From assembly GCA_965223545.1 (NCBI GenBank), contig OZ245006.1, forward strand, positions 3,424,001 through 3,488,000: a stretch of 64,000 nucleotides of DNA, read 5' to 3'. Below the pieces are notes generated by a model. That model had not been told where the DNA came from. It saw nothing but the letters and a program-made list of their open reading frames with translations, and made no database searches. Position 1 is the first letter of the stretch; every line of letters begins with the position of its first letter. This stretch comes from Planctomycetota bacterium (GTDB lineage: Bacteria; Planctomycetota; UBA1135; UBA2386). Positions 1 through 64,000 of this stretch are shown in pieces. A program made the position numbers and the translations under genes.

Positions 1-1350
1 CATCGCCCCACTCTGGATCTTGAGGAGGTAGCGCCCGGGCGCAACCCGAGCGGAGTAGGGCAGCGTGCGGCGGCCGAGGCGCAGAACCCGCGGCGCCAAT
101 GCCGGGTGAGGCGGGCGCTCGAGCCCGAGCAAACTCACGCTCACCTCGGCGTCGCGCCCGATGCCATCAGCTTCGATGTGGAGCTGCACCGGCTCGTGCA
201 CCGCGAGGTCGCCGAAATCGAGCTCCTGCCCCGGCGCCAACTCGAAGCGCACCGGCGCCACGACGCGGTCTGCCGTTGCCACGTCGAGGTACAGCGTTCC
301 CGGCCGCAGGTGGCGCAGAGTAATCCGACCGTCTGCGCCCACGGGATCGCCCTGCCGATAGCTCTGCGCGTCGTTGACGCCGACGCGCGCCTCCGTGACC
401 GGCGTGCCCGTCGCGCCGTCGACCAGCCGCAGCTTCACCGAACCCAAGCTGCCGAACACGTCGTCCAACGGAACGACCAACGAGACCTCGGCCTGGCCGA
501 CGTCCACCGGCACGGTGGCCAACACTGCCGTCCGCAGCACGGCGCTGACGTGCAGCGCCTGGTCCCCCGGCAATTCCAACAGTCCGTCGTGGCGCGCGTC
601 GAGCCGGGCCCCGGACCGCGGACCAAACCCACCTGCAGCCACCCACCGGCCGACGCCGTGCGAGGACTGGCGCGCGGACGTCGGCGGCAGCGACGAGGGC
701 GGCGGCTCCACCGTGGCGATGGCCGACAGCTCGACTCGACGCGCCAGCGCACCATTCTTCACCAGCCGTCGCAACGCACCCGGAAGCCGCTCGCCGTCGG
801 GGGCGACGAAGCTGACGCGCAGCTCCCAGACGGGCTCGAGCACGACGTCGCAGCGGATCGCGTCTCCTTCACCTCTCACCTCGACTTGCCGCTCGTGGTC
901 CTCGAAACCCGCGGCGGTAACGGCCAAGTGATACGCCCCCGGCCGGAGCCCCGGCATCGCGAAGAACCGCGATCCCGCGCGCAGGAGCGAGAACCCCACT
1001 CGCTCGCGACTGTCCGCTTGGTACAGGGCAACGCGCGCTTCGGCCACCGCCTCACCTTTTGGGTCGGCAATGCTGCCGTAGACCATCGCCGGAGCGTTGG
1101 AGGCCGGAGCTGGGGAGTCCGGCTCGCGCGCACTGACTGGTACCGCGGGCCCGAGGGGTGCGGGCGCCGGCTCACCGCTCGAGCTCGCCCCGGTGCGGGA
1201 ACCCACCGCCGGCGGCGCTGCAGCAGGCCGGTCGTCCGGCGCCGGAATCACACCGCTGGGCCACCACAGGGCGGCGCCAAGCAGAACGATCAAGCCCGCC
1301 TTGAGCACGGCGAGCCACTGCAGCGCGCGCTTCAGCGCAGACGACGTCAT
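1..1350 (-). CDS. Membrane-anchored carboxypeptidase-regulatory-like (beta-sandwich repeat) protein, runs off the left edge of the window
   Basis: ATG at 1350 overlaps the stop of the upstream gene (ATGA). Reads MTSSALKRALQWLAVLKAGLIVLLGAALWWP (TM), then a Pro/Ala linker and VYGSIADPKGEAVAEARV, with VAPGRYLLKIQ near position 1. Absent from the ORF track, consistent with no stop inside the window. Confidence 0.7.
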   Translation of the reverse strand, partial: MTSSALKRALQWLAVLKAGLIVLLGAALWWPSGVIPAPDDRPAAAPPAVGSRTGASSSGEPAPAPLGPAVPVSAREPDSPAPASNAPAMVYGSIADPKGEAVAEARVALYQADSRERVGFSLLRAGSRFFAMPGLRPGAYHLAVTAAGFEDHERQVEVRGEGDAIRCDVVLEPVWELRVSFVAPDGERLPGALRRLVKNGALARRVELSAIATVEPPPSSLPPTSARQSSHGVGRWVAAGGFGPRSGARLDARHDGLLELPGDQALHVSAVLRTAVLATVPVDVGQAEVSLVVPLDDVFGSLGSVKLRLVDGATGTPVTEARVGVNDAQSYRQGDPVGADGRITLRHLRPGTLYLDVATADRVVAPVRFELAPGQELDFGDLAVHEPVQLHIEADGIGRDAEVSVSLLGLERPPHPALAPRVLRLGRRTLPYSARVAPGRYLLKIQSGAM

Positions 1351-2966
1351 CGATCGATCTCCAGGTGCAGCGTGGCGGCGCGGGCTTCGAGCGGGACCCG
1401 CTGCAGCAGCGCATCCGCGTCGTCGTGTACTTCGGCCATGTAGTCGCCGGGCGGGACCGACAACGTCACTTGCGACCAACGCGGCTCGATCCGCGCCGCC
1501 GCCACCGGGACGCCGCCCCCGTCCCGAACGGTGACCGTGCACCCCGCCAACGGATCGCGCAGTCGGGCCACGATCTCCACCGCGCGCGCCAGTCGAATCT
1601 CGAGCGGCTCGGCGGAAGCCTGGCGACCGTCGACCACCGCGACCCCGATCAGGCCGCCGTCGGCGCGCGCCCGCACCACGTAGCGCCGGGGCCCGGCGCG
1701 GATCTCAAACACCCCCGCACCGTCCGCCCGCGCGTTCCGCCGACTGACGAGTTCACGCGGGAAGTCCATCGTGTCGAGCGCGGTCCATTGCAGCATCGCC
1801 GCGCACGGGACCCCGTCGGGCCCTACGGTGCGGCCGCCGATCGTGACCGGCGGATACAGCAGAAAGTCGCCGAGGTCGACCGCGCCGCTGGCAGGCACGC
1901 GGACCAAATCCCAAAGCGCCTCGTAGCTCTGCGACCGCACTTCGAGGGAGTTCAGGCCCGGCGGCACCCCGTCGACCAGCAGGCGCCCGGAAGCATCCGG
2001 CGCGCCCCCCACCCCGCCACCCTGCGCGCTGGACAACCCCACGTAGACGCCATCGGTAATCGGCTGACCAGACACCCCGTCCACGAGCCGCATCGCGACC
2101 GAGCCGAGCAACGCGGCGACGGTATCGGCTGCCACTTCGAAACGAACCTCGGCCTGGCCCGCCGCGATCGGCTGCTGCGCCACGAGCACGTGTCGGAACA
2201 GGAGCGCTACGTTCGCCGGCGGCGGGCGGTCGAGCTGCAACTTCCCGTCCGGCACATCGTCGCCCGCCGCCGGCGCGCCGATCCCACGCGCGCTGGTGTA
2301 CCGGCCGATTCCCACGTCGCCGACCGTGGTGTTGTCGGTGACCGGTAGATCGCCGTGCAGCGGTTGCGCAGTGGCGACGATCCAAAGCCCCCGCTGGCTG
2401 CGGCCCGCCGCGGAGACCACCTCGAGCGGCTCACCCGTGGGTGTGCGCACGAACACGTCGACCGCGTGCGCGCGCGCCAGTGCCAAGTCGGCCGCCTGCA
2501 GCGGCGCGCCGCGCACGACCAACTCCTCGCGGTAGCGCGCGAACCCATCGGCTGTGGCGCGAACCTCCCACGTTCCCGAGGCCAGGCCACCGACGGCGAA
2601 ACAGTCCTCCGACACGGTCGCGCGCTGGACCGCCGAGCCGCGGCGAAAATGCACGTACGCATCCTCGGGGGGATCACCGCCGTCCGCCGCTACCAGTCGC
2701 CCGCGAACGAACACACTCGCTCCGGCTCCGGTGGGCGCCACTGCGGCGCGCGCGGCGGTCGCGGTCCGCGGCGCACCTTCGTCTCTCGCCGTTGGGTGCC
2801 CGGGTACCGCGCTACCCTGCATCGAAGTCGACGCCGATTCCGCCCCCGCGTCGTGCGCCGGCGGCAGCTGCGGCGGCAACGCGCCGCGCGAGCGCGACCA
2901 CCACAGCGCGACGAGCACCGCGAGCACCAACGTCTCCGCAATCAACAACAGCTGTAGGCCGCGCAT
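1347..2966 (-). CDS. Membrane-anchored carboxypeptidase-regulatory-like domain protein
   Basis: Start re-assigned to MRGLQLLLIAETLVLAVLVALWW, which has a GAGAGGAG RBS. Repeats of the type VRGRLVAADG..GLASGTWEVRATADGFA, IGGRTVGPDGVP and VPPGDYMAEV. Confidence 0.75.
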   Translation of the reverse strand: MRGLQLLLIAETLVLAVLVALWWSRSRGALPPQLPPAHDAGAESASTSMQGSAVPGHPTARDEGAPRTATAARAAVAPTGAGASVFVRGRLVAADGGDPPEDAYVHFRRGSAVQRATVSEDCFAVGGLASGTWEVRATADGFARYREELVVRGAPLQAADLALARAHAVDVFVRTPTGEPLEVVSAAGRSQRGLWIVATAQPLHGDLPVTDNTTVGDVGIGRYTSARGIGAPAAGDDVPDGKLQLDRPPPANVALLFRHVLVAQQPIAAGQAEVRFEVAADTVAALLGSVAMRLVDGVSGQPITDGVYVGLSSAQGGGVGGAPDASGRLLVDGVPPGLNSLEVRSQSYEALWDLVRVPASGAVDLGDFLLYPPVTIGGRTVGPDGVPCAAMLQWTALDTMDFPRELVSRRNARADGAGVFEIRAGPRRYVVRARADGGLIGVAVVDGRQASAEPLEIRLARAVEIVARLRDPLAGCTVTVRDGGGVPVAAARIEPRWSQVTLSVPPGDYMAEVHDDADALLQRVPLEARAATLHLEIDR

Positions 2967-3067
2967 CGGGCACTCCTCTCGGCCTGATCGTAGCAAAGCG
3001 GCGGAACGGGGCGGTGGCGGCATCCACACCGGAAGAGACGCCGCCGCCCGAATTCGCGACGGCGTTT

Positions 3068-3499
3068 CTACGCGCCGGCGCGAGGTCGGCGTGTTCCGAT
3101 CCAGACCGCGACGACTGCGGCAAACGCCGCGAGCAGCGGAATCGCCAGCACCGCGACCTCCTCGTAGCGGAATGGCGCCGGCAGTGCGCCGGCGCTGACG
3201 ATGCCGAACGCCGCCCACGTGACGTGGTCGCGGGCGCGGCCACGGACGAACGGCGCCGCCGCGATCAACACGAACGCGGTGTGGAAGATCAGGAATCCGG
3301 CCGGGCTCTTCTGCCACGCCGCCTGCAGCGAGCCCTCGAAGCGATACAGCCAGACCAGCACCACGTGGCTCGACACCACGAGCGCGGTGAGCGCGGCCAG
3401 CACCGGCCAGCGGCGGCCGGCGATGCGCAGCGCGGTGTCCTTCGCCAGCAGGACGTAGCCGGTACCGGCCAACCCGAAGATCACCGCGTCCTCATGCAT
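3068..3499 (-). CDS. Small integral membrane protein (about 4-5 TM), function unknown
   Basis: 143-aa ORF with several hydrophobic segments, co-oriented with its neighbours. Confidence 0.6.
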   Translation of the reverse strand: MHEDAVIFGLAGTGYVLLAKDTALRIAGRRWPVLAALTALVVSSHVVLVWLYRFEGSLQAAWQKSPAGFLIFHTAFVLIAAAPFVRGRARDHVTWAAFGIVSAGALPAPFRYEEVAVLAIPLLAAFAAVVAVWIGTRRPRAGA

Positions 3500-3591
3500 G
3501 TGGGCGCGACGTTAAGAACGCACGGCGCGTTCGACCACCACCTCGCGCCGCGCCCAGGCGGCGCGGACCGCCCGGCGGCGCGGCGCGCCGC

Positions 3592-4770
3592 CTACTTGGC
3601 CGGCGCCGCCAGCATCTCGGTCGGGTCGATCGCCTCGCGCATCTCGCTGTCGAGCACGAAGGCGTAGCCGGCCTCACCCAACCAGTCGTGGATCAAGTCC
3701 ATCGGCGTGCACAAGCCCATGTGCGGCACCACGACCGGGTTGCCGCGGCCGTGCGTGTAGATCTTGGAGAACACACCGACCAGCTCGCGGGTTTCGGCCA
3801 GGTAGACGCCACCGCCGGAGTTGCCGAAGTAAGTCGGCGCGTTGATCATCCAGTAGTTGGCGCCGTTGAGCTCGTTGTCGGTGCTGCTGATCTCGCCCTG
3901 CGTCGGAATCGGGTCGTTGCCCAGCGGGCAACCCACCGCGTAGATCCGGTCCCAGGTCTGCACGCGGTCCGCCGTCTGCCGCGTCACACAGGCGGCGACG
4001 GATTGGAACTGCTGCTCGGAGCGAAGCCGCATCAACGCCGCGTCGATGCGCTCGTCGTAGCACAGCATGTCGGCGCGCTCCTCGAGCTTGCCGTCCGCCG
4101 TGTAGATCGTCACCGCGATGCCGTCGCGCCGCGCGGTCGGCGTATCCGCCAGGATGTTGCGGATGACGTGGTACGAGGTGAGCACGTAGGTCTCGACCGT
4201 GTCCTTCTTCGGGTTGTGCCGCGAGTAGATCACGGTGCCGGAGCCGACGGTGTCGTCACCGTTGAGCTGCACGGTCGGCGCCAACAGCCGGCGGTTGAGC
4301 ACGCCGACGTCGGGCACGACGCGCTCGGTCAGCACCTCGAGGGTCGAGCGCTGCGCCTCGAGCTCCTCGCGCGCCTGCCGCCCCGAGGCCTCGATCTCGC
4401 GGTGGAAGGCGTCGACGAGCTCGCGGGTGCGCGTCACGTCGCGCTCGATCTGGGTCTGGAAGCGCGCCGCCTCCAGCTTGGTCTCCTCCAGCACCGCGCG
4501 CAGGCGCGCGGTCTCGTACCCCCCGGCCGACGCATCGGCGACGCGCCGCTCGAGGAAGTCGATCTTCTCCTGCAGGGTCGACCACGTGCGCCGATCTGCG
4601 TCGGCGACCTCTTGTGACCGCTCGGCCTGCGCGACCATGCCGTCGACCCGATCGGCCAGCCGCTCGACGCGGGTTTGCTCGCCGCGCAGCTGCTCGATGC
4701 GGTGGTGGTACGAGACCAGCACGACCGCTACCGCGAGGCCGCCCATGACTTCCAGGAGTGTCCGCTTCAT
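3592..4770 (-). CDS. Trypsin-like (S1) serine protease with N-terminal TM anchor and long coiled coil
   Basis: GSGTVI, VLTSYHVI (His), RIDAALM (Asp), FGNSGGG (Ser). N-terminal hydrophobic helix followed by an E/R/L-rich heptad region. Confidence 0.85.
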   Translation of the reverse strand: MKRTLLEVMGGLAVAVVLVSYHHRIEQLRGEQTRVERLADRVDGMVAQAERSQEVADADRRTWSTLQEKIDFLERRVADASAGGYETARLRAVLEETKLEAARFQTQIERDVTRTRELVDAFHREIEASGRQAREELEAQRSTLEVLTERVVPDVGVLNRRLLAPTVQLNGDDTVGSGTVIYSRHNPKKDTVETYVLTSYHVIRNILADTPTARRDGIAVTIYTADGKLEERADMLCYDERIDAALMRLRSEQQFQSVAACVTRQTADRVQTWDRIYAVGCPLGNDPIPTQGEISSTDNELNGANYWMINAPTYFGNSGGGVYLAETRELVGVFSKIYTHGRGNPVVVPHMGLCTPMDLIHDWLGEAGYAFVLDSEMREAIDPTEMLAAPAK

Positions 4771-5025
4771 CGATGTCCGTCTCAGATGTGATGTGCTTCG
4801 ACGCCTGCCCGCGCAGCGACTGAAATCGACGTGAACGCTGTTGGAAGTTGATGCAAAATGGCCCTACCAACTGGGTTACGTCTCCACCCCTCGCCGTCCG
4901 CTGCGCCGCGAGACCGATCGCAAGGGACCTTCTGGCGACGCGGTGACGCGCAGAGCGACACTCTGCGGAGCGCTTCCGCGAAGGCGCGGAGTGGACGCGA
5001 CCACGCCTGCTAAGATCGTCGGGGC

Positions 5026-6279
5026 ATGGCGCTCGCACCGATCCCCGACATCCTGGCCGAGCTGGCCGCCGGCCGGCCCATCATCCTCGTCGACGACCCC
5101 GATCGCGAGAACGAGGGCGATCTGTGCTTCGCGGCACAGCACGCCACGCCGGAGCTGGTCAACCTGCTGGCGCGCGACGCGCGCGGCCTGATCTGTCTGG
5201 CGCTCGACGGCGCCATCTGCGACCAGCTGCACTTGGCACCGCAGCCCCGGCGCAACAACTCACGCTTTCAGACCGCGTTCTTGACCAGCATCGAGGCCGC
5301 GCGGGGGGTGACCACCGGCATCAGCACGGCGGACCGGGCGACGACGATCCGCGCGGCGGTGGCCCCCGGCGCGGTGCCCGAGGATCTCTGCACGCCGGGC
5401 CACGTCTTTCCGCTGCGCGCGCGCGACGGCGGCGTGCTGGTCCGCGCGGGACAGACCGAGGGCATCGTCGACCTGTGCCGGCTCGCGGGTCTGCGGCCGG
5501 CCGGCGTGATCTGCGAGATCATGAACGACGACGGCACCATGGCACGGATGCCACAGCTGGAGGAGTTCGCCGCCAAGCACGACATCAAGATCTGCGCGGT
5601 GGCCGATCTGGTCGAGCACCGCCGGCGCCGCGAGCGCATCATCGAGCGCGTCGCCGCCGCCCGCATGCCCACCGCGCACGGCGACTTCCTCAGCTTCACC
5701 TACAACAGCAAGGTCGACGGCCGCGCCCACGTCGCCCTCACTCTGGGCATCGAAGCACCGGCCGAGGAAGGTGGGCGCTTTCCGCCGATCGACGAGCCGC
5801 TGCTGGTGCGGGTCCACTCGCAGTGCCTGACTGGCGACGTGTTCGGTTCGCTGCGATGCGACTGCGGCGAGCAGCTGCACCACGCGATGCGCACCGTGCA
5901 GGAGGCGGGGCGCGGCATCATCCTGTACATCTCGCAGGAGGGCCGCGGCATCGGCCTGGCGCACAAGATGCGCGCCTACGCGCTCCAGGACCAGGGCTTC
6001 GACACCGTGGAGGCCAACCTGCACCTCGGCTTCAAGGCCGACGAGCGCGAGTTCGGCACCGGCGCCCAGATCCTGCACGACCTCGGCGCGCGCCAGCTTC
6101 GGGTTCTCACCAATAACCCGCGCAAGCTGGCCGGCCTGCAGGGATACGGCCTCGAGGTGGTCGACCAGGTGCCGCTGCGGATCACTCCCAACCCCCATAA
6201 CACCAGGTATTTGGAGACCAAGCGCACCAAGCTGGGTCACCTCCTGGGCCGGCCCGACGAAGTCACGGGAAGAAACTGA
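5026..6279 (+). CDS. ribBA: Bifunctional 3,4-dihydroxy-2-butanone-4-phosphate synthase / GTP cyclohydrolase II
   Basis: DDPDRENEGD, TTGISTADR, PGHVFPL, RVHSQCLTGDVFGSLRCDCGEQL, QEGRGIGL and LTNNPRK motifs. Confidence 0.95.
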   Translation: MALAPIPDILAELAAGRPIILVDDPDRENEGDLCFAAQHATPELVNLLARDARGLICLALDGAICDQLHLAPQPRRNNSRFQTAFLTSIEAARGVTTGISTADRATTIRAAVAPGAVPEDLCTPGHVFPLRARDGGVLVRAGQTEGIVDLCRLAGLRPAGVICEIMNDDGTMARMPQLEEFAAKHDIKICAVADLVEHRRRRERIIERVAAARMPTAHGDFLSFTYNSKVDGRAHVALTLGIEAPAEEGGRFPPIDEPLLVRVHSQCLTGDVFGSLRCDCGEQLHHAMRTVQEAGRGIILYISQEGRGIGLAHKMRAYALQDQGFDTVEANLHLGFKADEREFGTGAQILHDLGARQLRVLTNNPRKLAGLQGYGLEVVDQVPLRITPNPHNTRYLETKRTKLGHLLGRPDEVTGRN

Positions 6280-6303
6280 CGTGGCGACCCTCAAAGGGTC
6301 TCC

Positions 6304-6912
6304 GTGTTCGCCTTGAAGACCAACGACCGCGCCGACGCCGAGCTCATCCAGGAAGTCCTGGAGGGCTGCGAGGATGCGTTCCGCGAGCTGATCGGCCGCT
6401 ACGACGAGCGGCTGTTCCGCTTGCTGGCTCGCTATACGCGCGATCGCATGGAGACCGAGGACCTCGCGCAGGAGGTCTTCGTCAAGGTGTTTCGCAAGCT
6501 ACACACGTTCCAGCAGGACTCGGGCTTCTACACCTGGCTCTACCGCATCGCGATCAACACCGCCTCGGACTACCTGTCGCGCCACAAGCGGCGGCGGTTG
6601 GTGCTGGTCGAGGACGCGACCACCTTCGAGCGCGGCGAGGCCGATGACGACGGCGCCGCGGCTCCGCTGCTCGAAGAGGAGATGCGCGCCGTCACCCGCA
6701 GCGTGCTCGACCGGCTGCCGGAGAAATACCGCACGATCCTGATCCTGCGCGAGTACGAGGAGCAGTCGTACACCGACATGGCGGCGACCCTCGGCTGCAG
6801 CATCGGCACGGTAGAGTCGCGGCTGTTCCGCGCCCGGCGGCGGTTCAAGGAAGCCCTCGAGCGCTGCTATCCCGAGCTCGTCCCACAGATGTACGGAGGG
6901 ACCCAGACATGA
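6304..6912 (+). CDS. ECF (sigma-70 group 4) RNA polymerase sigma factor
   Basis: EDLAQEVFVK, FYTWLYRIAIN (region 2), and LREYEEQSYTDMAATLGCSIGTVESRLFRAR (region 4). Confidence 0.9.
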   Translation: MFALKTNDRADAELIQEVLEGCEDAFRELIGRYDERLFRLLARYTRDRMETEDLAQEVFVKVFRKLHTFQQDSGFYTWLYRIAINTASDYLSRHKRRRLVLVEDATTFERGEADDDGAAAPLLEEEMRAVTRSVLDRLPEKYRTILILREYEEQSYTDMAATLGCSIGTVESRLFRARRRFKEALERCYPELVPQMYGGTQT

Positions 6913-7385
6913 AGCACACCGATTCCGACGAGCGTTTGGTCTCGCGGCTGGTGGACGGCGAGGCCTCCGCCGGCGATCACAGCACCGCGAAGCGCGGCGT
7001 GGCCGGACCATCAGAACGGCTGGCCGAGCTGGTCGACGAGCAGCGCGCCGTGCGCCAGTGGTTTGCCGACAGCCGCCGCGGCGAGCCGGCGGCCGAAGTG
7101 CCGGCCGGGTTTGCCGACGCGGTGCTCGCGCGCACGCGCCGACTGCCGACGCGATCCGAGCTGCGCGCCGAGCTGGCGCCGCTCGGCGAGACCGAGATCG
7201 CCAGTGTGTATCGGGTGATGCGCCGGATCGCGATCGCCGCGGCGCTGATCTTCACGCTGTCGATGGCCGCCTGGGCCGGCTTGATCCGAGCCCCCGACCC
7301 GCAACACCTCGAGGCCTCCGACCTCGACCGCATCCAGCAGATCGATGCCGCGATCGAGGCCGAAGCCCGCCGCCGAGGACGGTGA
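6909..7385 (+). CDS. Putative single-TM anti-sigma factor
   Basis: ATGA overlap with the sigma gene. N-terminal RLVSRLVDGE (anti-sigma-domain-like), PAGFADAVLAR, and one TM (IAIAAALIFTLSMAAWAGLI). Confidence 0.65.
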   Translation: MKHTDSDERLVSRLVDGEASAGDHSTAKRGVAGPSERLAELVDEQRAVRQWFADSRRGEPAAEVPAGFADAVLARTRRLPTRSELRAELAPLGETEIASVYRVMRRIAIAAALIFTLSMAAWAGLIRAPDPQHLEASDLDRIQQIDAAIEAEARRRGR

Positions 7386-7771
7386 ACGGTCTGCGGCGCG
7401 CGATCGCCTTGACGGCGCTGGCGTGCTTCGCCGCCGGCGTCGCGGCCGGGCTGGCCGTGAGCTCCGGCAGTGCCGCGCTCGGCAGCAGCGCGCAAACCGA
7501 ACACGAGGCATTCATCACCAAGCTGGCCGAACGCTACGATCTGCGCGAGCCGCAGGTGCGCGACCTGCGCGCGGTGCTGCTGATGCGCGACGACGAAGTG
7601 ATGCGCATCGCCAACAGCTTCGAGGTCGACCGCTGGCCGCGAGAGGCGCAGAATCAGCTGATCGCGGCGCGGCAGCGCATGCAGAAGCGAATCGAACACA
7701 TCCTGGACGAAGAACAGCGGGCGCGCTACTTGCGTGACTCGGACACCTCCGACGACGACAAAGACGAATAG
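7382..7771 (+). CDS. Exported helical protein (Spy/CpxP-like accessory of the ECF pair)
   Basis: GTG start overlaps the anti-sigma stop (GTGA). Hydrophobic N-terminus; LAERYDLREPQ..IEHILDEEQRARY resembles LTxxQ motifs. Confidence 0.55.
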   Translation: MNGLRRAIALTALACFAAGVAAGLAVSSGSAALGSSAQTEHEAFITKLAERYDLREPQVRDLRAVLLMRDDEVMRIANSFEVDRWPREAQNQLIAARQRMQKRIEHILDEEQRARYLRDSDTSDDDKDE

Positions 7772-7773
7772 CG

Positions 7774-9759
7774 ATGGCGAAGGCAGTTGGTCTGGACCCC
7801 GGCGAGTTCGAGGTCAAGCTGGTCGAGCTGGATGGCTCCTACCGCCGGCCGCGGTTGACGCGCGTCGCCGTGGAGCCGGTCGCCAGCTTGGGCTCCCGAG
7901 AGGCGTTCGCCACCAACATGGCGGACGCGGCACTGCTGGCGTTCGACGAGGCAAGCATCGGCAAGGACGGGTTCGGCATGGCGTTCCCGTGCCGAGAGGC
8001 CGTGCTGCGCCATCTCAACGTGCCGTTCATCGGCCGTGAGAACATCCGCAAGGTCATCAAGTTCGAAGCGGAGGGCTCGATCCACAGCCACAACGTCGAC
8101 GACATGGTCGTCGACTTCGCCACGCTGGAAGAGATCGAGAACGAGACCCACGTGTTGGTGGCGGCGGTGCCGAAGCCGAGCCTGCGCAACACGATGCAGG
8201 CGCTGCAGCGCAACGGCATCGAGCCGGAGACCGTCGACCTCGACACCATGGCACTGTTCACCGCCGCCGAGTGGTGCGGGGCGTTCAACGGCGGCGAGAC
8301 GCCGGAGGCGACCGGCGAAGACGGCGACGCGCTGGCGCCGATCCCGACCAGCAAGCCGGCCCGCTTGGTGCTGGACCTCGGCGCGCGCTCGACGCGCGTG
8401 CTGGTGGTCGTCGACGGCAAGCTCACCGACATGCGCACGCTGCGGACGGGCGCCGACTCGATGGCCGACGAGGTCGGTGCGCTGATGGGCGTCGGCCTCG
8501 CCCAGGCGCGGGAGGCGGTCGAGGAGAGCCTGCGCACGGACGAGGACTTCGTCGTGGTCGGCGGCGAGGACTTGTTCGCGGAAGAAGAGGAGGCCGAGGA
8601 GACCGGCGACGAAGCCGCGCAGCCGGCCGAGGCCGGGGCCGAGGTCGCCGACGACGAGGCGCGCACGCATCTGGTCCCGCACTCCGAGGTCTCCGCGGCG
8701 CGCGATCGGTTCTTGGCGCGGCTGCGGCGCGAGCTGATCCGGTTCATGACCGCGGTGCCGACCGCGGCCAACGTGGAGGCGGTGTTCGTCACCGGCGGCG
8801 CCAGCCAGACTCCAGGGTCGATCGACGTGATCCGCGAGGTGTTCGGCCAAGAGCCGAAGGGGCTGGACCTGCTTGCCAACCTCAACCACAAGCTCGACAG
8901 CGACGAGATCCGCGCGCTCGGCCCCAAGCTGGCGGTTGCCGTCGGCCTCGCGCTGAACACGCTGGGCGGCCGCGCGAGCTTCAACTTCCGGCAAGAAGAG
9001 CTCGCGTTCACCAAGGGGTTCGACCGCGTCAAGTTCCCGCTGGCGATCGCCTGCATGCTGCTGCTGTTCTTGGCGCTGATGTTCGGCATGCGCTCGTGGC
9101 GCGAGCTGCGGTTGCTCGGCGAGACCTACGGGGCGACCCACTCGGTGACCGAAGAGCAGCGTGCGCGCGGCAAGGTCGAGCGCAAGGCGATCTTCTGGGG
9201 CCACCTGGGCGCCATGGTCAACGAGAACACCTGGTTCGAACGCAACCAGGACTTCGACCGCCGCGCCTACAACCAGCTGGTCGACAAGTTGCTCGCCACC
9301 GAGACGTTCAAGCGCCTACCGGTGGTGCGCCGCGAGCTCGATGACTACTACCGCAACCAGCAGAAGGAGTCGGGCTACTACGCCGACCTGCGCATCGGCT
9401 CGGGGCTCGGCGCCCTCGTCGAGTTTGCAGCGCTGCTGTCAGCCAACGAGGAACAGCTGGGCCGGTATCTGGTGGAGAAGATCGACCTCAAGCTGCCGTT
9501 CAAGGCGGATTCGCGGAGGTTGACCGCCACGATCGTCCTGCGCTCGGACGCGCAGTCGAACTTCCGCGTCAAGTGGCAGCACCTGCAGGACGCACTGCGG
9601 GCTACGTGCGAGTCCGCGGACTCGGTCTTCGACGAGCTGCGCGATAGCAAAGAGGTGCAGCTGTTCGACGAGGGCGGCGATTCCGGTTGCCGATACTCGG
9701 TGACGCTCGGAGTCCGAGCCGACCGCGAATACCCGATCTTTCCGAGGGCGACGTCATGA
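7774..9759 (+). CDS. pilM: PilM-like actin-fold pilus/T2SS assembly protein fused to a TM and a periplasmic (PilN/GspL-like) part
   Basis: AVGLDPGEFEVKLVEL, IKFEAEGSI, VLVAAVPK, LVLDLGARST, VFVTGGAS and LAVAVGLAL, followed by NFRQEELAF, a TM and an extension of about 200 aa. Confidence 0.75.
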   Translation: MAKAVGLDPGEFEVKLVELDGSYRRPRLTRVAVEPVASLGSREAFATNMADAALLAFDEASIGKDGFGMAFPCREAVLRHLNVPFIGRENIRKVIKFEAEGSIHSHNVDDMVVDFATLEEIENETHVLVAAVPKPSLRNTMQALQRNGIEPETVDLDTMALFTAAEWCGAFNGGETPEATGEDGDALAPIPTSKPARLVLDLGARSTRVLVVVDGKLTDMRTLRTGADSMADEVGALMGVGLAQAREAVEESLRTDEDFVVVGGEDLFAEEEEAEETGDEAAQPAEAGAEVADDEARTHLVPHSEVSAARDRFLARLRRELIRFMTAVPTAANVEAVFVTGGASQTPGSIDVIREVFGQEPKGLDLLANLNHKLDSDEIRALGPKLAVAVGLALNTLGGRASFNFRQEELAFTKGFDRVKFPLAIACMLLLFLALMFGMRSWRELRLLGETYGATHSVTEEQRARGKVERKAIFWGHLGAMVNENTWFERNQDFDRRAYNQLVDKLLATETFKRLPVVRRELDDYYRNQQKESGYYADLRIGSGLGALVEFAALLSANEEQLGRYLVEKIDLKLPFKADSRRLTATIVLRSDAQSNFRVKWQHLQDALRATCESADSVFDELRDSKEVQLFDEGGDSGCRYSVTLGVRADREYPIFPRATS

Positions 9760-10367
9760 GCTGGCTGCGTGAGATGGACCTGTACAAGTGGATCATCACC
9801 TTGTCGCTGTTGCTGCTGGCTCCGGTGTGCTGGTGGGCGTACTCGCTGCAGGGCGAGCTCGAGGTCGCCAAGAAGGCGGTTGCGGACGCCACCAAGCGCG
9901 GCGGTGAAATCGAGCAGATCGGCACTTTGCAGAAGGCCGTGATGGAGCAGCGCCGCTCGACCGTGACGCAGCAGAGTGTCAGTCCCGACGACTTCCAGCT
10001 GTACTTCGACCGGCGGATCCAGGAATCGGCGCGCACGCAGGACAAGGAGAGCGGTGAGTTCCGCCACACCGACTACCGCCTCATCGAGCTGTCCGGGGCT
10101 GGTGCCGGTCAGGGTGCGCGCGACAAGCTGGTCAAGGTCGAGTTTCGGCCGCCGGGCCAACCCGAGAAGCTGCTGTCGCGCAGCTTTCTGTTGGCGATGC
10201 TGTTCAACTGCGAAGCCGGATCCCCGATCTGGAAGCTCCGCGATCTGACCATCAGCAACGCGGACGAGGCGCTCAAGCGCGCCCGCAAGGGCCCGCCGCC
10301 ACCGCAGCTCGACGACGTGTGGAAGGTCGAGAGCATGGTCTTCGCTGCGCGGCAACCCAGTCGCTGA
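9756..10367 (+). CDS. Single-TM coiled-coil protein, PilO/GspM-like by position
   Basis: ATGA overlap with the pilM-like gene. TM (WIITLSLLLLAPVCWWAY), then a coiled coil and a C-terminal alpha/beta region. Confidence 0.55.
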   Translation: MSWLREMDLYKWIITLSLLLLAPVCWWAYSLQGELEVAKKAVADATKRGGEIEQIGTLQKAVMEQRRSTVTQQSVSPDDFQLYFDRRIQESARTQDKESGEFRHTDYRLIELSGAGAGQGARDKLVKVEFRPPGQPEKLLSRSFLLAMLFNCEAGSPIWKLRDLTISNADEALKRARKGPPPPQLDDVWKVESMVFAARQPSR

Positions 10368-10396
10368 GCGAGCTCGAACGGCAGCCTTCTCGCTCG

Positions 10397-10846
10397 ATGC
10401 GCGGCGTCCTGTTGGCACTCCTGGCGACGACCTGCTCGTGCAGCCAGCTGGTCCGCTACACCGATGAGCTCGGCGACGCCCGCAGCGGGCGGTCGCTGGC
10501 CGTCACCACCACCGCCAACACCGGCGCGTTCCTCGGCTTCATCGCCGGCCTGCCGTTCGACCTGGCCGCGCTGCCGGTGACCTTCGTCATCTACCGGATC
10601 CAACGCGAGCAGAACAAGCTGCAGGCGGATCCGATCTCGACCATGCTGTTTCCGTCCTTCGTCCTATGGCGGGCGGGCACGCTGCTGGCGGCGCCGTTCG
10701 ACATGATCGAGTTCGTCACCTGGCGGGCCTGGCAGCCACCGGTCGCCCCCAACCGGCAGGAGCAGCTGGCGATCGAGTACGAGATCGACGAGGAGACGCT
10801 GGGCAGCTACCCGGTGACGCCGATCTACCCGCTCGCCGAGCAGTGA
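10397..10846 (+). CDS. Putative lipoprotein, function unknown
   Basis: MRGVLLALLATTCSC signal/lipobox-like N-terminus plus hydrophobic segments. Start uncertain. Confidence 0.55.
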   Translation: MRGVLLALLATTCSCSQLVRYTDELGDARSGRSLAVTTTANTGAFLGFIAGLPFDLAALPVTFVIYRIQREQNKLQADPISTMLFPSFVLWRAGTLLAAPFDMIEFVTWRAWQPPVAPNRQEQLAIEYEIDEETLGSYPVTPIYPLAEQ

Positions 10847-10902
10847 CAAGATGGCAGGCGGCGGCCGCCGACGGGCGTGCCGCGGCAAGGCCGAAGAGTA
10901 TC

Positions 10903-10931
10903 CGTAACTTCAGCAATTCATGGTGGTTACG
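10903..10931. promoter_or_regulatory. Spaced palindrome CGTAAC-N17-GTTACG, possible protein-binding site
   Basis: Perfect 6-bp arms in an AT-richer intergenic segment upstream of the kinase. A degenerate copy lies at 4852-4880. Confidence 0.3.
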
Positions 10932-10985
10932 TAGAACGCGAAGCCCCCGCGATCGATTGGCCCGCGATGTGCGGTGCCTCCGCGC

Positions 10986-12008
10986 ATGACACAACCGCCA
11001 CGGCAGGCGCGCTCGCTGGGACCCGCGGCCCTGTTGCCGGTCCTGCTCGCCAGTCCGCCCCCCGCCGACGCCGCGGTGACGGGGCCCTATCGCGTGCTGG
11101 CGCCCCTGGGCCAGGGCACGATGGGCGCGGTCGCGCTGGCCGAGCAGCGCTCGCCTGTGCAGCGCCTGGTCGCGCTCAAGCGCCCGCGACAGGGCCAGGC
11201 CGGCGCCACCGTGCAGCGCGCGTTCGCGCACGAGGCGCGCGCCTTGGCGAGCGCGAACCACGACCACGTGGTGCGGCTGTTCGACACCGGCACCACTCCG
11301 GATGGACAGCCGTACACGGCGCTCGAGTACGTGCCCGGTCTGCCGATCACCGAGTACTGCGACCGCAACCGGCTCGGGTGGCGCGCGCGCCTGGAGCTGT
11401 TCGTGCAGCTGTGCGACGGAGTCGGCCACCTGCACGAAGAAGGCGTGGTGCACCGCGATCTCAAGCCGCACAACGTGCTGGTCACCGAGGCCTCGGGCCC
11501 GCCGCGCGTCAAGATCGTCGACCTCGGCCTCGCCGGCTTCCTGCACGACGGCGGTGAGAGCGGCCCGCGCGGCATGCTCGGCACGCCGGGCTACTTGGCG
11601 CCAGAACAAGCGGCCGGCGCAGCGCCCGCCCCCGCCGCCGACATCTACGCCCTCGGCGCCATCCTCTACGAGCTGCTCGCCGGCGCGCCACCACACACCC
11701 CGGCCGCCCTACTGGCCGGCGGCATCGGCGACGTACCCCGCCTGCTGCGCACCCAAGCGCCACCAACCCCTGCACAACGCTTCGCCGCGGCCGGCGCCCA
11801 GCGCGGCGCGATCGCCGCCGCCCGCCGCAGCTCGCGACTCGCCCTCGGCCTCCGCCTGCGCGGCAAGCTCGCCCGCCTCGCCCACCGCGCCGTGCAGATC
11901 GACTCCGCAGACCGACCCCCCTCCGCACAAGCCCTCGCCACGGAAGTACGGAGTCAGTCTCGATTTTCTCGCTTGGCGGCAGCCGCCAAGCGAGAAAATC
12001 GAGCCTGA
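10986..12008 (+). CDS. Hanks-type Ser/Thr protein kinase (kinase domain only)
   Basis: LGQGTMGAV, VALK, HRDLKPHN, DLGLA and GTPGYLAPEQ. The last 21 or so codons and the stop lie inside the palindromic repeat. Confidence 0.85.
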   Translation: MTQPPRQARSLGPAALLPVLLASPPPADAAVTGPYRVLAPLGQGTMGAVALAEQRSPVQRLVALKRPRQGQAGATVQRAFAHEARALASANHDHVVRLFDTGTTPDGQPYTALEYVPGLPITEYCDRNRLGWRARLELFVQLCDGVGHLHEEGVVHRDLKPHNVLVTEASGPPRVKIVDLGLAGFLHDGGESGPRGMLGTPGYLAPEQAAGAAPAPAADIYALGAILYELLAGAPPHTPAALLAGGIGDVPRLLRTQAPPTPAQRFAAAGAQRGAIAAARRSSRLALGLRLRGKLARLAHRAVQIDSADRPPSAQALATEVRSQSRFSRLAAAAKRENRA

Positions 12009-12021
12009 CTCCGTACTTCCG
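11941..12021. repeat. 81-bp near-perfect palindrome (REPIN-like inverted doublet), also a possible bidirectional terminator
   Basis: Arms 11941-11980 and 11982-12021 are reverse complements at 39 of 40 positions with a 1-nt centre. Lies at the junction of convergent genes. Confidence 0.9.
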
Positions 12022-13209
12022 CTACCGCCAGAGCGCGTGGGCGACGACCTCGGCCAGGTCGGCGAAGAACGGGTCGGCCTGCTGCGCGTATGCGTAGGTA
12101 TCGTCGTTGAGGACCCCGTTCGGGTTGGTGTAGAGCACCGCGGCGAGGAAGAACCCCCGTCCCGTGCGCCGGTCCTCGATGTAGGCGTTGTCGACCGAGA
12201 AGCCGTAGGCCCGACCGACCTTGTTGTAGATGCGGATCGCGTCGCGGGGGATCACCCGCGCGATCCCGGGCAGGAACAGCTTGACGTAGTCGTCCGGGTA
12301 GCGCGCCGGATCGTAGCGCGGGTTGTCGAACTCGCGTGGCAACCGCGCCATCGCGTCGAGCAAGAACGCCCGTTGCTCCACGCTCAGCTCGGGAAACCCC
12401 CGTTTGCCGGTGTCGACATCGGGACGCACGAGCGCGACCAGGAGGTCCTGCAGGTCCCCGAGCCGCATCGAGTTCTTGTGCAAGAACGACAGCGGCGCCG
12501 CGACGCGGCGACCACCGGCGAGGTGAGCGCGGCCGATGTCGAGCCCCGGCAGCCCGGCGTTGTCCTCGAGCAAGCCACACTCCCGCGCCCCGCGCTCGAG
12601 GGTGTCGTCGCCGAAGCGCAGCGCGATCGGTCGCGCCCACCGCTGCTCGGCCGGCGGGCGCAGCTCGCTCAAGCGGTGCAGGATGCGACAGGACGCGAAG
12701 CCACCCGCACGCATCGCCTCGTTGAGCGGCCCGGGGCCGACCATCTCATACAGGTCGTTGAACGCCTGATTGTCGCTCACCGCGAACAGCTTGTGGATCG
12801 CGTGGCGCACGGTGATGCGGCCGCCGCGCAGGTTGGTCGGATCCCGTTCGCGATCGCGATCGCCGGCGAACAGAGAGCCGATGGTCAGGGCCGTGTCCAC
12901 ACCGAAGCCGGTGCCGCGTTCGGTGTTGATGCGGTTGAGGTCGAGCAGCGCGGCCACCGCCGCGCACACCTTGATCGCGCTGGCCGGATAGAAGTAGCGC
13001 TCCTGGTCGCCCCACCGCGCTCGGCGGAGCACGGCCCGTTCCCCACTGGCATCCACTTCGGCCACCGAGATCATCAGGCGACAACCGTCGGGATCCGCCA
13101 GCTGTCGCTCGAAGCGATCGGCGTGGGCCGCCAGCAACGCCGACAGATCCAACGGCTGTTCGACAGGCTGCGCCAGCAAGCCGACCGCGAGTGCGACAGT
13201 CCACGGCAT
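12022..13209 (-). CDS. Secreted serine hydrolase, class A beta-lactamase-like fold
   Basis: Signal peptide MPWTVALAVGLLAQ; SxxK (YPASAIK), SDN (AVSDNQA) and KTG-like (YNKVG) motifs. Confidence 0.8.
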   Translation of the reverse strand: MPWTVALAVGLLAQPVEQPLDLSALLAAHADRFERQLADPDGCRLMISVAEVDASGERAVLRRARWGDQERYFYPASAIKVCAAVAALLDLNRINTERGTGFGVDTALTIGSLFAGDRDRERDPTNLRGGRITVRHAIHKLFAVSDNQAFNDLYEMVGPGPLNEAMRAGGFASCRILHRLSELRPPAEQRWARPIALRFGDDTLERGARECGLLEDNAGLPGLDIGRAHLAGGRRVAAPLSFLHKNSMRLGDLQDLLVALVRPDVDTGKRGFPELSVEQRAFLLDAMARLPREFDNPRYDPARYPDDYVKLFLPGIARVIPRDAIRIYNKVGRAYGFSVDNAYIEDRRTGRGFFLAAVLYTNPNGVLNDDTYAYAQQADPFFADLAEVVAHALWR

Positions 13210-13344
13210 CGGGACTGCAAAAATTACCGTCACCCGAGGCCCAGCGCCCCGACCCGACGGTTTCCGGGAGGCGGAATATTCGTACTGCACATCCAACCTG
13301 GCTTTTGCGAGTGCCAGGCGAACGCCACTCACAGAACGAGACCC

Positions 13345-15477
13345 ATGAGACCCACCACCTTCGCCGCTGCCGGCCTCCTGGTCGCGCTCGCAACCGCAAG
13401 TTCGACCCCCGCCGCCCCCGCGCAAGACAACTCTGCTCGGGACGCGAACGACCGGCAAGAAGCCCCGCGCCGCTGGATCGTGACCTTCAACCAGCGCGAC
13501 TTCGACCTCGACGCGCTGCAGGGCGCGTATGCGCGCCGTGCCGACGCAGCCGAAATCGACCGGATCGTCGCCGGGCTGAGGACTGCCGTGCACGCCGACC
13601 AGGCGGACTTCGTCGCCCACTGCGCGGCGCGGGGCGTCGTGGTCACCCACCAATGGTGGCTCGTCAACGCCTGCGCGGTCGTCGCCGACCCGGCCCAGCT
13701 CGATGAGATCCGGCGCCATCCGCGCGTGGCGGACGTGCAGGCCGACCGGGTCGCCAAGCCCGGTGAGATGATCCTGCGCTCCACCGATACCAACAACCAC
13801 GGCACCGACGCGGTCCAGGCGCAGGGAGTCCTCGGCGACGGCGTGACCGTCGCCGTGGTGGACTCGGGCCTCGACATGGATACCGCCGGACGAGGCCGCC
13901 CGCACCGCTCGTTCTTCGTCGACGGCGATCCGAGCAACCCGAGCGGCGGCGGCATCGGCGGCTCACGTGTCCTGGCCAACGTCCAGGTCGGCGCACAGCC
14001 GGCCGAGGACGCGATCAACCACGGCACCCCGATCGCGGCGGTCGCCGCCGGCGAGGTCTGGCTCCACCGCCTCGCCGACCGCGGACACGCGCCGCGCGCC
14101 AGCATCGTCGGCTACGCGGTCGCGGACCTGAGCAGCGGCCTGACCACGGCGACGACGCTGACCACGGCGTGGCAGCGCATCGCCGCCGAGGCCGCGCGCT
14201 ACAACATTCGCGTCGCCAATTGCAGCTACGAGGGGATCTCCTTCCCCTACATCGTCGACCAGGTGGCGATCGACCAGCTGGCACTGATCGCCGACGTGGT
14301 CGTCGTCGGGATGGGCGGAAACGGCGGCGCCAGCAGCACGTCGGGCTACGGAGCGACCAACATGACGGCGGTCGGCGCGGTGTTGCCCGACACCCACGCA
14401 GTGGCTGCGTTCTCGTCACGGGGACCGCTGTTCGGCAATCCGGGCCGCTGCTACCCCGACATGGTCGCCAACGGCGTCAACATGGACATGCCGCGTGCCG
14501 ACGACGAACGCGGCCTGACGACGAGCCAAGGCACCTCCTATTCGGCTCCGCAGGTCGCCGGCGCCGCGGCTCTGTACGTGTCGCTCCGGCCACAGGCCAC
14601 CGCGACCGAGGTCAAGGCGGCGCTATTGGCCACCACCAGTGACATCTCGGCCGCCAATCCGGTGGCCCCGTACAACTCGAAGAACGCGTACGGAGCCGGC
14701 TACTTGCAGGTGCCGGCCCTCGTCCATACCGCGCGCGGCCGCGGGCTGACCGTCAGCAGCTCGGTGGATCCGCAGACACCGCTACGGTTCCGTTTGCCCG
14801 TGGCGCAGGGTCGATCGTACGGCGTCGCACTGGCCTGGTTCCGTCAGGATCCGCGCCAGGCGTCGTGGAGCAATCTCGATTTGGAGGTCTCGCTGGCAGG
14901 GCAAACCATCGCCGCATCGGAACAGACCAACGGCACCAGTGAACATCTGCGCTTCGTGGCATCCGCATCCGGGACCCTCGACATCGAGGTGCGCGCCGTG
15001 TCCCTCGGCCCCAACACCGGCGCGGGACAACCGTTCTCGCTGGTCGCCACCGACACGTCGAACACCTATTCCACCGGCTCCTTCGCCACGTTCGGCGGCC
15101 GGTGCGGCGGCCTCCTGCGCGGCGACGCCAACACGCCGCCGGAGATCGGGTTGCCCTACTCGCTGCTCTACAACCCGCGCGCCCCCCTGCCGTCGCCCGC
15201 CATCCTGCTGACCGGGAGCTCCAACACCCAGCTGGGGGCGATCACCCTGCCGTTCGACCTGACCCCGCTGGGTGCCCGCGCGTGCTGGCTGTCGACCAGC
15301 GCCGAGGCCATCACCGCGATCCCGTTCGTCCTGCTCGGCGCGCAGACCGCGGTGATCACGGTGCCGCCCAACGCCGCTCTGATCGGCGCGTCGGTGTACC
15401 ACCAAGCGGTCGAGCCCTGGCCCAACCCCCTGGGCGTGGTCACCAGCAACGGCATCGCCGCGACGATCGGCGGCTGA
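13345..15477 (+). CDS. Secreted subtilisin-like S8 peptidase with propeptide, beta-domain and C-terminal domain
   Basis: Signal MRPTTFAAAGLLVALA; triad VAVVDSG / NHGTPIA / GTSYSAP; AFSSRGP and PDMVANG. True start lies inside ORF 11302..15477. Confidence 0.88.
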   Translation: MRPTTFAAAGLLVALATASSTPAAPAQDNSARDANDRQEAPRRWIVTFNQRDFDLDALQGAYARRADAAEIDRIVAGLRTAVHADQADFVAHCAARGVVVTHQWWLVNACAVVADPAQLDEIRRHPRVADVQADRVAKPGEMILRSTDTNNHGTDAVQAQGVLGDGVTVAVVDSGLDMDTAGRGRPHRSFFVDGDPSNPSGGGIGGSRVLANVQVGAQPAEDAINHGTPIAAVAAGEVWLHRLADRGHAPRASIVGYAVADLSSGLTTATTLTTAWQRIAAEAARYNIRVANCSYEGISFPYIVDQVAIDQLALIADVVVVGMGGNGGASSTSGYGATNMTAVGAVLPDTHAVAAFSSRGPLFGNPGRCYPDMVANGVNMDMPRADDERGLTTSQGTSYSAPQVAGAAALYVSLRPQATATEVKAALLATTSDISAANPVAPYNSKNAYGAGYLQVPALVHTARGRGLTVSSSVDPQTPLRFRLPVAQGRSYGVALAWFRQDPRQASWSNLDLEVSLAGQTIAASEQTNGTSEHLRFVASASGTLDIEVRAVSLGPNTGAGQPFSLVATDTSNTYSTGSFATFGGRCGGLLRGDANTPPEIGLPYSLLYNPRAPLPSPAILLTGSSNTQLGAITLPFDLTPLGARACWLSTSAEAITAIPFVLLGAQTAVITVPPNAALIGASVYHQAVEPWPNPLGVVTSNGIAATIGG

Positions 15478-15519
15478 TCGCAGGTGACGGCGGCGGGGTT
15501 TCCTGCCACGCTATGTGGC

Positions 15520-16077
15520 ATGACCCCCCGCCCCTCGTGGTTGCCGGTCCTGCTCCTGTTGACCCTCGGCTGCGCCACGTCGCAGGTGCGCAACGGCCCG
15601 GTCGCGCACGTGCCGGTGTTCGCCGCCGACGACCCGCGCGTCGAGACCGCGGGGTTCGTCCGCGAGACACTGCGGCTGACCCGGACCATCGACGGCACGG
15701 ACTACACGCTCATGGCCTTTGCCGTCGGCAACACGCTGACCTTGGGCGCGATGGTGAAGGGCGAGTTTCAGGGCCGCGTCGACTGGCTGGTCGGCCGTCG
15801 CCGCCTGCGCTTCGACTTCGACACCGCCGCCGCCTCGAGTGAGGTGCCCGTCGCCGTGCGCGAAGACGCCGCGTGGACGCAGGCCCGTTTCACCGGCCAG
15901 GGCGCGTCCTTCGAGGAAACCCACTGGATCAACGTCGAGCTCCCGCTCGACGATTGGCTCGCCAACGACACAGCGCTGATGTTGACGTTCCGCCCGCACG
16001 GCAACGACTCCGTCGTCCTGCCCGACACGGGGTTCGCCTATTGCTGCGTGCTGGTGCCGCAGAGAAGAGAGCAATGA
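15520..16077 (+). CDS. Putative lipoprotein
   Basis: MTPRPSWLPVLLLLTLGC lipobox; its stop overlaps the start of the next gene. Confidence 0.6.
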   Translation: MTPRPSWLPVLLLLTLGCATSQVRNGPVAHVPVFAADDPRVETAGFVRETLRLTRTIDGTDYTLMAFAVGNTLTLGAMVKGEFQGRVDWLVGRRRLRFDFDTAAASSEVPVAVREDAAWTQARFTGQGASFEETHWINVELPLDDWLANDTALMLTFRPHGNDSVVLPDTGFAYCCVLVPQRREQ

Positions 16078-17669
16078 CGTCGGTCGACAGCGCGGAGGCC
16101 TCGACCGAGCTGGCGGCAAAGTTCGCGGCGCTGCAGCAGCGTCTGCCGCGCCTCTACCAAGTCATCCATTCCAACCACCCGCGCAAGCACCGCTCGGTGA
16201 TCGTGCCGTCGCTCACCTTCGATCAGGACGAGCTGGCCAAGGTCGCGGGCGTGTCCTTCTACGAAGAGCGGCTGCTGTTCTTCTTGTTGCGACTGCGCGA
16301 CCCGCGCGCGCGCGTCCTCTACATCACCAGCTTGCCGGTCGATCCCGACATCGTGCAGTACTACTTGCACTTGATGGTCGGCATGCCGGCGAGCCACGCC
16401 CAGCGCCGGCTGACGATGCTGTGCGTGCACGATGCCAGCCCGCGGCCGCTGACGCAGAAGGTGCTGGAACGCCCCCGCGTCATGCAACGCATCCGCGACT
16501 GGGTCGGCGATCGACGGTCGGGCTACCTGACCTGCTTCAACAGCACGCTGCTCGAACAAGAGCTCGCGGTGCACTTGGGGATTCCGCTCAACGCCGTCGA
16601 CCCCGCGCTCGCGGCCCTGGGCACCAAGTCCGGCAGCCGTCGGTCGTTCCGCGAAGCCGGGGTCGAGCTGCCGGCCGGACGCGAGGGGGTGCGGACCGAG
16701 GATGACGTCGTCGAGGCATTGGCCGCGCTGCGCGAAGAACGTCCGCGCGCCCGGCGCGCGGTGGTCAAGCTCGACGCGGGCTTCGCGGGCGAGGGCAACG
16801 CGGTGTTCACCTTTCCGCAAGAGCCACCCCGCGACCCGGCGGAGCTGCGCAACACGCTGCGCGCGCAGCTGCCGCTCATGCGCTTCGCCGATGACGCCGA
16901 GGCACCGGCGCGCTTCTTGGCCAAGCTCGCCGAGATGGGGGGCATCGTCGAGGAGTTCGTCGAGGCCACCGAGGTGCACAGCCCGAGCGTGCAGATGCGG
17001 ATCACGCCGACCGGCGACCTGCGCTGCGTCTCGACCCACGACCAGGTGCTCGGCGGCCCCTCCGGACAGGTCTATCTCGGCTGTCGTTTTCCGGCCAACG
17101 ACGAGTACCGCGCACTGATTCTCGACCGCGCGCGCCGCATCGGCGACCTGCTGCGCGAGCGCGGCGTCCTCGGGCGCTTTGCGGTCGACTTCCTCGTCTA
17201 CCGCTCGGCCGACCAGCCGCGCTGGCAGTGCGTGGCCATCGAGATCAACCTGCGGATGACGGGCACGACCTTCCCACTGGTCGCACTGGAGTTCTTGACC
17301 GGCGGCACACTCGACGCGGACTCGGGTGAGTTCATGTCACCGCGCGGTGTGTGCAAGTACTACTTCGCCACCGACACGCTCGCCTCGCCGGCGTACCGCG
17401 GCCTGCTGCCCGAGGACTTCATGGAGATCATGGTCAAGCACGGCCTTCACTTCCGGCCGGCGGACGAGAGCGGCGTCGTCTTCCACATGATCGGTGCCCT
17501 GTCGCAGTTCGGCAAGATCGGCGTCACCTGCATCGCCAACCAACCGGCGGAAGCGGACGCGCTCTACAACCGCACACGCCAAGTCCTGGACACCGAGGCC
17601 GGCGCACCTCCCAACGTCATCGGCCGCATGAGCCCGCTGTTCGACGACTGGCCGCGCGGTATGGACTGA
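16074..17669 (+). CDS. PGM1-related ATP-grasp peptide ligase (pre-ATP-grasp + ATP-grasp + C-terminal domain)
   Basis: VIVPSL..YEERLLFFLLRLRDPRARVLYITS, GTKSGSR, VVKLDAGFAGEGNA, SPSVQMRI, STHDQVLGG, EINLRMTGTT and GALSQFGKIGVTCI. Confidence 0.82.
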   Translation: MTSVDSAEASTELAAKFAALQQRLPRLYQVIHSNHPRKHRSVIVPSLTFDQDELAKVAGVSFYEERLLFFLLRLRDPRARVLYITSLPVDPDIVQYYLHLMVGMPASHAQRRLTMLCVHDASPRPLTQKVLERPRVMQRIRDWVGDRRSGYLTCFNSTLLEQELAVHLGIPLNAVDPALAALGTKSGSRRSFREAGVELPAGREGVRTEDDVVEALAALREERPRARRAVVKLDAGFAGEGNAVFTFPQEPPRDPAELRNTLRAQLPLMRFADDAEAPARFLAKLAEMGGIVEEFVEATEVHSPSVQMRITPTGDLRCVSTHDQVLGGPSGQVYLGCRFPANDEYRALILDRARRIGDLLRERGVLGRFAVDFLVYRSADQPRWQCVAIEINLRMTGTTFPLVALEFLTGGTLDADSGEFMSPRGVCKYYFATDTLASPAYRGLLPEDFMEIMVKHGLHFRPADESGVVFHMIGALSQFGKIGVTCIANQPAEADALYNRTRQVLDTEAGAPPNVIGRMSPLFDDWPRGMD

Positions 17670-17782
17670 GCCTCAGGGTCCGCGAAACCTTCGCGCGGCA
17701 ACAACCTTTCGGAAGGCTCGATGCCGCTGGAACTTCGACAACGCAGCTCCCGGAGGCTCGAAGACAACACTGGCGTCTGCGC

Positions 17783-20203
17783 TCAGCGGGACCCCGCCGG
17801 CGGATCCTCCACCGCGGCCAAGCACGCGTCCAGCTGCGCGGCGAGGTCGGCGACCACCGGCTCTCGACAGATGCGGTGATGCAAGCCGGCGACGGTGCGC
17901 ACTTCGAACGGTCGCTCCGTCCACCGTTCCCAACCGAGCTGCGGGGACGGCGCCACTCCCACCGGCTGGGTCGCGCCCACGAACAGCACGACGTGACCGT
18001 CGTACGGAACCACGCGGTAGCCGGCCAACGCCTCCTCGTTGGCGGCGCGAATGCGCCGGTTGAGCTCCGGGACGGGCGCCGCCCGGCGGCCGACCACGCC
18101 GGCCACCGCGCCGCGGCAGGCCTTGACCGCCAGCGACCCGACATAGCGCCAGCGGTCGAACCCGCGGCGGAAAGCAAAGCTGCTGGCGCAGTGCTGCAGG
18201 TGGTGCACACAACCGTAGAGCCACTGCCGGCCCGGCCCCGTGCCCGGTGGATACTCGAAGTAGCCCGGCGCCCAGGTGTCCAACAAGCCGACCAGCGAGG
18301 TCCGCTCGCCCTGCGCCAAGAGCTGCTGCGCAATCTCATAGGCGACCACTCCACCAAACGACGCTCCCGCGATCCGGTACGGCCCGTGGGACTGCACTCC
18401 GCGCACGATCTCGAGGTAGTCCGCCGCCATCTCCCGCAGGTCGTGATGCAACGGGGCGCGGCCATCGAGCCCCCGCGGTTGTAGGCAGTAGACCGGCAGG
18501 TCGACCGGCAGACGCCGCACGAGATCCCGGTAGTAGAGCACGTTGCTCGCGATGTGATGGATCAAGAACAACGGGGGGCGCGCGCCCGTGGTGCGCGCCG
18601 CCACCAGCGGCGCCCGCGAACCGAGCTCGCCGGCGGGTCTCGGTGCGCGCGCCCGCCGGTCCAACGCCGCGACGATGCCGGTCACCGTGGGCGCCGAGAA
18701 CAGGACACCCAGCGGCACCGCGACGCCGGTCTCCGCCTCGATGCGGGCCAGGGCCGACAGCGCGACGCGCGACGAACCGCCCAACGCCGTCAAGTCCTCG
18801 TCGACCGCCACCTCCACCACCCCCAACGCCTCCGCCCAGATCCGGGCGACCAACGCGTGCCGGTCTTCGCGCCGCGCAGCTTCGTGGATGGAGACGTGCC
18901 GCGGCGCGCCAGCGAGGTCGCCTACCGCAACCGCCGGTGCCGCGCAGCCCTCGTCGAGCACCCGTCCCACGAGGGCCGCGAGCTCCTGCACCGCGGCGTC
19001 GTCGAAGTGGGCGGGAGCATGCACGGCGATCCGCAGGCCCGCGGGCCCGTCGTCCACTTGCAACGTCAGCGCCGCAACGGCGCCGGCTGCGGCGAACGCG
19101 AACGGCCGCCAACCGCGCGGTAGGGGACTCGTCGGCCGAGCCTCGGAATGAAAGACAAGCCACGCCGTACACGGCTCGGGATCGACGCCGGCACCGTCGC
19201 GCAGCGCGTCGATGACCATGCTCCACGGCACATCCTGATAGGGATGGGAGCGGTAGTAGGCCCGCCCCGTGGCGGCCACCAGATCGCCGAAGGCGATCGC
19301 GTCCTCCAGCTCGCCAACCAGAGCAACGGTGTTGGTGAACGTTCCGACGACTGCCTCGCTGCGGACGTCGCGACCGGCGACGGGCGTGGCCAACGCGATT
19401 CGGCTGCCCGCTCCGGCAGCGCGCAGCGCGACCTGCCAGGCCGCGGCAAAGGTGGCGAACGGAGTTACGCGGCGGGCACGCGCCAGCGCGGCCACCGCGC
19501 CAGCGGTCGACGGCGCGAGCCGCACCGCAACGCGCAGCGGACCGCCAGGCGATGCGCTGGTGCGCAGCCCGGCGCGCTGCACGCCGGGACGCAGCTGCCG
19601 CACCCAGTGGTCGAGGTGCCCGGGGTCCACGCGCGCGGAACGGTTCGCACGCGCGAAGGCCAGATAGCTCTGCGCCGGCGCGGGCCGGAGCGGCGTACGA
19701 CCCGCGACGCACTCTCCGTAGGCGAACACCAAGTCGTCCGTGAGCAGCCGCAGCGACCAGGCATCGGCAGCGATGGCGTGCACCACGATCAGTAGTGCGT
19801 GCGCTCCTCCGTCGAGCGCATCCACGCGCCACCGCCACGGCGGGCCGCCGTCGAGGGCGATGGGCGCGGCCAACGCCGCGGACCACGACCGCTCCAGCTC
19901 CGCCTGTGAGCGCCTCGGTCCGCCGACACCCTCGTCCGCGGGAACCACCGCCCCGCCATCCCACTGCCGCGGCTCGCCCGGCGCCCCGCCGACTCGAAGA
20001 CGCAGCGCGTCGTGCCGTTCCACCAACCACAGCAACGCTCGCCGCAGGGCGCCGACATCCAACCGCCCCTCGATGTAGAGACCGATGGGCCGGTTGTGGA
20101 TCTCGGGCGCCGCCGCCTCCTGCAAGTGCCGCCACACCAAGTCCTGCGCCCACGACAAGGGGGCCGCGCCATCGGCTGCCTGATCCACGGTGCGGTCTCG
20201 CAC
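17783..20203 (-). CDS. Stand-alone NRPS-like protein: condensation - carrier (T) - thioesterase, with no adenylation domain
   Basis: PLSWAQ, RHDALR, VHAIAADAWS (degenerate HHxxxDG), VGTFTNTV and QDVPW; T domain LGGSS; TE GPYRIAGASFGG and LLDT with His in GLHH. GTG start near 20203 is an estimate. Confidence 0.85.
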   Translation of the reverse strand: MRDRTVDQAADGAAPLSWAQDLVWRHLQEAAAPEIHNRPIGLYIEGRLDVGALRRALLWLVERHDALRLRVGGAPGEPRQWDGGAVVPADEGVGGPRRSQAELERSWSAALAAPIALDGGPPWRWRVDALDGGAHALLIVVHAIAADAWSLRLLTDDLVFAYGECVAGRTPLRPAPAQSYLAFARANRSARVDPGHLDHWVRQLRPGVQRAGLRTSASPGGPLRVAVRLAPSTAGAVAALARARRVTPFATFAAAWQVALRAAGAGSRIALATPVAGRDVRSEAVVGTFTNTVALVGELEDAIAFGDLVAATGRAYYRSHPYQDVPWSMVIDALRDGAGVDPEPCTAWLVFHSEARPTSPLPRGWRPFAFAAAGAVAALTLQVDDGPAGLRIAVHAPAHFDDAAVQELAALVGRVLDEGCAAPAVAVGDLAGAPRHVSIHEAARREDRHALVARIWAEALGVVEVAVDEDLTALGGSSRVALSALARIEAETGVAVPLGVLFSAPTVTGIVAALDRRARAPRPAGELGSRAPLVAARTTGARPPLFLIHHIASNVLYYRDLVRRLPVDLPVYCLQPRGLDGRAPLHHDLREMAADYLEIVRGVQSHGPYRIAGASFGGVVAYEIAQQLLAQGERTSLVGLLDTWAPGYFEYPPGTGPGRQWLYGCVHHLQHCASSFAFRRGFDRWRYVGSLAVKACRGAVAGVVGRRAAPVPELNRRIRAANEEALAGYRVVPYDGHVVLFVGATQPVGVAPSPQLGWERWTERPFEVRTVAGLHHRICREPVVADLAAQLDACLAAVEDPPAGSR

Positions 20204-20270
20204 GCCTTCACCGTAGCAGCTCACGGCGACCGCGCCGCCCCACGGCGCGCGCACGCCGTAGACTGCAGCA

Positions 20271-21596
20271 GTGCCCTCGGATCCCCCGCCCGCGCCTCCG
20301 CCGCGCCCAGCGCCCGCGGAGCACGAACGCCTGGCCGGTTTGGCGCGGCGCTTCGGCACTCCTCTCTATGTCATCGATGAGGCCACGCTCCGCGCCAACG
20401 CGCGCAGCGCACGCGCGGCGCTCCAAGCGGCGGCCGACGACGTCGAGGTCTACTTCTCGTACAAGACCAACCCGCTGCTGGCAGTGCTGCGCATCCTGCG
20501 CGACGAGGGGCTCGGCGCCGAGGTCATCTCCGCGCACGAGGCCTGGCTCGCCCAACAGGTCGGGGTCCCGGCCGAGCGCGTGATCGTCAACGGCCCGGTC
20601 AAGCCGCCGGCGCTCCTCGAACACGCCCTCCAGCACCGCACCCGCGCGGTTTTCGTCGACTCGACCGATGAGCTCGAGACGCTGATCGCCCTCGCCGGCA
20701 CGCGCCCCCGACCGCTGCCGGTCGGCCTCCGCATCGCGCCGCGCATGGGCTGGCGCGCGCACTTCGGCTTCACTCCCACCGCGGCGCTGACCGCGGCGTC
20801 CGTGATCCGCGCCAGCCCGGCTCTCGAGTTGGCCGGCCTCTCGGTGCACCTCGGCACCAACATCGGCACCACCGCGCCGTACGAACGCGCCGTGCGCGAC
20901 CTGGTCGCCCTGATGGCGGAGCTGCGCCCGCGCGGTGCACCGATTCGAATGCTGGATCTGGGTGGCGGCTTCGGCGTCCCGGCGGTGCGCTCCCTGCGCC
21001 GCACGCAGCGCTGGCGCCTCAAACTCCGCGGCCGACTGCCACCTCTCGCCTCTCACCCACACCCGCCGACCGCGCCCGAGTTCGCGGCCGCGATCCGCAC
21101 CGCCCTGCGCACCGCGCTCGCCCGGCACGCAATCCCCGAACCCACCCTCCTGTTCGAACCGGGCCGGCTGGTGACCTCCTCGGCGCAGACCCTGCTGGCC
21201 CGCGTGCACGCCGTCAAGCACACAGCGGGCACGCCGACGGCCGTGACCGACGTCGGCGCCATGTGTGTGGCACCGATCCTGGCCAAAGAAGAACACCGCA
21301 TCGAGAAGATCGGCGCCGGCCCGCCGGGAACGCGGCGCCAGCACCACATCGTCGGCCCGCTTTGCACGCCCGCCGACCGCCTACCGGTTCCCGCGTGGCT
21401 CCCACCGCTGCAAGCCGGCGATCTCTTGGCCATCGCGGACGCCGGAGCGTACTTCACTCCGACCGAGAATCGGTTCGGGCCACCGCCACCGGCCTGCGTA
21501 ATGGTCGGGCCGGATGGCGAGGCGTGTTTGGTGCGCCGGCAGGAAAGCGACGACGACCGAGTGGTGACCCAGCAACAGGAACCCCGCGCGCCTTAG
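20271..21596 (+). CDS. Fold-type III PLP-dependent decarboxylase (LysA/BtrK-like)
   Basis: GTPLYVID, FSYKTNP (PLP Lys), NGPVK, HLGTNI, DLGGGFG, FEPGR, GPLCTPAD and DAGAY. Confidence 0.85.
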   Translation: MPSDPPPAPPPRPAPAEHERLAGLARRFGTPLYVIDEATLRANARSARAALQAAADDVEVYFSYKTNPLLAVLRILRDEGLGAEVISAHEAWLAQQVGVPAERVIVNGPVKPPALLEHALQHRTRAVFVDSTDELETLIALAGTRPRPLPVGLRIAPRMGWRAHFGFTPTAALTAASVIRASPALELAGLSVHLGTNIGTTAPYERAVRDLVALMAELRPRGAPIRMLDLGGGFGVPAVRSLRRTQRWRLKLRGRLPPLASHPHPPTAPEFAAAIRTALRTALARHAIPEPTLLFEPGRLVTSSAQTLLARVHAVKHTAGTPTAVTDVGAMCVAPILAKEEHRIEKIGAGPPGTRRQHHIVGPLCTPADRLPVPAWLPPLQAGDLLAIADAGAYFTPTENRFGPPPPACVMVGPDGEACLVRRQESDDDRVVTQQQEPRAP

Positions 21597-21601
21597 ATCG
21601 A

Positions 21602-24007
21602 TCATCGCAACCGATCGACCACGACGACGACCGTCTCTGTGTGCCCCGGCTCGACAGATCCCTTGGCCACGAAGTCACCAACGATTCGATCGACGTCGCG
21701 GCCGGGGGTCGCACTGAGCTCGAATGGGCCCGACATCACCGGCACGGAAACCCTCCCGGTTGCTCCGGTCATCAGCCCCGAGAGCCACCGCCGCTCGGCG
21801 CCGGTGTAGACATCCAACGGAAGCGCTGGCACGGCCTGTCCGTCCGCATCCTCGACCAGAATCTCCAACTTCGCGTCGAACGGGTTGCTGACCACCACGG
21901 GATCTCCGGTGGGCACTTCGAACCCTACTTCGACGGGCTCGGCGCAGCCTTCGAATACCGCAGCGACACGGTAGCTTCCTGGAAACAGGTGCGTCAGCTC
22001 ATAGGAGCCCGCGCACGCGACGGCGGGGCCACCGCACCTCCAGCCACTCCCACCGAGTCCGGCGAAGTCGGAACCCATCAAGAACAACCGCGCGTCCGCC
22101 GCCTGGCCCTTGCTGTCCGTCGTTCGCACAGTGACAGAATGCTCACCCAGGGCCAGGTCCACACTGTCATCGCCCGCCGGCGGCGGAACGAACCAATGCA
22201 CTCCATTCACCACGAGCCGGAGCGCCGCTGCAGTCCCCAGCGCCTCCCGCTTCGCGGGCACCGCAAATTCACCAAACTCCCGTGTCGTCGCTACGGATCC
22301 CTGAAACGAAACCTGGACGCCAGGAACGCCGGAGTTCCCCCGAACGACTCGCCCTCGAATCACGCTCGCCTCCTTCATCGTGATTTCCGTCAGGTCCAGC
22401 CAGCTGCTGCGGCCTGCCACCACTTCAATGCGGGCCAACTCGCACCAGGCTCCATCGCTCGCGTTCCGTGGAATCTCGTACACCGTGTACCAACCCGGCT
22501 GGGCTGCCGTCAGCATGAATCTCCCGTCCGCTCCAATGACGGCAGCTCTACGCACCCCACCTTCATCGCGCGCAAACACCAAGCAGTACCAGGAACTCGG
22601 GTGCAGGCCAATGACCGCTCCTCCCCGATCCAATCGAAAGTCGACGACACGCTCTTCGGCAGTCAGACTGAGCGGCCCTTGCAGGGCGCGCTCCAACCCC
22701 GGCGACTCAACAACCGCCAAGTATGCGCCGTCCTTCAAGGCCGGGACTCCGTAGGCACCTTCCGAGTCTGTCACAGCCTCGGTCCATTCTCCGAATTCGA
22801 ACATCTGCTCGCCTTCCACCGGCACACCCAGGCGTTCCTCGATGCGCTCCAACCCAGTTCTCTCGCCCCACCGCCGCACGCGCACGCTGGCGCCCTCCAC
22901 GGGCTCACCGTCAGGGCCACGGACCACCCCCGTCATCGACGCTCCAGCGATCACCGCTACGACGACGTCGCGCTGTTCGCCCGCCTCGATCTCGACGAAA
23001 TCCACCGATGGCTTCACCTCGAACACTCCTTCTCGCCTGTCGACACCCGTGAGAGTGAACCAACCAGCCGGCAACTCCAAAGTTGCAGCTCCGTCTACCA
23101 TGGGCGCCTGCCAACTGACGCCGGCCTCCTCGGCGCGATGCGGCAACGCGACGACGCCAGTGCAAGGCGCGCTGCCCGCTGCGAGTCGCACCTTCAGCAC
23201 GCCAGGTTCCGCCAATGTGACCGGCCAGGCTTTGATGCCCTCCTGCACTCGCTGAACGCTGCTTGCGTGCAGCGTTTCGATCACTCGCATGCCCACGCGA
23301 TGGCCAGATCTAGCCAAGATGACGCCGTCCCGCATGATCACGCCATCGAGGCGCACGGATCCCGGCACTACACTCTCCAACCTCGCGAACCCGGAGAACG
23401 CCCGGTGGGACCAGGGCATCGCATTCCCGTGCACTTCGATACTCGCCCGATCAGCTCTTGGCCCCCGCACATGCACGACCAAACCGCTCATCGCGGGCCT
23501 CTCGGTCACGCGCACGACATGGCGGTTGTCTGATTCCCGCAACAACCACTCGGCACGCCCAACGCGCCCGTCGGAAGTGCGCGCGACGACGGTGTAGACC
23601 CCAACCGCCAAGCCATCGATCCGAAAGCTGCCGTCCTGAGTACTGCGTGCCCTCCTGTCCTGGCCATCTCCGCGGGAGCCAAATGGCCCCAGGACCACGT
23701 CGACGTCTTCCACCGCACGCCCGCTGTGGTCCTCGACACGCCCCGTAAGCGACGCAAGCACACCTTCGACGATCCAAGGGATCGGCCTGCTCTCCCCGGC
23801 GGCGTCGACTGCCGACACCCGCGTGTTCTCCACGGCCTGCTCCGTCGGCAGCTGCTCTTCCAGCACCTGGTCAGCCACAGTCGCAACCTTGTCGGTCGCA
23901 TCCTGTGCCAGCTCAGGTGGGCGCTCACCGATCAACCCCCAGACTCCGATCAAAACAACCAGAACCACCATGGATGCCGCCGCGAACCACAGGAACTGCG
24001 CTCTCAT
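21602..24007 (-). CDS. Membrane-anchored carboxypeptidase-regulatory-like multi-repeat protein
   Basis: N-terminal TM; repeats LTGRVEDHSGRAVEDV..DGSFRIDGLAVGVYTV, MTGVVRGPDGEPVEGASV..TDSEGAY and LFPGSYRV. Visibly more A/T-rich codons than its neighbours. Confidence 0.75.
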   Translation of the reverse strand: MRAQFLWFAAASMVVLVVLIGVWGLIGERPPELAQDATDKVATVADQVLEEQLPTEQAVENTRVSAVDAAGESRPIPWIVEGVLASLTGRVEDHSGRAVEDVDVVLGPFGSRGDGQDRRARSTQDGSFRIDGLAVGVYTVVARTSDGRVGRAEWLLRESDNRHVVRVTERPAMSGLVVHVRGPRADRASIEVHGNAMPWSHRAFSGFARLESVVPGSVRLDGVIMRDGVILARSGHRVGMRVIETLHASSVQRVQEGIKAWPVTLAEPGVLKVRLAAGSAPCTGVVALPHRAEEAGVSWQAPMVDGAATLELPAGWFTLTGVDRREGVFEVKPSVDFVEIEAGEQRDVVVAVIAGASMTGVVRGPDGEPVEGASVRVRRWGERTGLERIEERLGVPVEGEQMFEFGEWTEAVTDSEGAYGVPALKDGAYLAVVESPGLERALQGPLSLTAEERVVDFRLDRGGAVIGLHPSSWYCLVFARDEGGVRRAAVIGADGRFMLTAAQPGWYTVYEIPRNASDGAWCELARIEVVAGRSSWLDLTEITMKEASVIRGRVVRGNSGVPGVQVSFQGSVATTREFGEFAVPAKREALGTAAALRLVVNGVHWFVPPPAGDDSVDLALGEHSVTVRTTDSKGQAADARLFLMGSDFAGLGGSGWRCGGPAVACAGSYELTHLFPGSYRVAAVFEGCAEPVEVGFEVPTGDPVVVSNPFDAKLEILVEDADGQAVPALPLDVYTGAERRWLSGLMTGATGRVSVPVMSGPFELSATPGRDVDRIVGDFVAKGSVEPGHTETVVVVVDRLR

Positions 24008-24021
24008 TGTCTTACCTCGTC

Positions 24022-25515
24022 CTATGTGTTTTTACCTGACGACGTGCCTGGCAAGACGCTCGAAATAGCAGCACACGCATCGCGGTAACGCTCTGCGGTG
24101 CGGGCCACTCCCCATTGCAGCAGGAAGGAACGCGGCGCGCCGGCGGCGCTCGGCGGTCGCCACCAGCCGCGCGCGGCGCCCGCAGCGGCCACGCGACCCA
24201 GACTCGCAGCGCTCCACTCACCGACCGTCACCCGCGCACGCGCGGCCAGCGGCGCATGCGCGCGCACGAAATCCTCGTAGTCAGCGCGGCTGTGCGCGCC
24301 CAGCTGCGCGGGCCCGCGCAGTGCGGAGCCGCCGCCCCACTTGCGCTGGCCGAACAGCGCGTCGGCGACGCCGGCGTCGCGGAGAATGCGGCGCGCGATC
24401 GGCCGGTCGTAGCGGCCGCCGATGCGCGCGGGTCGCATCGCTTCGGCCCGCGCCAGCGCGGTGATCGCGGCGGCCCACTGCGCGCCGTAGTGCAAGGGCG
24501 CGAGCTGGATCGCCGGCAGGGCGAGGCCGAACTCGGTGAAGCCGACGCCGCCGAGGCCGCCGAAGGTGCGTTGCGCCAGGTCGGGGCGCAGCCGGGGCTC
24601 GAGGCCGAGGATGTCGTCGCCGAAGATGCCGGTGAGCACCAGCCGGCCGCGCAGCACGTCTTCGAACGAGGCGAAGCCGACCGGAGCGCCGCGGGGGTTG
24701 ACGGCGAACTGGGCCTCGGGGAGATCGCGGCGGTCGCGGTAGGCGTCGCGCGGCCGACCGACCACCTCGAGACCGAGCGCGGCGCCGACGTCAGCGCCAC
24801 TGTCCGCCGGCACGTCGTCGTAGGTGAACGCTTGTCGGAGCCCGTATGGTCGCGCCAGCGCGGCGACGGCGTTGCAGTCGTAGCCGGCGGACAGGGTGGC
24901 GATTGGCTCGTAGCGCCGCTGGCGGCCGGCGGCCACGGCGTTGTCCAGCACGCGGCCGATGCAGGCGGAGAGTTCCGCGATGTACGCGTCGACATCGCCG
25001 GGCACCGGCGGCTGTCGCTTGCGCTGCCACGCCGGCGGCGAAGGCGGCGCAAAGACCACGTTGACGAACTCGAACAGCTGCAGCTGCCCGCGATGGGTCG
25101 GCACGGAGCGCTCACCGCGGTAGATCCCCGCGCGCACTTGGGCCAAGTGGTCGAGGGCATAGCGATCGCGCTCGATGCAGAGTGCGTCGCCGGCAGCGCA
25201 GAGCGCGAACACCGACGAGTTGGAGATCCACCATCGCTGCGCGTCGCCGGCGACATAGAGCCGATCGCACAAGTTGCTCCCGGCAGCCGCCCACAGAGCG
25301 CCGTCGCGCAGCTCCAACGCGGTGCCGGCGAGCAGCACGGCATCGACCGGGGACGAATCCGCGAAAGGCCCGTCCCAGACTCCGGCGACCAAGCCGTTGG
25401 CGCGCCGCTCCACCGCTGCGCCGTGGGTGACGTGGACCGTGGCATCGCCGTCTTGCAGCTGCGCACACCAGGCCAGCGGCGGCAACGTCGGACAGAGCTC
25501 GAGGACCAAGCGCAC
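24022..25515 (-). CDS. Hypothetical protein with an asparagine-synthetase-like PP-loop
   Basis: ATLSAGYDCNAVAALA resembles LSGGxDS; VLTGIFGDDI resembles the Asn-synthase LTGxGGDE motif; YDRPIARRIL. Confidence 0.6.
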   Translation of the reverse strand: MRLVLELCPTLPPLAWCAQLQDGDATVHVTHGAAVERRANGLVAGVWDGPFADSSPVDAVLLAGTALELRDGALWAAAGSNLCDRLYVAGDAQRWWISNSSVFALCAAGDALCIERDRYALDHLAQVRAGIYRGERSVPTHRGQLQLFEFVNVVFAPPSPPAWQRKRQPPVPGDVDAYIAELSACIGRVLDNAVAAGRQRRYEPIATLSAGYDCNAVAALARPYGLRQAFTYDDVPADSGADVGAALGLEVVGRPRDAYRDRRDLPEAQFAVNPRGAPVGFASFEDVLRGRLVLTGIFGDDILGLEPRLRPDLAQRTFGGLGGVGFTEFGLALPAIQLAPLHYGAQWAAAITALARAEAMRPARIGGRYDRPIARRILRDAGVADALFGQRKWGGGSALRGPAQLGAHSRADYEDFVRAHAPLAARARVTVGEWSAASLGRVAAAGAARGWWRPPSAAGAPRSFLLQWGVARTAERYRDACAAISSVLPGTSSGKNT

Positions 25516-25574
25516 GGACGGATCGGCCCAGCATAGCGAAGGCCGCCGCTGGTAGACTGGACGTTCGAGCAGAC

Positions 25575-26732
25575 ATGCCGGCCGCCGAACGCCGTGATTC
25601 TCCGCCCACCGGCGCCGAGCGGCGCCGCTATCTGCGCCTTACGCAGGAAGTGTTCGTGCGGTGCCAAGCGCACATCGACGGCGGCGACGAGCAGGTCTTC
25701 GTCTACCCGGACCGACAGGGGTGGCGCCGCCGCCTGGCGGAGGTCGAGGAGTATTGGCGCCGGCAGCTGCCGTGGTTCGGGATGCGCGTCGACGAAGGGC
25801 CGGCAGGAACGCTGCACCTCGTCAGCGCCGGCGACGCGCGAACCGCGCACTACCTCCGTGCGTTGGCCCACCGGAGCGGCCAGCACCACGATCTCGACCG
25901 CGTCCTCCGCTCGCAGCTGACGGTGAGCGGCAGGGCAGCGTCGCGCCTGCAGCGCGGGTGGCGCCGCTGCACGCAGGGGCTGCGCCAGCTCCCGCAGTTC
26001 TTGGTCATCGGCGCGGCGAAGGCGGGGACCGGCTTTCTCTACCACGCGCTGACCCAACACCCCGAGGTGATCGGGGGCTGGAGCAAGGAGGCGTACTTCT
26101 TCGACCACGGCTTCGCGCGCGGCCTCGGCGCGTACCGGGCCCACTTCCCGCTGCGCACCAGGGGGCGCCGGCTCACGGGCGAAGCCACCCCATGCTACTT
26201 GTTCCATCCCCACGCCCCGCGCAGGGTCGCGGCCACGCTCGCCGAGGTCCGCGTCATCGTGCTGCTGCGCAACCCGGTCGACCGCGCCTACTCCGACTAC
26301 AGCCAGGCGCGGCGCATGGGGCGCGAGCCCCTGTCGTTCGAGGCCGCCCTCGATGCCGAACCAGCGCGCACCGAGGGCGAGCTCGAACGCATGCTCGCCG
26401 ATGAGGCGTACTTCGCCGCCAACCGATGGCACCACTCCTACTGTGGGCGCGGCCGCTACGCCGAGCAGCTCGAGCGCTGGTTCGCCCATCTGCCGCGGGC
26501 GCACTTCTTGGTGCTGCGCAGCGAAGATCTGTTCACCGCACCACGACGTGCCGCGGCCCGCGTCGCCGCGTTCTTGCAGATCGCCCCATGGCAGTTCGCC
26601 GAGACCCGCCGCAACTCGGTGCCGTACCCGCCGATGCCCGCCGGCGTGCGCACCCGCCTCGTCGAGCACTTTCGGCCGCACAACGAGCGGCTGGCGCGGC
26701 TGCTCGGCGAACCCGTGGACTGGGATCGGTGA
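25575..26732 (+). CDS. PAPS-dependent sulfotransferase with an N-terminal extension of about 130 aa
   Basis: FLVIGAAKAGT (5'-PSB), KEAYFFD, GEATPCY, LRNPVDRAYSDY (3'-PB) and GRYAEQLERW. Confidence 0.85.
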   Translation: MPAAERRDSPPTGAERRRYLRLTQEVFVRCQAHIDGGDEQVFVYPDRQGWRRRLAEVEEYWRRQLPWFGMRVDEGPAGTLHLVSAGDARTAHYLRALAHRSGQHHDLDRVLRSQLTVSGRAASRLQRGWRRCTQGLRQLPQFLVIGAAKAGTGFLYHALTQHPEVIGGWSKEAYFFDHGFARGLGAYRAHFPLRTRGRRLTGEATPCYLFHPHAPRRVAATLAEVRVIVLLRNPVDRAYSDYSQARRMGREPLSFEAALDAEPARTEGELERMLADEAYFAANRWHHSYCGRGRYAEQLERWFAHLPRAHFLVLRSEDLFTAPRRAAARVAAFLQIAPWQFAETRRNSVPYPPMPAGVRTRLVEHFRPHNERLARLLGEPVDWDR

Positions 26733-26748
26733 CGCATCCGCGCCTCGC

Positions 26749-27858
26749 TCAAGTACCCGCGGCCGACCGACGCCGCTCGACTTCGCGGGCGAACCACTCC
26801 GCGTCGAGCGGCAGGTCGAGCGTGCGACCCTGCCACGCCGAGCCGACAATCGCGTTGGCGAGCTCGACCGAGGCGACGCCATCGGCGACCGGAGCCAGCA
26901 GCGCGGCTTCGCCCCGTACTGCTGCCGCGAAGTTCTCCAGCACGGCGTTGTGCTGGCCACCGTCGCCGTCGAAGCGCAGCTCCTCGAGCACCGCCTGCGG
27001 AGCCGCGAACCACTCCTCGCTGCTCTGCGCAAACGCGCGCGCGCTGCACTCATTGCGCTCGATCCGCACGCCGTCGTCATCGATCACCACGCGGCCCATC
27101 TCCGCCGCGACCTCGAGCCGGTCGACGCCCGGCGCCTCACCCGTGGAGGTCTCCACCACTACGCGCAGACCGTCGGCGTAGTCCAGGACCGCAACCGCTT
27201 CGTCTTCCACCTCGACGGCGTGGTGCCGGCCGAACCCGCAGAAGCCGGTGACCCGCTGAGGCATGCCGAAGCACCACTGCAGCAGGTCGAGCTGGTGCGA
27301 CGTCTGGCCGAGCAGGACTCCGCCGCCCGCACCGCGCCACGTGCCGCGCCAAGGCCGACTGCGGTAGTAGAACTCGGGGCGGAACCAGCGCGTCGCCGTC
27401 CAGTGCACGCGATGTACTGCCCCGAGTGCTGCCGCACGCAGCTCCCGCCGCAGCCAGGAATAGCGCGGGTCGGTGCGCCGGTTGAGCACGACGCCACACA
27501 CGCGGTCGGGCCGGGCGGCGGCGGCCGCAACGATCTCACGCGCGGCGCGCACATCGGGCGCCAGCGGCTTCTCGATCAGCACGTGCAGGCCGCATTGCAG
27601 CGCGTCGACCGCGATCTGCGCGTGGCTGGGATGCGGTGTGGCGATCAACACCGCGTCCACGGCTCCACTGCGCGCCAGCTCGCGGTGGTCGACGAACGCG
27701 GGCGTCCCCTCGGGCGCGCGCGCGTGCCGGCGCGCATCGCGGCTGCAAACCGCCGTCAAGGCACAGTCACCGGCCGCGCCCTTCGCGAGTCGCTGCAAAT
27801 AGCTGGTGCCCATGCCGCCCAGGCCGACGACTCCCAACCGCAACGCCGGCGCGCTCAC
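26749..27858 (-). CDS. Gfo/Idh/MocA family oxidoreductase
   Basis: GVVGLGGMG, DAVLIATPHPSH, HVLIEKP and GGGVLLGQTSHQLD. Confidence 0.9.
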   Translation of the reverse strand: MSAPALRLGVVGLGGMGTSYLQRLAKGAAGDCALTAVCSRDARRHARAPEGTPAFVDHRELARSGAVDAVLIATPHPSHAQIAVDALQCGLHVLIEKPLAPDVRAAREIVAAAAARPDRVCGVVLNRRTDPRYSWLRRELRAAALGAVHRVHWTATRWFRPEFYYRSRPWRGTWRGAGGGVLLGQTSHQLDLLQWCFGMPQRVTGFCGFGRHHAVEVEDEAVAVLDYADGLRVVVETSTGEAPGVDRLEVAAEMGRVVIDDDGVRIERNECSARAFAQSSEEWFAAPQAVLEELRFDGDGGQHNAVLENFAAAVRGEAALLAPVADGVASVELANAIVGSAWQGRTLDLPLDAEWFAREVERRRSAAGT

Positions 27859-28523
27859 AGCCCTTCTCCGCGACCGACCTTGAAGAACGTCCGGGCGATC
27901 AGGCCCAGATCGTAGCGCAGCAGCGACAGCTGTCCGCGGCGGGCAAACTCGTGGTAGTACGCCGTGTCACACTCCCAGGTCTCGCACTCGGTGCCCTTGG
28001 CCAGCTGGAACACGCCGGTCAGCCCTCCCCGCATGCCCGAGTTGGCGATCAGCGCCAGCCGGTTGGGCTCGTTGCGCGGCACCGGCCGCGGCCCGACGAA
28101 GCTCATGTGACCGGCGAGGATGTTCCACAGCTGCGGCAGCTCGTCCATGTAGTAGCGCTGCAGCAACGCGCCCATCCGCGTGGTGTGGTCTTGGTCGCGC
28201 TCGTGCGCCTTGACCGCCGGCATCCCCTGCCCATCGGCACCGACGAACCCGGCCAAGCTCTGGGGTCGCAGCACGCGGAACTTCAGCAGGGGAAAGAATG
28301 TCCCGTCCGCCGAGCGCCGCTCGGCATAAAGGGGGCTCGCCCAGCCACGACCCGCGAGTAGGTCTTCGAGCACGATGGCCACCGCGATCAAGATGCCGAA
28401 CGGACCGACGACGACGATGCCGCACCCGGCCATCAACCGATCGACGGTCGCCTTGAGCCAGCGCGGACGATCCACCCGGCGCAGAGGAGGCAGCTCGGGC
28501 GTGGGCTCTTTCCACTCGGTCAT
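27855..28523 (-). CDS. Bacterial sugar transferase (small monotopic phosphoglycosyl transferase)
   Basis: KATVDRL, FPLLKFR, MDELPQLWNILAGHMSFVGPRP, GLTGVFQ and YDLGLIART; ATGA overlap with the oxidoreductase. Confidence 0.82.
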   Translation of the reverse strand: MTEWKEPTPELPPLRRVDRPRWLKATVDRLMAGCGIVVVGPFGILIAVAIVLEDLLAGRGWASPLYAERRSADGTFFPLLKFRVLRPQSLAGFVGADGQGMPAVKAHERDQDHTTRMGALLQRYYMDELPQLWNILAGHMSFVGPRPVPRNEPNRLALIANSGMRGGLTGVFQLAKGTECETWECDTAYYHEFARRGQLSLLRYDLGLIARTFFKVGRGEGL

Positions 28524-28600
28524 CTTCCTGGACGGCGAGGCGAAGGCTGCCGCCAGGAACCGCTGCCGTCAAGTCGGGTGACCGGTCGCGCTCCGCTCCC

Positions 28601-29569
28601 TCAGCGCGGGCCGAGCCAACCGATGAGGTTGTCGATGGCGCGGTCGTAGCGCTCCAGCGACCCGTCGCGCAGACGCCAAAGCGCGACGCCAAGGACGGCT
28701 GTGCGACCCCGACCCAGCCCGCCGACGACGAGAAGGGGACGGCCCTCGACTTCATCGGTCCGCAACAAAACCGTGCCTCCGGCGCGCGCTGCACCCAGCC
28801 CACCGTGGTGAGGAGACTGGACACGCCACTGCGCGCCCGACGGGGAGCCGTCCACGCCCACCAACAACGGGTGTGCCGCGCCCGCGGCGGTGACGATCGC
28901 CGCCGACCCGAGCGGCGACCCGTCGCCCACGCTCGCCGCCACCGGCAGCCACGGCCCGAACGGCGTCTGCCACAGCTGGGGATCGCGCGCCGCATCTTCC
29001 AGCACCACGACACCCGCCCCACCGCGCACGCGCGCCTCCAGCGCACTCCACCACTCCGCGGCTTCCAACGGCGTGGCCCAGGCATCGGCCCAACGGACGT
29101 CGCCGATCAAGATCACGTCCGCCGCCGCGACCTGCGCGGCGGTCGGCCGCGGATCGAACGCGGTCGGCGCGGCCTCAGTCCTGTCTTGCTGCAGCCATAC
29201 GTGGGCACGGATCTCGGCGCGCCGGCGCAGCCAGGCAGACAGATAGCGAAACTCCCAAGACGGTGTTCCGGCCAGGTAGAGCACGTGCGAGCGGGCGCCG
29301 CCTTGTGCCAGCCCGTCGCGCTCTGCGCGCGGATTCCAGGCCACGGCCAAGACGACCGCCGCGCCCGCCAGCAGCACCGCGGCAGCCGCCGCCACCCGGC
29401 GCGGCCGGCCCCCGACATCGCGCGGCAGTGGTCGATCTCCGGGATCGGCCAAACCCAACCGCGCCAGCAGCGCGGTCCGCGCCTGCGCGGAAGGCCCGCG
29501 ACCGTGAACTTCTTCGAGACAAGTCTCGATCCACGCCTGGCGCAATGCGCGCGTCTCGGCAGGTGTCAT
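28601..29569 (-). CDS. Putative anti-sigma factor with a TM and an extracytoplasmic GATase-I-like domain
   Basis: ATGA-coupled to the ECF gene; TM AAAAAVLLAGAAVVLAVAW; VLYLAGTPSWEFRYL, DVILIGDV, VRGGAG and PLLVVGGLGRGRT. Confidence 0.6.
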   Translation of the reverse strand: MTPAETRALRQAWIETCLEEVHGRGPSAQARTALLARLGLADPGDRPLPRDVGGRPRRVAAAAAVLLAGAAVVLAVAWNPRAERDGLAQGGARSHVLYLAGTPSWEFRYLSAWLRRRAEIRAHVWLQQDRTEAAPTAFDPRPTAAQVAAADVILIGDVRWADAWATPLEAAEWWSALEARVRGGAGVVVLEDAARDPQLWQTPFGPWLPVAASVGDGSPLGSAAIVTAAGAAHPLLVGVDGSPSGAQWRVQSPHHGGLGAARAGGTVLLRTDEVEGRPLLVVGGLGRGRTAVLGVALWRLRDGSLERYDRAIDNLIGWLGPR

Positions 29570-30087
29570 CGCATCCTCCGTCGTATGCACGACTGCAGCG
29601 CCGCTCGCGTGCGCCGCAGCAAGCTCTTGGTCGCCTCCACGCTCGCGCCGATCCGATCGCCGATCCGGGCGAGGGCGAGCCCCTCGGCGTAGCGCATCTC
29701 CAGCACGTGCCGCTGGCGGAACGCCAAGCCGACCAGACAGGCCTGCAACGCGCCGAGCCACGCCGCGCCGCCGTCGTCGCCCACTTCGCCGAGCCAGAAC
29801 TCCTCGAGCACCGCCGGGTCGACGCTCGCCACCCCATCGCGCTCGCGGGCGCGCTGCCGGGCGAACGCGCGCCGCACCGTCGTGCGCAGCCACGACGCCG
29901 TGACTCCGGCGCCGCGGTCCACCGGCGGCCGCGCCATCAGCCGGACGAACGCCTCCTGCACGAGGTCGTCGGCCTGGGCCGGCGACGCCCCCAGGAACCG
30001 CGCGTAGCGCCAGGTCGGTGCGTAGTGCGCATCGACCAGTGGCTTGTCGACGCGGACGGCGGCGGGGGACTCGACGGGGAGGACCAA
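29566..30087 (-). CDS. ECF RNA polymerase sigma factor
   Basis: ADDLVQEAF, SWLRTTVR and LEMRYAEGLALARIGDRIGASVEATKSLLRRTRAAL. Start uncertain (TTG at 30087 assumed). Confidence 0.8.
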   Translation of the reverse strand: MVLPVESPAAVRVDKPLVDAHYAPTWRYARFLGASPAQADDLVQEAFVRLMARPPVDRGAGVTASWLRTTVRRAFARQRARERDGVASVDPAVLEEFWLGEVGDDGGAAWLGALQACLVGLAFRQRHVLEMRYAEGLALARIGDRIGASVEATKSLLRRTRAALQSCIRRRMR

Positions 30088-30148
30088 TGCAAACAGAGAA
30101 CGGGGAGCCCGCGGTCGGGGTCGCGAAATCCGGCGGCGGCCGCCCGAC

Positions 30149-31270
30149 CTATCGACCGCGGATCGCGGCGGCGGCGGCCTGGGCGGCCGCGGCGACCTCC
30201 TCACCGAACACGTCCGCCCGGCTGTATTGGGCCAAGATCGGCAGCGCGGCCCCCGCCCCACGGCCGAGGTTGCCGAGGGCGGCAAACAGGATCTCCAAGA
30301 ACGCATCGTCGCGCGTCGGGTTGCACAGCGACAAGAGGATCTCGGTCGCTTCTTCCGCCCGTTCGCGATGCAGCGAGAGGCCGCGCACCGCGCGCTGCAA
30401 GCGCTCGGGGTCACCCTCGTGAACCCACCGCCACAGCACCGCGAACGCGAGGGGATGTGCCGGCGCGATCGCCGCCAACGCCTCTTCGAAGCAGAAGACG
30501 GCATCGCCGGTGAGGCCGAAGTCCATCAGCTCGTCGTCGACGGAGCCCTCGTGCAGTGCCTCGAGCCACTTGGCGATCGCGGGTCCGGCGGCGGCCCCCT
30601 GCGTGCGCCGGGTCGCCAGCACGCGCGCGGCAAACATCGCCTCGACGACCCGATCCCGCTGCACCCGGCGGACGAGCTCATCGGTGGTCGCCAACGGCGA
30701 CACCGCCAGGCGTCGGTGCAACCGCATCGCAGCGCCGCGCATCCACCACGCCGAGATGTCGGCGTTGCGGTGCGTGACCTCGGGCGACGCCCACGACAAC
30801 AGCTGCTCGCGAGTCGGCGCCCGGATCGCGGCGAGGTCGTTGGCCAACGTCACGTGCCAGGGGCCGAGCTCCGCGATGATCGCCAGCGCGACGAACTGGC
30901 TCGCGAACCGCCGCCGGCGCAGCTCGGAGAGCGCGGCGCGCACCGCGGGCTCGCTACCGGGACCGAGCCGGCGCAGCACGTCGATCACGCGGTCGGCGGC
31001 CGGCCACAAGCGCCGCGGGTCTGCCTCGCCTTGCATCCGTTCGAACAGATGCTCGGCCACCGCCCGCCCGGCAGCGGGACCGAGCAAGAACACCTCTTCG
31101 GCGACGGCCGCGAGCTCGTACTGCGACTGCAGCGCCTGCGGCAAGACGCGCTCCAGCCGCGCGCGCCATTCCGGGTCCTGCCGGCCCGCCCCCCGGCCCG
31201 CCCACAGGACCGCACCTCCCGCGGCTGCCGCCACGAGCGCAAAGAAGACCATTCGTCGAGGCGATCGCAT
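30149..31270 (-). CDS. Exported alpha-helical (HEAT-repeat-like) protein
   Basis: Signal-like MRSPRRMVFFALVAAAAGGAVLW; repeated LxxLGPxAxxAxP-type units (LRRLGPGSEPAV, LGNLGRGAGAALP). Confidence 0.55.
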   Translation of the reverse strand: MRSPRRMVFFALVAAAAGGAVLWAGRGAGRQDPEWRARLERVLPQALQSQYELAAVAEEVFLLGPAAGRAVAEHLFERMQGEADPRRLWPAADRVIDVLRRLGPGSEPAVRAALSELRRRRFASQFVALAIIAELGPWHVTLANDLAAIRAPTREQLLSWASPEVTHRNADISAWWMRGAAMRLHRRLAVSPLATTDELVRRVQRDRVVEAMFAARVLATRRTQGAAAGPAIAKWLEALHEGSVDDELMDFGLTGDAVFCFEEALAAIAPAHPLAFAVLWRWVHEGDPERLQRAVRGLSLHRERAEEATEILLSLCNPTRDDAFLEILFAALGNLGRGAGAALPILAQYSRADVFGEEVAAAAQAAAAAIRGR

Positions 31271-31460
31271 GCCAATCCTCGCGTGCAGGGAGCGACGGCG
31301 GCCCGAGGCCGGCCGGCCTGTCCTACCGACCCGATCACCCGCGGTAACCGCACCCAATGCCGCTCAAGCCCGAGTGCTCGTTTTGCCGACAGTAACCGCA
31401 GCGGCGGCCGTGGTCGCCACCCCCGCTCCCCGACCCCACAGCGCCAACGAGGTCGCTCCG

Positions 31461-32360
31461 ATGACGCCCGAGTACACGTCCCCCCAGGTGGTCGCCGAGA
31501 TCGGCTGCAATCACCTCGGCCGCATGGAGGTCGCGTTCGAGCTGATCGACCTCGCCCGGCAGGCCGGCGCGCAGCACGTCAAGCTGCAGAAGCGCACTCC
31601 ACGCGAGCTGCTTACGCCGGAACAGTACGCGGCACCTCACCCCAACCCACACCACAGCTACGGTGCGACCTACGGCGAGCACCGCGAGTTCCTCGAGCTG
31701 GACCAGGAGCAGCACGCGGAGCTGAAGCAGCACGCCGAGGCACAAGGGCTGATGTACTCGTCCTCGGTGTGGGACGTCACCGCCGCCCGCCAGATGGTCG
31801 AGCTCGGCCTCACGCACATCAAGGTGCCGTCGGCGTGCAACAACCACTTCGACCTGTTGCGCGTGCTGCGGGACGAATACGACGGCGGCGTGCACCTCTC
31901 GTTCGGCATGACCACCCATGCCGAGGAGCGCGCGGTCATCGAGTTCTTCGCCGCCACCGGTGCGGCCCGCGACCGGCTCGTGATCTACGCGTGCACGTCC
32001 GGCTACCCGGTGCCGTTCGAGGACGCCTGCCTGCTCGAGATCGAGCGGCTGCGCAGCACCTACGGGAGTGACGTGGCGCAGGTCGGCTTCTCCGGCCACC
32101 ACCTGGGCATCGCCATCGACATCGCCGCCTACACGCTGGGCGCCGCCTGGATCGAGCGCCACTTCACCAAGGACCGCACCTGGAAGGGCACCGACCACGC
32201 GGCCTCGCTCGAGCCGCCCGGGCTGCAGAAGCTGGCCCGCGATCTGGCGGCGACCCATCGCGCCCTGACTTACAAGCCGACCGAGCTGCTCGAGATCGAG
32301 CAGCCGCAACGAGACAAGCTCAAGTTCCGCCAAGCGACTCCAGCGCCCTCCAACCGATGA
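31461..32360 (+). CDS. NeuB-family nonulosonate synthase, KDN-9-phosphate synthase-like
   Basis: VAEIGCNH, KLQKR, HPNPHHSYGATYGEHREFLE, SSVWD, IKVPS, CTSGYP, GFSGH and IERHFTKDRTWKGTDHAASL. About 299 aa, no C-terminal SAF domain. Confidence 0.9.
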   Translation: MTPEYTSPQVVAEIGCNHLGRMEVAFELIDLARQAGAQHVKLQKRTPRELLTPEQYAAPHPNPHHSYGATYGEHREFLELDQEQHAELKQHAEAQGLMYSSSVWDVTAARQMVELGLTHIKVPSACNNHFDLLRVLRDEYDGGVHLSFGMTTHAEERAVIEFFAATGAARDRLVIYACTSGYPVPFEDACLLEIERLRSTYGSDVAQVGFSGHHLGIAIDIAAYTLGAAWIERHFTKDRTWKGTDHAASLEPPGLQKLARDLAATHRALTYKPTELLEIEQPQRDKLKFRQATPAPSNR

Positions 32361-33559
32361 GCGCGGTCGCCTTCGTGCCGGTGCGGGGCGGCAGCAAGGG
32401 CATCCCCGACAAGAACATCCGCCCCTTCTGCGGCCGGCCCCTGGTGGCCTGGATCCTGCACGCGCTGGAAGCGGCGCAGCGCGTGCAGCGCGTCGTCGTG
32501 TCGACCGACTGCGAACGCATCGCATCGGTGGTCCGCGCACTCCGTCTCGGCAAGGTCGAGGTGTTCCACCGCAGCGCCGCGACCGCGACCGATACCGCGA
32601 GCACCGAGAGCGCGATGCTGGAGTTCCTCGCCGCCGATTCGATCGCCGACGAGACGCCGTTCGTCCTGGTGCAGGCGACCTCGCCGTTCACGCGGGCGGC
32701 CGACATCGATACCGCGCTGGCGCGCTTCGACGCCGAGCCGTGCGACTCGATGCTCTCCGTCGCCCGCGTCCGGCGCTTCTTCTGGAGCGACGACGGCATG
32801 CCGCTCAACTACGAGCCGCGGCACCGGCCGCGCCGGCAGGACTTTGCCGGCAGCCTGATCGAGAACGGCGCGTTCTACATCAACCGCGCGGGCACCGTGC
32901 GTCGCTACCGCAACCGCCTGCACGGCGACGTGCTGCCCCACGAGATGGCCGAGCACAGCGTGCTCGAGCTCGACGAGCCGGACGATTGGCTGATCGGCGA
33001 AGCACTGATGCGGCGCCATGGCGGAGTCACACAGCTGCCGCCACCGAAACTCGCGCTGGTGTTGACGGACGTCGACGGCGTCCTCACCGACGGCGGCATG
33101 TACTACGGCAACTCCGGCGAGGAGAGCAAACGCTTCAACACCCTCGACGGGATGGCATTCGAGCTGGCGCGCAACGCCGGCCTGCGCACCGGCATCGTCA
33201 CCGGCGAGTCGACCGACCTGGTCGCGCGGCGGGCGGCGAAGATCGGCGCGGACTTCGTGTATCAGGGCATTCGCGACAAGCTCCCCGTCGTCGAGCGACT
33301 GTGCGCGGAGCTCGGCATCGGCTTGCAGCAAGTCGCCTACGTGGGCGACGACCTCGGCGACTTGGAGGTGCTGCGCGCGGTGGGTCTGGCGGCGTGCCCT
33401 TCGACCGCGGTGGCCGCGGTGCGAGATGTGGTCCACTACGTCTGCGAACGCGCCGGGGGCCAGGGTTGCCTGCGGGAGGTCGTGGACCGGTTCGTGATGC
33501 CGACGGCGCTCGCCGAAGCGGCAAGCCACAATGACCAACTTCGTGCCGTCGCACGCTGA
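32357..33559 (+). CDS. CMP-nonulosonate synthetase (NeuA-like) fused to a KdsC-like HAD phosphatase
   Basis: PVRGGSKGIPDKN, QATSPF, ENGAFY and ELDEPDD, followed by TDVDGVLTDG and YVGDDLGD. Confidence 0.9.
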   Translation: MSAVAFVPVRGGSKGIPDKNIRPFCGRPLVAWILHALEAAQRVQRVVVSTDCERIASVVRALRLGKVEVFHRSAATATDTASTESAMLEFLAADSIADETPFVLVQATSPFTRAADIDTALARFDAEPCDSMLSVARVRRFFWSDDGMPLNYEPRHRPRRQDFAGSLIENGAFYINRAGTVRRYRNRLHGDVLPHEMAEHSVLELDEPDDWLIGEALMRRHGGVTQLPPPKLALVLTDVDGVLTDGGMYYGNSGEESKRFNTLDGMAFELARNAGLRTGIVTGESTDLVARRAAKIGADFVYQGIRDKLPVVERLCAELGIGLQQVAYVGDDLGDLEVLRAVGLAACPSTAVAAVRDVVHYVCERAGGQGCLREVVDRFVMPTALAEAASHNDQLRAVAR

Positions 33560-35078
33560 AGCCACCGCGACCGCGGCAGCCGCGGCGCCAGCCGCCGCGC
33601 ACGCCGCGGCGCTCGACGCGCCGCGCCGCGCGTTCTTGGGCATCGAGGCCGAGCATGCGCTGTTCGACCGCACGGCCGACGGCTGCCGCGCGTGGGACTA
33701 CCTGCGGGTCGAGGTCTACGACGCGCTGATCCGCGGCCTCGGCCTACTGGGCGAGAAGCACGACGCGCCGCACCGCACGTGGCGCGGCTACGCGCGCCAT
33801 TCCGCGGCCGTCGCCCAAAGCCTGGTGCGGCACAACCCGTTCTTCGCCCGGCCCGCCGAGCTGTGCGTGATCGCCCACCCCCGCCGGCGCCTCGAGCCCG
33901 ACGGCACCTACTGGGATCCCTACACCGACCCGCTGTTGGACGGCTTGCAGCGCGACGCGCTGGTGCTGGAGCGCCCCTACCTCAACCAGCACCGCAGTCC
34001 GGCGCATCCGCGCCGCATCGCCCACCTCGACGCCCTGGCCCTCGCCGCGGCCGCCCGCCGCGCGGTGCGCCCGACAGCGCTGGATGCGGCCGACACCGCC
34101 TGGCTGCTTCAGCTCGAACAGGCGCTGGCGCGCGAGTTCGACGTCGCGGTCCCGGTGCGCGCGATGGCCATCGCCAAGCTCGCTCTGCGCCGAGCGCAGC
34201 TCCCGCTGTGGCGACGGCTGCTGCGCCGGATCTCGCCGCGCGCCGTCCTGCTGGTCGTCAGCTACGGCAACGAGATCCCCATCGAAGCCTGCCGCCACCT
34301 CGGCATCCCCACCGTCGAGCTACAACACGGCGTGATCTCCCCGCAAAACCTCGGCTACCACTTCCCGCTGCCCGGCTGCCGAAAAGAGCTGTTCCCCGAC
34401 TGGCTGTTCACCTTCGGCGACTTCTGGCGGACGGCTGCCGCCTTCCCGCTACCGCGCGACCGCGTGGTCTCGGTCGGCTTCCCCTATCTGGAAATGCGCC
34501 GCTCGACGACGCGCACCGCGCAGCCGCGCCGCGGCGTGCTCATCGTCTCGCAGAAGTCCAACGGCGTCGCGCTCTCGCGCCTCGCCGTCGAGCTGCGCCA
34601 GCGCCTCGAACCCGACACGCCGGTGATCTACAAGCTGCACCCCGGCGAACAGCGCGACTGGCGCATCAACTACCCCTGGCTCGCGGCATCGCCGGTGCGG
34701 GTGATCCAAGGCGATCACCCCCACCTCTACGATCTGTTCACCCAGTCCGAGCTGCAGATCGGCACGTACTCCACCGCCCTGTTCGAGGGCTTGAGCTTTG
34801 GCCTCGAGACCTGCGTCGCCGCGCTGCCTGGGGCGGAGGCGCTGGCGCACTTGGTGGATGCGTGCGAGGCCGCGCACTGGGTGCGTGGGGTGGAAGACGT
34901 GGTGCGGGCGCTGCGGGTGCGGCGGGGCCGGTCGGCTCCGATCGATGCGGGGGCGTGGTTTGCTGGGGGCGCGATCGAGAACGCCGAGGCGGCTTTGGGC
35001 CGCGCTCTAGCGACAACGCAGGGCGACGGTCGCTCCGCAGTAAGTGGAAGGTGCCGGGCCCCTGCTTGGCTGCCTTGA
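33531..35078 (+). CDS. Putative glycosyltransferase (nonulosonyl-transferase candidate, GT-B-like)
   Basis: Overlaps the CMP-synthetase gene; IPTVELQHG, FTFGDFW, VGFPYL, IYKLHPGE and YSTALFEGL resemble capsule/sialyltransferase-associated GT-B proteins. Confidence 0.6.
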   Translation: MTNFVPSHAEATATAAAAAPAAAHAAALDAPRRAFLGIEAEHALFDRTADGCRAWDYLRVEVYDALIRGLGLLGEKHDAPHRTWRGYARHSAAVAQSLVRHNPFFARPAELCVIAHPRRRLEPDGTYWDPYTDPLLDGLQRDALVLERPYLNQHRSPAHPRRIAHLDALALAAAARRAVRPTALDAADTAWLLQLEQALAREFDVAVPVRAMAIAKLALRRAQLPLWRRLLRRISPRAVLLVVSYGNEIPIEACRHLGIPTVELQHGVISPQNLGYHFPLPGCRKELFPDWLFTFGDFWRTAAAFPLPRDRVVSVGFPYLEMRRSTTRTAQPRRGVLIVSQKSNGVALSRLAVELRQRLEPDTPVIYKLHPGEQRDWRINYPWLAASPVRVIQGDHPHLYDLFTQSELQIGTYSTALFEGLSFGLETCVAALPGAEALAHLVDACEAAHWVRGVEDVVRALRVRRGRSAPIDAGAWFAGGAIENAEAALGRALATTQGDGRSAVSGRCRAPAWLP

Positions 35079-35254
35079 CTGACAACGGCCAAGGATGACA
35101 ACACCTACTTCCACAATCAGAACCAAACCCTCTGCGAAACCGTGAAGCGCGAGCGCGGTTGCCACTTATCGGGGTGGGGTTCGCGTGCTATCGCGACGCA
35201 ACTGCATAGGTGAGGGTTCGGGTCTGGCCCGAGGCGAGCGGCCTTGACCACAGC

Positions 35255-35761
35255 TCACCCGTCTCCGTGGTACTGAGACACAGCGACGCAAAACAACCGA
35301 ACACATTCGAGGAACGGCTCTCTCATTGTGACCACCGTTCCGCTTAGGGCAACGCCGGGAAGACTCTCGTCTTCGATTCCATCCCCCACCCGCCGTATAG
35401 CGTTAGCGGGTTCGAACTTGTCCTTCGACAAATCCCCGGAGTTGTGGGTCCACGCGTTCCGCAGATGTCGCATCGCTTCGCACCACTCGCTGCTCAGCCT
35501 CTTGGTCGACCATATCTTGGAGTTGGCAACGAAGTCCTCAAAGCACTTCACCGCCTTGCCCGTCTTCCGCCAGGATCGTTTGCCGTACTTGCCTTCTAAA
35601 TAGGACATCGCTCCCGCGAGAAAAACACCACAGGCATGATGTTCGATGATGTGCTTCTCCTGAGCGTGCGTCTCGGGTCGCCCATTGTCGTCGTGAATGG
35701 CCATCGCAAGCGCGTGCGGGATGCGCCTCGCCATCACAAGGAACTCCGATCGTTCCGACAT
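35255..35761 (-). CDS. Lower-GC hypothetical protein with a HEPN-type RxxxxH motif
   Basis: About 168 aa, helical, with LRNAWTHNSG. Lys-rich with atypical codon usage. Start uncertain. Confidence 0.55.
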   Translation of the reverse strand: MSERSEFLVMARRIPHALAMAIHDDNGRPETHAQEKHIIEHHACGVFLAGAMSYLEGKYGKRSWRKTGKAVKCFEDFVANSKIWSTKRLSSEWCEAMRHLRNAWTHNSGDLSKDKFEPANAIRRVGDGIEDESLPGVALSGTVVTMREPFLECVRLFCVAVSQYHGDG

Positions 35762-35859
35762 ATCGCAGTCACTCTTTTCGCACTCTCGCGTCGAGCCGAG
35801 AGCTAGTCCGAGGCTACAAAGAGCATTCGACTTGCGCACCTTCTGTCAACGAGGCATCC

Positions 35860-35885
35860 TGGACCGCCCTGGGTTTTTCGAAGAC
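35860..35885. mobile_element. Possible isolated IS3-family terminal inverted repeat remnant
   Basis: TGGACCGCCCTGGGTTTTTCGAAGAC resembles IS3/IS51-group ends (TGAACCGCCCCGGGTTT..GGAGAC). No transposase or partner end was seen. Confidence 0.35.
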
Positions 35886-36292
35886 CGGGTTGGCATCTAA
35901 GCCGGATTCCCAGTCTGGCGGATTCTATCGTGGTGGTTTCCCTGCACGACTCAAGACGCCCGCGAATCCAGCAAGTCGCAGCTTCCACTGATGGCTCGTG
36001 CTCGGGACTTCGCGTTCACTCGGTGACGCCGACGGATGCGACCAGGAGTTCCCGCGCTTCGATCAATCGTCGTCGTTCGTGTCGTCATCAGCGGCGTGTC
36101 GGGCGCCGACAATCATCGCCCACGTGACGATGCGTGCCGCCATCCGACAATCGACACCCATCACCGTTGGACGACGACGCGGCGGTCGTCGTGCTCAAAC
36201 TCACCAACGACTGAGAGTCGACGAGAGTATTCGTTCCGCCGCGCGCGCAGATCTTGTGGATGTTGGCTTGCCGCTACGCCGATGCGGGCCGG

Positions 36293-37768
36293 TCACAACT
36301 TGGTCCACACCCCGCCGGCCTCGACATAACTGCCATCGTAGACTGCACCCGCCATGCCCGGGTTGATCGCCGCGGCCACGCTGGTGTATCCGCGGAAGTA
36401 GTTGTTCGTCAGCAGCAGCAAGTCGCTGTCGGTGCCGCTGAACCCCACGCCGCGTTCGCCGCTGGATTGGCCACCGATGAAGGTGTTGCCGCGCACCACC
36501 GGGTTGGGCGTCCCCGGCGAGTGCGTGATCAGCGCCGACCACGACGTGCCGCTGGTGCCGTTGTGCTCGGCGAAGTGGTTTCCCTCGATCACGAGCTCGC
36601 GGGCGGTCGCCTGGATCAACAAGCCGTAGCCCGGGCCGGCGGCGCGATTGTCGCGGAACCGGTTGCCGTGGATGCGGAGCTGGTGGACGTTCTCCGCCGC
36701 CAGGCCGATGTTGTTGCCGGAGATGGTGTTGTCGGCGACGTCGACCGCGCCGGTCGTGGGTTGGGCGTTGCGCCCCAAGAAGATGCCTTCGGCGCACCCG
36801 TGCACGGCGTTGCCGCGGATCGAGACCTCAGCGGCGGCGCCGTAGACGTCGATACCGGGTCCCGTGCAGCGCTGGATGGTGTTGCCCTCGACGAGAGCAC
36901 CGCGCACGGCGTGCAGCACCTGCACGCCGTTGCGGACGTCGCTGATGCTGTTGCCGCTGACGACGAGATTCTCGAGCCGGGTACCGGCAGTCGTGCCGTT
37001 GATACCGATGGCCACGGACGGGCTGTTGCGCAGGGTGTTGCCGCGGATCACGATGTTCGACTCGACGGTTCCGCCGCCGTGCCTTCCACCGGCAGTGACG
37101 GCGACGAACGGACTGTAGGTCCCCGGTCCCCGCGTGAAGTCGGTGGCGTGGTTGCCCTCGACCATGACGTCCGAGGCACCACCGAGGAGAATGCAGGTTC
37201 CGGTGGTCGAGAACGAGCAGTCTCGGATGCGCAGACCATCGGCATCGCTGACGAGTAGGCCGATGTAGACGTTGGTCAGCAAGCAACCGCGCATCGCGAA
37301 GCGCGCCGCCTGGTCGACGTGCACTGCCGGCGCAAAGCCCGCCAGCCGATCACGCCGGTCGATGGTGAGCCCCTCGATGCGGACGTCGTGTGCGCGCCGC
37401 GTCGACGAACCGACTGCGAGCAGCGGCGTGTTGGTCGAGTTGTCGAGCGAGAGCACCGTGGCGGCCCCCTGTCCGCGCAGCGTCACGCGATCGCGCGCCA
37501 CGGCGAGCGTCGCTCCGAACGTGAACGTCCCCTCGGTGAGCTGGATGCGCCCGCCGGCAGCCGGCAACAGGGCGATCGCCTGGCCCAGCACGGCATCGTC
37601 GTTGGCACCGGCGGCGATCAGATCGGCCCCCAACTTGGACTCGGTGCGGGCGTCGGACGCCGCCACGATCACCGTCGCGGAGCGGCGGTCCGGGCGATAG
37701 TCGCTCTGCGCCGCCGGGGTGAAAACGAACGTACTTGTGGTCAGCAGAAAGAGAGCGGTGTTCTTCAT
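36293..37768 (-). CDS. Secreted right-handed parallel beta-helix (pectin-lyase-like) protein
   Basis: Signal-like [47 protein letters not shown]; many (V/I)xGNx(I/F) repeats. Confidence 0.8.
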
Positions 37769-37862
37769 CGTGTGATCTCCGTTGCGGACCTGATGGGGCG
37801 AGGCCCGCGCGGCGTGACGCCCGTTCTGCGAACGCCGCGGAGATGCAGTCCGTCGGCCCCCC

Positions 37863-37904
37863 AATATTTGGATTGCACTGAAACCAGACTTGGTCCAAAA
37901 TCTT
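37863..37904. promoter_or_regulatory. AT-rich candidate Fur-family operator/promoter
   Basis: AT-rich tract containing TTTGGA-N21-TCCAAA immediately upstream of the fur start codon. Confidence 0.3.
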
Positions 37905-37909
37905 GGCTC

Positions 37910-38341
37910 GTGCCGCAGGACTCCGCCGACCTCCTCCGCCGCCATGGGCTGCAAGTCACGGCCCAACGCCTCGCCGTGCTGCGGGCGGTTTCGGCCCGAC
38001 CCCATTGCACCGCCGATGAGGTCCGGGAAGAGGTCCGCGCCGAGATCGGCGCGATCTCGCGGCAAGCCGTCTATGACGCGTTGCGCGTGCTGACCGAGAA
38101 GGGGCTCATCCGCCGCGTACAGCCGGCCGGCTCCCTCGCACTCTACGACCCCCGCACTGGTGACAACCACCATCACCTGATCTGCCGGGCATGCGGCAAG
38201 GCAGTCGACGTCGACTGCTCCGTCGGCCGCTCCCCGTGCCTTACCGCTGCCGACACCGCGGGCTTCGAGGTCGACGAGGCCGAGGTCATCTACTGGGGCA
38301 CTTGCCCGGAATGCCGCGGCGCGCGCGCGCAGCGCAGCTGA
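37910..38341 (+). CDS. furA: Fur-family (FurA/PerR-like) peroxide-responsive regulator
   Basis: [33 protein letters not shown] and IYWGTCPEC; directly upstream of katG. Confidence 0.88.
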
Positions 38342-38356
38342 ACCAACCCGTCGTAA

Positions 38357-40735
<2,379 letters not shown>

Positions 40736-40754
40736 GCCTGTTTGAAGACCGCGG

Positions 40755-42065
40755 TCAGCGCTCGATGACGACCTCCGCCACCGGCAGGAACGTCCGGTCG
40801 AAGCGCTCGACGAAGTCCTCGAGCAGGACCCGCGCATCGGGGGTAGGGCGGACCCGGTGGCGGCGACTGCCCACGCGCACGGTGGTGTGGCCGTCGCCCT
40901 CGAGATCCTCCTCGCGCAAGAGCAGGCGGAAGCGCTGGACGCGCTCGACCTCGACGCGCACCACGCCCGGCGCGGTCCACTCGGCTTGGATCCGCGCCGT
41001 CCGTTCATCGACCTGCTTCTGCACCAGCCGGCGGCGGGTCTGATCGTCCGCCGCCTGCCAGCGCCGCGCGTCGATGCGGGGTCTCACCGACTCCCGCACG
41101 GAGCGGTCCAGTGCCAGCACCTCCACCCAAGAGGACCGCGCTTCGCGCAAGACCGCGCAGCGCAGGACCACAGAATCGGGACGCGGGTCGCGGGTCGCGG
41201 CGCCGAGGAACTCGACCCAATCGACCGCGCCCAGATCGAACGCGTGACCCAAGTGCTCGAAGCGCACCCACTGCGCGTCGCGCGCACCCAGCTGCGCCAG
41301 CCGGTCGAACGCGAACGCCAAGTTGGAGAGCAGGCGCGGGTCGTCACCGTCGCCCTGCAGATCGCGCAGCGGTAGGTGGACGATGTTCTCCAGATAGCGC
41401 AGGTTGTTCTGGCCATCGGCGGGGTTCCACCGCGGTCCGCCGATCAACGGCGCCGCCGCCGCCCACCGGTCGGGAAAGCGGGTGGCCAGATCCCAGACGA
41501 GGTGGCCTCCCCGACTGACCCCGGTGAGGAACACGCGGTTCTCGTCGACGTTCCAACGCCGTCGCAGCCACCGCACCGCCGCCAGCGCGGCGTGGCGCTC
41601 GCGGCGACTGAAGTCGTAGCCCTCGTTGCTGCCGGCCTCCGAGGGCGCCAACACCAGCATGCCGAGCTGGTCGGCGACTGCGCGCCAGGGCGCGATCTGA
41701 CGTCGGCCGGATCCACCCGTGCCGTGCGCAGCCAACAGCAAGGGCGCCGGGGTGTCGGGCCGATAGCTCGGCGGCTGGTAGACGAACAGCTCGGTCGACT
41801 CGAGCGCGCCGTCCACCGGCAACTGCGCCTCGTGCCGGTGCTGACCCGGCCCGAACGCCTCGAAATCGCCGAAACCGCGCATCAACTCGATCCACAGCGC
41901 GAGCGTCACGTCCTCCCGCGCCGCGAGCTGGGTCGCCGCGGCGCGGCGCCGCTCCGGATCGGGCTGATCGACCGCCGCGGCGAGCGCGCGCGCGGGGTGT
42001 TGGCCCGCGACCATCCCACTGAGCAGGAGCGCGGCGGCGGCGCTGTCGAGCTTCACCGACACCAC
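40755..42065 (-). CDS. Exported alpha/beta hydrolase (esterase/depolymerase-like)
   Basis: LLLAAHGTGGSG, RVFLTGVSRGG (GxSxG), QGDGDD and LGHAF. Start uncertain. Confidence 0.72.
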   Translation of the reverse strand: MVSVKLDSAAAALLLSGMVAGQHPARALAAAVDQPDPERRRAAATQLAAREDVTLALWIELMRGFGDFEAFGPGQHRHEAQLPVDGALESTELFVYQPPSYRPDTPAPLLLAAHGTGGSGRRQIAPWRAVADQLGMLVLAPSEAGSNEGYDFSRRERHAALAAVRWLRRRWNVDENRVFLTGVSRGGHLVWDLATRFPDRWAAAAPLIGGPRWNPADGQNNLRYLENIVHLPLRDLQGDGDDPRLLSNLAFAFDRLAQLGARDAQWVRFEHLGHAFDLGAVDWVEFLGAATRDPRPDSVVLRCAVLREARSSWVEVLALDRSVRESVRPRIDARRWQAADDQTRRRLVQKQVDERTARIQAEWTAPGVVRVEVERVQRFRLLLREEDLEGDGHTTVRVGSRRHRVRPTPDARVLLEDFVERFDRTFLPVAEVVIER

Positions 42066-42193
42066 CGCATGGTATCGCAGTGCGGCGGCGGCGGCGCGAG
42101 CACGCCAAACGCGCACGATCGCGTACGCACGCCAAGAACAGTGGCGCGAAGGTCGCGCGCATCAGCCCCCGCTTCTCCCGCAAAGGACGACCG

Positions 42194-42775
42194 ATGCGAT
42201 CCGTGCGCGTTCCACTCCTCGCCACCCTCTGCCTTCTGCCGACGATCCACCACCTCTTCGCGACCCCGGCGCCGGCGCCACCCGTGTCCTCGAAGGACCC
42301 GGTGTTCGAGCACCTTCTCGGCACCTGGGACCTGAGCTACACCGTTCGCACCTCGGCGGACGCGACCCCGTCGGTCGATCGCGGTGTCGAGCGACACCGC
42401 CTCGCCGCCGGCGGCTTGTTCAAAGTCGTCGAGTTCGAGGGCGAGATGTTCGGAGAAGCCTATGACTCCATCGGGATCATGAGCCGGGATCCGAACAGCG
42501 ACGAGTACACGACTTGGTACTTCGACAACAGCAACTCGCAGGCGCAGGTCTCGAAGGGCACTTGGGACGCAAGCACGCGACAGATGATCAAGTGGTCCGA
42601 TGGCGCCGACTTCGATGGGACGCCGGGCCGATGGAAGCAAGTCCTCGATCTGTCGAAGCCCGAACGCTATCGACTCACGATGCTGGCGGTCCGGGCGGAC
42701 GGCGACGAGCGCGAGGCGATCGTGTGCGACGCGGTCCGCAAGCCGAAGTCCCGCGCCGGCGAGAAGGATCGCTGA
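42194..42775 (+). CDS. Exported DUF1579-like beta-barrel protein
   Basis: Signal peptide; LLGTWD, LAAGGLF..FEGEMFGEAYDSIGIMSRDPNSDEYTTWYFDN; AAAGGA RBS. Confidence 0.65.
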   Translation: MRSVRVPLLATLCLLPTIHHLFATPAPAPPVSSKDPVFEHLLGTWDLSYTVRTSADATPSVDRGVERHRLAAGGLFKVVEFEGEMFGEAYDSIGIMSRDPNSDEYTTWYFDNSNSQAQVSKGTWDASTRQMIKWSDGADFDGTPGRWKQVLDLSKPERYRLTMLAVRADGDEREAIVCDAVRKPKSRAGEKDR

Positions 42776-43604
42776 CCACGGTCGCCGCCCGCGGTCGGCC
42801 GCGGAACTCCGATGGCGAAACGCCGAACAGTCGCTTGAACGACGCACTGAAGTGCGCGCGGCTGGCAAACCCCAGATCCACCGCGATCTCCACGGTCGGC
42901 TTGCCGGCGGTCAATAGCTCGAGTGAGCGGTGCAGCCGCAATCGCTGCACGTACGCGTGCAGCGTGAGCCCGGTCTCGGCACGGAACAAGCGCGCCAGAT
43001 GAAACGGCGACACCGCGCAGACAGCCGCCACTTCGGCGAGCGACGGGGCGGTCCTCCAGGTCTCGGCCAGGAACACGGCCGCACGCTGCGCGGCCGTCTG
43101 GTGCGCGGCGCGGGTCGCGGGCCGCGCCACACCACGCGACCGTGGGCGACCGCCGGCCAGGGTCTCCGCAACCAACCGCAGCGCCAACGCCCGTACCCGC
43201 GACGGCGCGGCTTCGCCCAGGGCCGCGAGCAGCCGCTGGTGCAGGAGTTCGACCTGGGGCGTGCGCGGCACCACCGACGGCAGGCGGTCGCTGGCCGGCA
43301 CTTGGCCGGTCAACACCGAATGGCTCAGCGCCACATAGGTGCACCGGCCTTCTGGTTGGTGGTGGCGATAGCGGTACGCCTCGTCGGCGACGTAGCACAC
43401 GGCAACCGCGCAGCTGCCGACGACCGTGCCGCGCGGACTCGCTTTGGTCCACGCTCCGGCCCGCGGAAACACGAGCTGGAAGCTGGGGGCGCTCCGCGTC
43501 GAGGTCCATCCAGAGTCCGGCCAGGTCCACGGATGGTCGTCGATCCGCACACCGCCTTCGGCGAAGCGCGTGGTGCCATAGACGGGAAGGTCGCAATCGG
43601 CCAC
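42675..43604 (-). CDS. AraC-family transcriptional regulator
   Basis: SLAEVAAVCAVSPFHLARLFRAETG and EIAVDLGFASRAHFSASFKRLFGVSPSEFR. Confidence 0.87.
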   Translation of the reverse strand: MADCDLPVYGTTRFAEGGVRIDDHPWTWPDSGWTSTRSAPSFQLVFPRAGAWTKASPRGTVVGSCAVAVCYVADEAYRYRHHQPEGRCTYVALSHSVLTGQVPASDRLPSVVPRTPQVELLHQRLLAALGEAAPSRVRALALRLVAETLAGGRPRSRGVARPATRAAHQTAAQRAAVFLAETWRTAPSLAEVAAVCAVSPFHLARLFRAETGLTLHAYVQRLRLHRSLELLTAGKPTVEIAVDLGFASRAHFSASFKRLFGVSPSEFRGRPRAATVVSDPSRRRGTSACGPRRTRSPRARRRPPGPPAS

Positions 43605-43682
43605 CCCTCGAACTTTGACAAACCAGCCCCGACGTCAAGCGGCGACAAGCCGGCGCAGGCGAATCGCCCGCACCCGCGGCGG

Positions 43683-46600
43683 TCAAGGCGCCCGAGCCGC
43701 GCCGCCGACCGCCCGCAGCGCCTGCTGCCCGCCCATCGCGACGACCACCTTGCCGGTGTGCTTGGCCGCGGCCATGTGCTCGAACGCGCGCACCGCGTCG
43801 GTCGCGGCAAACACTTCGTGCGGCAAGGGCGCGAACGAGCCGTCGGCGAACCGCTCGGCCAGCGCCCGCCAGCTCTCGGCGAAGCCCGGCATACGGGGGC
43901 CGATCATCACTGCGATGAACTGCAGACTGTTGGCAAACGGGGCCAAGCCGATCGGCGTGTTGGCGAAGATGTCCTGCGCACCCAGCTCGAGGAAACGGCC
44001 GTAGGGCCCCAGCACTGCAAGACCCTTGGCGATGAACTCACCCGCCAGGGAGTTGAGGACCAGATCGACGCCACGACCAGCGGTGGCTTCCATGACGCGG
44101 TCCGCGAACTCCGTGGTCCGGGAGTTCATCACGTGCTCGATACCCATCGCCCGCAGCGTCGCGCGCTTGGCGTCGCTGCCGGCAGTGGCGTAGATCTCCG
44201 CCCCGCGCCACTGCGCGACCTGCACCGCGGCGAGACCGACGCCGCCGGCGGCGGCGTGGATCAAGACCTTCTCGCCGGCCTGCATCCGGCCGAGGGTGAT
44301 CAGCGCGTGGTAGGCGGTGAGGAACGAGATCGGGATCGTCGCCGCCGCTTCCACCGACAGGGCCTGGGGCTTGGCCGCGACGACCGCGGCCGGCACCGTG
44401 ACATACGCGCTGAAGCTCGACGACGACAGCGCGACGACTTCGTCGCCGACCGCAAAGCCGGTCACTCCTGCGCCGATACGGGCAATCCGGCCGGCGCACT
44501 CCAAGCCGATCTCCGGCACGCCACCGTCCGACGCCGGCATCAGCCCCAGCGCGAACAGCACGTCCTTGAAGTTCAAGCCGGTGGCCAGCACCTCGATCTC
44601 GACCTCGCCGTCGGCGGGCGGGCGGCGCGCGCCGCGCACGAAGGCGAGCTCTTCGAGCAGACCGGGCTCGGTGATCTTCAGCGTCACGTTCGCCTCGTCA
44701 CTCTCGGCACTGTCGGCACCGCCGGCCTGCTCGCCGGCGGCCGCCGCGTCCGCCCGGCGCAGGGCGTAGCCCTCGATCCGCACGAGCTCGGCGCCGCTCT
44801 GGTCGACCACGACGACATCGAAACGGCGCTCGCCGGCTGCCGGACTCGGCTGCTCTTCGATGAAGCTGAACGCCGTCGGTGTCATCGCGCCGCGCACGAC
44901 GACGCGCTCGTAGGCAAACGGCAGCATCCCCGCACCGCTCTCTTCGCGGAAACCCACCGCGACGTCGAGGAGCGCGGGATGCAGGCCGTAGCCGCGGTCT
45001 TCGGCCACGGCCGAGGCCGGCAGCTGCATCTCCGTCAACCGCCGCTGATCCCCGAACCAGACCCGGCGCGCGCTGCCCCACCGCGGCCCGAGAGTCATGA
45101 AGCCGGTCGCCTGCTCGAGCTCGTCCGACGCGACTTCGAGCTCGCGCTCCGCGCAGCGCGCGCGCAGGGCCTGCACGTCGTGCCGCGGCTGCGCGCCGCG
45201 CTCGCCGACCACCAGCTGGCCGGTGGCGTGCTCGCTCAGCTCTCCGTCGGCGCCCTCGCTCTCGACGACGAAGTCCGCAGCCCCCTCGCTGACGGTCAGC
45301 ACGGTGCGCACTTCGCGTTCGCCGTCGGTGGGCACCGACAGCGGCGCCAAGAAGAACACCGAGCGCAGCTCGATCGCGGCGCCGCCGGCCAACGACGCGG
45401 CGGCGTGCTGCTCGAACGCCGCCCGCGCCAGCTCGAGATACGCAGTGCCGACCAACACCGGCTCGCCGTGGATGCGGTGCTCGCCCAACACCCAGTGCTG
45501 CGCCGGCGACAACCGCGACGTCCACACCAGCCGCCCGTCGTCGTCGGTGTGCCGGGTCTCGAACAAGGGGTGGTCGGCGGCCACCGGCGGCGTCGCCAGC
45601 GACGGCTTGCTCTCGGCAGCCGCCGGTTTGCCACCCACAAGCTGGGCCTGCGCGGCGAGCGCCGCGACGTTGGGTGATTCGAGCACCGCGCGCAGCGCCA
45701 ACGCGATGCCGTGCTTCTGCTTGAGCCGGGCGATCATCCGGTGGCCGATCAGCGAGTCGAAGCCGAGCTGGAAGAAATCGTCGTCCCGGCCGATTTGCGC
45801 CACTCCCAACAGCGACTGGACGACGCTGGCGATCGCCTGCTCGACCTCGCCCGAAGGCGGCGCGTACGCGGTCGCCAGCTCGGGGCGCTCGTGACCGCCG
45901 TCCTCCTCGCCACTGGCGTTCGCCACCGCGGTGGACTCGGCGTCCTCGACCGTGTCGGCCGCGAGCCGCGCCGGCAGATCGAAGGTCGACACCAACAGCT
46001 GGGGCAGCCCGGCGTGCACCGCGCGGACGAAGACCTCGCGGCCATCCTCGTCGGACAAGCCCTTGGCCAACACCTCGCGGTGGGCCGCCGCCATCTCCGC
46101 CGGCACGTCGGCCTCCGCCGCCATCCCGGCCTCGCTCCACGCATCCCAGTTGATGGTGACCGCGCGCCGGGCCCGGCCGCGCGCGGAGTGCGCGAACGCA
46201 TCGAGGAAGGCGTTGGCCGCGGTGTAGTCCACCGATCCGACACCGCCCTTGACCGCGGTCACCGACGAGCAGAGCGCGAAGAACTCGAGCGGGGCGTCGC
46301 CGAGCGCGGCGTCCAGCGCCAGGGTACCGCGCACCTTGGGCGCCAGCACGTGCGCCGCCTCCGCCGCGGTGCGGTTGGCGACCAGCCCTCCGGTCGCGGT
46401 GCCGGCCGCGTGCACGACCCCGCGCACCCGGCCAAAGCGGTCGACGCAGCGCTGCACGACGGCGCGCATCGCCGCCGCGTCCTGCACATCCGCCGTCTCC
46501 AAGACGACCGTGACGCCCGCGGCCTCGAGCGCACCGATCCGCCGCATGCGCCGGCTGGTGCGATCTTCATCACCGTGCTGGGCGCGCCAGGCGTCCCATT

Positions 46601-49600
46601 CCTCGCGCGGCGGCAGGCCGCGGCGCGAAACCAAGACGAGCGCGGAACGCGGCGCCTTGGCCAACAGCTCGGCCAGTGCCAAACCGACACCGCCGACTCC
46701 ACCGGTGATCAGATATGCGCCGGCATCCACCCCTTCGCGGTTCCACACCGGAACGTCGGTTGCAGCCTGCGGCGCCGGCACGGCGCCGGGCAGCCAGCGC
46801 AGCCCGCGCCGCAGCGCCACCACTCCCTGCGCGGCGGTGCCCCACTCGCGCACCAGCTCCTCGACGGTGGCACTCGCGTCCGGATCGACCTCGAGGTCGA
46901 CCAACCGGCAGCGGACGTTGGGCTGCTCGGCGGGGATCACCCGGCACGGCCCCAACATGAGCGCGCGCTCCGGCAGAGACGTCGTCTCACCGCAGACATC
47001 GAACAAGCCGCGGGTCACGACCTCGACGCGCAGCGGGCGTTCGTCGCCCGCCTCGGCCAACACCCGACCCAAGAGCATCAGCGCGTAGAAGCCGCGCGCC
47101 TCGCGCTCCGCGAGGGCGTCGAGCGAAGACGCGCCGCTCGCGGCGACCTGCCAGAGATGGATGACGCGATCGACGCCACCGCCCGCCGCGCTCCACAGCG
47201 CGTCCCAGTCCTCGCGCACATCCGCGCGCAGCGTGTACTCGCCTTCGCCGGTGGCCGCGAAGCGCTCGCCGATGCGGGCCACGGTGACCTCGCCAACCCG
47301 GCGCAGCGCTTCGACCACCGACGCCGACAACGGGTCGTCGCCGGCCAACACCAGCGTGCGCGCCGGCGGATCGGCGGCGACCGCAGCCGCGGCGCGCTGC
47401 CACGAGGGCGCCCAGAACCAATCCGCGACCGCCGCCTTGCGCTCCAGCGAGCCGCCCGCCAGGCCGGGCGGGGTCGCGTCGCGCTCGATCCAGTAGCGCT
47501 TGCGCGCGAAGGGGTAGCCGGGCAGCGGCACGCGCCGCGCTTCGCGACCGTGCACCTGCGGCCAAGCGATGTCGACGCCCGCCATCCACAGCCGGCCGAC
47601 CGCGGTCAACAGGCATTGCCAATCCGACTGCTGATCCTGCGGGTGTCGCATCGACGGCACCACAGCGCGACCGCGCGCGCGCTTGCCCTGTTGCCGCACC
47701 AGCGCGCTCAGCGTCTGGCCCGGCCCCACCTCGAGCAGCACCAGCTCGGGATTGTCGAGCACCGTGCGCGCGCCGGTCGCAAACCGCACCGGGTCCCGCA
47801 GGTTGCGCACCCAGTAGTCCGCGTCGGCCCACAGCTCGGGCTCGATCCACTCGCCGGTCACGGTCGACGCACACGGCAGCTGCGCCGGCGCCGGTTGGAC
47901 CCCGGCGACCACGGCGCGGAACGGCGCCGACATCGGCTCCATCATCGACGAGTGGAAGGCGTGGCTGGTGTGCAGCAACCGGCACGGCAGGTCCTGCCGC
48001 GCCAGCTCCTCCTGCAGCTGCGCCACCGCGTCGCGCGGACCGCCGACGACGCACGACGACGGGCCGTTGATCGCCGACAGCGACAGCTCGCCGTTGAGCA
48101 GCGGCTGCACCTCACCCTCGGGCAGGCCGACGCTGAGCATGTCGCCCGCCGGCAGCTCCTGCATCATCCGACCGCGTTCGGCCACCAGGCGCAGCGCGTC
48201 CTCCAGCGAGAACACCCCGGCGAGCGTGGCGGCGACGTACTCGCCGATGCTGTGACCGATGACCGCCGCGGGGCGCACGCCCCACGACTCCCACAGCATC
48301 GCCAGCGCGTACTCGACGGCGAACATCGCCGGCTGGGTGACACGGGTCTGCGACAGCTGGGCGGTGTGCTCCTCGGCGGGCTCGGAGGGATACACGACCT
48401 CGCGCAGATCCAAGCCCAATGGCTCCGTCAACAGCGCCGCGCACCGATCGAACGCATCGCGGTACACCGCGGCGTGTTCGTAGAGCTCGCGCCCCATGCC
48501 GACGTACTGCGCGCCCTGCCCGGGAAACATGAACGCCACCGGTGGGTGCTCGGCGCCGCGCACACCGCTGATCAACTGGCGCGCATTGCCCGACTCGAGC
48601 GCTGCAGCCAGCGCGACCGCATCCGCGCCGACGGTGAAACAGCGGTGCTCGAAGCCGCTGCGGCTGCGCTGCGTCGTCGCCGCGACTTCGCCCGGATCGA
48701 GGTCGGGCTCGGCCCGCAGCCGCGCGGCGAGCGCTTGGCGATAGGCATCCAGCGCCGCCTCGGTCTTCGCCGACAGGGTGACGAGGTGCTGGGGCCGCGC
48801 TGCCGCGCGCGCCGGCGAGGCTGGCGCCTCTTCCAGCACCACGTGGGCATTGGTGCCGCCGATGCCGAACGAGCTGACCGCGGCGCGGCGCGGGGACGCC
48901 CCGCGCGACCATGGCTGCAGCCGGTCGGCGACGTAGAACGGACTGGCGGCGAAGTCGATCTCCGGGTTGGGCTCCTCGAAGTTCGGGCTCGGCGGGATCG
49001 CCTCGTGCTCGAGCGCCAGCACCGCCTTGATCAGACCCGCGACCCCGGCGGCGGTGTCGGCGTGGCCGATGTTGGCCTTCACCGAGCCGAGCGCGCAGTA
49101 CTGCTGGCGCTCGGACTCGCCGAACGCCTTGCTGAGCGCGGCGACCTCGATCGGATCACCCAGCGGCGTCGCCGTGCCGTGGCACTCGACGTAACCGATC
49201 GACGAAGGGTCGATGCCGGCGGCCTGCTGCGCCGCGCGGATCACCGCCGCCTGCCCCTCGACGCTGGGGGCGGTGAAGCCGACCTTGTTGGCGCCGTCGT
49301 TGTTGAGTGCGGCACCGGCGATCACCGCGCGGATCGGGTCGCCATCCTCGATCGCCCGATCGAGGCGCTTGAGCAGGACGACGCCGACGCCTTCGCCGCT
49401 GAACGTGCCCTGCGCGCCGCTGTCGAACGGCCGGCAGCGTCCGTCCGGCGAGAAGATCTCGCCCTCGCGATACAGGTGACCGACGCGCTGCGGTACGCCG
49501 ACGAACACGCCGCCGGCCAGCGCCATGTCGCTCTGTCCGGTGAGCACGCTCTCGCACGCCTGCACGACCGCGACGAGGGACGTCGAGCAAGCCGTGTAGA

Positions 49601-52600
49601 CCTCGACCGCCGGACCGCGCAGGTTGAGCTTGTACGAGGCGCGCGTCGCCAAGAACGACACGTCGGTCAGCGCCAGATCGAAGGCATCGGCGGCCTCGAC
49701 GTAGGCGCGGTTGCCCAGCAGGTTGTTGCGGTGGTAGTTGTTGGGCGCGCTGCCGGCGTAGACGCCGACCGCGCCGGGCGTGCGCAACGGGTCGTAGCCG
49801 GCCGACTCGAGCGCGACGTATGCGGCTTCCAAGAACAGCCGCACCTGCGGGTCGGTCCGCTCGGCCTCCTTCGGGCTGAAACCGAAGAAGGAGGCGTCGA
49901 ACCGATCGACGTCGTCGAGCACGGCGCGCACCGGGACGTAGCGCTCATCGCGCAACCAGCGCTCGGCGATTCCGCTGGCGCGCAGCTCCTCTTCGCTGAA
50001 GCGCGCGCCACACTCGACGCCATCGCGCAGCACCTGCCAGAACGCGTCGAGGTCGGGCGCCTTGGGGAAGCGGCCGGCCATGCCGATCACCGCGACCGCC
50101 GCCGACTGCGCCGGGGCTGGCCTGGGAGTGGCCGCCGCGGCCTCGTCGCCGCGATCCCGCGGCGCGTCGGCGACCCCGAGGCGCTGCGCCATCGCGGCCA
50201 CGGTGGGATGCTGGAACACCTCGGCCACCGACAGCTGCTCGCCGAATTCGGCCTGCAGCTTGGCGCGCAGCCGCACCAAGTGGAGCGAGTGCCCACCGAT
50301 CTCGAAGAAGTTGTCCTCCCGGCCGACGTGCTCGACCTCGAGGATCGAGCGCCACAGCGCCGCGACGCGCTGCTCACCGGCACCGCGCAGCGGCACCGCC
50401 ACGGCCGCGGTCGCCGGCGCCACGCGCTCGCTCAACCGCGCCCGGTCGATCTTGCCGTTGGGTGTCAGCGGCAAGGCCTCGAGCACTTCGATCGAGGACG
50501 GGACCATGTAGTCCGGCAAGCTGCGCGCCAGGTGTGCTCGCAGCGCGGCCGCATCGAGCGCGGCGCCGGCGACCGGCACCGCGAATGCCGCGAGCTGCAC
50601 GTCTCCGGCCGCGCGCGACTGCGCGACGACGACGCATTCGGCCACCGCCGAGTGCGCCACCAGCACCTGCTCGATCTCGCCCAGCTCGATGCGAAACCCG
50701 CGCACCTTGACCTGGTGATCGATGCGCCCGAGAAAGTCCAGCTGCCCATCCGCGCGCCAGCGCACCAGGTCGCCGGTGCGATACAGGCGTCCGTCGCCGA
50801 ACGGGGAGTCGATGAACTTCTCGGCGGTGAGCTCCGGCCGCGCATGGTAGCCGCGAGCCAAGCTGGCGCCGCCGATCCACAGCTCGCCGGGCACCCCGAC
50901 CGGCACCAGCTGGCGGTGCCGGTCCACGACGAAGGCGGAGACGTTGTCGATCGGCCGGCCGATCGGCGGCGCGACGCCGGGCTGCAGGTCGGCCGGCACG
51001 TCGCAGTAGGTCGCCACCACCGCGCTCTCGGTCGGCCCGTACTGGTTGACCAGGCGAAACGGCAATGCCGGCGGCGGCGGGGCGTTGAGCCGATCGCCAC
51101 CGGTGAGCAGCGCCCGCAGGCAGAGACCGGCGGGCATCGGCTCGGCCAGCATCGCCTCGGCCAGCGGAGTCGGCGCAAAGCTGAGGGTCACGCGCTGGTC
51201 GGCGAGCCATTCGAGCAACTGTTCCGGCACCTTGCGCACGTCTTCACCGGGCAGGTGCACACTGGCGCCGGCGGTGAGGTACGGCCACAGCTCCCAGACA
51301 GTCGCATCGAACGCCAACCCCGCGACCAGCGACGCGCGGTCGGCGGCGACCACGGCGTACTCGCGGCGGTGCCAGAAGATCAGGTTGAGCAGGGCGGCGT
51401 GCTGGATCTCGACCCCCTTGGGCCGCCCGGTCGAACCCGAGGTGAAGATCACGTACACCGTGTCGTCGACGCCGAGCTCGACGTCGGGGTTGTCGGCCGG
51501 CATCGACGCCACCGCGTCGCGCTCCGCGTCGAGATCGAGGAGCTCCGCTCCACCACCCGAGAGCGCGGCCGCCATGCCGGCGTGGGTGATGAGCACGGGC
51601 ATGGCCGCGTCCTCGATCATTCCCGCCAAGCGCTCGGGCGGATTGGCCGCATCGAGCGGAACGTAGGCGGCGCCGGCCTTCATCACTCCGAGCAGGGCGG
51701 CGACCATGTCGACCCGCCGCTGCATCAGCACACCGATCAGCGCTCCGCGCCGCGCACCGCGCCGCAGCAGCGCATGCGCGATGCGGTTGGCGCGGGCGTT
51801 GAGCGCGGCGTACGACAGCTGCTCCACTTCGTCGGACAGCGCGATCGCGGCGGGATCGTCCGCCGCGCAGCGCTCGACCAGTCGGTGGACGCAATCCGTG
51901 CGGGGGTCGTCGGTGCGGGTCATCGCACCGTCCGCCAGCTGGGCGCGCTCGGCAACGGTGAGCATTGGCAGCTGGGCCACCGGCCGGTCGGGATCGGCCA
52001 CCAAAGCGGCGACGAGCTCGCCGAGGTGCGCGGCCATCCGTTCGACCGTCGCTGCGTCGAACAGGTCGGCGCTGTACTCGAGCTCGCCAACCAAGCCGGC
52101 CGCGGTCTCGCGCACTGCCAGGGTCAGGTCGAACTTGGCGGTGTCGTGCGGGGTCTCCACCGGCTCGACATCGAGCCCGCCGAGGCGCATCGGCGCGCCG
52201 GCCTCGTCGTAGACGAACGCCACTTGAAACAGCGGGTTGGCGCTCGGATCGAGGTCCTGCCGCAGCGCGGCGACCAACGGCTCGAACGGCATGTCCTGGT
52301 GCTGGTACGCGCCGAGACACATGTCGCGCACGCGGCGCAGCAGCTGGCGGCCACTGGGCGCGCCGGAGAGATCGGCGCGGGCGACCAGCATGTTCATGAA
52401 GAAACCGACCAAACCCTGGGTCTGCGGTTGGTCACGCCCCGCCGTGGGCATGCCGATGGCGATGTCGTCCTGCCCGCTGTAGCGGTGGAGCAGGGCGGCG
52501 TAGACCGCGAGCAGCGTCATCGTCGGCGTGCAGGCCTCGCGCCGGCCGAGCGCCAACAGCTCGTCGGCGAGTCGGCGATCGAGCTGCATCCGGCGGGTGC

Positions 52601-53462
52601 CGCCGGCAAAGCTGCGCTCGCGTGGCCGGGGCCGGTCGGCCGGCAGCACCAGCGGAGCGAGGCCGTCGAGCTGCTCGCGCCAGTACGCCAGCAGCGCGGC
52701 GCCGTCGCGGTCGTAGCGCCTGCGCTGCCAGTCGGCGTAGTCCGTGTAGCGGATCGGTAGCGCTGGGAGCTGCGCATCGGCGCCGTCGACGCGGGCGGCG
52801 TAGAGCGCGCCAAGGTCGTGCTGAATGACGGCGAACGACCATCCATCGCCGACCAGGTGCGGCATCACCAACGACAGCACGTGGTCGTCCACACCGATCC
52901 GCAGCAAGCGCGCGCGCAGCAACGGCACGCGGTCGAGGGCGAAGCCGACCGCCGCATGCGCGCGCGCGGCGCGGACGGCGTCGGCCAACGGCTCGGGCGC
53001 GCCGGTCAGATCCTCGACCTCCAAGCCGAACGGCGGCGCGTCTTCGACCTGCTGCACGGGCTCGTCGTCGCGCAGCGCGAACGTCGTGCGCAACGCCTCG
53101 TGGCGCGCGATCAGCTGCTCGAGGCTCCAGCGCAGCGCCTCGACGTCGAGCGCACCGCGCAGCCGCAAGTGCAGCGGGATGTTGTAGGCCGCGTTGTCGT
53201 CGCTCAGCGCGTAGACCAGCCACAACCGCTGCTGCGCCAGTGACAGGGGCAGGGCGCCGGCCTGCTGCAAGCGCGGGATCTCGCCAGCCGGCGCGTCCTC
53301 GCTGGTCAGCATGGCGACCAGCGCGCTCTTGTGCTCGGCCAGCTGGTCGCGCAACGCGGCGGTGAGCACGCCCTTGGGCGCATTCACTTTGAGGCGCTCG
53401 CCCTCGACGGACACGCGGACCCCGAGGTCGCGGAGCCGGAGCAGAAGATCGGCGGCAGTCAT
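43683..53462 (-). CDS. Hybrid NRPS-type I PKS: TubC-like docking domain-C-A-T-KS-AT-KR-ACP-DH-ER
   Basis: C PLSLAQQRLW / PHLVGDGWS; A YVIFTSGSTGRPKG, NQYGPTE, LYRTGD, NGKIDR; T IGGHSL; KS TACSTS, HGTATPLGDPIE, NIGH; AT GHSIG, HAFHS; KR TGGVGGVG, YTAAN; ACP LGFDSL; DH HRIHGEPVL, HPALLD; ER GLNFKD, IHAAAGGVG. Confidence 0.95.
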   Translation of the reverse strand: MTAADLLLRLRDLGVRVSVEGERLKVNAPKGVLTAALRDQLAEHKSALVAMLTSEDAPAGEIPRLQQAGALPLSLAQQRLWLVYALSDDNAAYNIPLHLRLRGALDVEALRWSLEQLIARHEALRTTFALRDDEPVQQVEDAPPFGLEVEDLTGAPEPLADAVRAARAHAAVGFALDRVPLLRARLLRIGVDDHVLSLVMPHLVGDGWSFAVIQHDLGALYAARVDGADAQLPALPIRYTDYADWQRRRYDRDGAALLAYWREQLDGLAPLVLPADRPRPRERSFAGGTRRMQLDRRLADELLALGRREACTPTMTLLAVYAALLHRYSGQDDIAIGMPTAGRDQPQTQGLVGFFMNMLVARADLSGAPSGRQLLRRVRDMCLGAYQHQDMPFEPLVAALRQDLDPSANPLFQVAFVYDEAGAPMRLGGLDVEPVETPHDTAKFDLTLAVRETAAGLVGELEYSADLFDAATVERMAAHLGELVAALVADPDRPVAQLPMLTVAERAQLADGAMTRTDDPRTDCVHRLVERCAADDPAAIALSDEVEQLSYAALNARANRIAHALLRRGARRGALIGVLMQRRVDMVAALLGVMKAGAAYVPLDAANPPERLAGMIEDAAMPVLITHAGMAAALSGGGAELLDLDAERDAVASMPADNPDVELGVDDTVYVIFTSGSTGRPKGVEIQHAALLNLIFWHRREYAVVAADRASLVAGLAFDATVWELWPYLTAGASVHLPGEDVRKVPEQLLEWLADQRVTLSFAPTPLAEAMLAEPMPAGLCLRALLTGGDRLNAPPPPALPFRLVNQYGPTESAVVATYCDVPADLQPGVAPPIGRPIDNVSAFVVDRHRQLVPVGVPGELWIGGASLARGYHARPELTAEKFIDSPFGDGRLYRTGDLVRWRADGQLDFLGRIDHQVKVRGFRIELGEIEQVLVAHSAVAECVVVAQSRAAGDVQLAAFAVPVAGAALDAAALRAHLARSLPDYMVPSSIEVLEALPLTPNGKIDRARLSERVAPATAAVAVPLRGAGEQRVAALWRSILEVEHVGREDNFFEIGGHSLHLVRLRAKLQAEFGEQLSVAEVFQHPTVAAMAQRLGVADAPRDRGDEAAAATPRPAPAQSAAVAVIGMAGRFPKAPDLDAFWQVLRDGVECGARFSEEELRASGIAERWLRDERYVPVRAVLDDVDRFDASFFGFSPKEAERTDPQVRLFLEAAYVALESAGYDPLRTPGAVGVYAGSAPNNYHRNNLLGNRAYVEAADAFDLALTDVSFLATRASYKLNLRGPAVEVYTACSTSLVAVVQACESVLTGQSDMALAGGVFVGVPQRVGHLYREGEIFSPDGRCRPFDSGAQGTFSGEGVGVVLLKRLDRAIEDGDPIRAVIAGAALNNDGANKVGFTAPSVEGQAAVIRAAQQAAGIDPSSIGYVECHGTATPLGDPIEVAALSKAFGESERQQYCALGSVKANIGHADTAAGVAGLIKAVLALEHEAIPPSPNFEEPNPEIDFAASPFYVADRLQPWSRGASPRRAAVSSFGIGGTNAHVVLEEAPASPARAAARPQHLVTLSAKTEAALDAYRQALAARLRAEPDLDPGEVAATTQRSRSGFEHRCFTVGADAVALAAALESGNARQLISGVRGAEHPPVAFMFPGQGAQYVGMGRELYEHAAVYRDAFDRCAALLTEPLGLDLREVVYPSEPAEEHTAQLSQTRVTQPAMFAVEYALAMLWESWGVRPAAVIGHSIGEYVAATLAGVFSLEDALRLVAERGRMMQELPAGDMLSVGLPEGEVQPLLNGELSLSAINGPSSCVVGGPRDAVAQLQEELARQDLPCRLLHTSHAFHSSMMEPMSAPFRAVVAGVQPAPAQLPCASTVTGEWIEPELWADADYWVRNLRDPVRFATGARTVLDNPELVLLEVGPGQTLSALVRQQGKRARGRAVVPSMRHPQDQQSDWQCLLTAVGRLWMAGVDIAWPQVHGREARRVPLPGYPFARKRYWIERDATPPGLAGGSLERKAAVADWFWAPSWQRAAAAVAADPPARTLVLAGDDPLSASVVEALRRVGEVTVARIGERFAATGEGEYTLRADVREDWDALWSAAGGGVDRVIHLWQVAASGASSLDALAEREARGFYALMLLGRVLAEAGDERPLRVEVVTRGLFDVCGETTSLPERALMLGPCRVIPAEQPNVRCRLVDLEVDPDASATVEELVREWGTAAQGVVALRRGLRWLPGAVPAPQAATDVPVWNREGVDAGAYLITGGVGGVGLALAELLAKAPRSALVLVSRRGLPPREEWDAWRAQHGDEDRTSRRMRRIGALEAAGVTVVLETADVQDAAAMRAVVQRCVDRFGRVRGVVHAAGTATGGLVANRTAAEAAHVLAPKVRGTLALDAALGDAPLEFFALCSSVTAVKGGVGSVDYTAANAFLDAFAHSARGRARRAVTINWDAWSEAGMAAEADVPAEMAAAHREVLAKGLSDEDGREVFVRAVHAGLPQLLVSTFDLPARLAADTVEDAESTAVANASGEEDGGHERPELATAYAPPSGEVEQAIASVVQSLLGVAQIGRDDDFFQLGFDSLIGHRMIARLKQKHGIALALRAVLESPNVAALAAQAQLVGGKPAAAESKPSLATPPVAADHPLFETRHTDDDGRLVWTSRLSPAQHWVLGEHRIHGEPVLVGTAYLELARAAFEQHAAASLAGGAAIELRSVFFLAPLSVPTDGEREVRTVLTVSEGAADFVVESEGADGELSEHATGQLVVGERGAQPRHDVQALRARCAERELEVASDELEQATGFMTLGPRWGSARRVWFGDQRRLTEMQLPASAVAEDRGYGLHPALLDVAVGFREESGAGMLPFAYERVVVRGAMTPTAFSFIEEQPSPAAGERRFDVVVVDQSGAELVRIEGYALRRADAAAAGEQAGGADSAESDEANVTLKITEPGLLEELAFVRGARRPPADGEVEIEVLATGLNFKDVLFALGLMPASDGGVPEIGLECAGRIARIGAGVTGFAVGDEVVALSSSSFSAYVTVPAAVVAAKPQALSVEAAATIPISFLTAYHALITLGRMQAGEKVLIHAAAGGVGLAAVQVAQWRGAEIYATAGSDAKRATLRAMGIEHVMNSRTTEFADRVMEATAGRGVDLVLNSLAGEFIAKGLAVLGPYGRFLELGAQDIFANTPIGLAPFANSLQFIAVMIGPRMPGFAESWRALAERFADGSFAPLPHEVFAATDAVRAFEHMAAAKHTGKVVVAMGGQQALRAVGGAARAP

Positions 53463-53567
53463 CGGTCAGTGGCGGGTGGCGAACGGTCGCTGGCATGGGC
53501 CCCCGAACCGGTGGTGGCGCGGCGCCAGGGTGGTCCGGAAGGCAGAATCCGCCGTCGGCGACGAACC

Positions 53568-53586
53568 CTCGGGAGTCTATCCCGAG
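53568..53586. promoter_or_regulatory. Palindrome CTCGGGA-N5-TCCCGAG upstream of the NRPS-PKS, possible operator
   Basis: Perfect 7-bp arms about 105 bp upstream of the start codon. Confidence 0.3.
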
Positions 53587-53708
53587 AACGCCACCGGCGA
53601 GGGCGAGGAGGGCCGCGCATGATAGACGCCGGCGGCGGCCACCGGAACGGGCCGGCGGGGGATGCCAACCGGCGATGCCACCGCCGTCGCGAACCGAGCG
53701 GCCGGCTC

Positions 53709-54677
53709 TCAGCCCGCCGCGGCGGCCGCCGCTTGCTGGGCGGTGACGAACTGCTGCAGCTGCGTCAGGTCGTGCGCGCGGCGCACGGCCAAGGCGGCGC
53801 CGTGGGTCGGCGCGCATTCCAGCACCGCCAACGAGGCGGCGATGCTGAAGGTCTGCGTCGCGTCGGGCCGTGGTTTGAGCGAGCGCACCTCTTCGCGCAG
53901 CCCGACGACGAAGTCGACCAGCGTTGGAACGGGCTGCTCGACAAAGGTCAGCAGCGCGACCTCGTCGAAGTCGTTCTGCCAGATGCGAACCCCAGCCGCG
54001 CGGAACGCCGTCCGCAGCTCGAGGAACCGCCGCTCGACCTCGCGCTCGGGAGCCGGGTTGAAGAAGAGCAGGTGTGATGCCTGCTGCAGCCGATCGCCCG
54101 CCGGCATGCCGGCGGCGCGCAGCGCGCGGTAGTGCCCCTCGATGCGGCGGGCCATCTCCGGCACGGCCTGGTCGCTCGCGGTGAGCAGCGCGCACGCGGC
54201 ATAGTCGTCCGGACCGGTCAACCACCAGTGGTGCTGCTTCATCATCTCGTAGATCGCGGCAAACCGCTGGACGACAGCCGCCCCCACCCGGCGACCGTGC
54301 TCGACCCGCAGCAGCAGGACCGCGATCGCCTCGTTGCCGCCACCGCGCCGCAGACCCTGCTCGCGAAACATGCCGGTGGTGCGCTCGTACTCGGCGACGA
54401 AGTCCGCCGCCCGATCGCCGAGCCGCTGCAGCGCGGCGGCGAAGGCGAAGCGCAGCGAGGAGCGCATCGGCCCGAACCAACTCGCGCGGCGGCGCAGCTC
54501 GTCGGCGCAGGCCAGGGTGGCGTCCACCAGCGCGAAGGGCTGCCCCTCGGCGCGCACCAAGCTCAGCGCGGCATAGCGGAACGGCAGCGCGCCGGTGTGC
54601 CAGCGCCGGCGGTGTTCGAACTCGCGGTAGATCTCGGCGTGGCGGCGCACCGCAGCGCCGGACGAGAGCATCGGCAT
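53709..54677 (-). CDS. DUF4003-like helical protein
   Basis: IYEMMKQHHWWLTGPDDYAACALL and the C-terminal AQQAAAAAAG match my recollection of the DUF4003 pattern. Confidence 0.65.
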   Translation of the reverse strand: MPMLSSGAAVRRHAEIYREFEHRRRWHTGALPFRYAALSLVRAEGQPFALVDATLACADELRRRASWFGPMRSSLRFAFAAALQRLGDRAADFVAEYERTTGMFREQGLRRGGGNEAIAVLLLRVEHGRRVGAAVVQRFAAIYEMMKQHHWWLTGPDDYAACALLTASDQAVPEMARRIEGHYRALRAAGMPAGDRLQQASHLLFFNPAPEREVERRFLELRTAFRAAGVRIWQNDFDEVALLTFVEQPVPTLVDFVVGLREEVRSLKPRPDATQTFSIAASLAVLECAPTHGAALAVRRAHDLTQLQQFVTAQQAAAAAAG

Positions 54678-54737
54678 GATGCGCAGGTTACCGCGAATCG
54701 GCAGCGGGCATTCAACCCGCGATCGCTCGCGCTGACC

Positions 54738-56039
54738 TCAGCCGCCGATGTGGAACACCACGGCCTCGCTGGTGCGCAACACTCCGGTGTTGTCCGGCTG
54801 GAACAGCTGGCCGAACACCATCGCTCCGATCAAGCTCGAGGAGTCGGGGATCACGAAGCTGAAGCCCGGGCCGAGCGCGCTGGTGGCCACGCCGACGGTG
54901 AACACCGTCGGATCGATGTGCAGCGGGCAGGAGCCCAGCAAGACCGGCAGAGGAGTGGGGCCGGCAAAGCGGTCGTCGAGGCCGATGCCGAGCGCGATCG
55001 GCCCCGGCACCGCGTTCGCCGCGACGACGGCGGTCGGGTTGCCGATGCTGGCGCCGCCCGACGCCGCCAGCCGCAGCTGGCACGGATCGCCGAACACGAC
55101 GCTGACCCCGTCCGGCGCCAGGTCGAAGTCGACCGGGTCCCCCGGCAGCCGGCCCGTCAGGTTGACCCACTGCGGCGCCGGGTCGAGCGGGCCGACCGAC
55201 ATGAGGAAGGGGTGCGGCGCGCCGCCGAGCACGAACGCGCGGGTGACGTCGTCCGGGTCTTCTCGCATCGCGACCGTGCCGCCCGCGGGCAAGACCGGGG
55301 TCACCGGGAGCGCGGTGGCCGCGCCCGTCGCCAGGTCGACGCGGCTGAGCGTTCCGCTGTCATCGGTGACGAAACCGATCGGCAGCCGGCTGGGCAGCTG
55401 TCGGAAGCCGGTGAGCTCGGGCGACGGCATGCCGGTCAGCGGAAGCCAGGCCCGCGTCAACAACCCGCTGTCCAGGTCGACGAAGCGCACCTCCGGGGGC
55501 TGTCCCGACCCGCCACAGCGCGCCAGCCACGCGAAGTCGCGTTGGCGGCCGAGAATCTCCTGGCCACAACCGCGATCGAAGGCGTCCAGGACCACTGGCG
55601 CGGCGGGGCGGCGGCGGTCGAACTCCACCAGCCCACCGCCCGTGCCACGCACCACCGCGATCATGCGGTCCTCCGGCCCCAGACCGAGCGAGGTCACCGT
55701 GCCGGCGACTGCGGCGAGAGTGGTTTCACCGACCACCGACAGGCCGCTGAGGTGCAGCCGCACGATGCGACTCGTGTTTCCCGCGCCCCGCACGGCGACG
55801 ATCACGTCGCGATCGACGGGGTCGATCGCGACCGCGAGGGGATCCGCCGCCTGCGCGGGAGAGGACTGGATCAAGACCGGCGCGCCCCCGGCGAGGTCCG
55901 CAACGGCCAGCGCCGTGCCGCCGGCCGGCCCCGGCAGCGCGCTGGCGACCACCACCCGTCCGGCGGGCACCTGGGCGGACAGGAACGGCGCGAACAGGAC
56001 CCCGGCGAGCGCCGGGCCGAGCCACGGGGAGCGAGTCAT
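54738..56039 (-). CDS. Secreted beta-propeller-like protein with a conserved C-terminal domain
   Basis: Signal MTRSPWLGPALAGVLFAPFLSAQ; beta-rich repeats (LAVAIDP, LSRVDLATGAATAL); C-terminus VFGDPC...IPDSSSLIGAMVFGQ...TSEAVVFHIGG. Confidence 0.7.
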   Translation of the reverse strand: MTRSPWLGPALAGVLFAPFLSAQVPAGRVVVASALPGPAGGTALAVADLAGGAPVLIQSSPAQAADPLAVAIDPVDRDVIVAVRGAGNTSRIVRLHLSGLSVVGETTLAAVAGTVTSLGLGPEDRMIAVVRGTGGGLVEFDRRRPAAPVVLDAFDRGCGQEILGRQRDFAWLARCGGSGQPPEVRFVDLDSGLLTRAWLPLTGMPSPELTGFRQLPSRLPIGFVTDDSGTLSRVDLATGAATALPVTPVLPAGGTVAMREDPDDVTRAFVLGGAPHPFLMSVGPLDPAPQWVNLTGRLPGDPVDFDLAPDGVSVVFGDPCQLRLAASGGASIGNPTAVVAANAVPGPIALGIGLDDRFAGPTPLPVLLGSCPLHIDPTVFTVGVATSALGPGFSFVIPDSSSLIGAMVFGQLFQPDNTGVLRTSEAVVFHIGG

Positions 56040-56159
56040 GAGCGCGCTTCGCCAGAACCGGGGTTCGAGTTCCCAAAGGGCCCGAATTTCCCCGCCGCGG
56101 GCCAGTGGGGCGGCGCGCTTAATTTGCGCCACGGCGCATTTTCGCGGAGGGGAGGGGCG

Positions 56160-56191
56160 AAGCGAGAAAATCGAGTCTGACTCGGTACTTC
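56160..56191 (-). repeat. Solo copy of the REP-like unit found in the 11941-12021 palindrome
   Basis: Minus strand reads GAAGTACCGAGTCAGACTCGATTTTCTCGCTT versus GAAGTACGGAGTCAG(T/G)CTCGATTTTCTCGCTT, 30 of 32 identical. Confidence 0.82.
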
Positions 56192-56951
56192 ACGAGAGGT
56201 GTTCGGCTTCCCGTTGGAGTGGTTTGCCCAAAGCGGTGGCGCGCTGGGTGAAGAGGCGCTCGGCGAACTCGTAGAGCTCGACGTCCAGGGCGTTGCGTTC
56301 GGCGATGCAGGCGCGGACCTCGGGCGAGACGGCTTCGCGCGCGGGGCGGTCGGCGGTGATGTTGCGGCGCTCGCCCCGCATGTCGCCCCAGCCGAAGGTC
56401 AGCTTGAACAGCGCCAGCGATTCGTTGAAGCGCTCGGTCAACCCGACCGCGCCGAACTCGGCCAGGCGCGCCTTGGCGTCGTCGAGCATCGCGCGGGTGC
56501 ACTGGCCCCAGTGCACGCCGGCGTGGCCATTGGGCGTCAGCCAGCGCACGTGGTCATTGTCGGCCTCCAGCGTCACCCGCGTCGTGACGTAGTCCTGTAG
56601 GGTGATGCCGCCCTGAACCACCTTGTCGTGGAGGTAGTGCTCCGGCCGCGACAGCACGAAGTGGTAGTGGCTGATGACGCGATCCACGGGCTCGCGCAGC
56701 ATGGTGATGTAGGTCGCCGGCCGCGACAGCAGCTCGTGCACACCGTAGTGCAAATGGCCGCTGATCACGTCGAACGAGTCGCGCTCGGCCTGCGAACGGT
56801 TTGCGAACTCCTCCAGGTTTTGCGGTGCCCCGGTGAGCCGGGCAAACCGACCCCGCGGATACTGGCGAAACAGGATCGCTTCGAAGGACGAGCCCGCCGC
56901 CTTTGGCATGTGCATGAAGATGAGGGGGTTCGGCTTGGTCCGGCAGCGCAT
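56190..56951 (-). CDS. Sulfotransferase family 2 protein
   Basis: LIFMHMPKAAGSS, ISGHLHYG, MLREPVDRVISHY, VGLTERFNESL and NALDVELY. Confidence 0.82.
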   Translation of the reverse strand: MRCRTKPNPLIFMHMPKAAGSSFEAILFRQYPRGRFARLTGAPQNLEEFANRSQAERDSFDVISGHLHYGVHELLSRPATYITMLREPVDRVISHYHFVLSRPEHYLHDKVVQGGITLQDYVTTRVTLEADNDHVRWLTPNGHAGVHWGQCTRAMLDDAKARLAEFGAVGLTERFNESLALFKLTFGWGDMRGERRNITADRPAREAVSPEVRACIAERNALDVELYEFAERLFTQRATALGKPLQREAEHLS

Positions 56952-57016
56952 ACCATCCTTGCAAAGCGGCGCGGACCGACCGTTTCAACCCCGGAATCGC
57001 CACTCGTCCCCCAAGC

Positions 57017-58042
57017 ATGTCCACGCCTGCACCGCGGGTCTCGGTTCTGCTGCCCGTCTACCGGGCGGAGAACACCGTGCGGCGCGCCGCCGAGTCGATC
57101 CTCTTGGGCCATTGGCGTGATCTCGAGCTGATCGCCGTCGTCGACGGCAGCGACGACGCCTCGGGGGCCGTGCTCGAAGCGCTGGCCCGCACCGAGCCGC
57201 GCCTGCGCGTCCTGCACACCGCGCACGGCGGGGTGGCAGCCGCGGCCAACCGCGCGTTCGAGGCCAGCCGGGCGCCGCTGATCGCGCGGATGGACGCCGA
57301 CGACGAGGCCCTCCCCGACCGCTTGGCCCGCCAGGTGCACGCTCTCGAGCACGGCTGCGCCGACGTCGTCGGCAGCCGCGTGGCCATCGTCGACGCCACC
57401 GGCGCGGCGGTGACGGCCATGCGGCGCTACCAGCGCTGGCTCAACGCACTGCTGACCCCCGAGGCGATCGCGGCGGCGCGCTTCGTCGAGCTGCCGCTGG
57501 TCAACCCCAGCCTCACTGGCCGGCGCGCGGCGTTCGCGCTCGGCTACCGGCAATGGGACGACACCGCCGCGGCGATGCCCGAGGACTACGATTGGTTCTT
57601 GCGCGCGGTCGCGCGCGGCTTTCGCTTCGCCAAGGTCGACGACGTGCTGTTGCGATGGACCGAGTCCGCGGATCGGTTGACACGCCGCCACCCCGACTAC
57701 ACCACGGCGGCGTTCGATCGCTGCCGCCGCGCCCACTTGCGCGCGGGCCCGCTGCGGGCGATCGCGCGCGTCGACCTGTGGGGTGTCGCCCGCACCGGCA
57801 AGCCGTGGCTGCGGTGGCTGCAACAAGAGGGCATCCATGTCCGAGAGGCCTACGACATCGACCCGCGGCGCGTCGGGCAGAGGGTGCACGGCCAGCAAGT
57901 CCGCCACTGCGACACCCTGGGCGACGCCGACGGGACGCCGATCCTGGTCGCGGTGGGAGCCGACGGCGCGCGCGCGCAGATCGACGCCGCGCTGCGGCAA
58001 CGCGGCTACCGGCCCGGCGTGGACGCGTGGTTCGTCGCTTGA
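57017..58042 (+). CDS. Glycosyltransferase family 2
   Basis: VSVLLPVY, VVDGSDD, ARMDADD, PEDYDW and FAKV. Confidence 0.87.
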   Translation: MSTPAPRVSVLLPVYRAENTVRRAAESILLGHWRDLELIAVVDGSDDASGAVLEALARTEPRLRVLHTAHGGVAAAANRAFEASRAPLIARMDADDEALPDRLARQVHALEHGCADVVGSRVAIVDATGAAVTAMRRYQRWLNALLTPEAIAAARFVELPLVNPSLTGRRAAFALGYRQWDDTAAAMPEDYDWFLRAVARGFRFAKVDDVLLRWTESADRLTRRHPDYTTAAFDRCRRAHLRAGPLRAIARVDLWGVARTGKPWLRWLQQEGIHVREAYDIDPRRVGQRVHGQQVRHCDTLGDADGTPILVAVGADGARAQIDAALRQRGYRPGVDAWFVA

Positions 58043-58864
58043 TCAGCGCGCCGCTCCGGCGTCGCGCGCGGCGACGACGGCAGCGGCACGGCCGAGATCG
58101 ACGGCCGCCCGCCAATCGCCGGCGTGCTTGAGGAACGAGCCGATGATGACGGCGTCGGCGTGCTCGAACAGCGCCGCGAGGTGATCGGGCGTGGCCCCCG
58201 AACCGACGACGACCGGTCCCCCGATCGCCGCGCGCACGGCGGCGAGCTCCGCCAGATCGACTGCAGCGCCGGTCGTGTCTCCGGAGACCACGACGCCGTC
58301 GGCACCGCAGAACCGGGCCGCCCGCGCGGTGGCCGCGATGTCGACGTCGGCGGTGATCGCGTGGCTCGAGTGCTTCTTCTTCACGTCGGCGAGCACCGCG
58401 ATGCCACCGGCGTCGATCGACCGGCGATAGCGCAGGAGCGGGCCGGCGTCGGCCTCGTCGAGGACGCCCTCGTCGGCGACCGCGGCGAAGACGAAGCCCT
58501 CGGCCCGCACGAAGCGGGCGCCGACCGCATGCGCCACCGCGAGGGCCGCCCGGTTGGCGCCGGCCAACACCTGCACGCCCAGCGGCAACTCGACCGCCGC
58601 GCGCACCGCAACCCCCACCGCGGTCATCGCGGCGACGATCTCCGGCCCGACCTCCCGGCGCAGATACGGAGCGTCGTGCATGTTCTCGAGGATCAACGCG
58701 TCGAAGCCCGCCTCGGCCAGGGCGCGCGCGTCGCGGACCGCATCATCGGCCAATGCGGCCACCGGCTTGCCCGCCGCCGGGGTACCCGGCATGGCGCCGA
58801 CGTGCACCATGCCGACGAGCGCCCGACTCCGGCCGAACAGTTGCGTCGCGTCCTCACACTGCAC
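58043..58864 (-). CDS. BtpA/SgcQ family protein
   Basis: GMVHVGAMPGTP, LENMHDAPY, ADVKKKHSSHAIT, DGVVVSGDTTG and VGSG. Start uncertain. Confidence 0.9.
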   Translation of the reverse strand: MQCEDATQLFGRSRALVGMVHVGAMPGTPAAGKPVAALADDAVRDARALAEAGFDALILENMHDAPYLRREVGPEIVAAMTAVGVAVRAAVELPLGVQVLAGANRAALAVAHAVGARFVRAEGFVFAAVADEGVLDEADAGPLLRYRRSIDAGGIAVLADVKKKHSSHAITADVDIAATARAARFCGADGVVVSGDTTGAAVDLAELAAVRAAIGGPVVVGSGATPDHLAALFEHADAVIIGSFLKHAGDWRAAVDLGRAAAVVAARDAGAAR

Positions 58865-58994
58865 GGCGTCAACGTAGCGCCGTCCGTCCACCGACGCATC
58901 AAGTCGGGCAAACGGTACAGCCTCATCGTGAATACTCGGTCCGCCAATCGATAGGTGGTGCCTCCAGCAACCCGAAGCTCCCCTCTTGCTGACC

Positions 58995-59903
58995 ATGCAA
59001 CCACTCGGCACCGTCGTCTCCGCCGTTCTCCTGTCTTGCGCCACCGCCTACGGCGTCGTCGCGGTGTCGACCGATCCGGCCGCGCCACCGCTGCCGCCGG
59101 CGGGCGCTGGAGCTGTCGGCGACGCCGACATCTCCTCGGGGACGACGCTCACCGCGATGGCCGAGGAGATCGAGCAACTGCGGGCGCGGCTCGCGGAGCT
59201 GGAGCAGCGCGCACCGCGCACGGCGGTGGGTGCCGCGGTCAGCGACCAACAAGTCGCGACCGCGGTCGACGCGTGGATGGAACGGCACGGCCCCTTGGCT
59301 GCAACCAACGCGACACCACCTACCGCAGAAGTCGAGGCCGACTACGAGCGCTTGTGGAAGGCGTTGTCAGTGGATGGCGACGACTGGAAGAAGAGAGAGG
59401 AGTTGTGGGCAGAAGCCCGCAAGGCGGGTCTGATGGATCGCCTGGTCGAGGCATTCGAGGCGCGTGCCGAGCAGTACCCGAGCGACCCCGACGCGCATTC
59501 CCAACTCGGCTCGGCCTATCTCCAGCAGGTGCAGAGCGCCAGCGACGTGGGCGAGCAAGGCAGGCTGGCGATGAGCGCCGACGCCTCGTTCACGAAGGCG
59601 CTGGAGCTCGATCCGAACCACTGGCGGGCGCGGTTCAGCAAAGCGGTCTCGCTGTCGTTCTGGCCGCCGGTGATGGGGCGGGGCAGCGAGGCGATCACCC
59701 ACTTCGAGACCCTGATCGAGCAGCAGAACGCCAGCGGCGTCGCGGCGGACCATCACGCGATGCCGTACGTCTTCCTCGGCAACATGCTCGAACAACAGGG
59801 CAAGAGTGACCGCGCGCGCGAGATCTGGCAGAACGGCTACGCGCTCTACCCCGGCAACGACGACCTGCGCAAGCGCATCGAGGCGCTCGGCGGGTCGCGC
59901 TGA
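58995..59903 (+). CDS. Membrane-anchored tetratricopeptide repeat protein
   Basis: N-terminal hydrophobic segment and coiled coil; AHSQLGSAY, FTKALELDPNHWRA, YVFLGNML and YPGNDDL. Confidence 0.75.
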   Translation: MQPLGTVVSAVLLSCATAYGVVAVSTDPAAPPLPPAGAGAVGDADISSGTTLTAMAEEIEQLRARLAELEQRAPRTAVGAAVSDQQVATAVDAWMERHGPLAATNATPPTAEVEADYERLWKALSVDGDDWKKREELWAEARKAGLMDRLVEAFEARAEQYPSDPDAHSQLGSAYLQQVQSASDVGEQGRLAMSADASFTKALELDPNHWRARFSKAVSLSFWPPVMGRGSEAITHFETLIEQQNASGVAADHHAMPYVFLGNMLEQQGKSDRAREIWQNGYALYPGNDDLRKRIEALGGSR

Positions 59904-59918
59904 CGCCGGCGTCGCTGG

Positions 59919-62435
59919 TCAGCGCGTCAGGTCGAACTCGACGTAGCCGTAGTCCGGAGCCACGTCCCAGGCGTCGTCGTTGACGAACACGAGCCGGATC
60001 TTGTGGGCCGTCTGGCCGTACGCCTGGTCGAGGTGGCTCAGCGGCACAGCCATCTCGCATTGGGTGACCTTTTTGGTCGGGTTGACCGAGATCGCACCGA
60101 GATCCTGATCGGCGAACACCGAGGCGGTCTGGGTGTAGAGCCGGTCGCCGGCGATGAGCAGCTCGCTGCCGATCGGCGGCAGGGACCAACCGGAGAACGG
60201 GTTGTTGTCGACGTCGACCATGATCAGCGTGCGCGAGTACGAGTAGGGTGCGCCGCCGAGGTCGAAGTTGTGCGCGGAACGGAAGTAGAGGTAGAGGTTG
60301 TCGGCGTCGTTGTGCGCCTTGATGTCGAGCCAGTTGGGTCCCGCCGAGTCCGGCACGTCGTCCCCGTCGACGTGGGCCATCGGCACGTCGTGCCAGTCTT
60401 GGAAGCGTCCGTCGATGTTGATCTCGATGTTGCCCTTCAGGGTCTTGGCCGAGAGCTGGACCTGGTTCTGGTCCTCGTTGCCCAGGCTGTCGACGGCGCG
60501 CACGCAGAACCAGTAGAAGCGGTTGCTGCGCAGCCCGCCGATGACGGCTTCGTACGGGAACGTGCTCGGGCTCGCGCCGCCGGCATAGCCGGCGCCCAGC
60601 TGCGGAGCGACCTCGAGCCGGGTGCCGCTCGGCACACCATTGGCATCGAAGGTCATCTCGCTGTCGGCGTAGTAGATGGCGTAGTGCACCGGGTTGAGGT
60701 CGAGGGCGACATCCCAGCGCACGGTTGCTGACTCGAGCTGAGCCGCGACTTCCTGCACGCCTACGCGCGGCGTCGGCGCCGACGGCGGCGTCGGGTACCA
60801 ACCATTGTTGTCGTTGTAGGTGCTGCTCCACACCGGCGCGTCGGTGTCGGTGAGGTCGGCGTTGTCACGCACGAAGGCGTTGACCAAGCCGGCGCCCGCG
60901 TCGGTCAGGTAGTGGCGCATGCCCGCCAACCGCTGCGCCTCGACGACATCTTGCAGGAGCGTCGCCAAGCCGTCGGTCGACGCGCCGACAAGGGTGAGCG
61001 GATCGATCCCCGGGCCGGCCGCGTGGCCGATGGACAGCACCTGGAAGCCATCGGGTCGGTCCGCCTCGACGCGCAACTTCGGCAGCACGTTGTGCTTGTT
61101 GTCGGCGAAGAAGTAGGCGTCGTATTCGCGCCAGGTCGCCGCATCGAGCCGATAGCTCGAGAAGCCGACCAGGTCGATGTGGGCGCGCGGGTTGACCTTG
61201 TAGTGCGGCAAGTTGGGGTCGAAGAAGAACAGGCCGCGGTTCTGCATGATCACCGCCTCGGGGTGATCGGTGCGGACCTGGTGCATGAACGCGGTGAACC
61301 CGGGCGCGGTCCACTCGAACTCGACCTGGTTGGGGACGCCCGGCCCGGTGTAGAAGTTGGGCGAGCACGTGTCGATGCGGTCGACGAACAGACCATCGCA
61401 ACCAAAGCCGGATCCAGTCGTCGTCGTCAGCTGCTCGCGGATTCCTGCGACTCCGTCCGCCGACAGCAGCATCGAATCGAGCGCGGCGTACCAGGCGGGA
61501 TCGCCAGCGTTGACGTAGCAGGCCAGCGTATAGCCGCTGCGATCGGGGATGCCGTCGCCGACGCCGCTGGTCTCCACCGAGTTGTCGTCGAGATACCAGC
61601 TGGCGTAGCCGCCGGACACCGACGCCGATCCGAGCAGCGGTAGCCCCTCGAGCGATTGGCCCGCCGCGCCCGGTCCACGCGGATCGACCCGCGGACCACT
61701 GCCGTCACCGACGAACCGCGGGTCCGCCAGCATCTGTGCCTCGCTCAGTCCGACCGTGCGCAGATCCTGGCCGATGACCAGCTGGCCGAGGACGATGACG
61801 TCGTCGGTCGGATCTGCCGGGTCCACGCCGTCTTGGATCTCGGCGATCAACTGCGGCGTCACCGACGATTGCTGGGGTGCGAGCACGACCAAGTCGTGCT
61901 GCTCGGCCACCGCGACATCGGCCGCGGTCCACGCGCCGAGATAGTAGAGGTGGGTCTGCACCGCGGCGGCCGCTGGCTGCAGGTTCTCGACCTCGACGGT
62001 CGAAGCGGGCCCGCCCCCGCCGCCCTTCGCGGCGAGCGCCCCACCGGAGACCGCCGGCGCGTCCCGCACTTCGACGACCACCTGCATCGGCCGGTCGACG
62101 CGAAAGCCGACATCGCGCAGCGAGTCCCACGCCACCCGATGCCGGACGCCAGCGGGTGAACTCGCGAGGTCGTCGACCGCGCCGCTGGCCAGGGTCGCCG
62201 ACCGCCACGTCTGCCCTCCATCGGCCGAGTAGAGCACGTCGACGTCGGCGCTCGACGCGGGGTCGCTCTGCAGCAAGAACTCGACCTCGACCTCGCCCGC
62301 GGCCACGCTGGGAGTTGCGACCGCGGCCACGCGGACCTCGACATCGCCGGCACTGGAGCCACTCTGGCAGCCGGCCAGGAGCAGCGCCGCGACCGCCGGA
62401 GCGGTCCCCATGAGTGCCCTTACACCGCGGTACAT
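59919..62435 (-). CDS. Lipoprotein with a TIM-barrel glycoside hydrolase-like domain (GH114/GH166-like), an FN3-like domain and a C-terminal beta-sandwich
   Basis: LLLAGC lipobox; CYVNAGDPAW, GCDGLFVDRID and IMQNRGLFF; FN3-like VRWDVALD..YWFCVRAVDSLGNED; INIDGRFQDW. Confidence 0.62.
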   Translation of the reverse strand: MYRGVRALMGTAPAVAALLLAGCQSGSSAGDVEVRVAAVATPSVAAGEVEVEFLLQSDPASSADVDVLYSADGGQTWRSATLASGAVDDLASSPAGVRHRVAWDSLRDVGFRVDRPMQVVVEVRDAPAVSGGALAAKGGGGGPASTVEVENLQPAAAAVQTHLYYLGAWTAADVAVAEQHDLVVLAPQQSSVTPQLIAEIQDGVDPADPTDDVIVLGQLVIGQDLRTVGLSEAQMLADPRFVGDGSGPRVDPRGPGAAGQSLEGLPLLGSASVSGGYASWYLDDNSVETSGVGDGIPDRSGYTLACYVNAGDPAWYAALDSMLLSADGVAGIREQLTTTTGSGFGCDGLFVDRIDTCSPNFYTGPGVPNQVEFEWTAPGFTAFMHQVRTDHPEAVIMQNRGLFFFDPNLPHYKVNPRAHIDLVGFSSYRLDAATWREYDAYFFADNKHNVLPKLRVEADRPDGFQVLSIGHAAGPGIDPLTLVGASTDGLATLLQDVVEAQRLAGMRHYLTDAGAGLVNAFVRDNADLTDTDAPVWSSTYNDNNGWYPTPPSAPTPRVGVQEVAAQLESATVRWDVALDLNPVHYAIYYADSEMTFDANGVPSGTRLEVAPQLGAGYAGGASPSTFPYEAVIGGLRSNRFYWFCVRAVDSLGNEDQNQVQLSAKTLKGNIEINIDGRFQDWHDVPMAHVDGDDVPDSAGPNWLDIKAHNDADNLYLYFRSAHNFDLGGAPYSYSRTLIMVDVDNNPFSGWSLPPIGSELLIAGDRLYTQTASVFADQDLGAISVNPTKKVTQCEMAVPLSHLDQAYGQTAHKIRLVFVNDDAWDVAPDYGYVEFDLTR

Positions 62436-62590
62436 GTGATGTCCGTCGACACTGCCCGGCAGCAGCTTGAGTGGCTGACGTGAATCTCCACATTCGAGAC
62501 CCGTCCCAGTCTCGATCTGCGACCGCGCGCCCCCTTGGTGCCGCGCTCGCCCGCACCCGACACCGGCGCTAGGGTTGCCTGCCCCTCACC

Positions 62591-63346
62591 ATGACCATCG
62601 ACAATTTCGTCACTCTCGGGTTTCTCATCCTCCTGCAGGCAGTGCTCGGCTTCGACAACCTGCTCTACATCTCCCTGGAGTCCAAGCGCGCGCCCGCACC
62701 CCAACAGGCGATGGTCCGCAGGTGGGGCATCGGCATCGCGATCGCGCTGCGCCTCATCCTGCTGTTCGTGGTGCTGGAAGCAGTGCAGCACTTCCAGGAG
62801 CCGTGGTTCGACGTACGCCACGCCTGGGTGGCCGGCAGCTTCAACTTGCACAGCGTGATCGTGCTGCTCGGTGGTGCCTTCATCCTCTACACCGCCAGCA
62901 AGGAGATCCTGCACATGGTCCGCTTGAACGAGGGCGGACACGGGGCGGGAGGATCGCGGTCGGCGGCGGGTGCGATCGCGTGGATCGTGGCGATGAATCT
63001 CGTGTTCTCGTTCGACTCGATCCTGAGCGCGATGGCGCTGACCGACGTGTTCTGGGTCATGGCCGCGGCCATCGTGATCAGCGGCGCGATGATGATCTGG
63101 CTCGCCGACCACGTGTCGGAGTTCCTGCAGCGCAACCGGATGTACGAGGTACTCGGCCTGTTCATCCTGTTCGTCGTCGGCGTGATGCTGGTGACCGAGG
63201 GCGGCCACCTCGCCCACCTCGAGCTGTTCGGCAACAAGATCGAGCCGATGACCAAGACGACGTTCTACTTCGTGATCGGCGTCCTCGTTGTCACCGACAT
63301 CGTGCAGACCCGCTACCAGCGCAAGCTGCTGGCGAAGGACTCGTGA
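62591..63346 (+). CDS. TerC-family membrane protein
   Basis: LQAVLGFDNLLYI, KEI, MNLVFSFDSILSA and multiple TMs. Confidence 0.9.
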   Translation: MTIDNFVTLGFLILLQAVLGFDNLLYISLESKRAPAPQQAMVRRWGIGIAIALRLILLFVVLEAVQHFQEPWFDVRHAWVAGSFNLHSVIVLLGGAFILYTASKEILHMVRLNEGGHGAGGSRSAAGAIAWIVAMNLVFSFDSILSAMALTDVFWVMAAAIVISGAMMIWLADHVSEFLQRNRMYEVLGLFILFVVGVMLVTEGGHLAHLELFGNKIEPMTKTTFYFVIGVLVVTDIVQTRYQRKLLAKDS

Positions 63347-63408
63347 GGTCGGGAGCTCCTCCCGGCCGCCAGCCCTCCCGCTGCCGGCCGCGCTGAACGT
63401 GGATTAGG

Positions 63409-64000
63409 ATGCCGGGCGTGCTGCGACCCACGCTCATCGTTCTCACCGCTCTTGCGCCGGCGGCCTGTCAGCTACGAGAGACCGACCAGTCCAAAGCCAA
63501 ACCCCACCCGCGCGGCGCGCTCTGGCGGTGGCAGCAGCGCGGCGGACCGGACGGCGCCATTCCGCGTGATGGCCTGCTGCGCGCGGCGCGAATGCGGGAC
63601 GCGATGGTGCAGCTCGACAACGCGCCAGTGGGTGTGCGCTGGACGTGGCGCGGCCCCGGCAACATCGGCGGCCGGGTGCGCGCGATCCTGATCCACCCCA
63701 CCCAACACGACACGATGTGGGTCGGCAGTGCTGGCGGCGGTGTCTGGCACACGACCGATGGGGGCGCCAGCTGGCAACCGCAGAACGCGATGCTGCCGGT
63801 GTTGGGAATCGGCTGCATGGCGATGGATCCGACCGATCCCGACCGGCTGTACGCCGGCACCGGAGAGGGGTTCTTCGATACGCCGGCCGGCAGCAGCAAC
63901 CTCGCCGTGATGGCGGGCGCGGGCATCTTCACGTCAGCCGACGGCGGCGCCAGCTGGAACCAGCTGGCCTCGACCGCCGCGTGGCTCGCGGTCAACCGGA
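63409..64000 (+). CDS. Exported BNR/Asp-box repeat (sialidase/VPS10-like propeller) protein, runs off the right edge
   Basis: Frame stays open to the end of the window: LIVLTALAPAAC, WTWRGPGNIGGRVRAI, GGVWHTTDGGASW, LYAGTGEG and FTSADGGASW. Confidence 0.78.
   Translation, partial: MPGVLRPTLIVLTALAPAACQLRETDQSKAKPHPRGALWRWQQRGGPDGAIPRDGLLRAARMRDAMVQLDNAPVGVRWTWRGPGNIGGRVRAILIHPTQHDTMWVGSAGGGVWHTTDGGASWQPQNAMLPVLGIGCMAMDPTDPDRLYAGTGEGFFDTPAGSSNLAVMAGAGIFTSADGGASWNQLASTAAWLAVNR

Follow-up and report, generated by a model that had tools for sequence, protein, structure and literature searches.

A planctomycete NRPS-PKS protein with its DH-ER pair behind the ACP

Domain layout of the P0001 gene

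The window, the whole 64,000 nt stretch of planctomycete DNA analysed here, carries a hybrid NRPS-PKS gene (ORF and Pfam; 43683..53462, minus strand, like all its domains below), which forms a single open frame of 3259 aa (P0001). Its Pfam domain order was TubC_N-C-A-PCP-KS-AT-KRs-KR-ACP-DH-ER, with all matches above the curated cut-offs except PF21394, which fell just under. Neighbouring genes encoded DUF4003, AraC, DUF1579, sulfotransferase and GT2 proteins, and no clb-like cluster partners were found among these flanking genes.

The TubC_N N-terminal docking domain (53307..53450, residues 5-52; PF18563, E 6e-14) is followed by a condensation domain (51936..53258, residues 69-509), whose motif PHLVGDG retained His202 and Asp206 while the first His was replaced by Pro. 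The adenylation domain (50451..51875, residues 530-1004) displayed the code DAWFLGQVVK, which from code tables we take to be Leu-like. The PCP (50178..50372, PP-binding residues 1031-1095) carries Ser1059, and a second PP-binding stretch was also matched by Pfam. The KS (48828..50099, residues 1122-1496) had an intact Cys1292/His1428/His1467 triad, and the AT (47601..48533, residues 1644-1954) displayed GHSIG and HAFH motifs, from which it is presumably of the malonyl type.

Directly behind the AT, and ahead of both DH and ER, lie the structural KR subdomain (KRs; 46887..47357, residues 2036-2192; weak PF21394 match plus our own profile) and the catalytic KR (45963..46721, Pfam KR 2248-2444) with Lys2376, Ser2399 and Tyr2413. 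The KR lid was uninterrupted, its last helix/strand element being located at residues 2465-2500. The internal ACP (45648..45875, residues 2530-2605) displayed the motif GFDSL with Ser2570 at nt 45753-45755. A linker of 21 residues connects it to a DH (44721..45587, residues 2626-2914; PKS_DH_N 2631-2735, PS-DH 2776-2909) with His2662 (codon at nt 45477-45479), Val2671 and Asp2833. A C-terminal MDR-type ER (43728..44675, residues 2930-3245; ADH_N/ADH_zinc_N 2951-3241) with LNFKD and HAAAGGVG motifs and an intact NADPH motif completes the protein, leaving 14 aa at the C-terminus. An earlier sequence-only reading had placed DH and ER behind an ACP with intact Ser; Pfam bore out this order and both domain calls, and the coordinates given then were correct to within about 100 nt.

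Structure modelling, suggested at the same time, gave separate ACP, DH and ER folds (AlphaFold with a 50-row alignment of these three domains, KR left out; mean pLDDT 89). The ER part matched the CurK ER with Z 42.4 and an rmsd of 1.8 A, and fold matches behind the ACP were ERs and quinone reductases. A single-sequence AlphaFold model of KR-ACP-DH-ER reached a pLDDT of 38.8. As a whole, the DH-ER arrangement did not superpose on that of MAS (rmsd about 21 A), inter-domain placement being uncertain (pTM 0.69).

Distribution and relatives of the KR-ACP-DH-ER order

The search in other genomes that the sequence-only reading had proposed raised the order KR-ACP-DH-ER to five proteins: P0001, one paralog in the same genome and three proteins from a single further genus within the family. 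As the same order recurred in four further proteins, it is no artefact and represents a rare but real rearrangement. No KR-ACP-DH-ER, KR-ACP-DH or ACP-DH-ER architecture was found in the literature searched, which consisted partly of titles and abstract openings and included few subscription journals. Both P0001 and its ortholog, P0002, had intact catalytic motifs, and all five proteins kept the KR Lys/Ser/Tyr, the DH His/Asp and the NADPH glycines of the ER. Identities across the five were 32-55% for DH and 46-66% for ER, the latter thus being more conserved. Tails past the ER were 0-14 aa long and contained no acidic docking peptide, which weakens the hand-off proposed below. Two paralogs displayed Ser instead of the KS Cys and a third had degenerate C and AT motifs, so that the clade is not uniformly canonical, which counts against the reading preferred below. 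A blastn search against E. coli returned the yersiniabactin KS as sole match.

The sequence-only reading had measured P0001 against the textbook order. The permutation itself stands, but the common KR-first lineage (KS-AT-KR-DH-ER-ACP; ClbB type) had been missed, and this widespread lineage, not the textbook module, is the proper comparison. The contiguous DH-ER of P0001 is of KR-first type, its nearest BLAST and tree neighbours all being cassette DH-ERs. KR-first modules end in their ACP (KR-DH-ER-ACP), whereas in P0001 the ACP precedes the DH; P0001 is one further step from this lineage.

In two DH-ER trees of 66 rows each, which took in KR-first cassettes and left out canonical AT-DH modules, the five formed one clade among the KR-first cassettes (95 and 98). 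The KS domains of the five likewise grouped together (91), with local Gly bimodules that have no DH-ER as their neighbours (97). In the KR tree the five did not form one group (three changes), and their KR neighbours by BLAST were KR-DH-ER modules; both observations speak against the preferred reading.

Among 138 KR-DH-ER-ACP modules, the KR tail was located past the ER in 90 and after the KR in 31, and was not found in 17; in KR-DH-ACP modules it lay past the DH in 83 of 93. Judged from these positions, DH-ER behaves as a movable cassette, residing either inside the KR lid (90/138) or behind a complete KR (31/138), and only in the five behind the ACP. In ClbB-like modules, the KR-DH(-ER) order would mostly reflect DH(-ER) insertion into the KR lid, a point to be reckoned with in structural and engineering work on these enzymes. 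Stand-alone DH-ER (P0138) and C-DH-ER (P0139) proteins exist. P0138 was rejected as direct donor of the cassette because it was not sister to the five in the DH-ER trees. A supposed precedent on an Acaryochloris plasmid, split as KS-AT-KR-ACP // DH-ER, proved to be KS-AT-KR-DH // ER-ACP.

Proposed function and alternatives

P0001 is probably a permuted, fully reducing NRPS-PKS bimodule in which malonate extends a Leu-like residue before the chain passes to a partner in trans. A permuted reducing module had been one of two options in the sequence-only reading; it is supported by the grouping of the DH-ER with processing cassettes of KR-DH-ER-ACP modules and with KR, DH dyad and ER NADPH motifs in all five. 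An upstream donor protein, implied by the TubC_N docking domain, would dock there, and the C domain would join its acyl chain to the Leu-like residue on the PCP. KS-AT would then extend the chain by one malonate at the internal ACP, after which the KR would reduce the ketone and the tethered DH-ER cassette would dehydrate and reduce. This predicts a gamma-amino acid product comparable to that made by ClbB from Ala, here a 4-(acylamino)-6-methylheptanoyl unit. Exit may proceed via a trans partner (a downstream C or KS protein, or a C-T-TE that stands alone), or else by lactam formation, rather than through DH-ER; a KS-(AT)-ACP-monooxygenase gene adjoins three of the five homologs and its product could accept the chain. 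Further candidate acceptors are TubC_N-C-A(Gly) proteins and the C-T-TE encoded at 17783-20359 of the window. The order may have arisen once, when a local C-A-T-KS-AT-KR-ACP bimodule of planctomycetes acquired a KR-first DH-ER cassette behind its ACP.

The DH motif HRIHGEPVLV is of the form HX8V, with Val2671 at the Pro of HX8P. This substitution had been flagged as possibly altering activity, and soundly so: it is typical of the clade (four of five; P0121 keeps Pro), and the literature links it to isomerising DHs. Pro was held in 154 of 162 KR-DH-ER and 165 of 169 AT-DH domains; Val occurred in 2/162 KR-DH-ER domains and in 7/89 KR-DH-ACP domains, the latter partly drawn with a pattern allowing Val. 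Set against Pro in the parent lineage, HX8V hints at changed DH chemistry and is an observation against the preferred reading. Loss of the downstream Gln/His, absent from the P0001 DH, was rejected as a special feature since it is lineage-wide.

It is possible, if unlikely, that the DH is a dehydratase-isomerase that moves the double bond of a vinylogous Leu into the beta,gamma position, giving an enamide/N-acyl-imine. Either the gamma carbon would then be epimerised from L to D and the enoyl form captured by the ER, or hydrolysis at nitrogen would serve as a built-in release. According to PMC11672594, Pro to Leu/Val marks most enoyl isomerases, while the isomerising DHs of cis-AT systems lack this change. 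For NRPS-PKSs of the romidepsin type, a DH that keeps His-Asp but has the HX8P Pro substituted is described directly behind an aminoacyl module, an allylic amine being converted via an imine to a gamma-ketone (bioRxiv 10.1101/2025.03.13.642940). That amine is free, however, whereas the C domain of P0001 looks able to acylate its amine. Published descriptions also connect the KR-DH order with non-canonical chemistry for APD lipopeptides and, for rhabdobranin, with an L-to-D Arg change. Against isomerisation stand the Pro of P0121, the scattered Val in other modules and the catalytic Asp kept in 5/5, which pure isomerases replace by Asn (PMC7327777). Moreover, GphF DH1 was among the weakest PDB matches to the P0001 DH (E 2e-5, versus 2e-21 for the best), and the retained ER would consume the enoyl. 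Should the HX8V DH isomerise, it would join the few chemistries known at NRPS-PKS junctions (nitrogen deletion, gamma-epimerisation) and hint at lipopeptide chemistry of planctomycetes that is still unknown. A bolder and rather doubtful extension is that DH(HX8V)-ER forms a specialised tailoring head turning a vinylogous N-acyl-leucine into an enamide/N-acyl-imine, with gamma inversion or a nitrogen cut giving TE-free release, and with the relocated lysine of LNFK as ER acid. Such a strategy for editing or terminating the chain would be new, on a module architecture with no counterpart in the literature searched.

The usual ELGK lysine of the ER, presumably the lysine mutated in the spinosad ER, was Ala3162 in P0001; it was present in 212/222 canonical ERs, whereas it was absent from all five, together with the following aspartate, another observation against the preferred reading. 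PMC7327777 reports the largest activity loss for the Ala mutant of one lysine of the spinosad ER. With ER ends eroding in P0094 and P0121, the ER could be a structural relic, the module halting at the alpha,beta-unsaturated (vinylogous Leu) stage or, if the DH is weak, at a statine-like 3-hydroxy stage. This is improbable given the NADPH glycines in 5/5 and the higher conservation of ER than of DH. Furthermore, 78 of 165 cassette ERs displayed neither Lys nor Arg at the ELGK site; ClbB is among them, for which reason the missing lysine was dropped as proof of a dead ER, and ClbB yields a saturated 4-aminopentanoyl unit (PMC5490422). A compensating lysine swap was suggested by the counts (LNF-K in 66/78 cassette ERs without ELG-K/R, ELG-K in 44/46 without LNF-K/R) but was not borne out by independent pairs (p about 0.5).

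The absence of a release domain, claimed from sequence alone, was confirmed: no TE, SDR-type R or terminal C was found by Pfam after the last carrier, but only DH and MDR families. Combined with the terminal position of DH-ER and the natural occurrence of P0138, this could suggest that DH-ER serves other proteins in trans, e.g. Gly bimodules without DH/ER, or off-loads by hydrolysis or reduction. In G009, two DH-less Gly bimodules directly follow the ortholog gene, but the Gly bimodules of G000 are at a distance of about 400 kb. The sister bimodules that lack DH-ER (C-A-T-KS-AT-KR-ACP) likewise end at the ACP without TE, so that release is handled elsewhere; P0138 was not placed as sister to the five, and both fold and motifs fit an ordinary MDR enoylreductase rather than a thioester reductase. 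These serving or off-loading roles are thus quite improbable; the off-loading unit of the sequence-only reading also fares poorly beside the KS-(AT)-ACP-monooxygenase gene adjoining 3/5 homologs.

An assembly chimera or a recent broken fusion is barely conceivable, the order being found in five proteins of two genera, GC3 being flat over the P0001 domains (0.90-0.93) and the ACP-DH join, for which a read check had been advised, being bridged without differences by contigs from two samples. The contig of run X1, possibly the source sample, spanned 42000-50699 and that of run X4 (a second sample from this study) spanned 45370-46590, covering KR end, ACP and DH start, both with 0 differences; the small-share runs X5 and X7 gave scattered short pieces only. 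Apart from the rarity of the order, nothing was found in favour of a chimeric join, which was accordingly ruled out.

Significance and comparison with known systems

Teaching and engineering alike treat the cis-AT PKS module as fixed in layout, its ACP coming last. A natural module retained five times with DH-ER behind its ACP suggests that the C-terminus can be a site for adding beta-processing, which may offer a simple engineering route, and it makes the dependence of ACP reach on domain order directly testable.

Canonical modules (MAS, SpnB, CurK/JamJ) share with P0001 a double hot dog DH and an MDR ER. P0001 did not follow their order KS-AT-DH-KRs-ER-KRc-ACP, in which the DH precedes the KR and the ER splits KRs from KRc. 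PKSE/PfaA-type synthases, ordered KS-AT-ACP-KR-DH, also carry processing domains C-terminal to the carrier, but they are iterative, lack an NRPS module and place the KR behind the ACP as well; the PfaA model scored 355 bits on P0001 against a cut-off of 1010, covering KS-AT only.

Enoyl-isomerising DHs (EI, GphF DH1, DepB) resemble that of P0001 in the hydrophobic residue replacing the HX8P Pro, the retained His-Asp and, for DepB, the location behind an aminoacyl module. The P0001 DH gave GphF DH1 as a weak sequence match and, unlike these DHs, is followed by an ER. Systems for APD lipopeptides (BE-43547/rakicidin) and rhabdobranin, compared by their published descriptions, similarly place behind an NRPS module a PKS module with KR ahead of DH, which works on an aminoacyl-extended chain; there, the carrier stays last and no trailing ER is described.

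ClbB (C-A-T-KS-AT-KR-DH-ER-T) and its KR-first relatives came closest, sharing domain set and size, KRs-KR right behind the AT and a contiguous DH-ER, which was 45-49% identical to those of the nearest lineage members. With ClbB, P0001 also shares a DH without the downstream Gln/His and an ER with LNFKD and no ELGK lysine. P0001 departs from this lineage in the ACP ahead of DH-ER and a protein end formed by the ER, in a whole KR lid where most members hold DH-ER inside, in HX8V instead of HX8P and, relative to ClbB, in a Leu-like instead of an Ala code.

Domain order and active sites of P0001

The P0001 gene (window 43683-53462, minus strand) was a single ORF of 3259 aa with the Pfam order TubC_N, C, A, PCP, KS, AT, structural KR, KR, second carrier, DH (both halves) and MDR-type ER. 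Its internal ACP (residues 2530-2605) preceded DH (2626-2914) and ER (2930-3245), with 14 residues remaining C-terminal to the latter; Pfam order and residue spans thus agreed on the DH-ER placement behind the ACP proposed by the sequence-only reading. Residues presumed catalytic were present in C (His202/Asp206), KS (Cys1292/His1428/His1467), AT (Ser1738 and HAFH), KR (Lys2376/Ser2399/Tyr2413), internal ACP (Ser2570) and DH (His2662/Asp2833), as were the NADPH glycines of ER. The AlphaFold model of ACP-DH-ER, built from an alignment, was confident (pLDDT 89, pTM 0.69), and its ER matched those of CurK, CurF and JamJ (Z ~42, rmsd <2 A).

The chemistry of P0001 is probably ordinary, and we lean towards a permuted fully reducing module that acts on its ACP from behind and passes the chain on in trans. 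The A-domain code was DAWFLG[H/Q]VVK, which we take to specify Leu, in all five proteins of this order, and DILQLGMIWK, presumably Gly, in sister bimodules; applied to the A domains of colibactin, the extraction gave the codes expected there. Acyl-Leu on P0001 would be extended by malonate, KR would act first, DH and ER would then reach the internal ACP from the C-terminal side, and a saturated gamma-amino acyl unit would be handed on in trans.

Dehydratase-isomerase chemistry of the DH is a rather unlikely alternative. Four of the five homologs displayed HX8V, the Pro of HX8P being kept in 154/162 KR-DH-ER, 82/89 KR-DH-ACP and 165/169 AT-DH domains. According to the accessible part of PMC11672594, HX8L/V occurs in most enoyl isomerases and not in cis-AT isomerising DHs. 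An excerpt of a romidepsin preprint (10.1101/2025.03.13.642940) describes a Pro-substituted DH with intact His-Asp after an aminoacyl module, the gamma-amine being lost via an imine; that function is putative in the preprint itself. The available text of the rhabdobranin paper places an L-to-D change in PKS elongation. The Gln/His missing downstream of the DH Asp was lacking throughout the lineage and not special to P0001.

A dead ER is improbable. The ELGK lysine was absent from the P0001 ER (aligned to CurK) and present in 212/222 canonical ERs; neither Lys nor Arg occupied this position in 78/165 ERs of DH-ER cassettes, including that of ClbB, whose product is saturated (PMC5490422). In these cassette ERs the lysine may have switched places between the LNF[K] and ELG[K] motifs; the raw table was complementary, and independent pairs gave no significance. 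Elsewhere, P0006 and the paralog P0094 displayed Ser for the catalytic KS Cys (DTASS), and P0121 had degenerate C (HLVLDA) and AT (GHGAG) motifs.

Genomic surroundings and release

The P0001 gene stood alone, flanked by DUF4003 and AraC regulator genes. A C-T-TE gene 23 kb away (17783-20359, minus strand) encodes a candidate release partner; the region 15873-21596 also encoded an ATP-grasp ligase that resembles BesA but scored below cut-off, as well as a PLP decarboxylase at 20271-21596. To either side of the locus (25575-35078 and 56190-58042) lay sulfotransferase, NeuB/NeuA-like, sugar transferase and GT2 genes. At 10974-15477 (plus strand), a protein-kinase ORF (10974-12008) overlapped a subtilase ORF (11302-15477) in a different frame, possibly as a single frameshifted gene.

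Contig C1 of this genome (G000) carried 19 scattered NRPS/PKS ORFs, mono- or bimodular. Several had TubC_N-like leaders. Some adjoined genes that encode glycosyltransferases and O-antigen-ligase-TPR proteins and are conserved in G009, a genome from another genus of the family; the ORFs may form a dispersed line tied to surface glycans. Proteins of G009 carry the label Planctomycetota, the phylum to which the P0001 host is accordingly assigned. In G009, the ortholog P0002 was directly followed by a TubC_N-C-A(Gly) bimodule, an RND pump and a second such bimodule. The matching Gly bimodules of G000 lay ~400 kb from P0001, and their GT4 and O-antigen-ligase neighbours were shared with G009. One Gly bimodule of G009 (L011:3795-11685) had its ACP out of frame with KR, by frameshift or assembly error. 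A KedN5-like B12 radical SAM gene (L012:14523-16445, below cut-off) abutted the P0002 start, and no homolog was found in G000 at E 1e-15. Next to both P0094 and P0006 were genes of the KS-(AT)-ACP-luciferase-like monooxygenase type; P0121 had a degenerate one nearby.

A DH-ER that acts in trans, or that off-loads the chain (one option of the sequence-only reading), appears about as improbable as a dead ER. The Gly bimodules, devoid of DH-ER, also ended in ACP without TE; TE absence is therefore a trait of the scattered system and not a gap for DH-ER to fill.

An assembly artefact is practically out of the question, since contigs of runs X1 (42000-50699, possibly the source sample) and X4 (45370-46590, another sample of the same study, spanning KR end, ACP and DH start), assembled contigs and not long reads, bridged the ACP-DH join with 0 differences, and the identical order recurred in P0094 (C1:1096117-1105431) and in P0002, P0006 and P0121, all from G009.

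Rarity and origin of the ACP-DH-ER order

Ranked top lists and exact-pattern scans, which could miss distant or independent cases, returned contiguous ACP-DH matches in 2/91 genomes of the family and, among 251 genomes sampled across the phylum, in none besides G000. When 185,579 species genomes (66 loci) and metagenomes (at least 53 loci) were scanned for the pattern, ACP-DH stood, among the loci listed, on three contigs only, all G009; four of the best 150 matches from a library of 1.84 billion representatives covered ACP through ER, all from G000 or G009. The 254 parsed proteins comprised five ACP-DH-ER, 125 KR-DH-ER-ACP, 80 canonical and 44 other or cut forms. The KR-ACP-DH-ER order, set apart from canonical modules by the sequence-only reading, was thus uncommon (five proteins in two genomes), and no paper on it was found in the literature searched, most subscription journals lying outside that search. 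It is a genuine architecture that is rare, has been retained and lends itself to testing.

Quick, unrooted trees without AU test placed the five in one clade both for DH-ER (95; mixture model 98), without resolved sister, and for KS (91). In the KS tree they stood next to those local C-A-T-KS-AT-KR-ACP bimodules that are specific for Gly (97), within a local group (99). The KR tree gave no resolution; KR BLAST neighbours were KR-DH-ER modules. A single origin of the order is likely, either by appending DH-ER or by moving the ACP.

A movable DH-ER cassette and comparison with ClbB

The closest relatives of P0001 were not textbook modules but a KR-first lineage (KS-AT-KRs-KR-DH-ER-ACP), widespread in cyanobacteria, Acidobacteriota, Streptomyces and others. 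The cassette was located with a profile for the last helix/strand element of KR, made without the five; the counted modules included a few duplicates. Among the 138 KR-DH-ER-ACP modules, this element came behind ER in 90 and behind KR in 31, and it escaped detection in the other 17. It stood behind DH in 83 of 93 KR-DH-ACP modules and behind KR in 38 of 54 DH-less modules. Most 'KR-DH-ER' modules are hence in fact a KR with DH-ER inserted in the region we label the lid. P0004, P0009, P0042 and L020:6536-13096, among other KR-first modules, displayed such DH(-ER) insertions, and no statement of them was found in the literature searched, as far as its text was accessible. In the five, the element directly followed KR (three by profile, two by eye) and the cassette stood behind the ACP; P0001 represents a third cassette position. 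A stand-alone DH-ER with docking-like N-terminal leader (P0138, 670 aa) and a partial C-DH-ER protein (P0139, 897 aa), one instance each, ER-ACP and KS-AT-ER-KR-DH-ACP forms and the varied positions together indicate that DH-ER is a movable cassette.

An Acaryochloris plasmid (L028:12130-18919) carried a module split into KS-AT-KR-DH and ER-ACP within an NRPS-PKS cluster. Loci L020-L027 encoded KS-AT-KR-DH-ACP proteins of ~2100-2190 aa with a 300-aa tail, a TE by Pfam in L020, where the gene followed a formyltransferase-A-luciferase-like-PCP gene. The DH query matched 52/90 genomes of the family, and this order, found in 8/8 inspected, is common there.

The accessible portion of an APD preprint calls KR-DH order rare and non-canonical (10.64898/2026.09.17.752105). 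Colibactin ClbB is KR-first in the available text of PMC5490422 and in our own parse of its two open-frame pieces. Its KR last element was not detected by the profile; judged by the KR-DH gap (23 residues), ClbB fits the inserted type. P0001 is predicted to work in the manner of the ClbB module but differs from that family, in which the ACP comes last.
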